A stretch of 62,000 nucleotides of DNA, taken from NCBI RefSeq assembly GCF_004010195.1, contig NC_057749.1, forward strand, positions 17,005,750 through 17,067,749, written 5' to 3'. Position numbers and translations under genes: made by a program. This DNA is from Chiloscyllium plagiosum. Taxonomy: Eukaryota. The notes under the pieces are model-generated. The model was not told where the DNA came from. It searched no databases and was given only the letters and a program-made list of their open reading frames with translations. Every line of letters begins with the position of its first letter. Position 1 is the first letter of the stretch. This document shows positions 1-62,000 of the stretch, piece after piece.

Positions 1-96
1 GGGAAGGAGGGGGTTTGGGGATGGGGTCTGTGTTGTGTCTGTATCGGGAGATGGGGACATTGTATAAAGAACAGCAAGAGATCAAGATCGATTTAC

Positions 97-332
97 CTGA
101 ACTTCATGTGTGCCTGAGAGAGGTAATCGTTTACTGAGCCCAGGTGGCAGTTTTCCTTGTCGAACATTTTACTGGAGGCAGCATGTTGTAAGACCTTAGC
201 AATGGAGCCCAGATTCCTTCTCTGATCGGTGGTCAGACCCCCACCCCCAGCCGAGATGTCGATGATATCAAATGCGTCAGGGGCCACGATGGCTGGGTTC
301 ATGTAGCGGTAATACAGCAGATTACCGACAAT
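97..332 (-). CDS. IQGAP1: IQGAP1 exon ~29 (236 nt)
   Basis: tttcag|[62 protein letters not shown]|gtaaat. Confidence 0.96.
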
Positions 333-3300
333 CTGAAATCAGCCAGAATGTAACTCACAACAACAATAATAACAGCTCCCAGCTGCCACCCCGAAACACT
401 TGGCAAGTTTGTATAGAACGTGGAATAATCTGGACACTGGCAAAAGTCAGTAAGAGCTATCAGTGACAAGACAGGGATGGGAGACACAGGAAAAGAGGGG
501 ACACAGAGAGGAGCAGCAAAGGAAAGAGTAGGCACACAACTAACTTCAGTTCAGTTGCCACTCACAGAGAGGTTCACCGCAGGAGGAATTAAAGACCAGA
601 CTTCCAAAGGCAGGAAACGAAGGATTGTCAATCTCCTGCTACCTGGGAAAATTCCCCAAGCTCAGTTCAAAGAGTGTGGAAAGGAGAGAAATCGAAAGCC
701 TTAAAACAGAAGAGAGAAGAGAAGCAAGGTTGAAACAAAATTATCAAAGGCTGGAAATATATTCGATTTACTTTGCAATGTGGGATTAGACTTTAAACCT
801 CAGTAGCTCAGCTAGGAAGGAAGCTCAGACCCAGTAAAGTAACTCCCTCCAGGGTTCCCCCGGCTGGTGAAATTCAGTCTGACATGGAGCTGGAGGGGGA
901 ATGGTGTAAAACAATTCTATTCAAACCTGTCTGAAACTGACAAGCAGACAGGTCTGTTTGTCCACACAGAGATATTACGCCTCAGTGCCATTTCTCATCC
1001 AACAGACACAGTGTGATCACACACCTACCTTAATGAGCTCGTCATCTGTGGCATCAGGAAACTTCTCATGCAAGGAATCCTTCAGGACTTTAGCAATCAG
1101 CCTCATTCCGTACCTGCATCGGTGGGAGAGAGGTATTGGTGAACAAAGACAGGGAGATGGTGGAGCTGGTGGATCATAGAGTGACCACAGCTCGAACTGT
1201 GGTGCAGCCAGTCTCCAACGCAATCCTCACTGGGAGTCCAGACAAGAGACTGAGAGAGCGAAATGGTCACATTCTGTCCACTGTAACCTTAGAAAAGGTG
1301 GGGCTGCGGGAGGGGAGTATGTGGGTGGGTAGAGTCAGTAACAGTGGAGAGTGTATAAAGGGCTGTGGGAAATGAGTACTTACGGGATTTTGTCCACCGA
1401 TGTAACAATAGCTGACAGGAATTTGTCGGTGATTGTTCTCATGTTCTTGATGGATGTGTCTAGTCTCTGTTTGACCTCATCATGACTGAGCGCCTGGTCT
1501 GGTGTGACATCGTACGGGAGTTTACTGAAAAACAGAATTGTGGATACGTTGACTATCGGTTGGATGCAAAGGGCTGCTTAGTATCCACTCTGTCACGTCA
1601 GTCCACAGGGGCAAAGTGAACCCTTCAAAATCCCAACCATTTCCCTGCTGATGAAATGGACATCATACCAACAGCAGGCTCTCCCATCTCCTCATTTCTT
1701 CCCCCATCCCAGTTGTTACCACTTTCGACACTGGACCCTACAGCAGGAACTGAACCAGCTGACAGCATTCAGCAGTGAAAGGAGCAGAACACCTTGATCA
1801 AACACGATACAAGGCCATGCCTGTCTGTCTGTCTGTTTAGTAAAGGACTTGCATCTGCATTATATTTTTTAATATAAAGTGCTCCACAGCCAATTAAGTA
1901 TTTGTGAAGTGTGGTCACTGTTGTGATGGAAAAAATACCAGCACCAATTTGTGGAGAGGAAGCTCCATCAGCAGCAATGTGACAATGACCAACTAAATCT
2001 GTTCTGTGGATGAAACATTAGTCAGGAATCCAAAGCTAAATACTATCCTCTTATTCAAATTAGCAGCACCCATGCTTGAGGGTGGATGGGAGCTCAATTT
2101 ATCATCTCATCTACGAGATGTCACCTCCAGCAGAGCAGGCTGGGATTGAGACGGAGACTGAGATCGATTTTTTTCTATCAGTAAGGGGGAAATCGAGGGT
2201 TCTGGAGAAAAGGCAGGGAAGTAGAGTTGTGGATGACCAGATCAGCCATGATCTTATTGAATAGCAGAGCAGACTCAATGGACCAAATGGCCTAATTTTG
2301 TTCCCATATGGAAATAGACTTATGGTCTGACTGCACTCTCTTGGTACCAGGGTTAATGCTGGATGTGAGCTGTAGGTAGGATCGTATCCACTCAGCCCAT
2401 ATGGTCAGTGAACGTAATGTGAAATCGGACACAGACTTGTCTCAATCTCTTTCCAATACGGTGGAGTTTGGTGATGAGAAATCCACCCCACATATACTCT
2501 CACAGCTGTATTCACCAAACTGTGGGCTGGACAGCAGAGGGAGAGTGATTCTGAGCTGGTGAACTCCTGGAATAGCAAGACCTGGAGTGAATCAGAGAGT
2601 CTGTAAGTGACAAGGAAACAGACTCTGCAGGGTGCAGGGGACAAAGGAGAGGGCCTGGAGAAAGCTTCGCTCCCCAAGCATGGTGGCATTACCAACCAGG
2701 GCACAGGCTCGTGCTAGCACTAATAAACAAGCACACAGCACCAGGGGTCGCAGGAACTGCACACTCGCCAGAAGTTGCAGTGCGCTGGGTATAAATGCGG
2801 CTGCTGTCCCTCCCTTGATCAGCAGCACAGGAATCAGAGGAAACTCTTGTTTGCTTCACTGGTGTTTGCTGTCGATGTAGAACAGCTGCCCTTGTAGAAA
2901 ATGGCACACTTCATGAAGTAATTCTTCAGATGAAGCACTCTGGGGCACTTGGCTGACGTGATCACTGTTGTATGAACACACATTTCCTCCTTTCTCAGTG
3001 TTGTATACCCTACATGTTCCTTCCTGTTTGATGGACACTGCAAATTTCATTCTTCATTATCCTAGCTCACAGTGAGCCTAGTGTGGTTAGCATGGGACAT
3101 GTTGTGTAAGATATGCTCCAGGCCAGGGAACAAAGGACTGTTAACCAGCACAGTGCCTCGGAATGATGGAGAGAGATTGGGATGAATCCTGACCTGAAAG
3201 CTCTCACCAGGAGCCCAGCTCACTGAGAGACTGACTCATTGAGCTGTTAGTCTTCAGAACACTTCACCCCAAAGGCTGGATTACTGAATATATTCAAGGC

Positions 3301-6300
3301 AGACTTAGACAGATTTGTGAGCTTCAACAGAGTCCAAGGTTATGGGGAACAGGTTGGAAAGTAGAGTTAAAACTCTGATCAATGAGCCATGGCTTAATGA
3401 ATAACGGAACAGGCTTGAGGGCCGTGTAGGGAATGGATTTGAATCACACATTCCAGGCGGACTAGCATCTCCAGAAAGCACCTGTCCTCACCCCCAGGTG
3501 TGCTTCACTTTCCCCTAAAGGCCATTCACCCAGCTCTCCCGAATCCCGGGCCCACTTCACACGTCTCCCCTGGCATCATGTTGCTGCCAGGGCTGGAGGC
3601 AGCACCAGTAAAAGTGAGCAAGCAGGGCACTTGTCTTCATTGGTTGGTGCTCCAGGAAGACAGGAGTCTCACCAGGAGTGTATGGAGCAGCCCACTGGGT
3701 AAGGACGTTTGCCGTGTGTCTCTCTTACCTGGCCTCTCCTGTCTGTGATTCCATCTGGTTCACCCAAGCCTTGTAAATATCCACAGGGTCTGTCTTGATG
3801 TTCATTGACCGTTCCTCAATGATCTCCTTGACAACAGGAGCCAGGATCTGTCGGAGGGCATTCTGTCCTCGTGCTCCACGGTTGAAGCTGACCACCATCT
3901 TAATAACAGTGGGGTTCCCTGTGATGATCTCATGGAGCTGATCGACCTTTGACCTGCAGAAAGCAGAGAATGTGCCAGGGTCAAAATCACTTTCACAGGG
4001 ATCTCTTACAGTGTTTCCCTCAGAGGCCTGTATGTACAGAGAGGAGAAAGTGAGGTCTGCAGATGCTGGAGATCAAAGTTGAAACTTTATTGCTGGAACA
4101 GCACAGCAGGTCAGGCAGCATCCAGGGAACAGGAGATTCGACGTTTCGGGCACAGGCCCTTCTTCAGGAATGTATGTACAGAGAGTCCATCTCACACACT
4201 CCCTGACAAGTGCCAATGTCACCAAACAAAATCCCACACGAGTCTCTCTCTTCTGACATCACCCTTGGACAGTGGCCTTCTGCCTGGACTGCAAACCCCA
4301 TTCTCTGGTAGCAACATAGCAGTGAATAGACAATCCCCTCCCTACAACGTTGTAAATCTTACCGACAGCAAATGGGCTGCAGCCTTCAGCTCATCACCAG
4401 CTTCTCCAAGGCAACTGGAAACGGGTAATAAATGCTGGCCCAGCCTATCACATCACAGCCCGTGAATTAACAAAAGCAATCTCAAACACCTCAGTCTGAA
4501 CCTGTCCCTCCAACCCTCAATCCCATTTCCAAACCGGATATTCATCAGGCTCTTTTTGACCGGATTTACCTGCCAGTGACTGATCTGGAATTAGGGGGTA
4601 AGGAGCAGTAAAGGGCAGATGTGGGCAGGAACCTACTTGATTTCTTCTTGGAGGGCAGTCTTGAAGAGTTTCAGCAGCAGGTACTCCTCTCTCTGGTTCG
4701 AAGCATAGTTATAGAGCGTGAAAATGACCGAGTCCATGAACTTAGTGGATTTATTCTGAGGCATCTGAAAGATCAGCTTGGCCAGGTAGGTGGGGTTAGT
4801 CTGGAGAGAGAGAGCGAGAGAGAGAAAAACACACCCAATGTGACACTGATTTCCTACTCATTGAATGGAACCGTTGACTTTAAGTTGCCTTTTCCTAACT
4901 CCCTCCTGTTTTCTCATCAATGCTGTGCTGGATGACAGGGTTCCAGGCTGGACAGACTCAGACTGTCTACTGGACCCAGTAGGGGGTGGCTCACACACGA
5001 CTGAGTTGGAAATTGATTATCACTGCAAAAGATGACCCCAGACATTTTCTACCGGAAGGATTTGCATTTTCATAGTCCCCTTTCACAAGTTCAGGGCATT
5101 GCAGAGCTCTTCACAGTTAATGAGGTATTGTTTTCCAAGTGCAGTCTTTGCTGTAGTTTGGGAAAAGCAGCAGCCAATTTGTGCACAGTAAAATTCCACA
5201 TGAGATGGAATGAGATAATGACCAGATTGTAATGCTGGTTGAGGGATAAATATCGGCCCCAAGACACTGTTCACATGCGGGAAGCTGGGGCTTCTTAAAA
5301 GACCTTGTGCCTGACAGTTCAGCAGCCACTCAGTACTGCATGGAAGAGCCAAGCTGTAATTTATGCTCCAAATGTGAGAGAGGGACTCGAACCCACAATC
5401 TTCTGGTTCAGAGGCAAGAATGTTACACCCTGAGCCAAAGGTGACAACTTCAAAATGGGTGGGAAGAGTCAGTGATGGAGGGAGAGTGTACCCGAGGGAG
5501 CGGACCCAGTTGGGTGGGAAAGAAGCCAACTGGAGTTTACCTGGAGCAGGTAGAAGAGGTTCTGATAGGCCTCCAGCTTCATCCGTTTCTCCTTGCTCAA
5601 GGCCTTCAGGCCTCCTTTCTGCTTGTTGATCTGCATCATGTCTGACAGCTGCTCTTTGTTCTTCCGGGTCAGTTTCTTGCTGTGAGACACTACTTCCTGT
5701 AACGTTAGAAAGGTACCGTCAGCCCATCCAACCCATCCCTGCCATTGGTCACTATCTCATCATGTGACCAAGAACCTGGCTCTGGACTGGGGACAGTGGC
5801 TCACAAGCAGAGGCCTCCCAGCTCCCAACCATGTCATAATTTTCTGGGATTTCCCTGATATTCCCATTGTCCAGTCAATATTCCCAGGGTGATATATTTC
5901 CGGTGTGATTTTCTTACTGTTCAGGACAAAATTCCTGTTGTCTGGGGCAATACACCTGATGGTAGTCCCTGACCAATTACCCTGGCGCTTGGGACAAAAT
6001 TCCTGTTAGCAGGAATAGGATTACCAGTACCTGGGATGGTTATTGCTGGCACTGTATTTCCAAAGAGTTATTCCCGTCAGCTTCATGAATGATATTCCTA
6101 TCGCTGGAAATGGTGTTCCCATACTGGTATTCCCAGACTGATATTTCAAGGGACCTTTCCATTATTTTGGAATTGATATCTCATTACTAGGGACAACACT
6201 CCCATTATTCCAGAACCATATTCCCATTTCAGGAAGTGGTACTCCCAACAATCTGGGAGGGGGGAGTGATATTCCCACTATTCTGTGTATGATGCTTTGC

Positions 6301-9300
6301 GATTAACATTCCCATTATTCAGGGCTGATTTTCCAATTCTTCTGGGGAGAATATTCCTGATATTTCAGGGATGATACTCTGGTTACTTCAGTATCACTAT
6401 TCCCTGTATTCTGGGGTCAACGTTCCTATTATTCTGGGTGATGTGCCCATTGGTCTGGGATTGATAGTCATTAGTTGGGTGATATTCCCACCGTTCCGAG
6501 GTTTTTATTCCCATTACCTGCAGCGTGATTTTGTTCTTCACCAGGAGCCCAATCTTTATATCCATTGTGTTGAGATCATTTTCTAGTTGCTGATTGGACC
6601 GGATCCGAGTAACCACTTCCTCTCTCAGTCGCATCATTTCCATCTCCTCCTGGAAATCCTGGTCACTCTGATCGAGCAGGTGCACAAACTTCCGGACAAC
6701 GGCCATCGGAGGCTGCTCCGCATTGACTATCCGAGAAGAGAGGGTTAGTGAGAGAGGGAGAAAGGAGAGGACAGCCACAAAACAAATCCTATCCTGACAC
6801 CGAGCTGCATTGGTTTCAGGTCAGCAATTTCCAATTAAAAGCATTAACCCTGTTGGCCCGGGCCCCTTACTCTCAGATTCCCAGACACTGGATCTTCCTG
6901 GTTCTCGTCTCTTATTCACCTCCCCAACATCCTACCTCCTCCCCAGTTCCTTCATTCCCTTTACCTTCTCTCTTCAAACTTTATGTGCTCTCTTTCTAAA
7001 TACTTCCATCGCTCCCCTTCTTTGATCCAATAATCGAGGAATAAATGGATATATCACATCAAATGATGGATCTGGCACCGGTTCTTGAGTCTGATACTCA
7101 CTCAGAGTTTTATAATCATCTCGGGCCTTGTTTGCTCTGATGAATGCCTGGATTTTAATAATATCAGACTCCTGGAAATAAATGAGAAAACTGGAGATCA
7201 GTATTAACCTCAGCAGGTGTTGTAGCTGTTTGAACCTGGAGTGAGACACACAGTCAGAATGATCAGGGAGCATCAGGCAGCTGGAAGGAACTAGATGGCT
7301 CATAGTTACTGACCCACCTGTACCGCAGAGACATGGGTCAGCTGATTCCAAACCAAACCCCTCTGCTTTGGATTTCCTCCACACACACTCCCTCACAAAT
7401 CATAGCACCAAGATACAACTCTCAGTCAGAGGATCCTTGTAAATAGGAACAGAGTAGGCTATTTAGCCCCTCGCGCCTATTCAATTGTTCAACTGGATGA
7501 TGACCAAAATTCTATCTATATGACCATCAGACATAGTAACAGGAGTAGGCCATTTGGCCCATCAAACCTGCTCCCCATTCAATGGGATCCTGGCTGATCT
7601 GACATTCTTCACATTCACTTTCCTGCCCTTTTCCTGTAACCCTTGATTCCCCAACTGGTCAAGAATCTCGCTATCACAGCTTTAAATGTACACAAGGACT
7701 CTGCCCCCACAGCTCTCTCTGTGGTTAGGAGTTCCAAAGGCACTTAACCCTCTGAGAGAAGAAATTCCTCCTCCTCTCCATCTGAAATTGGTGTCCCTTT
7801 ATTCTGAGACTGCACCCTCTGGTCCAAGACTCTCCCCTGAGGGGGAGCACCCTCTCAGCATTGACCTTGTCGAGCTCCTTAAGAATCTGAAATGTTTTAA
7901 TGAGATCACCTCTCATTCTTCTAAACTCCAGTGAGTGGATTCTAATCTGTTTAATCTTTGCTCATAAAATTCCATACTGGGATCATTCTTGTGAACCTTC
8001 TCTGAATTGCCTCTAATGAGATGCTATCTTTCCTCAAAAAAGCAGACTAGACTGCTCCCAGTGCTCCAGATGTGGTCTCACTGGCCCCTTGTACAGTTGC
8101 AGTAAGTCTTCCCCACTCTTACTCTCCAACCCCCTTGAAATTAGGGCCAACATCCCATTGGCCTTCCTGATTACCGGCTGCACCCTGTGTGCTCGCTTTC
8201 TGTTTCTCAGGTACAAATGCCCTCAGGTACCTTTGGATTGCAGCTTCCTTTGGTTTTTCTCTATTTAAATAATGCTTTGTTCTTTTGTTCTCCCCTTGCA
8301 CATCGTTAACATGTAGAAATCTATCAATTTCTGTTAGGAACACATCTGATAACAGACCCTCTACAGCCCTCTGGGGCAGAGAATTCCGAAAATTCCTCAG
8401 AACCTTAGTAAAGAAATTCTTCCTCATCTCAGTCTGAGGGCAGATTCCCTACTCAGAGACTTTAGATTCCCTTCAACCAGGGAACATCCTTCCTGGGTTT
8501 TCCCTGACAGACCCCAGCAAACATTCCTGGCAACATTACACCATGGTTGGAGTGGGACACGGTCAGGGGCTGCAAGCTGCACTTGGAGACTGAACAGCGA
8601 TCAATCTAACCTCAGAGAAACTGAGATCTGCATTCCTGGATGGGGTGTGTAGGAGTTAGGGAAGGGTAAATGCTCAAGAGTTAATCAGAGGATCAGTAAC
8701 AAAGGAGTGATCTCATTGTACAGTGGGTAGTGTCCCTGTCTCTGAGCCAGAAGCTCCAGCTATAAGCCTCGTTCCAGGACGTGGATGGTCATGCAGTTTG
8801 TAACATGGTCAGCCCATAAATCCTTCCCTTACGTCTGAACAGCAGGTGGTGAAAGGGGGAAAGAGTCTCCTGATCAGCCATGTTGGATGCAGAATGGGGC
8901 ATCTCAAACTAGGAGTGAGCACATTGGCAATCTGTCCCAGGAAACACCAGCTACAGGCACAGACAGAAGTAGTTGGTCTGCCTCAGACATCATACACTAG
9001 ACACAGGAAGACCTTTGAGCCTGTAAGTCCAAGTGATAAGGAGCATGGATGATTACTCTTTTATTGTCCATATCCCAGCAAACAAGGCCAGAACTTGCTG
9101 CTGGATTGTTAATCCAGCAAACAGGTAATGTGCTGGGGACCCAGTTAAATCCTGCCAGGACAGATGGTAGAACTTGAATTCAACAAAAATCTGGTCTGAA
9201 GGGCCTAATGATGATCATGAATCCATTATCAATTGTTGGGAAAATCCCATTTGATTCACTCATGTCCTTTAGGGAATGAAACTGCCATCCTTACCTGGTC

Positions 9301-12300
9301 TGGCCTACATGTGACTGCAGACTCAAAGCAATGTGGTTGACTCTTAAATTTCCTCTGAATGCTTACGGATGGATAATAAACACTGGTCTAGCCAGTGACG
9401 CCCTCATCCCATAAATGAATAAAAAAAGGATCATCTTGCTTGGTGATTTCAGGGGAATTGCCCTAAGTCTGGAGTCACATGTAATCCAGATGAGGTAAGG
9501 ATGGCAGATTTCATTTCCAAAATGGCATTAGTGAGCCAGATGGGTTTTTACAACAATCAATAACCAGCCTAGCATTTAATTCCAGCTTTATTTAAATACC
9601 ACGTTGCTGAGCTGCGATTTGAACACCTGTCCCCAGCTCCTGGGCGTCTGGATTGCTAGTCTAGAGACAGTACCACTCCAGGATTGTTAAAACAAAGGGC
9701 AAAAGAAATGATTTTCACACAAATCTATCAGAATTCAACACCACACAGAAGGTCATGGATTGAAAAGAATTGAAAAATAAACAACGAGAGACTTTGTGTC
9801 ATTACGCAGAGCGGTGATGATTTGGAAGGTGAATGGGAAATGAAATCAGAATCCAGAGGAAACTACTGGAAGCTACTGGGGAGGAATAATTTACAAAGAC
9901 ATGGGGAAAAGTCTGGATTGGAAAGATGCGAAATTTGACAGTGCCTTCGCAGAAATAGAACAAATGTGACCGTCCGAATCGTCATGTCCTCCTGTGCTGA
10001 GAGGTTTCAAGATTCTACAGAGCAGGTGGAGTTAATTCAGTCACATCACGACATCTACAAATCAATCAAAAAAGACTGGAAGAACGATAATAATGGTTGT
10101 GGGGGAGGATCAAACCTGGTACAATGGGTTAAAGCATACACCAATCCACAGGCTGGACACACTTCCCTTCAGATGTAAATAATTCTTGTGTAATTTCTGA
10201 ACAGTTCTCCCTTACCTTTATTAGCTACTGCATTACCAGATAGTTTCCCGAGCTTTTTGAAGTCACAATACTTCAACTTTACTCAATTTATATTTTGACG
10301 AGAGGAAGCTGGTTAAAAAGGGCAAACCCCAGTGCGCGGTGTCATTAACCATGTAACAGATCACAACACTCACATGATCCTTAAAATACTTCAACCGATC
10401 TTGGTACTTCTTCCTGGCTTGCTGCATTCGCATTAACGACTGAATCTGTAACAGAAAGAGAGAGATAGAGAAAAGGTGAGAGGGAAGAAAGCAAGGGGGT
10501 GTTATGAAGGAGAGAGGAGGTGAAAGAGACAGAGAAAGGATGTGAAAAAGTGAGAAATTAGGGAAGGAGGGAGAGTGAGAGAGGGTGGAGTGACAGCATG
10601 AAAGATAGGCAGAAAGAGGGAGAGAGAATGAAAGAAAAAACATACGAGGTTTGACCACAATACAACAGAGCTGGCCTGAGTAATGAGGCTGGACCCATTC
10701 AGACAGGAAACATAGAGTGAGTACCAGGGGCCAACATTGTACACAAGATGGACAGTATGTGTTATGTTGCTAGTCATTAATTTGGTGATGCAGGAAGTTA
10801 TCTGTCTTCCACAATTATTCCTCTGCATTTCACAGTTCAATACAAACTCCACTTCACTTTCCTAACCAATTTCCCTCACTGGTAAATTCCAGCTCTTTTT
10901 GTTTGGATCTCCACCAGGAACTTACTCGTTCAACAAATTAAACAATTTACAAGAACCAACAATGACAAAAGGGACGAGGTGGGGGCTAAATCAAAGGCAC
11001 TTGGAAGGAGAAATGTTGTACCCCAGCCCCTGGAGTTCCCAGCACTCTCGAAAAGCTTCAGGGTGAAAAGCTGCCGTTCGGTATATGATCCACTGAGGTC
11101 CAGTTGCTCTCTCATGTGTCTCTAGAGTATGTCCTGATTCATTCTCAAGGGGGACCATCAATCACGATATCGTCAGTGTGCATCTGGCCCAGTATATGTG
11201 CACATCGACACAGTGTGCCCAAGGGACTGGTATATGTCCACATTGACACCGTGTGTGTATCAGACATCAGTATATGTACACACTGACCTCAGATATGTGC
11301 TGGGGTTAATGAAGAGTGCTGAATCTCCTTGAATAATTCACTTAATGGGAGTCAACAATTTCCTAACCCCGATCACCCAAGTTGAATTCATAAAGCAATT
11401 ATCCCTTTACCTTCACCGCAGAGGCTGTGTTGTCTTTGAGGTACTGAAGCCTGTTCTTGTAGGCCTGCCTTTGTTTGTAACCTTTCCAGTTAGACTGTGG
11501 GGAGAGAAATGCCACAATTATATCTCACCAACAGACTACATCTAAAATGTTTCCTCAGAGTCTCAATACTCAGAAACCTCATACCTGAATGGCCAGGATT
11601 GCCGGCTGCTGTTTCTTCAGGAAGTTCATCCGATCTGAATATTCCCTCCGTACCAGGTAACCTCGGCAACGTGCCTGTAACTTAGTGATCAGGGTCTCGT
11701 TGGCCACCCACAGCTGCTCTCGGTTATAGGCAGCTGTCACTCCTGAAATCGTTGACTGTGGAGTGAGAGAGGGAGACAAACCTGTTACAGCTGAGGTGGG
11801 GGGAGAGAGACAATGGGAGACAGAGACAGAGAGTAAGAAAATGGTTTGTGTGTGTGAAAGAGAGAGAGAAATAGAGCGCAAGAAAGATGGAGGAATGAAG
11901 AAGGTCAATGAGTCAGACTGTGACAGAAAGTGAGTGATGGTCTGTGTCTGACAACAACAATTTGAGAAAGAGTGATTGCTCTGATTTGTCAATAATTATT
12001 ACATGCTGTGACTATCAGGATAGGGAAGCAGCTGAATTATGCAGATCTGGGATTGTTCACATCCACCCCAAACAGGGCCTTGTCTCACCCGAAAGGCAGC
12101 AGCTGGGACAGTGCAGCACTCCTTCAGCACAGCACAGCAAGGTTAGCCTTGATTCCTGAGCTCAAGTGGGAACTGACCCTGGAACCTAATGATTCAAAGG
12201 TGACTGTGTGCTAACCACTGACGCCAAAGTTACGACACACACAATTCAGTTTGGGCATTCCGAATTTAACTTTTAAAAGCCTGCAGTATTTGTGGGGAGG

Positions 12301-15300
12301 ATGTCTTGCAATACTGAGAATTGGGAAGTAGAGTGAGAGAAAATTATTTCAATGCAGAGAGTAAGAAAGAGGAGGAAGAACTTGGATATGGAGAATGAGA
12401 GGAAAGCCCCCTTTAATCTTTTACTTTGATCAATACAATTCTCACTGGCTTCCCCATTTCTGAAGTAACTTGGTTTTAATTTGAGACGTGAATCACAAGG
12501 TGGGATGGAAGAGTGTCCTGTACCTGGATTTCTTCCTTGCTCAGTTGTGTGTTGTTCTGGACAAACCCAGATGGCTGCTCCCAGCTTCCTTGCTTCGTCA
12601 CCAGGTTATGGTAATAATGGTAACCTCCCTTCACCCAGTGCCTAACCCACTGGCTGCCGTTGTCACCTGCAGGCCAAAAGGGAACACATTCACACATTGC
12701 GCCATGTTGCCGTGGACCAACACACCCAATGCCAGACACCTCGACCTCCATCATCCAAAGGACACCACTTCATCCCGGCTCTCATCAAATGCACCTTCCA
12801 TCCCCGTAAACACAGAGCTTTCCTTCACTGACCATTGGGCACAATGTAACCCAACGACTGAGAAACTAACCAATTGATGCCCCATGGTTGACACCCAATG
12901 ACAAAGGGACCACTGTCCAATGTCACAGCTACCCCTGTGAAAGCGCTCAGATTAGATCAGAGTGTCAATGATATCAACACATTGTGCATATGATCAGCAA
13001 ATAAAATTTTGGCACTGTCAGTCCAACATCTTAGAGTCAATCCAGTGCCAGGATCCAGTTCATTTTAATATGAACTCAGCCATATAACCCAACGTCTGGG
13101 CAGCATGGTGGCTCAGTGGTTAGCACTGCTGCCTCGCAGCGCCAGGGACCCAGGTTCGATTCCAGCCTCGGGTGACTGTCTGTGTGGAGTTTGCACATTC
13201 TCTCTGTGTCTGTGTGGGTTTCCTCCAGGTGCTCCTGGTTTCCTCCCACAGAACAAAAATGTGCAGGTCAGGTGGATTGGCCATGCTAAATTGTCCAAAA
13301 TGTCAGGTACATTAGTCAGAGGGAAAAGGGTCTCGGTGGGCTACTCTTTGGAGGGTCAGTGTGGACTTGTTGGGCTGAAGGGCCAGTTTCCATACTGTAG
13401 GGAATCTAATCAGCCAACTTATGGAGATGAGCATTGATAGCCTGAAAATACAACAGCTGTGTCAGGTCCATGTCTTTTTCATTCAGGTTTGGGATGTGGT
13501 AGTTTTAGCAAGGCTAGTATTAATTACCCAACCAATGCTGTTTCTTGGGAACATGGTATGGACTCTTCTAGTTTGACCCTGATTGGAATGGCATTGAAGA
13601 GTGTCAACCATGGCCTTGATGAATGGTGGAGTAGGCTTGAAGGGCTGATTGGCCTACTCCTGCTTCTATTTTTATTAATATGTCCTTCTAACCCTTTCCA
13701 CTCCTACAATCAGTGACTGTTTCGAGGATTACTAATGGAAGAGAAATCACAGCAGTGCCACTCACTCACCTTCTGCCTTCTTGGCCTGTTTAGCCTCAGT
13801 CAGTTCCTGCCGATAGGTGTCATCACATTCAGAGGTGACTCCGTATAACCCAACATCTGGAGATCGCAGCGCACTCAGTATCTGGACTGTGTCTCCATGG
13901 TCTACTGCCTCATTGATAGTCAGAATGCCCAGAGAAACTAGACAGGTTAGAGAGAGAGATCACATTGTGTCACAAACCTCTCAGGGTTCAGATCTCTGGT
14001 CATTACAAACCAATCATCACATGCTGATGATCCAGAGGAGATAGTGCATTGTCAGGTCCAGTACTGAGTTCTGAAGCCCAGGACTATTTCAGGCTTTGTG
14101 TAACAGCATGAAATGTTATAATCAGTTCCAATCCGAGCTGGATTAGGCCAAGGAGTTTGTGTGTGCGTGCATGTGGGTCACAATCTGTTTATACACGTGT
14201 GTGTGTGTCTTGGTGCATGATCAGATATCAGCAGAGGTGAGTGCAGGTGTTACAGTGAGCACATGTCTGCAAGTATGTTCTAGTTGAATGTGGTACCATG
14301 TGTAAGTGTGCGTGTTGGTGTGTGTTCTAGTGAGTGTGTCAGCATTAGTATATGTGTTGTTGAGTACATACTGACAAACTTACAGCATAAGTGTGTGCGT
14401 GTTACTGAGTGGAGGCATATTCTGAGTGTGTCCCTGAGTGTGAGAGTGTGTCCCTGAGTGTGAGTGTGTGTCCCTGAGTGTGACTGAGTGTGTCCCTGAG
14501 TGTGAGCGTGTGTATTGGTGCTCAGTGAGCAATGACAGGATCAAATGTCACCCACTCACACGCAGTTCCGTGATTAACCCGAAGATCAGCTCATGGGCAT
14601 TGCAGCCTTGCGACTGGGAAGGAATTGTGAGAAATGTTGGCTGCATGGATTTTAGTAAAGCCTTTGACAAAGTTCTGCATAGTATTCAGGGGAACACCAG
14701 CAGTGTTCCACGGGGATCAGTACAGAGTCCACTGTTGTTTGTCATTTATATAAACGATTTGGATGAGAATTTAGGAGTTAGTGAGTTTGCAAATGACACC
14801 AAAATTGGTGGTATAGTGGACAGGGACGATGGTTGTCTAGGATTACTAAGAGATCTTGATCAATTGGGCCAATGGGCTGAGGAGCAGCAATGGAGTTTAA
14901 TTTGAATAAATGCGAGGTATTGCATGTTGGTAAAACCAACAAGGGCAGGGCTTATACAAATGATGGTCGAACCCTGGGTAGTGTTGTAGAACAGAGAGAC
15001 TTTGGGGTTCAGATACATGCTTTTGAGTTTTGCATCATAGGTAGGCAGGGTGGTCAAGGTGTTTAGCATGCTTGCCTTCACTGCTCAGACGACTGAGTTT
15101 AGGAGTTGGGACGTCATGTTGAGATGGTACAGAGCATTGGTGAGGCCTCTTCTGGAATACTGTGTTCAGTTCTAGTCACCCTGGGAATGGAAGATTTGAG
15201 TTATAAGGAAAGGCTGGATCGGCTGGGACGTTTTTCATTGGAGTATAGGAGGTTGGTAGGTAACCTTATGGAGGTTTATAAAGTAAGGAGGAGCATAGAT

Positions 15301-18300
15301 AAGGTGAATAACAAGGATCTTTTCCCTCGAGTGGGGGAGTTCAAAACTAAGGGACACATTTTTAAGATAAGAGGGGAAAGAGTTTTCACACAGAGGGTGG
15401 TTTGTGTGTGGAATGAACTGCCAATGAAAGTGGTGGATGCTGGTACAATTACAACATTTGAAAGACGTTTGGACAGGTACATGAATAGGAAAGGTTTAGA
15501 GGGAGATGGACTAGTTTAGTTTGGGAAACTTGGTTGGCATGGACGAGTTGGACCGAAGGGTCTGTATCTGTGCTGTATGACTCTATGAGACAGGTGTTTT
15601 CTGATTGGTTCAGGCCACCTGGGCAGAATGAGATTTATTTTACATTAAGGGGTGACATGGTGGTTCACAGCAGCAGGGTCCCAGGTTCGATTCCAGCCTC
15701 GGTCGACTGACTGTGTGGAGTTTGCACATTCTCCCCGTGTCTGCGTGGGTTTCCTCCGGGTGCTTCAGTTTCCTCCCACAGTCCAAAGATGTGCAGATCA
15801 GGTGAATTGGTCATGGGAAATTGCCCATAGTGTTAGGTGCATTAGTCAGAGGGAAATGGGTCTGGGTGGGTTACTCTTTGGAGGGTCGGTGTGGACTGGT
15901 TGGGCCGAAAGGCCTGTTTCCACACTGTAGGGAATCTAATAAAAAAAATTAAGGTCACATTTGAAGGTTGTCCTGCTGGATCTATTTTGTGGCAGGAAAC
16001 AGCAGAAACTCACATTTCTCTGCATCTTGTGTGTCCTTGTTGGATTTCCAGACGGTGTCCTGAATTTCGTCGAGCCAGAGCACGGCAGAATCATCCTGAG
16101 TCTCCTGTGGAGAGTCAAAGTCATCAGTGGCTGCACTGTCAGGCTGAGGGAGAAACTACCCACACTGGGCTAACTGGGAAATCAGGGGCACCATGGTGGT
16201 TCAGTGGTCAGCACTGCTGCCTCACAGCGCCAGGGACCTGGGTTTGATTCCAGCCTCGGGCGACTGTCTGTGTGGAGTTTGCACATTCTTCCTGTGTCTG
16301 TGTGGGTTTCCTCTGGGTGCTCTGCTTTCCTCCCACGATCTAAAAATGTGCAGGTCAGGTGAACTGGCCATGCTAAATTTCCCAGAGTGTTCAGGGATGT
16401 ATAGATTAGGTGCATTAGTCTGGGGTAAATGCAAAGTAGTAGGGGAATGGCTCTGGGTGGGTTGGTCTTTGGAGGGTCCGTGTGGACTGGCTGGGCCAAG
16501 GGCCTGTTTTCACGCTTTAGGAATTCTATTAAATTGAAAAAAAATTTAAAAGTGTGGCTGACCATTGTTCTCAATAGTCAACAAAACCCCAATAACAGGC
16601 ACTGTCCTCAACTTAAATAAAACAAAGAACTGCAGATGCTGAAACAAAACAGAAATTGCTAGAGAAGCTCAGCAGATCTGGCAGCATCTCTAGAGAGAAA
16701 GCAGAGTTAACATTTCGAGTCCAGTATTCAGTTCTGAAGAAGGATCGCCGAACCCGAAACGTTAATTCTGCTTTCTCTCCACAGATGCTGCTGGAACTGC
16801 TGAATTTCTCCTGTTTTTGTTACTGTCCTATACTTGCTGTCAATATTTGCCAAAAGAAATGTTCACTTTTAAAGTGTATTTTACAACGTCAGGGGCTCTC
16901 AGTCCTGAAGTATTTCTGAAGCATGATTAGTATTGCGATATTTGGACAGCATGAATTTTTAATTATTTTGTGCATTGGGCAAGAAAAAGAATCATGTTTG
17001 AATTTCTTTTTGATTATTGTTGCTGGTTTACTTCCTTGGTTTACTGAATCATAGGTGATATTTATGCTGTAAATATGCATCTGTGAAATATGTTTGTTTC
17101 AACTGCGTGGATGAAATCTTCCACTCATTTTAATGCATGTCGCTAAAACATGTTGAGCGGCACAGTGGTTAGCACTGCTGCCTCACAGTGCCAGAGTCCC
17201 GGGTTCAATTCCCATCTCAGGCAACTGTCTGTGTGGAGTTTGCACATTCTCCCTGTGTCTGCGTGGGTTTCCTCCCACAGTCCAAAAATGTGCAGGTTAG
17301 GTGAATTGGCCATGCTAAATTGCCTGTAGTGTTAGGTGAAGGGTAAATGTAGGGGAATGGGTCTGGGTGGGTCTTTCTTCGGAGGGTCAGTGTGGACGTG
17401 TTGGGCTGAAGGGCCTGTTTCCACACTGTAACTAATCTAATCCTAATGTTCCTGTAAATTTATCTGCAAGGAGCCAGTCATTTCAACTGTAGCACTTTAT
17501 TGAGAAGGTCAGCTGACTTCTAGACTTATCAGGAAAGTAGGTCAGTCAGAATGTTAATAGATCTTAAATAATTGACAAAACCAATGGTAAAACAGAGAAT
17601 AATTTCCACGTGAGGGCGTTGAGATATGGAGCAAGGATGTTGAAATCAGATTTCATAGGCACTTTTAAAATGTAGTTGGATATTTGGTGAATTGGAAAAA
17701 AACATCAGGTGTGGAATAAGGTGGACAGCTCTGGTATGACTTGCTAAATGAACTTCTCATGTACTTTCAGAATCTGCATTAGGCTGTCATCACTGAAGGT
17801 GCTCCATCATCACTAATGGGTGGGGTGGGGTGGGCTGGGCTGAACAGGCTAACTTCACTAACTCCACCAGGGGGTGCCCCAACAGCCATGATACACTGTT
17901 TCCACCAGGGGGCGCCCCGACAGGCTGCAGCACACTGGCTCCACCGGGGGGGAAGGGGGTGGGGTTTGGACCCTGTTCTTTGAGGGACAAAGACCCCTCA
18001 GTTACAGCCATTGAGTTAATGGGCCTTGTACCACAACCATATGTCATTGACTGTTCAGAGACACAGGCTTCTTTGTATCCAGTGAGTGCCAGAAACAGAC
18101 ATTTCTCACACCGAGTCTCACATGGACAGCTGTTTCCAAAGATGCTCATTTCTGAACTGTAATTCTATCCCTCTTCTTACTGATGCTGGCTTTTAGAATG
18201 GTTTTGCGTCCAATGGTAACTCAGTAACAACTTGCAGTTTTAAAAAAACACTAAGATGTAGATGTGAGGGCTGTGGTGAGATCCTGCGTTTGGACCCAAC

Positions 18301-21300
18301 AACACACAGTGAGGTAGTCAAACCCAGCAGAGACGACAGAGGTAATTAACATGGATAGAGGTTTGACTAACCAACAGGAAGCAGAGAGTCAGGGTGACTA
18401 GGCTGTTTTTAGAAAGGCAACTGGAACTAGTGGGATGTTGGAATTATTTATAATCTTGGATTGAGGGAGTGACTGTATTGCAGGTTTAGCAGTGTGTGTG
18501 TGGAGAGAAAGCAGGATTAACATTTCAAGTCCTGTCACACTCTATCAGAACTGACAATAGCTAGGAAAAGGTGGTACTGTATTTAGTGGACAACTGCAGG
18601 AGATGTGAGTAGATAGGTGGAGATACAGCCCAGAGAGAGAGAGAGAGAGAGATGTGAAAGGGACAGGCAGATGAGGGAACTATTGATAGTGGGCTAGGAC
18701 AGATGGGTTGGCCGTGCTGAAAGCTTCACAACCAATGAGAAACTTTGTAAAAGTAGAGATTATAGTTATGAATAAAACATTGCAGATGATTGGTAGGCAG
18801 CAAAGTCTCTTTGTCCCATGAGATTACTGGGATGGAGGAATCAGCTGTCCAAAAATGTACCCTCACCCAATCTCAGCCATATCAGGGTCCAACCACCTTC
18901 AGACCCCAGTGCACAGTGTCAGGGAAACTTCAAATAGGAAGAGAGAGAGAGACATGAGAAAGGAAGAGATAAAGGAGGGGCTGACTATCTCCCCCACACC
19001 CCCCTCAGCAGAAAACTACTATTTGAACACTTTTAAAAATGTTTTACCCTTTCAGGGATACATAAAAAGGGGGTTGAAAGCCAACTGCTACCTCGGTCTG
19101 TGTGTACTAGTGAACGAGTACTGGTTCACTAGTACACACTAGTTGTTTGAAAACATGTACTGCGCAGGTCAAAGATGCACTCACTAGTCACCCCTGCATT
19201 GTGGGTAAAAGACCTCTCTCACTTTGACTGCTAGAAAGTCAGCCAGTAAACAAATCAGTCCCAAGGAAACAGGGTTAGAAGGACTTCCTCAGCCTGTGTG
19301 CTACCAGCCAACTACCATAATTAAGAAACCAAAGGATTTCAAATAAACCTGCGAAAGCTAACAACCCTGAAACCGACTGTTCAGCCCTAACATGCCACGA
19401 TGTACTCTTCACGTATGATCCAGAGAGACTGGTCAGTAAATATTTAACTTTATCTTTGGGACTCTCATCTGGGTCCGATTGTATTCCATTAAGCTTTTTA
19501 TGCTTGGTAACTCAAACTCACTCTTCTGTTTACACATGAGCATGGGGTCAACTTGGCTCTTTTTAAAGCATGTTAATTTGGTCTTGGAGGAGGGTATCCA
19601 CAAAAGGAGGGGGGGTGATTCAATAAAGAAGGGGAACCAAATCAGCCCTCTTCACATGGGACTGAAATGATTTAGGATGTCTGCCTGAAACTGTGCTAAC
19701 TGGGGAAACCTTGCCCAGGGTCTGGTCATAATGGTCCATGCAGCTTTGGACTGGGAGAAGGCTAGGTCCTGAGCAGGAAATCTACCGCAGCTTGTGTCCC
19801 CAGTCCATCACTGATTCCCGTTCAGGAAAGATCTCATGTTGGGTCGTGTTTTGTGTTGAAGATGGACCAGTGTATGAAGACACAAAGCCTCTGAGGCTGG
19901 GTTACGAGGAGAGGTAGATCAGCCTAGTTCCTGGTGAGTTTATTTAAACATATGGCCCCTTGATGTTCACTCAAAAGTAATCAGAGCAAGACGGGCCATA
20001 GAAGCAGCAGTCACCAGGTCACAGCAATACAGACTGGACATTATGCAAAACATTGAGCTCACCTCTCAACGGCAGAACTGAAAACTAACAGCTTGCCTGA
20101 GGGCTCACTTCAATCACCATAGCAACTTACCACAACAAAGATGCAGTGATGCGACAGAGTGAAATTACCAAGAACATCAGCCATGTCAGTCACAACTCTG
20201 TCTTTCCTGAGAGAGTCCCGAGTGCAAATCCCACAAGAGAATATGGAACATAAAATCCAGTCTGACACTCACAGGCTCGGCCGCATCCAGGCACAGGAGA
20301 TACTCCCTCATTCCCTCCTCCTTTAAGGTGCTCATCAAAACCTGTCAGCCCAAGCTTGGGGTCACCTGTCCTCATGTCAAACATGATGGATTACCCACCC
20401 GTGAAGCACCTCAGAGCATGTTACTGTGGTAAAGGTGCTACATAAGTGAAACTAACTGTTAGTGAAATATTTTTAAAGAGATAGTTGTACTGAGTAACAT
20501 CAGGAGTAAGGGAAAGTCAGGATCAATGTAATAAGGAATACAAATGATTGAAAGTAGAACAAAGTTCATGTGAAGGAAATATAGGAACCGCAGTGGACCA
20601 TTCAGCCCCTCGAACCTGCTCCACCATTCATTGAGATCATTGTTGACCTGTGGCCTAACTCTGTTCACCTGCCTTTGGTACATATCCCTTAATACCTTTA
20701 AAACTTTCAAGGTTCGGCAGCACAGCTCGATCAAGTGGAATGTGTGGCCTGTCGTACATGGGAAGTCATGGACCCTGCCAACATCCTAAACGATGACGTG
20801 TGCAGGAAGTGCGGCCCGCTGCAGAGTTCCATTTCGGTGTTAGAGTGGCATATCCGTGAGGTTGAGAGTTACATGGAATGCATGTTCAGAGAGCTGGTCA
20901 CACTAAAGCTCCACAGCCTGCAGGCTAAAGAGCTCCCTGGAGTCCTGCTCACAAATGGGGTTCCATTTTGGGAGCTAATGAAGGTATTAGTAGCTCAGGG
21001 GAAGGCAGACAGAGCCATGTTTGTGGCACAAGTGGACTGACTGTACAAGACAAGAGGAACAGCGATAGTAATTGGACAGGTATGGGGAATAAACAGGCCC
21101 TTCTCTGGCCATTGATGTGACTCCAGGATGGTGTGGTGCCTCCTTGGTGCGAGGGACTAGGGTGCCACAGAGTGACTGCAGGACATTATTCTGGGGGAAG
21201 GTGAACAGCCAGAATTCAGGGACCACGTTGGTGCCAATGATTTGGGTTGAAGGGGAAAGGGGGTCTTGCAGTCAGAATTTAGGTTAGCTAGGTTTAAAAA

Positions 21301-24300
21301 AACACAAACAGGACCACAGGGATCTCTAGATGATTCCCAGAGGCACACCTGAGTACAGGAATAGGAGGGTAAGGCAGATGGATGCAAAACACGAAAGGTG
21401 GTAAGATGGAGGTCTTTCGATTCCTATGAGTTGCTCTGAGAAGATGACATCTGTATAAGGCGGATTGGTTGCCTGCCTCTGAACAGAGCTGGCACTGAGC
21501 ACCTTTCAGAGGGTTCTGCAGGTGCTGTTGGGAGTGTTTTAAACAAACTCAGCAGAGATGTGGGAACCAAGAGAGAATATTAGTGAGGAATACCAGGTTG
21601 CACAAAATACTAGGAGAGATGGGTAACACTTGTATAGAGAATAGAAAGTCAATAGGTGGAGTCAGAGGAAGGGAAAAAGTAATAAAGTTTAAATTAAGAT
21701 TACTGTGCATGATCACCCCCTACAATGTTTACGGGAAATCACAGATTAATCTTCCAACTGATTGAGTTGGGATTCCCATGGTAACAGGGTCTACCCAGCT
21801 GGAACTCAACACCTGAGCCTTTTGTAAAGCAGACTTAGAGGAGGGGGAAGAGGGTTGGCTTAGTGGTATTGTTGCTAGACTAGCAATCTAAAGCTCCAGG
21901 TTCAAATTCACTGCCCCCCCTCCCCCCACCCAAACTAAAATATAAAGCAGACTCAAGGGGTTTTTGTGGTAGAGTCGTGAGGATGGTGCTGGAAAAGCAC
22001 AGCTGGTCAGACAGCATCCGAGGAGCAGGAGAGTCAATGCTTCAGGGATAAGCTTTAGTGGTAGTGTCCCTACCTCTGACCCAGGAGGCCTTGATTTAAG
22101 TCCCACCTGTTCCAGAGAAGTGTCTGAACAGATTGATTAAAAATATGTATAATAGTTAATTTAAAAAATGAGAGGCATTATAAGTATGAGGCATTTTGGT
22201 TAGAAAAACATTGAAAGACAATATAAAATTGGGGGTACAATTCTAAAGGGGTTGCAGGAGCAGAGAGTCCTGGGTGTAAATGTGCACAGATCATTGAAAG
22301 TGGCAGACAGATGGAGAGAGCACAGTGTCCTTGGTTTTCTTAATAGGGTCACAGAGTAGAAAGCATGGAGGTGATGTTGAACTTGCACAAGACACTGATT
22401 GAACATCAGCTAGAGTATTGTGTATAATTCTGGGCACTACAGTAAACACATTAGAGAGAATGTAGAAGAGATTGAGAGAACAATTCCAGCGATGAGAAAC
22501 TTCAGTTATGAGGGCAGATTGGAGACATTGGGATGAATCCCCCTGAAGAGGAGAAGGCTAAGAACTGAATCGGAGAGAATTTTTAAAAATCCTGAGAGAC
22601 CTGATAGTGTAGCTGGGGAGAAACTGTTCCCACTTGTAACAGGATCAAGGATGAGAGGGCGCAGGTTTAAAGTGATTTATAAATGTAAGAAATGTGATGA
22701 GAAAAAAAAATCCTTTTGTGGTTTGAGTCTGAAATGCGCTGCCTGGGAGCCTGGTGGAAACAGGTTCAACTGAGGAGGGAATTGGATTTAATTCAAAACG
22801 TCACAGGTATACAGGGGAAAGACAGGAGAATGACACAGTCACAATGCTTGCTGTCGATCTGGGGTAGGCATGATGGGCTCAGTGCCTCTTCTTGCACTGT
22901 AAATATTCTGATTCTGTTACTGTTTGACTCTGGTGGCATCATAATATATCCCTGACCCGCAGACATTCAGTCTGTCTCACACACATGTAGGTCTATGGGG
23001 TGAATTTACATTTACAGATTTCTAGATACATTGTATTTTGTTCGAAAAGCACACAATCTGTAGGCATGATGTGGAGGAGTCAGTGTTAGACTGGGTGGTC
23101 AAAGTTAAAAATCACACAACACAGGTTTATTTGGAAGCACTAGCTTTTGGAGCGTTGCTCCTTCAACAGGTAACTAGCGAGATAGGATCAAAGGACAAAG
23201 AATTTATTGTAAAAGATCAAAGTGTCATACAACAATTTTATAAATTCCTACTTTGGAAATAGAACCAGTCTGACTCAAGATTGGAATATAGACAGACTCT
23301 AACCTCATACCTTTAATGCATTGTCTGAGCTGAGCTGTCACCTTTTCTTTTATAAAACCTTAAGTTATCTTGGGAATGTCACTTGAAAGAAGTTCTGGGA
23401 TTTACATATTAATGAATCAAAACCTGCAACCCATTCTAAGTGATTAAGACTTAACAGCAATCCAGGTTTGTTCAATACATTGCATCAGTTATCTGACACT
23501 TTGATCTTTTACACTAAATACCGTGTCCTCTGATCCTGCCCCACTAGCTACCTGATGAAGGAGCAGCGCTCCAAACGTTTGTACTTCCAAATAAACCTGT
23601 TGGACTATAACCTGGTGTTGTGTGATTTTTAACTGTCTTACACACACCAACAGGGGTCACTAGATAGGAATGAAGGGCAGGAACCCTGGTTGTTTGACCC
23701 TTTACTATCCAAAGCATAACTTCAGCACACACCTGCTCTCACATTCAGTCTTGACTGAGATTGGACCTGGGCTTGGGCCCACACCCATTGGAGAATTCAG
23801 CCACTGAACCCAAGGGGAGATTTAATACAAAGTGCCTGCAGTCTTGAGGCAATAATTTAGTCTGCCAAGAGTCTGTCTCTCTCTACCCACCCACCCTCCC
23901 CGTCACCCAGTGGTTTAATTTGGTTGCTGTGTTACTGGGATTGGCACAGAGAGACACAAAGGAATCATTCACTAACTAAACAGTCACCTGGAACTAGAAC
24001 AGACAGCTTTGTTCAAGGCGGGACTCCAACACAACTCAAAACACAACGCCCCAGTTCCAAAGCTGAGTCAGACAGAGGAAGAGGGAGTAATGGACGGAAG
24101 GGGCAAAAAGGGAAAGATAGGGGGGGGGGGGCANNNNNNNNNNNNNNNNNNNNNNNNNNNNNNNNNNNNNNNNNNNNNNNNNNNNNNNNNNNNNNNNNNN
24201 NNNNNNNNNNNNNNNNNNNNNNNNNNNNNNNNNNNNNNNNNNNNNNNNNNNNNNNNNNNNNNNNNNNNNNNNNNNNNNNNNNNNNNNNNNNNNNNNNNNN

Positions 24301-27300
24301 NNNNNNNNNNNNNNNNNNNNNNNNNNNNNNNNNNNNNNNNNNNNNNNNNNNNNNNNNNNNNNNNNNNNNNNNNNNNNNNNNNNNNNNNNNNNNNNNNNNN
24401 NNNNNNNNNNNNNNNNNNNNNNNNNNNNNNNNNNNNNNNNNNNNNNNNNNNNNNNNNNNNNNNNNNNNNNNNNNNNNNNNNNNNNNNNNNNNNNNNNNNN
24501 NNNNNNNNNNNNNNNNNNNNNNNNNNNNNNNNNNNNNNNNNNNNNNNNNNNNNNNNNNNNNNNNNNNNNNNNNNNNNNNNNNNNNNNNNNNNNNNNNNNN
24601 NNNNNNNNNNNNNNNNNNNNNNNNNNNNNNNNNNNNNNNNNNNNNNNNNNNNNNNNNNNNNNNNNNNNNNNNNNNNNNNNNNNNNNNNNNNNNNNNNNNN
24701 NNNNNNNNNNNNNNNNNNNNNNNNNNNNNNNNNNNNNNNNNNNNNNNNNNNNNNNNNNNNNNNNNNNNNNNNNNNNNNNNNNNNNNNNNNNNNNNNNNNN
24801 NNNNNNNNNNNNNNNNNNNNNNNNNNNNNNNNNNNNNNNNNNNNNNNNNNNNNNNNNNNNNNNNNNNNNNNNNNNNNNNNNNNNNNNNNNNNNNNNNNNN
24901 NNNNNNNNNNNNNNNNNNNNNNNNNNGGAAATGGGAGAGTGGGAAATAGAGAGAGAGAGAGTTGAGAGAGACAGTATGTGAGAGAGAGAGAGGGTGTGAG
25001 AGTGTGTGTGAGAGAGAGAGAGAGTGTGTGTGTATGTGTGTGCGAGAGTGTGAGTGTGTGTGGGGTGTGGGGAAGGCAGGACAGAATGTAAAGGTTAGGT
25101 AACAGAGTTGCCCTGGCAACCTGTTCAACACGCAAACAGCAACGATTCAATTAACTCAGAAACACGATGGGGGCGAGGCAGGCAGCGTCAGCAATTCCAC
25201 GATTCACATTGGATTGGTCTAAAAGTACCCTTCTCAGCGAGCTGACCCCCAGAGGGGAGTGTTAATTTGAATAATGCAGAACCAGCTGCTCTCACTGATA
25301 CACATACCTTCTTCAATATCTTCCCAGGGTCTAGCCTCTCCCAGTCTCACCATCCATTCCTCCAGTACCTCCCGCCTCAGTGCCCAGATGGTGAGAGTCT
25401 GACATTTATCATTCTTGTATTTGTCCTGATGAGTGCAAGGTGGAAAGCTTCAGGTGACACACCTCCATCTGCTACAACATTTCGGTGTCTGATCATCATG
25501 CATCAACAGAATTCCTGAACGTGGGCCCAGGATATTTGACCATAGAAACCATCACCACCGAGGCCAGGTCTATCTGTACCCGCTGCCTGCGGTCACTTTT
25601 TTAAAAAAATCATTCACGGGATGAGAGTGTCGCTGGCCTAGACCAGTATTTATTGCCCATCCCTAATTACCCAGAGGACAGTTAAGAGTCAATCACATTG
25701 CTGTGGGACTGGAGGCACATTTCAGCCAAACCGGGTAAAGATGTCAGATTCCTTCCCTAAAGGACATTAGTGAACCAGATGGGTTTTCCCAACAATTGAC
25801 AATGAATTCATGGTCATCATTTGACTGCTAATTCCAGATTTTTATTGAGTTCAAATTCCATCTGCTGTGGCAAGATTTGAACCCGGGTCTCCAGAATGTG
25901 CATGGAAATGGGTCAGGCATGGCTTTGGAATGAGGGTCTGGTTACAATCAGTTAACTTGGCCCTCGATCGAACCTTGGTTCGAACAGTGGGGGAGGGGGC
26001 AGCTGTATTAAAACAGGGTGAACTTGATGCAGTGGGAAACAGTGGCACACTCAGGCAGTGCTGCCTTTCCTGTTTTACAACAGCGATTGCACAGCAGACC
26101 CACACAGGCTTTAAGAATGTTGTAAGGCCACAAAAGGCTGTGAGGAAATGCAAGTTCCTCTTCTTCAGAATCTACATACAACATTAGGAGGCTCCCAGTG
26201 AGCAGAGGAGAGACCCTGGGGAGTAACAGGGAGGGTCAGAAGGTGCTGGGGGGGGTGTCAGTGTGAATGGGGAGGGGGGGGGGAAATGGGAGTCATGGCT
26301 CATCCACAGGGGCAATAGGTGACTAGGCCCCAAATGCTCACCCCTGGTCCCAGGCTTTGGGCCTAAATTGGCAAAAAAACAACTACACCTGACAGAAGCA
26401 CAGAACATGGTCATACAGAAAACAAATTATGTTTAGCTAAACACTGCAATCCATACAACTGGATTGTTCCTCTGCACTCCCCTCCAAAAAGCAGAGCATG
26501 GTGTCTGCCCACTTCCTGTGGTGGGAAAGAGTAACAGGAAACCAAGGGCATAGCTTGGGCCTACAAGAAGTGGTCAAAGCAACCAAAGGCAGCACAGTGA
26601 CTCAAAGCGCGAGTCTTGTCAATGTTTGCCTGACAATCTTCTGTCACTTTTTTTTCTCAAATAAGAGACTAAAGGAAAGCAATGGAGGCACTGGGAGGTC
26701 ATGTGGGTCAAGTCAGTGTCGAGACAGCAACAACTACTTAGTCACATCTTGCTCATTTAACATTCTCAAATCCTGAAAGGAGTACAGTATATAAGAAAAT
26801 AACAGGAGCAGGAGTAGTCCATTCAGCCCCTTAAACTTGCCCCATCATTCAACTTTGGGGCTGATCTGGCCCAGGCTTCAACTCTTCTGTGCCAGCTCCT
26901 GACAGCCCTCAACTCTCTGCTATTTCAACAATCTCTCTACCTCCTCTTTAAATACCCTCAGTGATCCAGCCACCACAACTCTCTGCAGTGGATCATTTCC
27001 GACATCCATGACCCTCTGGGAGATGAAATTCCTTCACATCAGTTTTAAATGGGAGTTCAGTATTCTGTAATTATGTCCCTCTTTTGAGATTTCCCACTCG
27101 TGGAAATGTCTTCTCAACATCAACCCTGTCAAATACCCTCAGAATCTTCTATGTTTCAATAGGATTGTCCCTCATTCTTCTCAACTCCAATGATTAAAGG
27201 CCTAACCTGATTAGTTGCTCTATACAAGTCAATCCTTCATCCCAGGTATCAGCTGAGTGAATCTCTTTTGTTCAGATCAGAATGGTGATGTATTGCCGTG

Positions 27301-30300
27301 GGGATTAGAGACCCTCAGTTGTTGCAGGGGGTCACACAGCGAGGGTAGTGGGACACACTCACTGGATACATGGCCCGGGTGCTCCCTTCCAGTATTCACT
27401 CCTCCCTCTTACAGTCATAGAGTCATAGAGATGTACAGCACAGAAACAGACCCTTCGGTCCAACCCGTCCATGCCAACCAGATATCCCAACCCAATCTAG
27501 TCCCACCTGCCAGCACCCGGCCCATATCCCTCCAAACCCTTCCTATTCATATACCCATCAAAATGCCTCTTAAATGTTGCAATTGTACCAGCCACCACCA
27601 CTTCCTCTGGCTGTTCATTCCATACACGCATCACCCTCTGCATGAAAACGTCCCTTAGGTCTCTTTTACATCTTTTCTCTCTCACCCTAAACCTATGCCC
27701 TCTAGTTCCGGATTCCCCCCATCCCAGTGAAAAGACTTTGTGTATTTACCCTATCCATGCGCCTCATGATTTTATAAACCTCTATAAGGTCACCCCTCAG
27801 CTTCCAATGGTCCAGGTAAAACAGCCCTAGCCTTTTCAACCCTATAGTTCAAATCTCCAACCTTGCAACATCCTTGTAAATCTTTTCTGAACCCTTTCAA
27901 GTTTCACAACATCTTTCCGATAGGAAGGAGACCAGAATTGCACGCAATATTCCAACAGTGGCCTAACCAATGACCTGTACAGCTGCATCATGACCTCCCA
28001 ACTCCTGTACTCAATAATCTGACCAAGAAAGGAAAGCATACCAAACGCCTTCTTCACTATCCTATCTACCTGCGACTCCACTTGCAAGGAACTATGAACC
28101 TGCACTCCAAGGTCTCTTTGTTCAGCAACACTCCCTAAAACCTTACCATTAAGTGTATAAGTCCTGCTAAGATTTGTTTTCCCAAAATGCAGCCCTCGTA
28201 TTTATTTAAATTAAACTCCATCTGCCACTTCTGTTGTAATCTGAGGTAACTGTCTTCGCTGTCCACTACACCTCATCTGCAAACTTACTAACTGTACCTC
28301 TTATGTTCACATCTTCACTGATGATAGTGTGTTCCCAAAATACCCCCAAAGATTCCATTCCTTCCTTATTCCCTGGTGAATCCTATGCAGTCAGACAGTG
28401 GTCAAGGGCAGATGGGGAATGTCTGGAGTGTCACATCTCCAGAGAACAGCTGTGGCTTGTAACTCCCTGCTACCCTTCCAGAACACAATAGCCAGGTGCT
28501 ACAACCATAATGTGCACAGCAAGGTCCAACGGTTAGTGATTTCAGTCACCACCAAAACTGATTTAGCTATTGGCCAAGGTTGGATTTCAGCTAGGCACCA
28601 GAACACCCCCTTTCTTTTTTAGCTGGAGCTTTGTAGGATCTTTAAACAGTCATAGAGTTGTACAGCACGGAAACAGATACTTTGGTCCATTTAATCCATG
28701 CTGACCAGATATCCGAAAATAATCTAGTTGCATTTGCCTGAACCAACACTCCAACCCCCCTGCACCCTGCACTGGGTGAGAGACTAGATAAACACTCCCC
28801 CCCGCACCAGAGTGAGAGACTGGGTAAACACTCCCCCAGCACTGGAGTGAGAGACTGGGTAAACACTCCCCCAGCACTGGAGTGAGAGACTGGGTAAACA
28901 CTCCCCGCAGCACTGGAGTGAGAGACTGGGTAAACACTCCCCCCAGCACCAGAGTGAGAGACTGGGTAAACACTCCCCCCAACACCGGAGTGAGAGACTG
29001 GGTAAACACTCCCCCAGACCTGGAGTGAGAGACTGGGTAAACACTCCCCCCAGCACCGGAGTGAGAGACTGGGTAAACACTCCCCCCAGCACCAGAGTGA
29101 GAGACTGGGTAAACACTCCCCCCAACACCGGAGTGAGAGACTGGGTAAACACTCCCCCAGACCTGGAGTGAGAGACTGGGTAAACACTCCCCCCAGCACC
29201 AGAGTCAGAGACTGGGTAAACACTCCCGGTAAACACTCCCCCCAGCACCAGAGTCAGAGACTGGGTAAACACTCCCCGCAGCACTGGAGTGAGAGACTGG
29301 GTAAACACTCCCCCCAGCACCAGAGTCAGAGACTGGGTAAACACTCCCCCAGCACTGGAGTGAGAGACTGGGCAAACAGCTCAAACTCTGTGATGGGGAT
29401 GAAGAGGAGACCCTCAGATTCAGAGGATGGCTGAGTCCCTCACTGAGCTCAGCTGACACAGTGTTATGGAGGCTACCGCAATGCAGAAATAATTCAGGTT
29501 AAAATCAAAGTGGAAGTATCCCAATGCTTGAATTAATTTTGCAACTTCACCTCCTGTGAGAGAGTGCGGAACCTGTTGCTACTGCTGCGGGAGAAAGGTC
29601 CATAAATGGAGATTTGAAAGTTTTATTTTAAGCTCACAAGCTGGATATCAGGGATTTGATTCCCAACCTTTACCAGAACCAGTGAACCAGCCAAAAGCCA
29701 CTGCTCAAAAAGGCAGCTCTGCAGGGAACTGCCCTGGACAGGCCCCAAGGTTATATGAATCTCTGCCAATCATGATGCAGATTTGTCCAGATTGAGAGTG
29801 CTCAGCATGCTCAAAACAACAACAGTATTCACGTTAACTCTTTGATGTTATAAGCACACCTTGCATTTCTTTGCAGCTTCCAGGCACATTTCCTTGTTTA
29901 CATTTGTCCAGGACAGGGGAAAGGCAGGGCAGTGGGACTTGCTGCATTACTATCTCAGAGAGCCAGAGTGGCCTTAATGTGCTGTAACCATTCTGACTCT
30001 ATAATCAAATTACATTGCCTCCACTAACAAACAGGATTTGGAAATATCACTAAACTTTATACTTTCCAGGAAATTTCAAGCTTTGTGGAAAAGCGCCTGA
30101 TTTTTATTTTACAACTTGAAATGAATTTGTTATTGATTTGTGATGTATTAAAGCTGCTGCGAATTGGTACAATTCATATTAACTGGTACTGGAATTACAA
30201 ATGGATAAAACCAGGAGGGAGGGGAAGTTGGGCAACAGCACGGCAACAAGGGAGGAAGAGTGAGAGGGAAGGCAGCACGGTGACAAAGGAGAGAGATAGA

Positions 30301-33300
30301 GAGCAAGAGAAAGAAATAATGAGGGGAGCACAGTGATGAGGAAACGAGAGAGAGGAGAGCACAGTGATGAGAGAGAAAGAGAGAGAGAAAAAGGAACACA
30401 GTGATGAAGGAGAGAAAGAACAATGACAAGGGTGAGAAAGGAAAACATAATGATGAGGTAGAGAGAAAGAGAGAGATAGATAGATAGAGAGAAGAACACA
30501 GTGACAAGGATGAGAGACACACAGACAATTCTATTAATAGCCATGGAGGGAAGAAATGACAGGAGTGTCCAGTCTTATTCTGCCTTGATGACCATGTGAG
30601 CACTCTGTGGCTCTATATTCAGGTGCTGCTGCTGCAACTCATCCAAACTGAACCAGACTAATACAGCACAGAGCCGCGAATGAACCTAGATCAACGCGAG
30701 CAGCAACCTTCAGATAGCCCATACTCTGGGGAGTTGCCATATCCCACCATTGGGCTGGAATTCTCTGGAATTAGCTCCTGTCTTAAACAAGCTCCAGACA
30801 CATCAGTGTGGAGTCACAGGAAAGTTGCTGCAAAGTTATCAGTGATTGAGCCTTGAACCGAGTGAACACAAACCGATCAGTGAGAGATGGTGTGGGGTCT
30901 GATCAGTGCAGTGGGACTACTTCAGGTCATTCCTGAGGTGGTCAGAGATCAGGCATGTGAGGGATTGGCCAAGGAATACGAGAGGACTCCCTGCGGTGGG
31001 TTGCTGTTGGATTCCGTCTGTGTGTGAATTATTCCTGAATTTCATACCTGAGCCTTCTCTCTCTTGGCCCGAATGAGGGTCTCTTGGTAATGCTCAGCCA
31101 CAGGGGGTAAGACATCAGCCAGCTTGGCACTCGGCAGGAGCAGTGCATTCAGAGTCTTCTGAGGATCCCCTTCATCCACAGCCTCATTAATCAGGCCAAT
31201 CGCCTTAATTCCTGGGAAATACAACAGCAGATCAGAAGCAGCCTTAAACTCAGGCTGGGAACATACAGGTACACATATAGATGCGTGTGCATACAGACAC
31301 ACAGATGGTGACAAACTGAACAAGCAGTCCTGAGGATCAAATCACCCATGACAGAGCTGTAGCCTCTTTTCCTTCCTCCAAGAATGGGATCTCTGCACAG
31401 CCAGTTGTTCTCAGTGCCAAGGTTGGGGGCGGTGCGGTGTGTGTGGAATGCAGGCAGCAATCAGCCAGAGTATTAGGCAAGAGGGTGATTAGGTTCCCTT
31501 GTGATATCTCTCTTTGGAAATTGGAGCAGTAGGCCATTCGACCAATCAAGCCTGCTTCCCTATCAATCAGATCTTGGCTTCTGAATGGGCCATCTTAATG
31601 ACTGCTCTTGGAAACTTCAACGCATTGTCAGTCAAAGACCTGTCCAACCCAGCTTTGAGTAAATTCGTCACCACTCACTGACCACCCAGCCATTATCAAA
31701 CCTTCTGGAGATGAAGTTCCTCCTCATCTCCATCCCTAAAGCAGAATGCCTTATTTTTAAAATCTGCCCTGATTTCTAGAGTTCCCTCTGATAGGGGGCA
31801 TCTACCCGTCAAGTCACCTTAGACTCTTATTTTTAAGTAAGATCAGCTTTTACTCTCTGAAATTCCAGCAAGTACAGAACCAACTTACTCAACCCTTCCT
31901 CACAAGCCAACTCCTTCATCCCAGATATCAGCCTGGTGACCCATTCTCTGAACTACATCCAATAGAGTCCACCCCCTTCACCTGTTTTTCTCATCAGCTT
32001 GTTCAGTGATGTTAGTACACACCTCTAGAGCAAGTGGGATTTGAACCCAGGGCTCTCAGTCCAAGGATAGGGATGCTCGCACTGCACCACAAGACAGCCT
32101 TACATTTACTTCATAATTTTTAACAAAGCATGTTATTTAATCTATTATTCTCATCAATCTCATTCACAGAGGTTGTTATTTAGCAGTGGAGCAGGTGGGA
32201 CTTGAACTAGGCCTCCTGGTCTAGAGGTAGGGATACTATCACTGCACCACAAGAGAGCCCCCTTAATCCCCTCCTTAAGTGAGGAGATGATATGAAATTT
32301 AGCTGCAGTGTCCCCAATATCCACTACTATTGTAACAGGTGTCCCCTACTTTCACAAGCCTTCTCTCTTTGCTATTCAGGCCAATATTCCATTTGTCATC
32401 CCTCTTACTTGTTTTATGGTTGATTCTCACAGGACAATTTAAGATCGGAAGAATGGACATTTGAAAACACTGACAATTAAGACAGGGCTAAAGGTTACAA
32501 TGCATAGACTCTCCTCCTGCCATTCTACATTCACATGGTATAATTGGCTAATCACAGGATCAACAGGGTAGCTCAGTGATTAGCACTGCTGCCTCACAGC
32601 ACCAGGGACCTCTGTTCGATTCCAGCCTCAGGCGACTGACTGTGTGGAGTTTGCACATTCTGGGTTTCCTCCAGTGTTCTGGTTTCCACCCACAATCCTA
32701 AGGTTTGCAGGTTAGATGAATTGGCCATGCTAAATTGCCCATAGAGTTCAGGGATGTGTAGGTAAGGTGCATTAGCCAGGGGTAAATATAGGGTAAGGGA
32801 ATGGGACTAGGTGGGTTACTCTTCTCAGGGTCGGTGTGGATTTGGTGGGGTGAAGGGCCTGTTCCCACGGTGTAGGGTTTCTGTGAATCTCATCAATTTG
32901 TCAACAATAGACCCAGGCATGAGGAGAGGGAAAGCGTACAGGAGTAGCTTGGCTTCCTGTTCCCATTGTCTACTTACGATCATGTTCCTCTTGGACTACT
33001 ATGTTCACCTGGTCAACCGATCCCTGGATATCGTTCCAGGTGAGAAACTCATTGCTCTCTGCTCGCGCTTTGGCCTTCATTCTCATCAGCTCATCCACAT
33101 ACCTGTCACACACAAAGGGCACCGTGAAGATCAAAGCTGAGGGGTGATCTCAATCAGTGTGTTTCGGACATCTCAAAAGGATCTCACTGAGTCGAATGAA
33201 TTGTAAAACCTTAAAACAAGAGCCAGTTTATTAAGGGGCAATGTTGAGAAACAGGAAGTGGAAATGTGGAACTCTCTCTGTCTCTGTGTTGTTGAGTTGG

Positions 33301-36300
33301 GGATAAATTGAAATGACAAAACTGTGAGTCAGAAGATTTTGGTAAAGGTTGCAGTATCAAGGCAGTCAGACCAAGCTAAAATACAGATCAGCTGTTATTG
33401 AACTGAATGGCAAAACAGGCTTGAATGGACTCCCCTTATTCCAATACCAACAAACAGCCAAATCTAAAGTAACAATGATGAAAGAACATGAAATTACGGC
33501 ACAGAGGTTGATACCCTGTCACCAAGTCCCCCTTTATTTACATGGAGAGAGTTTTAGAGATATACAGCATGGAAACAGACCCTTCGGTCCAACTCGTCCA
33601 GATAGCCCTCGACACTGATTCAGCTCTCAGAGTGAACAGAACCTCTCAGCCAGGGCTCCCTGGTTGGACCAGATTAACAGATCCAATCCGGGAACTCATA
33701 TTCTATGAGGTCCAGCTGGCTGACCTCATTACAATCACTACGAACAAGATGGTGAGGTAGAGGTTGATCGTACGTATGTGATCGTACTGCAATGACACTC
33801 AAAACTCTGCTGCTGGCAACATCCCAACTCTCACCAAGTTCCGCTCACCCTCTGGCTCTCAGGCAGGCAGCTGCTTGTGTTTCAAATCCCTCCAAAGCCA
33901 TATCCCTCTCTCTCTGTCCCTGTAAACCCCTCCTCCAGTTCTGCCATCCTCTGAGATCTCTGGGCTTCTCTGATTGTATTGTTGATTTCATCGAGGATCA
34001 TTGATTTTCATCCCTCGCCCATCAGATGGGCATTCCGTTCCAAGAGCTGTCCTTCCCAAAACCTCTCCAGCTCCATCCCGCTCTCTGTGTGTGGTCATGA
34101 TAGAGTCAAATGTTCGATGTTAATTGTAGTGATCAAAACCCAGTGAGTGGATCCCATTGACTGAGATTCTTTATTGGGGTTATTAATGTGGGCCAATCAG
34201 GGAGCCCTGGCTGACAGATATAAATAGCAGTGTCACCTGCACACACACAACATAAATAAAATAAAAAGAAAAAAAAAAACAAGAGTCTCAGGGGCCCTGC
34301 TCACTGACAGCTGCCTCTGAGGGAGCTGGATCAGTATCAAGGACTCTCCTTGTGGAAATAAAGGGTGACTTGCTGATGGGATACCAGCCTCTGTGGAGTT
34401 ATTTCACAGTGCAGCTTCCCCTGGACACAGAGTACAAAGACAGAATCAAATTTATTTGTATTTCTTAGCCATTAAGAAATAATTTGATAAAAAGTGTTAA
34501 AAATTATGAGTGCACAGTGCAAAGTAGCAACTCATGTCTAATCTGTACCTCAATTCCATTTACCTGCTGTTGATCAATAACCTCACCTAATAAAAAATTA
34601 TGTATATCTCTGTCAGCCAAGCAGACTTAATCTTTTGAGGAAGACGTTTTCGGATTTCCATTATCCTTTATGTGAAAAAGTGTTCTTTCACTTGCTTCTT
34701 AATAGTTCAGCTCAAATATTAGGATTGAGCTCCCTTGTTTAAAAAAAAATGGAAAAAAAATAAATAGGAGTGTCAAAAGGGCTCCTGAGTCTAAGGACTG
34801 ACTCCGAGCTGTCAGGTCAAGAGCCCATGTACCGTACACATGTAAATAAAGAGCGACTTGGTGAGGGGATACTGGCCTCTGTGCAGTTATTTCAATAACG
34901 CTCTGTGAAACATTTTGGAATGGTCACAATGTTAAAGGTACCACATAATTCCAACTTGTTGTTGTCGTTAACAGGAGGTTTAACCCACAATTCCGATGAC
35001 TCTATTTGGCCCGTCTCTCCCTCACTGGCTTCCTAAAGCCTGGGTCTCTAGGCTGTGCTCTTACCTCTGAGCGTTGCCATCGTCCACGTTGGTGAGTCCT
35101 GTCACTGGGTTCTGGATCTGTCTCCACACCCCGTTCACATCCCCAGCCTCCAGAGCACGATTGATCAGTGCCACAGAAGACAGCATCTCCACAGCAACAG
35201 CCAGCTCAGCATGTGTTAAGTTGCCCTGTTCCCAGATACATGTAAACATTTAATGTTGGTTATTTACATGCAATGAAAATGTAAGTAACACTTGCAGCAA
35301 GCAATAATGACTAACCAATTAAATAAAGTACCCATGAAATATTCTGCCCATCAACTTTGCAAAACCTAACACAGCCCCATGTGGACTGTCCCCTATCACT
35401 GACACTACCCACCTATTTAATCCCTGTGATGAGGTTCAGAGGAAACATTCCTTGACCTGGAGGGGATTTTGAACAAAGCTAATTTTGTTTGTAAAAGCAG
35501 ATAATTAAATGACAATGTGGTAAAAGGGAGAGCAATATGGAGGTGGGAGGCAGTGGTAATGCCACTGGACTAGTGGCCCAGAGGCTCAGGCTAATGTTCT
35601 GGGGACATGTGTTCGAATCCCACCTGGGCAGGTGATGAAACATGAAGTCACTGAAATATGAAATCAAAACTTAGTGTAACGGCGATCACGTAACCACAGT
35701 CGAATGTTGAGAAAAAACATCAAGAATCTGCCTCTTCACCTGGTCTGACCTGCACACCTGGCTCACTCCAATGTGGTTGACTCTGGGCAATGGGGGACGG
35801 ACAATAAATACCTGGCCAGTGATGCTGAAAATGTTTAATACCATTAGAAAAAAATGTGAGGACGTCTCAGAAGATATTGACACTTGGAGTTTAAAATTCC
35901 AGGAATGATGCTTCTGATATTTATGCTGCTTTCAATATTAGTGCAGGGAATAAACAAAACGTATTTATCAAGGACAGGGAAGACATGGATGTTTTAGCAA
36001 CCCAGCCTTGAGGGTTTGGGTTTCCTCTGGGTGCTCCAGTTTCCTCCCACGTCTAAAGATGTAAAGGTTAGGGTGGATTGGCCATGCTAAATTGCCCATA
36101 GTGTCCAGGGATGTGCAGGCTAGGTAGATTGGCTGTGGGGAATGCAGGGTTACAGGGATAGGGTAGGGGGGTGGGTCTGGGTGGATCTGTTCAGAAGGTT
36201 AGTGTGGATTCAATGGGCTGAATGGCCTGCTTCCACAGTGTAGGGTTTCTATGATTCAAAAAACTGTCTTGAATCAGACCCTGGCTATGGAGCTCTGGCC

Positions 36301-39300
36301 TTGATAGCTCACAATGACCAACCTGGTGGCTCTGCTGTTGCAGGGTGGACAGCTCCTGCTGGTACAGCTCAGCTGCAAATGGGTGCACCTCTGGTAACTG
36401 GGCATCGCGATTCATCAGCTCTGTCACCGTATCCTCAGCTACTCCTTTACGGATCGCTGCATTGATTCGAGATACAGCCTCCAGCACTGAAACAAGAGAT
36501 TCAATTAAATTCCGTTCTGAATTAGTAATTGGATCAAGGGTTACTGGGAGAAGGCAGGGGAATGGGGCTGAGAAACACACCAAATGGGGAGCACACTCTA
36601 TGGGCAGAAGGTACTCATTCTGCTTCCATACCTTATGGGTTAATGGATCCTAAATTATGGTCATTTCAGAGTCTACAATATCCCAAAATTAATGTCAAAG
36701 TTGCTGTTGTAAATGGAAGAAATTCCAATTTCAGGCACAGCCTATCTCCATCAAACAGTCCCAGGACAGGGACAGCATGCAGTTAAAGACAGAGTAAAGC
36801 TACCTCTGCATTGTCCTCCAAACACTTGCAGAGGAAATTGACACTGCTCGTATGTTGGATCAGATGGTCAACTGACGCTCATCTACTTGATTTTGATTTT
36901 ATAAAACAGTTTGAAGAAAGGCAGTAAACTCTCCTTGTGTTCTGCTCGACCTACTTCCCTCAGACATCAAATAATTAAACATTGTTTTGAGGAGCTCACT
37001 GATCATAAAATGACTATTGCACTGAAACGCTTTTAGATTTGTTGAGAAATATCTGTAATTTTTAAATATATATTTCTTTCATGTGGGTGATTCCCTGTTA
37101 ATAATACTAAGGGTGTACATCAATGTGATGGACTACGGCAGCTCACCATCACCTTCGAAAGGGCAATTAGGGACAGGCAGGGAATGCTGGTCCTGTCATT
37201 AAAAACATAAGTCGCTGATAAGGTCCAGGATTAAAGAGCGTGACTGAACTATAAATGCTTTCCTCTAGTTTATTTTCTCTTTGACTGAACCCACACCCAG
37301 GCTCCAAACCTAATCAGAGAACAAAGACGTGGTGACTACTCACTTTTCCTGAACCGACGACTGTCTTGATTGGCTTGGTCAACTCCGACCTGTAACTCCT
37401 CCTTGGTCAGAGGATCCTTTGAGCCCTGCTCCTGTTCAGCAGAATGTGATGGGGATTTAAGGGAGAATAGAGATTAGCAACATGGAGCAACTTATTGGGA
37501 GCTCTTTGATATATTTGAAAGCAGTATCAATCCCAATGTCCTGTCTCTCTAAACACTGTAGCAATCCCAGTAACAGTGCATCACCCTCTTGGCCACCCTG
37601 AGTGTTATTATACCGAGTGATATTTCATCATTCCTGGCCTGTGAAGGGTCTGACTCCTCCTGTTCTTACCTCAACGTCCTGAAAATTTTTCTCCTTCAAG
37701 TTAACATCTAATTCCTTTTTCAAAGTTACTATGAAAAATGATTTCACTAGCTTTTCAAGTGAGATATTTCAGATTGTAATAACACCTCACTTTCCCACTC
37801 CGTCGTTTTTGCCAGATATTCGTTACCTGAGCTTTCAGCTGTTTGTCAGAGGACAGCTGCTTGAGGTACCAATCACAGTTGTCCAACTCCACATCTCGCA
37901 GGCCCAAGGCTGGTGACTTCAGGGCGTTGTAGAGAGCTGTCCCATCTTGTTGCTCCAGAGCTCCATCTACGTTCTTCAGGCCATTCTGTACTGAAATCAC
38001 AATAGGACAATGGGCCAAAGGGCACATTACCCCCTGGATGGGAAAGCTCTACATAGCTCTTCAAACCAAACCAAACATTGGTAGATTTAAATGAATGAAA
38101 ATAAACTCAATACAGTTACTAGGAAGAACTACCCTTACTTAAGGGTGAGAAACCAAATGCAATTATCCTACAGCCCAACTCTCTTAATGAAACATGATGT
38201 TTCTATCTGTCCAGCATTGCCCCATTTCCCCAGAGTCCCTCGGGATTTCAGGCTCCCGTTGTGAGCAGTTCTGGGAGAAGCATCATGGGATGTGAATAAA
38301 AAACCTTTATTAAATTTTCTTTCAACTGGTCCATTGGGTTTCAAATTGACTTTGGGAAGGTGGGCATCCAGAGGGTGGCCATGTTGAACAACCACTGGTG
38401 GGAGAGAGGGGCTGGAGGAGTGGGAGGTGATGTGGTGGTACTTATAGGAAGATGACTGATGACCGTTGTCGACCATCGTTAGAATTAAATGCACTTGGAA
38501 GAGCCACCATGAGTCTGTCAACAATTATAACCCTTTGAAATGATCAAAGGCTTGTGTTGCCTCCTGATGGTGCACCGAATGGTGACAGGAAGACGGAGTT
38601 GGTCAGCAACAAATCTTTGCTACCACCAGTGTTGAACAGTAATAGAGTCACAGATCTCGATGCAGTGTGAGGGACAGTTACCTAAAACAATGCATTGTGT
38701 TCAACTAGGGATCGGGCTGTTTTGGATGTAATGAGGCAAGTTTAATAAAGGATTTATGAAATAGTCACCATAACATTATAGGGTGGGATGGTGGCTCAGT
38801 AGGGTTGCATGGTGGCTCAGTGGTTAGCACTGTTGCCTCACAGCACCAGGGTCCCAATTCGATTCCAGTCTCGGGTGACGGTCTGTGTGGAGTTTGCACG
38901 TTCTCCCCGTGTCTGCGTGGGTTTCCTCCGGGTGCTCCAGTTTCCTCCCACAATCACTAAGATGTGCAGGTCAGGTGAATTGGCCATGCTAAATTGCCCA
39001 TAGTGTTAGGTGCATTAGTCAGAGGGAAATGGGTCTGGGTGGGTTACTCTTTGGAAGGTTGGTGTGGACTGGTTGGTCCAAAGGGCCTGTTTCCACGCTG
39101 TAGGGAATCTAATCTAATCTAATTTAGCATTTAGAATGTAGCTTCAGAGTGAGAAACCTGGGTTGGTAATAATTGTGCTAAGCTTAAATAAGGGTAATTA
39201 TAAAGGAATGAGGGTTATGTTGGCTGGAGTGGAGTGGGAAAGGAGTTTAGTTGAAAAGATAGTTGCAGACCAAAGCAGACATTTAACAAAACAGATCATA

Positions 39301-42300
39301 ACTCACACAAAGATACACCCCAGTGGATTCTAGGAAGGGAGCAACTGACCATGGTTAACCAGGGAAATTAAAGATATTAATCCAATTGAACGTGGAATAA
39401 TAGTGTGTCAAGGCTCAATAGTAAGCAGAGGATGAGGCAAGTTATAAAACCTGACTAAAAGATGACAAAAACCTAATAAAGGCAGCAAATAAACTGGTTA
39501 TAAACTTCCAAGTAATATTAAAACATGAAAGAAAAATAGCAATTGCTGGAGAAACACAGCAGGTCTGGCAGCATCCGTGGGAAGAAAGCGTTTTGAAATC
39601 AATGAGTCTTCATGAGAACTCAGTTGTGTGTGGATGGCACAACAAACCCGAGAGGCAGTGTGTTTATATTAACACCCAGGGAAACCTGATCAGACACTGA
39701 TGGCTGGGCGTCCCTTCCAGGAAAATGTGTCCAGCAACAGACTGGGTGGCTGGCTTCAAGGTTAAAGTTGATGCAGGAAACAGAAGACTGACATTTATAA
39801 AGCACATTTCACTTTTAACCTTGATGTACTTTACAGCTAATAATGTATAGCTTTAGTAATGTAGGAAACGCCAGCTCCCACACACAACAGTGCAATTATG
39901 ACCTGAGAGTTGGTCGTGGTGTGACGTTGGCTTGAAGAATAATTACTGGAGACCTCTTCTGCTTGTCTTCATAATACTGACCGCGGGATCTTTAACACTC
40001 ACCTGAGAAGGGTCTCAGTTTGAAGTCACATCTGAATGATGGTATCTCTGACAGTGCAGGAGTCCCTCAAAGGGTCACTAGAGTGTCAGCCTAGATTTGT
40101 GTGCTTAAACGTGGGGAGTGGGATTTGAACCTAGAATCTTGTGATTTGGGATGATTGTGCTCGCCACTGAGCCATGACCAACATTCATGCAGAGAGATTC
40201 AAGTAGCTTTTGTCGAAGCTGGCAGGATGTGTATTAAGTTTGGGGAGGAGTAACAAAAAGAGGTAAATCAATTGGACAGCTTCTGCTTTGCTGTCCGCTT
40301 CCTCAAAAGATGCCAACTCTGTTATTCATCAATGGGAGAATCCAAGCTGTGAGTGCATTGCAGCCCACTATGAGTCTCCTGCATACAGCAGCCAGGAGTC
40401 ACCGTCTTCACTGACTTAGCACAACTGTCACTTTACCCAAGACCTCACACTGTGAACAAGTTGAGAGATTTCACAAACTTACAGTTGACTTTATTTACAT
40501 TTCCCTGGATCTCAGCTTGTGTGAGGAGCTCTTCATAAACATCTCTCTCTTCCTGAGGGCTCCCAGGCACGTCCTTAAAAAAAAATAGAATCACAGGAGA
40601 CATTTCAGTTCCCTGTTCCTTTCCGGGTTTCTCCCACCCCCTCTGCTACCTGTCTACAGAAAGCCATTCATTCTACATGGGCCGGGCCCAGGATTCTTCA
40701 TGTTCCAACACAGTCATCCTGGTTCTGGTGCACTCCTGACTCTCAGGGAAAGATATCTACCATCCCCCTGCAGTTACAGCCACAGCAATGTTGTTGATTC
40801 TTAAACAGCATGTGAAATGGTGTGGCCTGACACCGAGGGAACACTGAGGCCTTGGACTGAAATGGTTCAAAGTGGCAGCTCAGCACCACCTTCTCCAGGG
40901 TGTTTGAGGACTGGCAATGAATTCCGCTCTTGCCAGCAACACTCACGTTCCAAGCATGAATAACAAAAACAGGAAGGTTCAGGTAATGTGAAGAGAGGCG
41001 GAGGTAAGTGTAAGAGAATCCTCCAGCATCTGCTTCAGCTCCTCTTACTGAACTGCACAATGCTGATTAATAGGGAAGAAGGTAAGTCAGCCAATCTCCC
41101 ACACACTGCACAATCCCACACCAGTCCCACATAAACACATACTGTCCACTGCCTCCTTTTACAGAGACACCCTCTACTCCTTTACTTGTTGATGCCCACC
41201 TTATTCCGGGCGTTTGCCACTTTCTCGTGCTTGGCAGCACTCAGGGTGTTCTGATACTGCACACTTTGTCTTGAGTCCAAGTTGACTAGCATAGCATTGG
41301 GGTTCTGCATTGCTGCCAGGGTCTCTGCTGGAATGCCCTTCTCAATGGCATCATTGATGGCAATGACAGCTGCATGCACTGTGGGAAAGGGCAGAAAACC
41401 TTAATTAGCAGAACGTCAGCTTTTAAAAGCATAGTCGGAGTTTTGTCTTCAATAAATCCATCCTTTCCCCCATTCACTGACTATCTCGATTTTAAAACTT
41501 TCATTTAAATTCCTCCCTGGTCACATTCCCTCACTATGTCCGGGACCTCCTACAGGACCACAACCCACCGAGATATTGGTGCTCTGATCTCTTGAGCATC
41601 CCTGATTTGCATTGTTTCGCTATTGGTGGCTGTGCCTTCAGCTGCCTGGGCTCCAAGCTCTGGAATTCCCTCCTTAAACCTCCCCACCTTCCTCTCTCTC
41701 TCTCCACTTCCTTCAACATGCTCCTAAAAACCTCGCAGTTGGACTGTATTGATCACCTGTTCTTACATTTTGTCATATGGCATGGTGTCAGATTTGTTTG
41801 ACGTATGTATCTGTGGAACACCTCAGGGCCTTTTGTTATTGTTGAAGGTGCTCCACCTCACACAGTACAATTCCACAGACAATGAACTTTTGACGTGTGG
41901 TTTTCAGCTCACACCCATGAGTTTGGGTTCAAGGCTAAGGAAAAGACAGGGTCAAGAACTGTCTTCAGGTTTGGTCTTCTTTATGACACTATTTATTACA
42001 CATTAAAACTAAAGAGGACAATACCTGCTATTCAGAGATACACCAGGCACCAACCTGTTACTTTACTCAAAGACTTTTCCACAAACTACCACGATGGACA
42101 ATGAGTCTATTTCCCAAGATTCTCTGAACATGTGATTAACATTCATGTGACGAGACTTCAGGCTGCTACCCAGCTCTCCATGTGTTTTCTCTCTCTCTCC
42201 TTTCTCATTTCTGCCCACACTGTTTTATTTATACACAGTGAGGAGCAGCTCAGTGACATCATCACAAGGGTATTGCAGGGTACTTGAGGTCTGGCTCAGC

Positions 42301-45300
42301 CAACTTCCCCCAGAAGGGGCCACTTGTCGTGGGAGAACCTGGACATTGAGATTGTCACAGTTCACATCAATCCCATCCTTGGCCATCATCGAAACACACC
42401 TCACCCAGTGCAAGGTAAAGCTTTGCCATTCGGAACAAAAACCAATTTTGACCTTCTCCCTCTCCCCCCAATGGTGTGTCTGTTATTTGTTGACCTGCTG
42501 ACCCAACTGGGGTTGAGAAATACAGTCAGGACAACAGACTGAAAATATAACAGGACGCCAACTCTCAGGATCACTTACAGGCAGCTTCATCCACTGATAG
42601 CTCATTGGCCAAAATGCCCCCGATCTTACTGAACGCAGGCATCTGAATCCCATATTTTTCCAGTTCTGTCTTCATGTTGTTAATCTCCTCCTCTGAAACC
42701 GAAAAGACAAAAGCAGGAGTTAGGCACTGAGTCTGACAGTGTCCTTACCCTGGAACCCACTTATTCATCCCAGTGCCCACCCCCAGCTCTGTCCTCCCTG
42801 CCCTCTTGACCCTTTCTTGGACCCACTCGCCCATCCCTCACCCTCTTGCCAACTCTTGGTTTAAATGAACTAAAAGGAAGGAAGTAGGAGAGGGACCAGC
42901 AGGAGGTCATTGTACACATTGGTACCAACGACATAGCAAGGGAAAAGGATAAGATTCTGAAGGGAGAATACAGAGAGTTAGTCAGGAATTTAAAAAGGAG
43001 ATCATCGAGAGTAGTAATATCGAGATTACTCCTGGTGCTATTGGCGAGTGAGGGTAGGAATAGGAGGACAGAGCAGATGGAAGCGTAGCTGAGGAGCTGG
43101 TGTATGGGAGAAGGATTCACATTTTTGGATCATTGGAATCTCTTCTGAGGTAGAAGTGACCTGTACAAGAAAGATGGATTGCACTTGAATTGGAAGGGGA
43201 TTAAAGTACTGGCAGGGAGATTGACTAGAGCTGCTTGGGAGGATTTAAAATACTGGGGGATGGAGTGGGGTGCGGTGGGTCCCAGGGAGATACTGAGAAA
43301 AGAGATCAATCTGAGACTGGTATTGTTCACAAAAAAAGCGAGTCAAACAGTCAGGAACAAAGCAGAGAACAGGTAGGACTGATAAATTAACTGCATTTAT
43401 TTTAATGTAAGAGGCCTAACAGGGAAGGCAGATGAACTCAGGGCATGGTTAGGAACATGGGACTGGGATATCATAGCAATTACAGAGACATGGCTCAGGG
43501 ATGGGCAGGACTGGCAACTTAATGTCCCAGGATACAAATGCTACAGGAAGGACAGAAAGGGAGGCAAGAGAGGAGGGGGAGTAGCGTTTTTGATAAGGGA
43601 TAGCAATACAGCTATGCTGAGGGAGGATATTCCCAGGAATACATCCAGAGAAGTTATTTGATTGGAACTGAGAAATAAGTTCCTTGTTGGGATTGTATTA
43701 TAGACTCCCTAATAGTCAGAGGGAAATTGAGAGCTTTGGCGCCAGTGACCATAATTCTATTAGTATTAAAATAGTGATGGAAAAGGATAGACCAGATATA
43801 ACAGTTGAAGTTCTAAATTGGAGGAAGGCTAATTTTGATGTTATTAGGTAAGAACTTTTGAAAGCTGATTGGTCCAGATGTTTGCAGGTAAAGGGATGGC
43901 GGAAAATGGGAAGCCTTCAAAAATGGGATAATAAGAGTCCAGAGACAATATATTCCTGTTAGGGTGAAAGGAAAGGCTGGTAGGTGTAGGGGATGCTGGA
44001 TGACGACAGAAATTGAGGGTTTGGTTTAGAAAAAGAAGGAAGCATATGTCAGGTATAGACAGGATAGATCGACTGAATCCTTGGCAGAGTATAAAGTGAG
44101 TAGGAGCATACCTAAGGAGGGAATCAGGAGGGCAAAAAGGGGAAGTGAGATAGCTTTGGAAAATACAGTTAAGGAGAATCCAAACGGTTTTTACAAATAT
44201 ATTAAGGACAAAAGGGTAACTAGGGAGAGAATAGGGCCTCTCAAAGATCAGCAAGGCGGCCTTTGTGTGGAGCCACAGGAGATGGGGGAGATACTAAACG
44301 AGTATTTTGTATCAGTGTTTACTGTGGAGAAGAACATGGAAGGTATAGAATGTAGGGAAATAGATGGTGACACTTGACAAATGTCCATATTACAGAGGAG
44401 GAGGTGCTGGATGTCTTGAAATGCATAAAAGTGGATAAATCCCCAGGACCTGATCAGGTGTACCTGAGAACTCTGTGGGAAGCTAGGGAAGTGATTGCTG
44501 GGTCCCTTGCTGAGATATTTGTATCATCGATAGTCACAGGTGAGGTGCCGGAAGACTGGAGGTTGGCTAACGAGGTACCATTATTTAAGAAGGGTGGTAA
44601 GGACAAACCAGGGAACTATAGACCGGTGAGCCTGACCTCGGTGGTGGGCAAGTTGTTGGAGGGAATGCTTAGGGACAGGATGTACATGTATTCGGAAAGG
44701 CAAGGACTGATTAGGGACAGTCAACATGGCTTTGTGCGTGGGAAATCATGTCTCACAAACTTGATTGAGTTTTTTGAAGAAGTAACAAAAAGGATTGATG
44801 AGAGCAGCGAGGTAGACGTGATCTGTATGGACTTCAGGAAGGTGTTCGACAAGGTTCCCCATGGGAGACTGATTAGCAAGGTTAGATCTCATGGAATACA
44901 GGGAGAACTAGCCATTTGGATACAGAACTGGTTTAAAGGTAGAAGACAGAGGGTGGTGGTGGAGGGTTGTTTTTCAGACTGGAGGCCTGTGACCAGTGGA
45001 GTGCCACAAGGATCGGTGCTGGGTCCTCCACGTTTCGTCATTTATACAAATTGGAGTGCAGGTTCATAGCTCCTTGAAAGCAGAGTCACAAATAGATAGG
45101 ATAGTGAAGAAGGCATCTGATATGCTTTCCTTTATTGGTCAGAGTACTGAGTACAGGAGTTGGGAGGTCATGTTGTGGCTGTACAGGACATTGGTTAGGC
45201 CACTTTTGGAATACTGCATGCGATTCTGGTCTCCTTCCTATTGGAAGGATGTTGAAGGATGTTGTGAAACTTGAAAGGGTTCAGAAAAGATTTACAACGA

Positions 45301-48300
45301 TGTTGCTAGTGTTGGAGGATTTGAGCTATAGGGAGAGGTTGAATAGGCTGGGGCTGTTTTCCCTGGAGCGTCGAAGGCTGAGGACTAACCTCAGAGGTTT
45401 ATGAAATCAGGAGGGACAAGGATAAGATAAATAGACAAGGTTTTTTTCTCTGGGGTGGGGGAGTCCAGAACTAGAGGGCATAGGTTTAGGGTGGGAGGGG
45501 AAAGATATAAAAGGGACCTAAGGGGCAACATTTTCACGCAGAGTGTGGTACGTGTATGGAATGAACTGCCAGAGGAAGTGGTGGAGGCTGGTACAATTGC
45601 AACATTTAAAAGGCATCTGAGTGGGTATATGAATAGGAAAGTTTTGGAGGGATATGGGCCAAGTGCTGGCAGGTGGGACTAGATTAGATTAGGATGTGTG
45701 GTCAGCATGGACATTTTGGACTGAAAGGTCTGTTTTCCGTGCTGTACACCTCTATGACCCTGAGTGGAGTTTCTGGGGATTCACGGAAATACTGCCTTGT
45801 CATTGGAGCAGATACAAGAGTGACGAGAGTGGGCCGAAAAGAAAATGCGCTCATGGTTTTGTCCTCTAAAGGGCTTTCCTTCTCCCAGAGAAATTTATGA
45901 TTGGAAAATCACTCATTCCCTAAAATCTCTTATTTTCCTCTTCCCTGGACTTGGCTGTTTGGAATATTCCCAGCTCCCTGAATAACAGGACCTCCTTTAA
46001 AGAGCAGGAGCAAAGATCGGGACATTGCGCAGTTGGCAGAAGGGTCATGCTTGACAAACAAACAGGCTTGTTCATTTACAATTTAATAGATTTACATAAA
46101 ATTAGTTTCCAGGAAGCCCCAAGTCCCTGCAATGTTATTTGTTGTGTTTGGCTTTGTCGAAACAATTCTGTACACAGCTTTGACAATAGAATTGATTGGC
46201 TCTGGTACAAGATTTGAGAGCACTCTTGGACTTGGTGTTTGGTAACTGCTATCTGCGTTTTGCACCTTTGCTGCCAAATGATTAGCCAGACTTGATTAAA
46301 GTCTGTGCACTGGAAACAACTGTTAAGATAGCAGTTCTGTTAACTGCCCCAGCAGACTGCTGTTGCTCAGAAAATCAGATGATCTATTTCCTACCTCCTC
46401 ATGTGAAGGCACTGACACTTGCTGAGTTATATTGCATAAGATGTAGGAACAAAAACAGACCATTCAGCCCATCAAGTCTGCTACACAATTCAATGAGATT
46501 ATGGCTGATCTGATAATCCCCAACTAGACTTTTCCTGCCTTTTCCCCACAAGTCTTAATTCCCTTCCTGATTAAAAACCTCAACCTTGAATATAGTTAAC
46601 AACACAGCCTCAACAGCTGTGGTCAAAATTCCTGAAATTCATTACCTTCTGAGAGAAGAAATTCCTCATCTCTGTCTTCAATCTCCTCACTCTGAGATGA
46701 TGTCCTCTAGTCGTGGACTCTCCCAGAAAAGGGAAACAAACTTTCCACACTGACTGTCAAGTCCCTTAAGAATGCTCAATGCTTCAATAAGGTCATCTCT
46801 TATTCTTCAAAACTCCAATGAGTACAGGCTAAATTTACTCAACCTCTTTTTATAAGAAACTCCCTCAACACCCAGGATCAACCTTGTGAACCTTCCCTGG
46901 TCTGTCTAATGCCAATGCATCTTTGCCGAAATAAGGGGCCCAAAGGTGTTCCCAGTATTTCAGCTGTGGCATGACTAGTGCCTTGTATCGTTTTAGGGAA
47001 ACACTACTTGCTTTTATATTCTACTCCCTTGTAGTAAAGGCTAACTTTTCATTTGGCTTCCCTATTGCCGGCTGTACTTGAGCATGAGCATTTTATGATT
47101 CACACATGAGGAGTCCCCAGTCCCTCAGCTATAGCTTCCTCTCTGTGAATAATATTCTGCTCCTTTACACGTGCTGTTCTGCCTTTGGGTTACTCTCCTA
47201 AATAGTCTCCTGTGGGTCTGGACAGTGTGTACGGAGGACAGGGAGACCTCTAGGACTCAGTCAGATGCCACCCTCCTCCCAACCCCAAATATGGACTGTC
47301 TGTACTTTCCAAAGGAACACTCACTGTAATTGGGAATGAAAACCCGAGCTGAATTTCCTCTTCTCGGTACAGAAGCTGTCAGCAATTGTGGCAGCCAACA
47401 GGCGGGGTCAGGACAGAAGCCTCGCAACTCAATCCTACTGCCCAGATGATGAGGTCAGCTCCCTTCTACATTGCTCCCCAGCTGTCTGGAACCACTGCAG
47501 TTTCAGCAGAGAGAGAGAGAGAGAGAGAGACCAGACAGAGACAAGGGGGGAGAGAGAGAGAGAGAGAGAGGGAAAAGGTCAAGGACCTTTACAGAGTTGA
47601 GAACTCCACAAAAAAAGATTAGATTCATTTAAAATGGGGGAGAGTGACATCTAAGGACAGACTTGAGAAACGGTTCTGAAAACAAAGTCGAGAAGGGTCT
47701 GTGGAAGTTGGTAAATTGTTGCGTGTCGATGGGCTGTTGGATAATAAAGGTTTTTGACTTGGAACTATAAAAAGCATGTGGGAGAGAGAGGGAGAGTGTG
47801 CGAGAGAGAGTGAAAGGGGAGAGAGAGAGAGACAGAGACAGAGAGCGGGGGCAGCCATTTGGCCCATTGTGTGTGTGCTGGCAGCAGCAGTTCACCTGGA
47901 GCTCTCGGAGCTCCCTGTTCTCTCCTGCTTTCCCCTTAGACAGGGGTTCCCATTGCCTGATAGCGAGGGATCACGTTGGCCTCAGGTTTTCCTGCAGGTC
48001 GGGGAAGTGTGTGGAAAACATGATCAACTTGCTCTCCCAAACTGACCAGATAATCCATTGGTCAAGATGTAAAGAACTTCCCTGCTCTTCGGTGGGAGCA
48101 GATGGAATTCTGATTTTCATGTCTTGTGTGAACATTGGCACTTCCTACCGTGCTGCACTCCCTCAGTCTAGCACTTGGAGTCTGGATACTCATGTTTTTG
48201 GAGTGGAGTTTCAATCAACAACAGTCAGGGCCAAGAGTGCTCTAGTGTGGAGTCACAGCAATCCCCAGTAATCTGGGTGTACTGTACACACTCCCCACTC

Positions 48301-49228
48301 ACTCTCTGAAGGATGGTTCATAACAAAAACTTTAAAAACATAATCATCCATCAAATACTGCACTGACCTACACTTGGCACATGAACAACACCCCCTCCAC
48401 CCCAGGGCTCTCATGTAGACAGGTTCTGATGTTCTCTTGTAACACCAGGCTGATAGTGTGCCCCAATGATGTGGGGCTGGGCTCTCTTTCCATACACTCA
48501 TTGTGAACCCAGCTGTCATGGACTGCAGGTCACTCTGGGAGAATTAACCAAACCATCCTCGTGTTTGTGACCAGCTGACAAGCAACCCCCAGAACAATAA
48601 ACCCCATCCTGCTGCCTTCCCCCAGGGCCCTGGATCTCCCTCCTCAGAGATCTCTGGTGTTGTCAGTAACTCTCAGCAGGTATCAATGCTAGCTGGCACA
48701 CATGGCAGCACCCACATGCACTGCCCCCCTCTGGGAACCAAAATAAAATCCAATACCTCACCATAACGAACAGGTGCAGTCACCCACAAACCCAACACAT
48801 CACATATAGTGTATACATTGCAGAACTCTGAATTCACAATGTGTAGACCATCTCTGTGTCCATCAACATCTCTTACTATAATATACCCTGTTTATCAGCC
48901 CTGTGTATACACAGAGACATAATTCAGAGTTACATGAGCATTACAATGTGGTAGCAAACAAGAGTCACTATTTGACAAAAATTTTCAATCGATTAAATTG
49001 AACCATCCTCACCTGTGAAAGCAACTTTTCCATAAAGATCCTGAATCTGTGGAGCCAATCCCAGTTTAAAGAGGTACAAGCTGCCAAAGGAATGGAGAGG
49101 ATAAATCAATGAAGATCTGAGCACAGTGCAGTGACAATAATACCTCCCTCTTCCATCCACCAAACCTGTACCAACCCTGTCCTCAATGGTCTACTGTAGG
49201 CCTCAGTATCACACTAGTCACTGTCCAT

Positions 49229-49260
<32 letters not shown>

Positions 49261-52200
49261 TGGAGATACAGTGATTAAATGATAAGGGAAAGTTTTTTTA
49301 GATTAGATTCCCTACAACATGGAAACAGGCCATTTGGCCCAACAATTCCACACTGACCCTCTGAAGAGTAACTCACCCAACATTTCCCTCTATCTAATGC
49401 ACCTAACACTATGGGCAATTTAGCAAGGCCAATTCACCTGACCTGAACATCTTTGAACTGTGGGAGTAAACTGGAGCACCCGGAGGAAATCCACACAAAC
49501 ACGGGGAGAATGTGCAAACTCCACACAGACAGTCACCCGAGGCTGGAATTGAACCCGGGTCCCTGGCACTGTGAAGCTGCAGTGCTACCCACTGAGCCAC
49601 CATGCTGCCACAAATGCTTCCCAGAATTTAGACAGTTATTTGTTGAAAATAATCAAAATGTTAAAGGAATTGATAGATTAGGTAGAGAGAAAATAATTCC
49701 ACTGATTAGCAAATCTATGACTTGGCGATGTGGTCTAAAGACTGGAGGCAGATCTTTCAGAGTGTGATGAGTGGCACCTCATTCTCCTGGGAAGTTGAGT
49801 TCAGGTCTGTGCTCTATTCTAATTTGGTCCTTTTTCTCTTTGTTCTAATATTTCACAGGATACAGCCATCTTACTGCCCATCGTTAATTACCCTTGAACC
49901 TAATGGCTTACTGGGTCAGTTAAGAGACAACCAGACGGCTACAACTGCAGTCACACAGAGACCAGACTGGGTAAGGATGACAGATTCCCTTTCCGAAAGG
50001 ACATTAAGGAACCAGATGGGATTTTACATCAATTCAGATTCATTAATTGGATTTCAATTCAATTCCATCATCTCCATGGTTGGATTTGAAAGCAGTCCCA
50101 GAGCATTAGTCTCTGGATTACAAATCTACTGAGATTACTGTTACCTTATTATACACATTTGCACCAATTACATGGGCACTTGCTTATCCTAAATCTGAAT
50201 ATTAAAACTTCTCATTGCTGTTTTCATATCCCTCTTCGGCTTCAGCAGTCCCTATCTCTAAAAACCCCTCCACCTTCCATCTCCTTCATCCCTCCCTATC
50301 TCTGTCACCCCCACTAGACTCTACACCTCTCCCATCTCTGCAATCCCTTCCAACTCAGAGACCCCTCCCTATCTCTGTAAGCTTCATCAACCCCTATGCC
50401 TCTCCCTATCTCCGCAGCCCCCGCCAGCCCCTACATCCCTCCTTATCTCTATAACCTCCTCCAGCCCCTACACTTCTCCATATCTCTGTAAACCCCTCCA
50501 GCCCCTACATCACTCTGAGATTCAGACACCTATCTATTTCTAGCCCGTGCAGCATCGTGATTTTCATTGATGGCCATGTTTCAGCCTGAAATCTCCCCTC
50601 CTCTCTGTCTGTTCCTGAAGAAATATATCGCTGTTCCTTCCCTATTGCTGGGTCAAAACCTGGAATTCCCTCCCTCAGGGCATTGTGGGTCTACCTACAG
50701 CACATGGAACTCAGCGGTTCAAGCTCACCCCACCTTCTTTAGGGGCAACTAGGCCCAGCCAGCAATGCCCATGTCCCATGAATGGATTAACTGAAAATAT
50801 GCTCCTTGAGTCAGCTTTTGGCCATTTGATCTGATATTCTTCCTGCAGCTCAGTGCCACCTTCTATTTGTGACCGTCTTGAGAGGCACCTTGGGATATTT
50901 TACCATGCCAAAGGAGCTAGATAAATGCAAGTTGTTATTGTGTCCTTCCTTTTGAAGCACAGGGTAGCAAGAGAGACAGAGTGAATGGGAGAATTGGAGT
51001 CCTATAACAATAGGAAGGGACAAGAGTTCTCGATTGGCACTGCACTAGGCCACAGATTATCCTTGGTGTAACCCCATTTGAGAGAGAGCGTTATCAGCTA
51101 TTTGGCTAATCAGCTTGGTATTTCCTGATTTGAACAATGTGGCCTGGGTCAGGAATAGTTGCAGCACTGGGAAATACTCAGCCGCAGTACAGGAAATGGC
51201 TGGATGAGGACACACTGTTCCTTTACATACTGACTTATTACCACAGCAACTAGCTTCAAGCAGAAACTCTCTTCTTTATGCTACAACTCAAATCATCTCA
51301 ATGGGTGCCTTCAGCTCAGGGTCTCCATTTAAGGAAGCTGATGAGAGCGTGACCCTCCATCACCTGACCTTTCTAATTGGTCCGGGGCTTCCTCAATTGA
51401 AGGCCGTCTGGATACTGCTTGTGCCACTCTTCTCATATCTGACTCCTTCTGCTGCCCGTCCCTCCCCCAACGAGAACAGTGGTGCCCATTCCGCTCTGGG
51501 AAGCAGGTCTGAGCTGCAGAACTGTAACACCATAACAGGCCAGGCATGGCTGGGTTACAGATGGTTGCTAACACCCATTAGCACTAGAAACAAAGTAGTG
51601 CAGGTTGATGCTCCCCTGGTTGAATAGTCAGCCCAGGACCTCGAAGCTAACAACTGGTCTGGGTGGATAGTTCACATCAAGAGGCAATACCTGAGAGCGT
51701 GGATGCAGTAGATACATCGAGGCATGTTCTTACGGTCATAAATGTCGGTAGTTTCAGGGTAAAAGATCTACGGGAAAAGAAACATGGTATTATTCAATGA
51801 AAAACAATGTCAGGCCTGCTTCACTGATCAAAAGTACAAATTTCCTCAGATACTCTTAAGCGTATAAATAGTTCAGAATGTAAACAGACAGAACAATCAG
51901 GACGGCTGTAACCTTGGTCTGACTTTACCCAAAAGTTGGAAAGTTAGTCATCCCAACTCGATCTGTCACCCGAAGTACAATTAAACTCTCACTACCTCAC
52001 TTAGGGATTGCTGTCATTGGAGACTCGTTCAGGTTGCACAAGCAATGCTATTGGGATTCAGTTGATCGACCTTCCACACAGTGTTCACTTCTTGCTTCAC
52101 TCTGATCTCTGCTAACACCCTCCCCATTGTTCTGATCACGCTGTTGATGTTATTAGATTTTGGGCTCGTCAACACACCTTCAGCAATGCTGTGGTACAGC

Positions 52201-54240
52201 CATTAGTATATTCAAATGCTAACCCTCACCTTTAACGTGCCTGTCTACATTATATCACAAATGCTGAAACCATCTTAAAATGTCAGGGTCTGACAAGTAG
52301 CTCTGAAATTTTCTGCCTGGGAATCAGAACCTTATGGTTAGTCATAATGACTCCGGTTTGTGTGTGGGGAATGCACAAGCTACCGTAGAGAAACGTCAAC
52401 ATGGCAAAGGATTTTAAGGCTGAAGAAGGATATAGAGCAAGGATGGGATAAAGCTGTGAGGGATTTGGGATTTGGAAAGAATCAACACAAGCTTTAAAAC
52501 TGAATATTTCCAGAACAGGAGCCATTGTAGGTCACTAAGCCCAGGGGTGATGCATCAAAGCTTGGTGCAAGTTCAGATGCGGACAGGAGAAGTTTGGATC
52601 AGGTTAAGTTTACAAAGGGCAGAAGATGGGATAACGGGTGGGAGCACAGGGAAATAGTTGCATGTGGAAGTAACAGAGGCATAGATTAAGCTCTCAGTCC
52701 TCAGGTAGGTTGTGGTAGGACTGGGGATGGGCAATTTTTGAAATGTGAAAGTTGGCAGTCTTACTACAGAGAGAAAATGGAGCCAGAGGTTGGCTCGGTG
52801 CAGAGGTTATGAACTGTCTGTTTTCAGACACTGAATTACAGTTCACTATCAGGTAGTTATGGTGTATATGAATTGAATTAGTTACTTAAAGAAAACAACT
52901 TTTTGAAGCTTCTTACAGACATAAGAGCAAATTAGCAAAGCACAAATAACAGGATTCAGACACATTAAAACTAGAATAGCAGCTAACACAATCACGACAG
53001 CATCAAATGTAATGTTAATCCAGTCATTTCCAGAGATCAGGAAAGACACAGTGGACGCGAGGATGTGGAGGTTGGACAAGGGATGCATCAAATGTGGGTG
53101 TGATGCCTTCACAGTCAAATAGCCTACTAACGAGCAGACTTCTATCTGGGTGAAAAATAGGATAGCAATAACATTCATCACCAGCACATTAAGAGGGGAA
53201 AATTTTAATTTGTTTATGCATTTTAAATTAAACTGAGAAGCCTCCACTGGATTTCAAATCCTATGGCACGTATTGGAATTCTTTCAATGAACTAGCTTGA
53301 AAATAAAGCCAGCTTGAGGGTGAGTTGTGATGCTGGGCTGAAGCCAAGGTTACTGTGGTCTGAAGGAATCCTAGCAGCTCAGGGCGTGGAGCTAATGCCA
53401 GGGCAGGAAGTTTCCATGAATATGTTTCTGCAACGAACGAGAGAAGGAGAACAAACAGGAAGAGGTTTAAAACTCTCATCTGCCAACATTAGAAATCTGG
53501 GACAAATGCAAAAAATAATGGGAACCAACATTAGTAAAGGGAAGGATTGGAATATCTGTACTTTTACCCACAATCCTTGCTGTGACTGTTGGTTTCTCAA
53601 CTCAAGCAATGACAGAGTTTATTAACTTTCCATCATCGTTGCCTGCTTTGTTTGTACAGAACCAAGATGGTGCCAGAGAACACTCAGACTGTGAGCAAAA
53701 CAAAACCTCACCTTCGGCAGCCCAATGTTCGACATTGCGTTAAACCACTGGATGGTGTTGTCCGTGTGGCGGAAATGGAGCCCGGTTGCCTGTGTTTCGA
53801 TAGAAAAACAGAAAACACATGAAGGAAATCTCATCTTTTCACTTGCCCTAAACTCCCAATTGAATTGGTTAGCGACTGTCTTGTACTTATTGCCCTTAGT
53901 TTTGGATTCACTGCCCCCAAGTGGAAATTCCATAACAGTGAGAGAAAAAGTCAGCATAGAAAGCCCAGGTGGGCTATGATCGATTGAAGTATTGCCCCAG
54001 AGTCTTGGCTATGGCACCCTTTGTCTGCATCTGTCTGCTGTGATTTTCCCTCCCCACCTTGGTGCACGTGTGGTTGAGATTACCTTGTATCTGGTCTGTT
54101 CACAGTCGTAGATCTTTTTGAGCGACACTACCTTTGGACTAAAGAAATTGCCAAGTTTAGCAAGATACACTCCGTTTCTCAGCCCCTCCTCAAGTTCTGT
54201 TGTTGGAGGGAGCTCCTCATCCAAACATGCTTCCATCCAT
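97..54240 (-). CDS. IQGAP1: IQGAP1 (IQ motif-containing GTPase-activating-like protein 1), partial multi-exon CDS, 27 exons (~exons 3-29), 3645 nt
   Basis: The spliced translation follows human IQGAP1 in order: [20 protein letters not shown] (CH domain), repeats, WW, IQ motifs, then [29 protein letters not shown] (GRD). All junctions are GT-AG with matching phases. It looks closer to IQGAP1 than to IQGAP2/3 by recalled sequence. Confidence 0.96.
1029..1113 (-). CDS. IQGAP1: IQGAP1 exon ~28 (85 nt)
   Basis: atgcag|[28 protein letters not shown]|gtaggt. Confidence 0.96.
1384..1524 (-). CDS. IQGAP1: IQGAP1 exon ~27 (141 nt)
   Basis: tttcag|[47 protein letters not shown]|gtaagt. Confidence 0.96.
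3729..3953 (-). CDS. IQGAP1: IQGAP1 exon ~26 (225 nt)
   Basis: ctgcag|[57 protein letters not shown]|gtaaga. Confidence 0.96.
4044..4170 (-). mobile_element. 127-bp Penelope-end-derived insert flanked by a 15-bp target-site duplication
   Basis: Perfect direct repeat TGTATGTACAGAGAG at 4029-4043 and 4171-4185; the interior aligns to the 3' end of the Penelope-like copy at ~57103-57183. Confidence 0.85.
4136..4171 (-). ncRNA. Minimal type I hammerhead ribozyme motif (intact core)
   Basis: AUUC-CUGAAGA-A-GGGC(CUGU)GCCC-GAAAC-GUC-GAAU: full core, 4-bp stem I, 4-bp stem II, loopless palindromic ACGU helix III. Confidence 0.8.
4637..4800 (-). CDS. IQGAP1: IQGAP1 exon ~25 (164 nt), start of GRD
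   Basis: ctccag|[55 protein letters not shown]|gtaggt. Confidence 0.96.
5541..5696 (-). CDS. IQGAP1: IQGAP1 exon ~24 (156 nt)
   Basis: ttacag|[52 protein letters not shown]|gtaaac. Confidence 0.96.
5840..6517. repeat. Old degenerate ~21-23-bp tandem repeat (GATATTCCCATTATTCTGGG)
   Basis: Recurring ATTCCC..TT..GG units fill most of intron 23. Confidence 0.7.
6518..6726 (-). CDS. IQGAP1: IQGAP1 exon ~23 (209 nt)
   Basis: ggatag|[39 protein letters not shown]|gtaatg. Confidence 0.96.
7102..7171 (-). CDS. IQGAP1: IQGAP1 exon ~22 (70 nt), IQ4
   Basis: ttccag|[23 protein letters not shown]|gtgagt. Confidence 0.95.
7440..8290 (-). mobile_element. Older CR1-type LINE 3' fragment
   Basis: [25 protein letters not shown] and [12 protein letters not shown] on the minus strand. 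Confidence 0.75.
9098..9678. mobile_element. Adjacent inverted pair of a second tRNA-derived SINE family (9098-9427 +, ~9465-9678 -); further copies at ~25600-25900 (-), ~35545-35825 (+) and ~49850-50140 (-)
   Basis: CTGCCATCCTTACCTGGTCTGGCCTACATGTGACT versus AGTCACATGTAATCCAGATGAGGTAAGGATGGCAG. Confidence 0.75.
10374..10445 (-). CDS. IQGAP1: IQGAP1 exon ~21 (72 nt), IQ3
   Basis: ttacag|[24 protein letters not shown]|gtgagt. Confidence 0.95.
11411..11494 (-). CDS. IQGAP1: IQGAP1 exon ~20 (84 nt), IQ2
   Basis: ccacag|[28 protein letters not shown]|gtaaag; follows a 90-nt intron. Confidence 0.94.
11585..11755 (-). CDS. IQGAP1: IQGAP1 exon ~19 (171 nt), IQ1
   Basis: ccacag|[57 protein letters not shown]|gtatga. 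Confidence 0.96.
12524..12666 (-). CDS. IQGAP1: IQGAP1 exon ~18 (143 nt), WW domain
   Basis: ctgcag|[47 protein letters not shown]|gtacag. Confidence 0.95.
13098..13411 (+). mobile_element. HE1-type tRNA-derived V-SINE
   Basis: A-box TGGCTCAGTGG, B-box GGTTCGATTCC, central TGTGTGGAGTTTGCACATTCTC, CR1-like tail ending AATCTAATC. Confidence 0.85.
13770..13937 (-). CDS. IQGAP1: IQGAP1 exon ~17 (168 nt)
   Basis: gtctag|[55 protein letters not shown]|gtgagt. Confidence 0.95.
14420..14512. repeat. ~20-bp tandem repeat, 4 copies (GAGTGTGTCCCTGAGTGTGA)
   Basis: Direct inspection. Confidence 0.8.
14640..15587 (+). mobile_element. CR1 LINE 3' fragment
   Basis: [31 protein letters not shown]; tail GCTGTATGACTCTATGA. 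Confidence 0.88.
15649..15940 (+). mobile_element. HE1-type SINE
   Basis: Same body and tail as 13098-13411. Confidence 0.85.
16014..16104 (-). CDS. IQGAP1: IQGAP1 exon ~16 (91 nt)
   Basis: ccacag|[30 protein letters not shown]|gtgagt. Confidence 0.95.
16185..16529 (+). mobile_element. HE1-type SINE
   Basis: Same family. Confidence 0.85.
16621..16821. mobile_element. Fold-back (inverted) Penelope-end element with a degenerate hammerhead on + (16731-16766)
   Basis: Arms GCAGCATCT..AGAAAGCAGAGTTAACATTTCG and CGAAACGTTAATTCTGCTTTCTCT..AGATGCTGC; core CTGAAGA..GAAACGTT. Confidence 0.7.
17157..17442 (+). mobile_element. HE1-type SINE
   Basis: Same family; tail CTAATCTAATC. Confidence 0.85.
17843..17957 (+). 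promoter_or_regulatory. Three tandem CTCF motifs on a 38-bp period
   Basis: CCACCAGGGGGTGC (17864), CCACCAGGGGGCGC (17902, consensus core), CCACCGGGGGGGAA (17941). Confidence 0.7.
18765..19731 (+). mobile_element. Putative long solo LTR (boundaries uncertain)
   Basis: TTATGA..TCATAA short terminal inversion, TATA-like CATAAAA at 19061, AATAAA at ~19342 and ~19622; no TSD seen. Confidence 0.35.
20715..21560 (+). mobile_element. Decayed CR1 ORF1 fragment (Cys motif plus esterase)
   Basis: [30 protein letters not shown] resembles the VG(T/A)ND esterase motif seen near 42920. Confidence 0.6.
22200..22900 (+). mobile_element. Decayed CR1-type LINE 3' fragment
   Basis: Degenerate match to the LEYC/RL/GL..RRL region of the other CR1 tails. 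Confidence 0.6.
23068..23633. mobile_element. Penelope-derived element with ~130-bp inverted terminal arms, each with a decayed hammerhead
   Basis: AGTTAAAAATCACACAACAC (~23103) versus GTGTTGTGTGATTTTTAACT (~23633); CTGATGAAGGAGCAGCGCTCC at 23552 and a mirrored copy at ~23139-23172. Confidence 0.7.
24134..24926. other. Assembly gap (N run)
   Basis: N bases, flanked by poly-G and GA microsatellite. Confidence 1.
24947..25070. repeat. (GA)n/(GT)n compound microsatellite; other GA runs at ~18632, ~47509-47570, ~47780-47843 and ~49229
   Basis: Direct inspection. Confidence 0.85.
25107..25120. promoter_or_regulatory. RFX X-box
   Basis: GTTGCC-CT-GGCAAC with perfect half-sites, flanked by AACAG and CTGTT. 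Confidence 0.6.
27413..28310 (-). mobile_element. CR1 LINE 3' fragment
   Basis: [34 protein letters not shown]; the tail reads AGTCATAGAGTCATAGAG on +. Confidence 0.9.
28769..29378. repeat. ~32-bp minisatellite, ~19 copies (GAGTGAGAGACTGGGTAAACACTCCCCCAGCAC..)
   Basis: Direct inspection; C-run length varies between units. Confidence 0.95.
30270..30520. repeat. GA-rich degenerate repeat (CACAGTGATGAGG(AG)n)
   Basis: Direct inspection. Confidence 0.65.
31048..31211 (-). CDS. IQGAP1: IQGAP1 exon ~15 (164 nt)
   Basis: tcccag|[54 protein letters not shown]|gtatga. Confidence 0.95.
32566..32890 (+). mobile_element. HE1-type SINE
   Basis: Same family. Confidence 0.82.
32978..33102 (-). CDS. IQGAP1: IQGAP1 exon ~14 (125 nt)
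   Basis: tgacag|[41 protein letters not shown]|gtaagt. Confidence 0.95.
33489..33742 (-). mobile_element. Solo LTR (Gypsy-like) with 4-bp TSD AACA; interrupted by a ~50-bp CR1 tail
   Basis: The minus strand runs (C)GTAGTGATTG..AAATAAAG..TTTCA; AACA at 33485-33488 and 33743-33746. Confidence 0.75.
34125..34406 (+). mobile_element. Solo LTR, same family; a third 3'-partial copy at ~34761-34894
   Basis: TGTAGTGAT..CCAATCAG..GATATAAATA..AAATAAAG..TTATTTCA; TG..CA ends with CCAAT, TATA and polyA signals. Confidence 0.75.
35065..35225 (-). CDS. IQGAP1: IQGAP1 exon ~13 (161 nt)
   Basis: gaacag|[54 protein letters not shown]|gtaaga. Confidence 0.95.
36012..36256 (+). mobile_element. HE1-type SINE, 5'-truncated
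   Basis: GGGTTTCCTCTGGGTGCTCC..GGCCATGCTAAATTGCCC followed by the tail. Confidence 0.78.
36323..36486 (-). CDS. IQGAP1: IQGAP1 exon ~12 (164 nt)
   Basis: tttcag|[54 protein letters not shown]|gttggt. Confidence 0.95.
37344..37431 (-). CDS. IQGAP1: IQGAP1 exon ~11 (88 nt)
   Basis: gaacag|[29 protein letters not shown]|gtgagt; tandem CAG-GAG-CAG acceptors. Confidence 0.9.
37827..37990 (-). CDS. IQGAP1: IQGAP1 exon ~10 (164 nt)
   Basis: tttcag|[54 protein letters not shown]|gtaacg. Confidence 0.95.
38785..39122 (+). mobile_element. HE1-type SINE with a short duplicated head
   Basis: ATGGTGGCTCAGT occurs twice; tail AATCTAATCTAATCT. Confidence 0.87.
39785..40175 (-). mobile_element. Deu-domain (SacSINE1/AmnSINE-like) SINE; related copies at ~1845-2135, ~5060-5445, ~12070-12225 and ~48140-48250 (-), and a head at ~58420-58550 (+)
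   Basis: tRNA-like head (CCACTGAGCCA, GGGATTTGAACC on +) plus GACAGTGCAG..TCCCTCA core; family name recalled, not searched. Confidence 0.6.
40483..40573 (-). CDS. IQGAP1: IQGAP1 exon ~9 (91 nt)
   Basis: ttttaag|[30 protein letters not shown]|gtaagt; the AAG acceptor makes the 5' boundary slightly less certain. Confidence 0.9.
41200..41378 (-). CDS. IQGAP1: IQGAP1 exon ~8 (179 nt)
   Basis: ccacag|[41 protein letters not shown]|gtgggc. Confidence 0.95.
42579..42692 (-). CDS. IQGAP1: IQGAP1 exon ~7 (114 nt)
   Basis: tttcag|[37 protein letters not shown]|gtaagt. Confidence 0.96.
42884..45760 (+). mobile_element. CR1-clade (HER1-like) LINE, 5'-truncated with internal deletions: ORF1 esterase tail, APE endonuclease, partial RT, 3' tail
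   Basis: [10 protein letters not shown] and DGLHLN (ORF1); [16 protein letters not shown] (APE); [44 protein letters not shown] (RT). The segment carrying FADD is deleted near 45047; stops and frameshifts are present. Confidence 0.92.
46437..47140 (-). mobile_element. Decayed CR1-type LINE 3' fragment; related pieces at ~26800-27260, ~31520-31960, ~60130-60410 and ~61275-62000
   Basis: Shares ACCATTCAGCCC..GGCTGATCT..GAAGAAATTCCTC..CTCATTCTTCTAAACTCC motifs with 7530-8290. Confidence 0.65.
49013..49080 (-). CDS. IQGAP1: IQGAP1 exon ~6 (68 nt)
   Basis: tggcag|[22 protein letters not shown]|gtgagg. Confidence 0.95.
49298..49609 (-). mobile_element. HE1-type SINE (the only copy on the minus strand)
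   Basis: Reverse complement of the same family. Confidence 0.87.
50290..50512. repeat. Degenerate ~37-bp tandem repeat, ~6 copies (CTCCCTATCTCTGTAACCTCCTCCAGCCCCTACA)
   Basis: Direct inspection. Confidence 0.75.
51691..51767 (-). CDS. IQGAP1: IQGAP1 exon ~5 (77 nt)
   Basis: ccgtag|[26 protein letters not shown]|gtattg; too short for the ORF track. Confidence 0.96.
53712..53789 (-). CDS. IQGAP1: IQGAP1 exon ~4 (78 nt)
   Basis: acacag|[26 protein letters not shown]|gtgagg. Confidence 0.96.
54084..54240 (-). CDS. IQGAP1: IQGAP1 exon ~3 (157 nt), CH domain
   Basis: tttcag|[62 protein letters not shown]|gtaatc. Confidence 0.96.
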
Positions 54241-54614
54241 CTGAAAGACAGAGGAAAAGAGCATCCATTAGTTCAGGAATCTAGGGTGAAGGTTAAATAT
54301 TTTCTCCATAAATTTAAATAGAATTCTTAAACCTTTTTTGAGTATCTGATTGTTGATCCTCTGGCTTTGAGAATATTCTGCTTCATGTAGAAACAGACCG
54401 TGTCCATACCATACTTTGCTTTTTTCTGGTAAAGATGTGTCCACATAGTTACTTCATCTTCCCTTTGAAACAAGGCTCAACTTCACAAAATGTGATAATT
54501 CCATTTGATCTCAGTCATTCTTCTCTAAATTAACTCCAATGATTTTATAAACATTTGTCTGAAAAAAATTCTTAGTTTCCAATCTTCATCTTTGGGCGAC
54601 AATTCTCTACTTAC

Positions 54615-55690
54615 AACTGGGATAAGGTGGGGTGAGGGAAAATGAGGAAACTGGTGAAGTCCACATTGATGCCTGGAGTTGAGGCGGAAGATGAGGCGTT
54701 CTTCCTCCAGGCATCTGGTGGTGAGGGAGCGGTGGTGGAGGAGGCCCAGGACCTGCATGTCCTCGGCAGAGAGGGAGGGGGAGTTGAAATGTTTGGCCAC
54801 GGGGCGGTGGGGTTGATTGGTGCGGGTGTCCCGGAGATGTTCTATAAAGCGCTCTGCAAGAAAGTTTCCTCTATCTCCGATGTAGAGGAGACCGCATCGG
54901 GAGCAACGGATACAATAAATGACATTGGTGGATGTGCAGATGAAACTCTGATGGATGTGGAAGGCTCCTTTGGGGCCTTGGATGGAGGTGAGGGGGGAGG
55001 TGTGGGCACAGGTTTTGAAATTCCTGTGGTGGCAGGGGAAGGTGCAAGGAAGGGACAGTGGGTTGTTAGGGGGGGTGCGTGGACCTGACCAGGTAGTCGT
55101 GGGGAATGGTCTTTGCAGAAAGCGGATAGGGAGGTGAGGGAAATATATCTCTGGTGGTGGGGTCCATTTGTAGGTGGCAGAAATATCAGCGGATGATGTG
55201 ATTTATGCGAAGGTTGGTGGGGTGGAAAGTGAGGACTGGAGGGTTCTGTCCTTGTTGCGGTTGGAGGGGTGGGCTTCGAGGGTGGAGGTGTGGGACGTGG
55301 ATGAGATGCGTTGGAGGGCATTTTCAACCACATGGGAGGGGAAATTGCGGTTTTTAAAAGAAGGAGGCCAGCTGGTGTGTTCTGTGTTGGAAATGGTCCT
55401 CCTGGGAGCAGAGACGGCGGAGGCGGAGGAATTGGGAATAAGGGGTGGCATTTTTGCAGGAGGTAGGGTGGGAGGAGGTGTAATCCAGGTAGGTGTGGGA
55501 GTCGGTGGGTTTGTAAAAAGATATCAGTGTTGAGTCGGTCCTCGTGGATGGAGATGAAGAGATCTAGGAAGGGGAAGGAGGTGTCAGAGATAGTCCAGGT
55601 GAATTTGAGGTTGGGGTGGAATGTGTATTAGTGAAAATGATGAACTGTTCAACCTCCTCGTGGGAGTAAGAGGTGGCGCCGATGCAGAGC
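54615..55690 (-). mobile_element. Penelope-like retroelement fragment (RT C-terminus plus GIY-YIG endonuclease), degenerate
   Basis: The minus strand reads FICTSTNVIYCIRCSRCGLLYIG..EHLRDTRTNQPHRPVAKHFN (GIY-YIG) and RNFPSHVVENALQRISS; frameshifted. Confidence 0.85.
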
Positions 55691-56032
55691 CACCGATGTT
55701 CCTGCCACCCACCCAGTCCTGCCTTTTTTCCTTCATTTTCTTTTATTGAATGTATGTTTCTAATCAACCTGTCTGGAGCTGTGGGACATGAATCTGGGCC
55801 TGCTGGTTCAGGTGTAGGGACACTACCACTGCATCACAAGAGGGTCGTCCCTTTTCCCCTTTATATCAACTCAGTCACTTCATCAGTTCTCCCAGACACT
55901 TGCTTAAACAGAAGCCATATGAAAACTGTCTGGAGAGATCCTGGTTTATTGACATGGGATCCCAGAGAGAGCCAAGACTGATAGGCAGGGGAAAGGAAAC
56001 ATGAGGGAGGAGAAGGGAACAGGACTTATACA

Positions 56033-56780
56033 TTTCATGGTAAGGTCCTAAGGAGAGTTGCTGAACAAAGAGACCTTGGAGTGCAGGTTCATAGCTCCTT
56101 GCAAGTAGAGTCGTAGGTAGATAGGATAGTGAAGAAGGTGTTTGGTATGCTTTCCTTTATTGGTCAGAGTATTGAATACAGGAGTTGGAAGGTCATGTTG
56201 CAGCTGTACAGGACATTGGTTAGGCTACTTTTAGAATACTGCATACAATTCCGGTCTCCTTCCTGTCAGAAGGATGTTGTGAAACCTGAAAGGGTTCAGA
56301 AAAGATTTACAAGGATGTTGCCAGGGTTGGGGGGGTTTGAGCTACAGGGTGAGGCTGAACAGGCTGGGGCTGTTTTCCCTGGACCATTGGAGGCTGAGGG
56401 GTGGCCTTATAGAGGTTTATAAAATGATGAGGGACATGGATAGGATAAATAGGCAAGGTCTTTTTCCTGGGGTGGGGGAGTCCAGAACTAGAGGGCATAG
56501 GTTTAGGGTGGGAGGGGCAAGATATAAAAGAGACCTAAGGGGCAACATTTTCATGCAAAGGGTGGTATGTATATGGAATGAGCTGCCAGAGGAAGTAGTG
56601 GAGGCTGGTACAATTACAACATTTAAAAGGCATCTGAATGCCTATATGAATAGGAAGGGCTTAGAGCAATATGGGCCAGATGCTGGCAAATGGGATGACA
56701 TTAATTTAGGATATCTGGTCAGCATGGACAAGTTGAACTGAATGGTCTATTTTCTGTGCTGTATATCTCCATGATTCTAT
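56033..56780 (+). mobile_element. CR1 LINE 3' fragment
   Basis: Similar to 45050-45760; [31 protein letters not shown]. Confidence 0.9.
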
Positions 56781-57147
56781 GTGTGAATCTTTGTGTGGGG
56801 AAATTCAGGGTTGTGTGTGTGTTGTCTGCCTCTGCTGATCAAACATACACTCCCAGCAGACACAGCACTGCGACATTACAAGTTAATTAACCCCATTAGG
56901 TGCACTGCTGTCATATGCTCATAAACACCTGAGCAGGCTAAGGCTAACTCTCATGTAGGTTTGTTGTGAAAATACAGGAGAGTTCTATTCTATTTCATTC
57001 TAAGGATATGGCAAGCCAGATTTTAGTTACTCATCCCAAGCTGCCCTTGTGGCGTTATGTTGGCTCCTTAAAGCACAGCAATTGATGACGCTGGATTAGT
57101 GGTGCTGGAAGAGCACAGCAGTTCAGGCAGCATCCAAGGAGCAGCGA

Positions 57148-57183
57148 AATCGACGTTTCGGGCAAAAGCCCTTCATCAGGAAT
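57148..57183 (-). ncRNA. Minimal hammerhead ribozyme motif in the 3' region of a Penelope-like element
   Basis: AUUC-CUGAUGA-A-GGGC(UUUU)GCCC-GAAAC-GUC-GAUU; core intact, one U.U mismatch in stem I. Confidence 0.78.
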
Positions 57184-57473
57184 AAAGGCAGAGAGTCTGA
57201 AACGTGGAGAGATAAGCTGGAGGAGGGTGGGGGTTGGGAGAGAGTAGCATAGAGTACAATAGGTGAGTGGGGGAGGGGATGAAGGTGATAGGTCAGGGAG
57301 GAGAGGGTGGAGTGGATAGGTGGAAAAGGAGATAGGCAGGTAGGACAAGTCCGGACAAGTCATGGGGATAGTGCTGAGCTGCAAGTTTGGAACTAGGGTG
57401 AAGTGGGGGAAAGGGAAATGAGGAAACTGGTGAAGTCCACATTGATGCCCTGGGGTTGAAGTGTTCCGAGGCG

Positions 57474-57724
57474 NNNNNNNNNNNNNNNNNNNNNNNNNNN
57501 NNNNNNNNNNNNNNNNNNNNNNNNNNNNNNNNNNNNNNNNNNNNNNNNNNNNNNNNNNNNNNNNNNNNNNNNNNNNNNNNNNNNNNNNNNNNNNNNNNNN
57601 NNNNNNNNNNNNNNNNNNNNNNNNNNNNNNNNNNNNNNNNNNNNNNNNNNNNNNNNNNNNNNNNNNNNNNNNNNNNNNNNNNNNNNNNNNNNNNNNNNNN
57701 NNNNNNNNNNNNNNNNNNNNNNNN
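57474..57724. other. Assembly gap (N run) within the Penelope-like element
   Basis: N bases. Confidence 1.
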
Positions 57725-58516
57725 AGGGGTGGGGAGGGAAATATATCCCTGGTGGTGGGGTCTTTTTGGAGGTGGCAGAAATGTCGGCGGATAATTTGGT
57801 TGATGCGAAGGTTGGTAGGGTGGAAGGTGAGCACCAGGGACTTTCTGTCCTTGTTACGGTTGGAGGGGTGGGGTCTGAGGGCAGAGGTGCGGGGTGTGGA
57901 CGCGATGCGTTGGAGGGCATCTTTAACCACGTGGGAAGGGAAATTGCGGTCTCTAAAGAAGGAGGCCATCTGGTGTGTTCTGTGGTGGAACTGGTCCTCC
58001 TGGGAGCAGATACGGCGGAGACGGAGGAATTGGGAATACGGGATGGCATTTTTGCAAGAGGTAGGGTGGGAAGAGGTGTAATCCAGGTAGCTGTGGGACG
58101 ACGCTGTCTGCTGAGTAACCCAGTGGCCAGGAAGGAATGGTGACTGATGTATCAGGGCAATGGAAGGTTCCAATGGAACAGTAAATCTCGAGGGAGTCTC
58201 CTCTTTAATTTATTCACAGGACATTGTAGCAGTGAGCACAGGGCAGCTTTCCAACTGCTGCTTTTGCTGGGTAAAGAGACACTGGAACATTAAGGAACTG
58301 CTGGAAACATCGAGCAGATCAGTCAGCATTCGAAAAGGGAAACAAAAACAGACTGGTGCTCCTTGTGAAAATGAAGGCTCCAATCTGAGGCACCAACTCA
58401 TCTTCCACTGACATTACCATACCAGGCGGCTGGCACTGTTGCCTCTGGGACAGGAGGCTTTGGATACAAAGCCCACACCAGAGGCTTCTGCAAAAATCTG
58501 AATGATCTTTTCTTGT

Positions 58517-59963
58517 GTACTGAAGGAGCGCCACGCTGTCAGATGGCCAGTACAGAGGGAGTGCCACACTGTCAGAGGGCCAGTACTAAAGGAGTGCTGC
58601 ACTGTCAGAGGGTCAGTACCGAGGGAGTGCCAGGCTGTTGGAGGGTCAGTACCGAGTGTGTGCTGCGCTGTCGGAGGGTTAGTACTGAGGGAATGCCGCA
58701 CTGTCGGCGGATCCGTACCAAGGTAGCATCGTGCCATCGGAGGGTCAGTTCCGAATGAGCGCTGCGTTGTGGGTCAGGTACCGAGGGAATGCCACACTGT
58801 CGGAGGGTCAGTACTGAAGGAGTGCCGCGCTGTCGGAGGGTCAGTACAGAGTGAGTGCTGTGCTGTTGGAGGGTCAGTGCTGAGGGAGTGTTGCACTGTC
58901 GGAGGGTCAGAACCGAGGGAGTGCTGTGCTGTTGGAGTATCAGTGCTGAGGGAGCGTGGCACTGTCGGAGAGTCAGTACAGAGTGAGTGCCGCACTGTTG
59001 GAGTGTCAGTACTGAGTGAGCACTGCGCTGTTGGAGTGTCAGTACAGACAGAGCACCGCGCTGTCAGAGGGTCAGTGCTGAGGGAGTGCCGCATTGTCAG
59101 AGGGTCAGTACAGAGTGAGCACCGCGCTGTCGGAGGGTCAGTGCTGAGGGAGCGCCACACTGTCAGAGAGTGAGTACAGAGTGAGCACCGCGCTCTCGGA
59201 GGGTCAGTGCTGAGGGAGCGCCGTACTGTCAGAGGGTCAGTACAGAGTGAGCACCGCGCTGACGGAGGGTCAGTGCTGAGGGAGCGCCGCACTGTCAGAG
59301 GGTCAGTACAGAGTGAGCACCGCGCTCTCGGAGGGTCAGTGCTGAGGGAGCGCCGCACTGTCAGAGGGTCAATACAGAGTGAGCGCCGCGCTGACGGGAG
59401 GTCAGTACAGAGTGAGTGCCGCGCTGTCGGAAGGTCAGTACAGAGTGAGTGCCGCGCTGTCGGAGGGTCAGTACAGAGTGAGCACTGCGCCGTCGGAGGG
59501 TCAGTACAGAGTGAGAACCGCGCCGTCGGAGGGTCAGTACAGAGTGAGCACCACACCATCGGAGGGTCAGTACAGAGTGAGCACCATGCCGTCGAAGGGT
59601 CAGTACAGAGTGAGCACCGTGCTGTCGGAGGGTCAGTGCTGAGGGAGTGCTGCAATGTCGGAGGGTCAGTGCTGAGGGAGTGCTGCTCTGTCAGAGAATC
59701 AGTGCTGAGGGAGTGCTGCTCTGTCAGAGGGTCAGTAGAGAGCGAGCGCCGCGCTGTCGGAGGGTCCGTACTGAGGGAGTGCCGCGCTGTCAGAGGGTCA
59801 GTACTGAGGGAGTGCCGCACTGTCAGAGGGTCAGTGCTGAGGGAGGGCCGCACTGTCAGAGGGTCTGTACTGAGGGAGGGCCACACTGTCGGAGGGTCTG
59901 TACTGAGGGAGCACCGCGCTGTCGGAGGGTCAGTGCTGAGGGAGTGCTGCACTGTCAGAGGGT
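58517..59963. repeat. 33-bp minisatellite, ~44 copies (CAGTACTGAGGGAGTGCCGCACTGTCGGAGGGT)
   Basis: Direct inspection; 11-aa periodicity in the ORF track. Confidence 0.95.
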
Positions 59964-60002
59964 TCCTCAAATCTGCTCTGCCTTTCAATAAGATCATGGA
60001 TA

Positions 60003-60137
60003 ATAAAAACCAAAAGAATTGTGGATGTTGCAAATCAGAAACAAAACCAGCAATTCCTGAAAAAGCTCAGCAGGTCTGGCAGCATCTGTGCAGAGAAATC
60101 AGAGTTAATGTTTCGCGTTCAGTGTCCCTTCCTCAGA
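60003..60137 (-). mobile_element. Penelope-end fragment with a degenerate hammerhead
   Basis: The minus strand reads CUGAGGA-AGGGACACUGAACGC-GAAAC-AUU; same family as 16621-16821. Confidence 0.6.
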
Positions 60138-60412
60138 TCATGGTTAATCTGTCACAGTCTCAAAACCCCTGCCGTATCCTCATAACCCTCAATTTCCCAT
60201 TTACTTCAAAAATCTATCAGCCTCTTCTTTTTATATTTTTAGTGACCTAGTTCCTTACTCTATAAGTATGTCCCTAGTTCAGGATATATCCATCATTGGA
60301 AACATTTTCTCAACACTGACCCTGCCAAGCCCCCTCAGAATCTTGTATATATCAACAGGATTGCTCATTATTCTTCTAAACTCTGATGAATAAAGGCCTA
60401 ACCTGTTTTGCT

Positions 60413-61262
60413 GATTTGATTTGACTTATCATTGTCACATGTACCTAGGTAGAGTGAAAAGTTTTGTTTTGCGTGCAGGCAAAGATCATAGGGTGATTGA
60501 ACATTATGAGGAATACAAAGTTAAGGCCGCAGTGAGGTGCATAAAAAGCAAGTTCAACAAATTTCAAGTTGAAATTTGAGAGGTCAATTCTGAAGTCTAA
60601 TAACAGTGAGAAAGAAGCTGCTCTTGAACCTGTTGGAACATGTGTTTAAGCTTTTGTATTGTCAACCTGACAGAAGAGGTTGCAAGAGGTTATAATTGGG
60701 GTGGGAGGGGTCTTTGATGCTGACAGTTGCCTTTCTGAGGCAGTGAGAAGTGTAGATTGAGTCAGTGGGTGGGAGGTTGGTTTACGTGATGGTCTATGCT
60801 GTGTTCACAACTCTCTGTAGTTTCCTACGGTCCTGGGCAGAGCAGTTGCCATACCAAGCTGTGATATATTCAAATGGAATGCTTTCAGCAGTGCATCTGT
60901 AAAGGTTGGTGAGGGTCCTTATGGACAGGCCAAATTTCTTTAGCCTCCCGAGGAAGAAGAGGCGTTTTTGTGCCTTCTTGACTGTCACATCAATGTGGGT
61001 GGTCCAGGACAGATTGTTGGTGATCGTCACTCCTAGGGACTTGATACTCTCGACCATCTCTTCCTCATCTCCATTGACGTAGACAGGGGTCCACCTCCTT
61101 GCTTTCTGAAGTCAACGATCAGCTCTTTAGTTTTGCTGATGTTGATGGAGAGATTGTTATCTTTACACCACATCACTAAACACTATCTCTCTCCTGTATT
61201 CTGTCGCGTCATTGTTTGATATTGGGTCATACATGGTGTAGTCAGTGAACTTGTCGATGGAG
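60413..61262 (-). mobile_element. Rex1/Babar-like LINE RT C-terminal fragment inserted into a CR1 remnant
   Basis: LGVTITNNLSWTTHIDVTVKKAQKRLFFLGRLKKF..LYRCTAESI..ITAWYGNCSAQDRRKLQRVV; (TCAAA)n-like tail at ~60413-60425. Confidence 0.7.
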
Positions 61263-62000
61263 TTTGGACAAAAGCTGTTCTTGATAAGTCAAACTTTTCA
61301 TACCAGGAATCCACAAAGTGAATTTATTTTGAAAGGTCTCAATGGCAGTGCGTTCTTTCTTAAATACAGGAACTAAGACTGTACACAGTACTCCAGGTGT
61401 ACCCTCAATAACACCCTGTACAGGGGCAAAAAAACTCCCTTATTTTCAACCTCTAACCCGGACCAATAAAGGTCCAAATACCATCTGCCTTAATTACATA
61501 TTGCACCTGTATGCTAACCTTTTGTGTTTCATGCACAAGAACACTAGCTCCCTCTTTCTCCATTTAAACAATAGCCTGTCCTTTGATTTTTTTTCTGTAC
61601 CAAATGCATAATATCACACTTTGCTCCATTAAACTCCACCTGCCAAGTTATTGCCCATTCACTCAACCTCTCAATATCACTTGGTAGCTTTCTTATGTCC
61701 TCATCACAACATGCTTACTGATCAATTTCTGTACTGCCAGCAAATTTGGATAAATTAGGCTCTGCCCCCTCCTTCAAGTCATTAACACAGATAGCAAATA
61801 ACACAGAGGACCAACACTGATCCTTGTAACACTCCAAAAGTTAAGTCTTTCTAACCTGCCATAGGACCCATTAATCATGACTCTGTGTTAATCAATTATC
61901 AATCCATGCTAATATATGACTCTAATTTCACACCGTGAACTCCTACTTAGGCAGGAACATTTTTATGTGGCACCTTATCGAATGCGTTTGGAAGACAAAT

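What the first reader, a model, noticed from the sequence alone, without database searches (positions are those of the whole stretch)
4029..4185. Young 127-bp mobile insert that is essentially a hammerhead ribozyme, sense to the IQGAP1 pre-mRNA near the exon 26 acceptor
Seen: a perfect 15-bp TSD (TGTATGTACAGAGAG) brackets a non-coding unit. Its minus strand begins with an intact hammerhead: stem I AUUC/GAAU, CUGAAGA, an extra A, stem II GGGC/GCCC, then GAAAC GUC, with the predicted cut between 4140 and 4139. Compared with the Penelope 3' end at 57148-57183, changes within the motif fall at N7, loop II and one stem I base, while the core and stem II are identical. Known: Penelope-like elements carry minimal hammerheads whose loopless ACGU helix III needs dimerisation, and an extra residue after A9 is tolerated. 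Inference: this is either a non-autonomous ribozyme-SINE (retrozyme-like) family moved by Penelope machinery or an extremely 5'-truncated copy. It sits ~90-215 nt upstream of a 3' splice site and could cut or alter the host transcript.
Basis: partly seen in the sequence, partly recalled or inferred. Interest (0 to 1): 0.8.

Follow-up and report, generated by a model that had tools for sequence, protein, structure and literature searches.

The report
Young Penelope-element stub with hammerhead ribozyme
The 127-base insert is a very recent stub copy of an abundant Penelope-like jumping gene that carries that element's usual small hammerhead ribozyme, so it is an ordinary kind of thing, although this shark family ends its copies at the ribozyme with unexplained precision.

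Summary
A perfect 15-bp target-site duplication brackets a 127-bp insert, and its minus strand opens with a minimal hammerhead (HHR) sense to an IQGAP1-like gene. The insert lies 91-217 nt upstream of an exon.

It is not a separate ribozyme-SINE. It is collinear and identical with the HHR-to-"tail" segment of an autonomous Penelope-like element (PLE: RT plus C-terminal GIY-YIG). That family has about 24,000 near-identical copies in this 3.56-Gb genome.

The family shows published PLE hallmarks:
- two alternative 3' ends 35 nt apart (the "tail"; the window copy has it);
- frequent head-to-head inverted pairs;
- variable TSDs;
- ORF-less 194/224-nt tandem HHR arrays (retrozyme-like).

The insertion is young. 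An exact empty site occurs in another run labelled the same species and in a related species.

One thing I did not find in the three PLE papers I read in part: copies do not end randomly. 22 of 30 sampled arms start within a few bases of the HHR's first nucleotide, and none starts at the predicted cleavage site. The cause is untested; run-off at an RNA 5' end is my leading guess.

Cutting of the host transcript by a lone minimal HHR is unlikely and was not tested.

The parts
4029..4043 (.). Target-site duplication, copy nearer the exon (TGTATGTACAGAGAG)
   Evidence: Exact 15-mer found only here and at 4171-4185. The empty-site contigs of X6 and X10 carry a single copy of it (joints 4028>4171 with 15 shared letters, and 4026>4171).
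4171..4185 (.). Target-site duplication, distal copy
4044..4170 (-). PLE stub insertion: from the first bases of the hammerhead to the end of the 35-nt PLE 'tail'
   Evidence: Identical over 127 nt to 7 of 30 genomic copies, and over its first 92 nt to 16 of 30. 100% identical over 93 nt to the segment that follows an RT + GIY-YIG ORF in L074. Absent from X6 and X10 contigs.
4136..4171 (-). Minimal type-I hammerhead motif: stem I AUUC/GAAU, core CUGAAGA, extra A, helix II GGGC/GCCC with loop CUGU, GAAA, loopless palindromic ACGU, C17. Predicted cut between 4140 and 4139.
   Evidence: Sequence read. Pattern test. The monomer MFE fold gives stems I and II only. It shows the four min-HHR features listed by Cervera and de la Pena 2014. 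No Rfam hammerhead hit.
4044..4076 (-). PLE 'tail': the optional extension between the two alternative 3' ends of the family (short end about 4077/4078, long end about 4043/4044)
   Evidence: In 30 tail-anchored copies, 16 end at +124..126, 10 at +87..91 and 4 in between. This matches the 30-40 bp tail and the two RT initiation sites in Frangieh 2024 and Craig 2021.
4086..4091 (-). AATAAA hexamer inside the insert, sense to the host gene
   Evidence: Function not tested.
3729..3953 (-). Host exon (RasGAP-related domain of an IQGAP1-like gene) downstream of the insert
   Evidence: Pfam RasGAP. RNA-like contig of X6 at depth 154 against intron depth 8. IQGAP1 is the best PDB match.
57149..57183 (-). 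Hammerhead of an older, longer copy of a related PLE subfamily (83% identical over 93 nt) that continues upstream of its HHR
   Evidence: (family D19).

Best explanation
The insert is a recent, still polymorphic, dead-on-arrival stub copy of a highly active autonomous Penelope-like element (PLE).

The PLE protein (reverse transcriptase plus C-terminal GIY-YIG endonuclease) nicked the intron with a 15-bp stagger. It primed reverse transcription at the more distal of the element's two internal initiation sites, which is why the copy has the 35-nt tail. It copied about 127-129 nt through the element's minimal hammerhead and stopped at the hammerhead's first nucleotides.

The hammerhead is the standard dimer-dependent PLE min-HHR. 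It came along as cargo and is not what defines the copy's ends.

Shown here: the insertion anatomy, the family structure, the parent ORF and the empty sites. Inferred: the order of the enzymatic steps, by analogy with the Anolis PAc element, and the inability of the stub to propagate or to cleave alone.
For: - **Abundance.** The 36-nt HHR word (up to 1 mismatch) occurs 14,978 times and a 30-nt word downstream of it 24,276 times in the own genome. Reversed controls gave 0.
- **Parent element.** Longer copies continue upstream into a 3' UTR and an ORF end with GIY-YIG (L052, 22.9 bits against cut-off 22.6). L074 holds an 893-aa open frame with RVT_1 (33 bits) and GIY-YIG (21.2 bits, just under cut-off). 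About 155 nt later comes the same HHR segment, 100% identical to the window insert over 93 nt.
- **3' ends.** There are two discrete 3' ends 35 nt apart: 16 long, 10 short and 4 intermediate of 30. This is the PLE tail, explained by two internal RT initiation sites (Frangieh 2024).
- **Inverted pairs.** 26 head-to-head inverted pairs occur among the first 100 listed places (tallied). In 8 of 8 pairs among L031-L060 one arm has the tail and the other lacks it. Both points match the published PLE anatomy (Craig 2021).
- **TSDs.** They are variable (7-15 bp, read by eye).
- **Youth.** X6 (same species label) has a contig that skips exactly 142 nt with 15 shared letters. X10 (related organism B) has a 2,761-nt contig that skips 4027-4170. 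X1 contigs stop at 4043 and 4171.
- **HHR type.** The motif has the four min-HHR features of Cervera and de la Pena 2014.
Against: - The 5' ends are not those of random truncation. 22 of 30 arms start within -11..+4 of the C of CTGAAGA, so some specific step that I could not identify sets the 5' end.
- No RNA data of the family could be examined: the raw RNA run X22 laid 0 reads.
- The sampled copies all come from the first 2.6-9.3 Mb of one contig. The two samples of 30 overlap, and 30 arms represent 22 insertion events.
- That the stub cannot be recopied rests on analogy with one lizard element, not on this family.
- No Rfam hammerhead model recognises the motif, and cleavage was not assayed.
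Confidence: 0.85

Rival explanations
1. Sub-hypothesis on the sharp 5' end (compatible with the best explanation). The element's RNA begins 4 nt before the hammerhead, at the A of TCATTCC, an initiator-like motif. Stubs are run-off cDNAs made when reverse transcription starts at the initiation site nearest that 5' end, not at the copy near the RNA's 3' end. They would then be a kind of strong-stop product, not a truncation.
For: - 22 of 30 arms end within -11..+4 and 19 of 30 within -6..+4.
- Copies that run on past the tail towards the ORF also begin there: L077, L076 and the first unit of array L088, which is 3 of 8 informative loci.
- Some 5' junctions carry 7-17 extra bases (L011, L029, L055), as expected when an RT reaches a template end.
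- In D. virilis Penelope the transcript start lies in the upstream pLTR (Weinberg et al. 2019 review, passage read).
- The match to the initiator consensus is my recollection, not a tool result.
Against: - No transcript 5' ends were seen, because no RNA reads could be laid.
- The base just 5' of A(-4) at junctions is C, CCC, G/C, G or C (by eye), so there is no consistent cap-derived G.
- 5 of the 8 informative post-tail loci begin elsewhere or are rearranged.
- In D. virilis the HHR lies downstream of a 5'-UTR intron, so the start there is not at the HHR.
Confidence: 0.3
2. Sub-hypothesis on the sharp 5' end. The end is made on DNA or during synthesis. Either the GIY-YIG endonuclease resolves the intermediate at the element's own ATT just before the hammerhead, or the RT halts once it has copied the protein-bound or dimerised hammerhead.
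For: - The Anolis PLE endonuclease prefers 5'-ATT-3', cuts both strands and cuts within its own pLTR junction (Frangieh 2024).
- Craig 2021 attributes tails to EN-mediated resolution.
- The boundary here falls in ATT.
- One inverted pair is joined exactly at the ACGT palindrome of helix III (L083), which hints at strand switching within the HHR.
Against: There is no direct evidence. ATT is a very common trinucleotide. 6 of 30 arms read through the site.
Confidence: 0.3
3. The insert belongs to a self-propagating non-autonomous family (a hammerhead SINE or solo retrozyme). Its own copies are transcribed, processed by the ribozyme and re-inserted by PLE enzymes.
For: - Discrete 5' and 3' ends and a very high copy number.
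- The same sequence forms ORF-less tandem arrays of 194/224-nt units elsewhere (L088; 224-nt spacings in the lists). This fits the animal retrozymes derived from PLE pLTRs (Li, Clavereau and Pollet 2026, Results read).
Against: - The stub is a single unit, only 57-65% of the array unit, and lacks the post-tail part. Only 914 copies of the post-tail word exist, against 24,276 of the pre-tail word.
- None of 30 arms starts at the ribozyme cut site (+28), so ribozyme processing does not define the copies.
- The stub is identical to ORF-bearing copies.
- There is no tRNA, 5S or 7SL similarity.
- In PAc the RNA needed for templating extends beyond the RT start site and is not copied.
Confidence: 0.1
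4. The intronic hammerhead cleaves or otherwise disturbs the IQGAP1-like pre-mRNA.
For: - It is in sense orientation, 186 nt upstream of the acceptor.
- The core is intact.
- The insert also carries a sense AATAAA at 4091-4086.
- Li et al. 2026 report depletion of retrozymes from introns in Xenopus.
Against: - A single min-HHR showed no detectable self-cleavage in vitro, and dimers only low activity (Cervera and de la Pena 2014).
- The PAc HHR needs the element's protein, and no RNA-seq reads ended at its cut site (Frangieh 2024).
- The only RNA-like run that covers this intron carries the empty allele (X6), so nothing could be measured.
Confidence: 0.07

Closest known systems
Minimal hammerheads of metazoan Penelope-like elements (Cervera and de la Pena 2014, PMC4209133; passages read)
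   Same: Type-I motif lying in the repeat that flanks the ORF. [quoted passage not shown] Motifs are very numerous in the genome, mostly as single elements 'probably related to truncated PLEs', and as dual motifs on opposite strands 100-700 bp apart.
   Different: In this family the inverted partners usually abut within a few bases of each other at the HHR start (13 of 26 pairs). The copies are nearly identical to one another, whereas that paper stresses extreme sequence variability of the motif within each genome.
Poseidon PAc of Anolis carolinensis: internal initiation of reverse transcription and the PLE 'tail' (Frangieh et al. 2024, PMC11167929; main text read)
   Same: Two alternative 3' ends 30-40 nt apart. 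The HHR lies about 90-125 nt upstream of them. Both target strands are used, giving inverted arms. HHR cleavage is not reflected in the inserted copies.
   Different: In PAc the ORF start lies inside the HHR. Here the likely start codon lies after the tail (not verified). That paper's main text does not report a preferred 5' end at the HHR start. The endonuclease linker here reads CX4CX2C, which Craig 2021 associates with Neptune-type PLEs. The clade was not determined here.
Animal non-LTR retrozymes (Li, Clavereau and Pollet 2026, bioRxiv 10.64898/2026.07.22.740005; abstract and Results read)
   Same: HHR-bearing, ORF-less sequence derived from a PLE pLTR. The family forms tandem arrays of 194/224-nt units elsewhere in this genome (L088).
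   Different: The window insert is one unit, shorter than the array unit, and flanked by a TSD. No circular RNA evidence was available.
SINE-like hammerhead elements of Schistosoma (Sm-alpha/Sj-alpha; seen only in passages of the review PMC6765202)
   Same: Short, dispersed, high-copy elements that carry a hammerhead.
   Different: Per the review's figure legend, those consist of a promoter followed by an HHR. The insert here shows no Rfam match to any small-RNA family and is a segment of an autonomous element.

Membership tests
Penelope-like element insertion | Collinear with an element that encodes RT followed by a C-terminal GIY-YIG endonuclease | tested here: met
   L052 ORF end: GIY-YIG 22.9 bits. 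L074: 893-aa frame with RVT_1 at 33 bits and GIY-YIG at 21.2 bits (0.00035, just under cut-off), followed by the same HHR segment at 100% over 93 nt.
Penelope-like element insertion | Optional 30-40 bp 'tail' giving two alternative 3' ends | tested here: met
   16 long, 10 short and 4 intermediate 3' ends among 30 copies, 35 nt apart. The window copy has the long end.
Penelope-like element insertion | Family shows partial tandems and adjacent inverted 5'-truncated copies | tested here: met
   26 inverted pairs among 100 listed places. Tandem units in L088. The window copy itself is a lone unit.
Penelope-like element insertion | Target-site duplication of variable length | tested here: met
   15 bp here. 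7-14 bp in other copies, read by eye. The scripted tally was not done.
PLE minimal hammerhead (min-HHR) | Core CUGANGA ... GAAA with H17, helices I and II | tested here: met
   The MFE fold gives stems I and II.
PLE minimal hammerhead (min-HHR) | Extra nucleotide between 9 and 10.1; G10.1-C11.1; palindromic 15.2-16.2 without loop | tested here: met
   A at 4160; G4159 pairs with C4148; ACGU at 4144-4141. Criteria taken.
PLE minimal hammerhead (min-HHR) | Self-cleavage, as a dimer | not testable with these tools
   No assay was possible. No RNA ends were available (X22 laid 0 reads).
Rfam hammerhead families | Match to a curated hammerhead covariance model | tested here: not met
   0 matches at gathering score in the window. 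No hammerhead hit at E up to 10 around either motif. My inference, not checked: the models expect a helix III.
Non-LTR retrozyme | Tandem repeat of HHR-bearing units without ORF | tested here: not met
   The window has one unit between TSDs. Arrays of this family exist elsewhere (L088).
Non-LTR retrozyme | Circular RNA produced by HHR cleavage and ligation | not testable with these tools
   No RNA reads of the family were obtained.
SINE | Pol III-type head derived from tRNA, 5S or 7SL | tested here: not met
   No such Rfam match at gathering score or at E up to 10.

The most novel reading that the evidence does not exclude
The tens of thousands of HHR-to-tail stubs in this shark are not failed full-length copies. 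They are a distinct product class. The PLE's RNA begins four bases before its hammerhead. The element's RT can start at the internal initiation site nearest that 5' end and run off, giving about 94- or 129-nt 'strong-stop' DNA copies. On this reading the hammerhead marks the true 5' terminus of the element, and PLE copy numbers are largely a by-product of internal initiation.
Probability: 0.3. Interest if true: 0.6.

Novelty: new member of a known kind. Interest (0 to 1): 0.33.

Why it matters
The insert itself is an ordinary consequence of Penelope-like element activity. Minimal hammerheads scattered as single truncated PLE copies were described in 2014, and the tail was explained in 2024.

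Three points have some value.

- This shark carries a very young PLE family that may still be active. It has about 24,000 near-identical copies, and this insertion is absent from another run labelled the same species. It could serve as a natural system for studying PLE mobilisation in a vertebrate.
- The copy ends give in vivo constraints on the mechanism. There are two 3' ends, always one tail per inverted pair (8 of 8), a sharp 5' end at the hammerhead start, and no ends at the ribozyme cut site. The last point supports the in vitro result that hammerhead cleavage is not part of insertion.
- The polymorphic insert lies sense-oriented near a splice acceptor, with an AATAAA inside it. That offers a simple natural test of whether such stubs affect host transcripts.

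Tried and rejected
- **Similarity search of the own genome** with the 127-bp insert found nothing, not even the insert itself, because very common words are skipped. I used exact patterns instead.
- **Rfam** gave no hammerhead hit at gathering score or at E up to 10. The only local hits were chance-level lncRNA models at E 0.19-2.8.
- **RNA evidence.** No RNA holder was listed for the stretch. The raw single-cell RNA run X22 laid 0 reads with 6% of the run read, so there is no test of expression, transcript starts or cleavage.
- **L073**, fetched as a possible long copy, was uninformative.
- **Post-tail loci.** Of the 13 short loci fetched to see where post-tail copies begin (L075-L087), 6 read N just upstream and could not be used. 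4 of the remaining 7 were rearranged or diverged.
- **Scripted tally of TSDs and extra junction bases.** Those points rest on reading by eye, and they show no consistent cap-derived G.
- **Literature.** Lunse, Weinberg and Breaker 2017 (PLE hammerheads cleave as dimers) is not held. I know it only from its citation in PMC6765202. The supplements of the papers were not consulted. Frangieh 2024 Fig. S2 (genomic and RNA-seq ends) may bear on the 5'-end question.
- **Earlier findings of this scan:** nothing for this genome. One unrelated note on another genome was not used.
- **Rejected explanations.** Chance, splice-acceptor-defined 5' end (no AG before the boundary) and hammerhead-cleavage-defined 5' end (0 of 30 at +28).
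Full report
**Observation**

The 15-mer TGTATGTACAGAGAG occurs exactly twice in the 62-kb window, at 4029-4043 and 4171-4185. It brackets 127 bp (4044-4170).

Read on the minus strand, the insert begins (A)TTC CTGAAGA A GGGC CTGT GCCC GAAA CGTC GAAT. That gives a hammerhead core with stems I and II, an extra base after A9 and a loopless ACGU in place of helix III. A pattern for this motif matches twice in the window (here and at 57152-57179, both minus) against none in 100 shuffles.

The neighbouring exon is on the same strand:
- ORF 3725-4072(-) carries RasGAP.
- An RNA-like contig covers 3729-3953 at twenty times the intron depth.
- The peptide matches IQGAP1 better than IQGAP2 (135 against 120 bits).

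The insert is therefore sense to the gene, 91-217 nt upstream of the acceptor. The exon number was not checked.

**What the insert belongs to**

The own genome (3.56 Gb) is held. The 36-nt hammerhead word occurs 14,978 times with at most one mismatch. A 30-nt word 58 nt further on occurs 24,276 times. Reversed controls gave none.

In the first 30 copies, 7 are identical to the window insert over all 127 nt and 16 over the first 92 nt. Some copies continue upstream of the hammerhead through about 230 nt of non-coding sequence into the end of an ORF. This ORF has a GIY-YIG domain (L052).

One longer copy (L074) holds an 893-aa open frame with RVT_1 and GIY-YIG. It includes a YIDD motif and a CX4CX2C linker. 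It is followed by the same hammerhead segment, 100% identical to the window insert over 93 nt.

A protein search with the ORF end found 150 scored matches out of 186,615 first-look candidates. The parent is therefore an abundant, canonical endonuclease-positive Penelope-like element (PLE).

**Family anatomy against the literature**

I anchored on the 30-mer, so that the hammerhead was not required. The 30 sampled arms (22 insertion events, all from the first 2.6 Mb of one contig) gave these results:

| Feature | Result |
|---|---|
| 3' end at +124..126 from the C of CTGAAGA | 16 of 30 |
| 3' end at +87..91 | 10 of 30 |
| 3' end in between | 4 of 30 |
| Inverted pairs with one long-ended and one short-ended arm | 8 of 8 |

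Among the first 100 listed places there are 26 head-to-head inverted pairs.

These are published PLE features. Craig et al. 2021 describe heavy 5' truncation, partial tandems, an adjacent inverted truncated copy and a 30-40-bp tail often present at one end only (passages read). Frangieh et al. 2024 show that an Anolis PLE starts reverse transcription at two adjacent internal sites whose spacing is the tail. It nicks and extends both target strands and does not need hammerhead cleavage (main text read).

The hammerhead itself shows the four features that Cervera and de la Pena 2014 list for PLE minimal hammerheads. These are the base between 9 and 10.1, G10.1-C11.1, palindromic 15.2-16.2, and occurrence in the flanking repeats. 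That paper already notes that most such motifs are single, probably truncated PLE copies, or dual motifs on opposite strands. No Rfam model recognises the motif.

**Youth**

Contigs of four runs were laid on 3700-4500:
- In X1 (same organism label, DNA) the flanking contigs stop at 4043 and 4171.
- X6 has the same organism label and looks like RNA-seq by its exon/intron depths. One 461-nt contig joins 4028 to 4171, skipping 142 nt with 15 shared letters. This is the exact empty site with one TSD copy.
- X10 (a related organism B) has a 2,761-nt contig that joins 4026 to 4171 with three other letters between.

The insertion is therefore absent from the relative, and at least one empty allele is present in another run labelled the same species. 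Heterozygosity in X6 cannot be excluded, because a filled allele would not assemble through the repeat.

**The unexpected part**

The 5' ends are not random:

| 5' end position, relative to the C of CTGAAGA | Arms (of 30) |
|---|---|
| within -11..+4 (19 of these within -6..+4) | 22 |
| +17 or +21 | 2 |
| further upstream (-31, -76, -149, three beyond -319) | 6 |
| the predicted ribozyme cut (+28) | 0 |

If ends were uniform even over only 378 nt, 22 of 30 in a 16-nt window has probability about 1e-24. TSDs abut these ends directly, so they are real insertion boundaries.

In 13 of 26 inverted pairs both arms reach the hammerhead start to within a few bases. I found no statement of this in the passages and sections I read of the three PLE papers. 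Their supplements were not consulted.

Possible causes:
- **Run-off at an RNA 5' end.** The A of TCATTCC resembles an initiator, though that consensus is recalled and not tested. Three of eight informative copies that continue past the tail also begin there.
- **Endonuclease resolution** at the element's own ATT. The Anolis enzyme prefers ATT.
- **A programmed RT stop.**

The bases just 5' of the boundary show no consistent cap-like G (by eye). No RNA reads could be laid. I cannot decide between these causes.

**SINE or retrozyme?**

Elsewhere the family forms tandem arrays of 194- and 224-nt ORF-less units. Each unit holds a hammerhead, the tail, about 65 nt beyond the tail and 6-30 nt from just upstream of the hammerhead (L088). 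The 224-nt spacings recur in the lists. [quoted passage not shown]

The window insert is not such a unit:
- It is single and TSD-flanked.
- It stops at the tail. Only 914 copies of a post-tail word exist, against 24,276 of the pre-tail word.
- It has no small-RNA head.
- By analogy with PAc, where the RNA needed for templating extends beyond the RT start site, it should not be copyable again.

I therefore read it as a dead-on-arrival product of ORF-bearing or array masters.

**Effect on the host**

Nothing could be measured, because the only RNA-like run over this intron carries the empty allele. Published work argues against cleavage by a lone copy. Single minimal motifs showed no detectable self-cleavage, and dimers showed only low activity. 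The PAc hammerhead needed the element's protein and left no detectable ends in RNA-seq. The sense AATAAA at 4091-4086 is a second, equally untested way the insert could matter.

**Verdict**

The insert is a young, polymorphic stub of an abundant Penelope-like element with its standard minimal hammerhead. It is a new member of a known kind. The family-wide precision of the 5' end at the hammerhead start is the one point worth following up.

Noticed in passing
L088 (own genome, contig C8, 1.3 kb): Tandem array of five ORF-less hammerhead units of 194 and 224 nt from the same PLE family. The units are joined through a short 'ctctctgc' microhomology between the region after the tail and the bases just before the hammerhead. 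The array looks retrozyme-like. The first unit starts at ATTCC next to unique flank.
   Followed up: partly
L031-L060 (own genome, contig C1): In 8 of 8 head-to-head inverted pairs, one arm ends with the 35-nt tail and the other without it. The two strands of one insertion event seem to use different RT start sites.
   Followed up: partly
L083 (own genome, contig C1): An inverted pair whose arms are joined exactly at the ACGT palindrome of the hammerhead's helix III, as if synthesis switched strands there.
   Followed up: no
L030, L013, L075, L078-L080, L084, L087: Runs of N begin within or next to copies of this family (often about 40-70 nt after the hammerhead start). They may be assembly gaps at inverted or tandem PLE structures, or withheld stretches. 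I could not tell which.
   Followed up: no
window 16600-16800: An older head-to-head inverted pair of a different PLE subfamily. It has a hammerhead on the plus strand (16734-16766) and a truncated partner on the minus strand.
   Followed up: partly
window 21987-22079, 39518-39612, 60029-60136: Further decayed PLE tail fragments (62-77% alike). The one at 60104-60136 (minus) keeps a hammerhead-like core.
   Followed up: no
window 44371-45069 (+): Open frame with a reverse transcriptase domain (RVT_1, E 1.4e-20). It belongs to another retroelement, repeated at 87-89% identity near 56.0-56.8 kb and inverted near 27.4-28.2 kb.
   Followed up: no
window 13100-13411, 15641-15941, 16198-16532, 17159-17442, 32570-32886, 38813-39114, 49294-49609: At least seven copies of a SINE-like repeat of about 300 bp (65-91% alike), in both orientations.
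   Followed up: no
window 58485-60100 and 28715-29414: Two minisatellite arrays, with periods of 33 nt (36 or more copies) and 36 nt (12 copies).
   Followed up: no
window 4137: Across contigs of the wider family laid at 90% likeness, most carry A where the window has T on the plus strand. This changes the second base after the cut site (stem I), as in the 57-kb copy.
   Followed up: no
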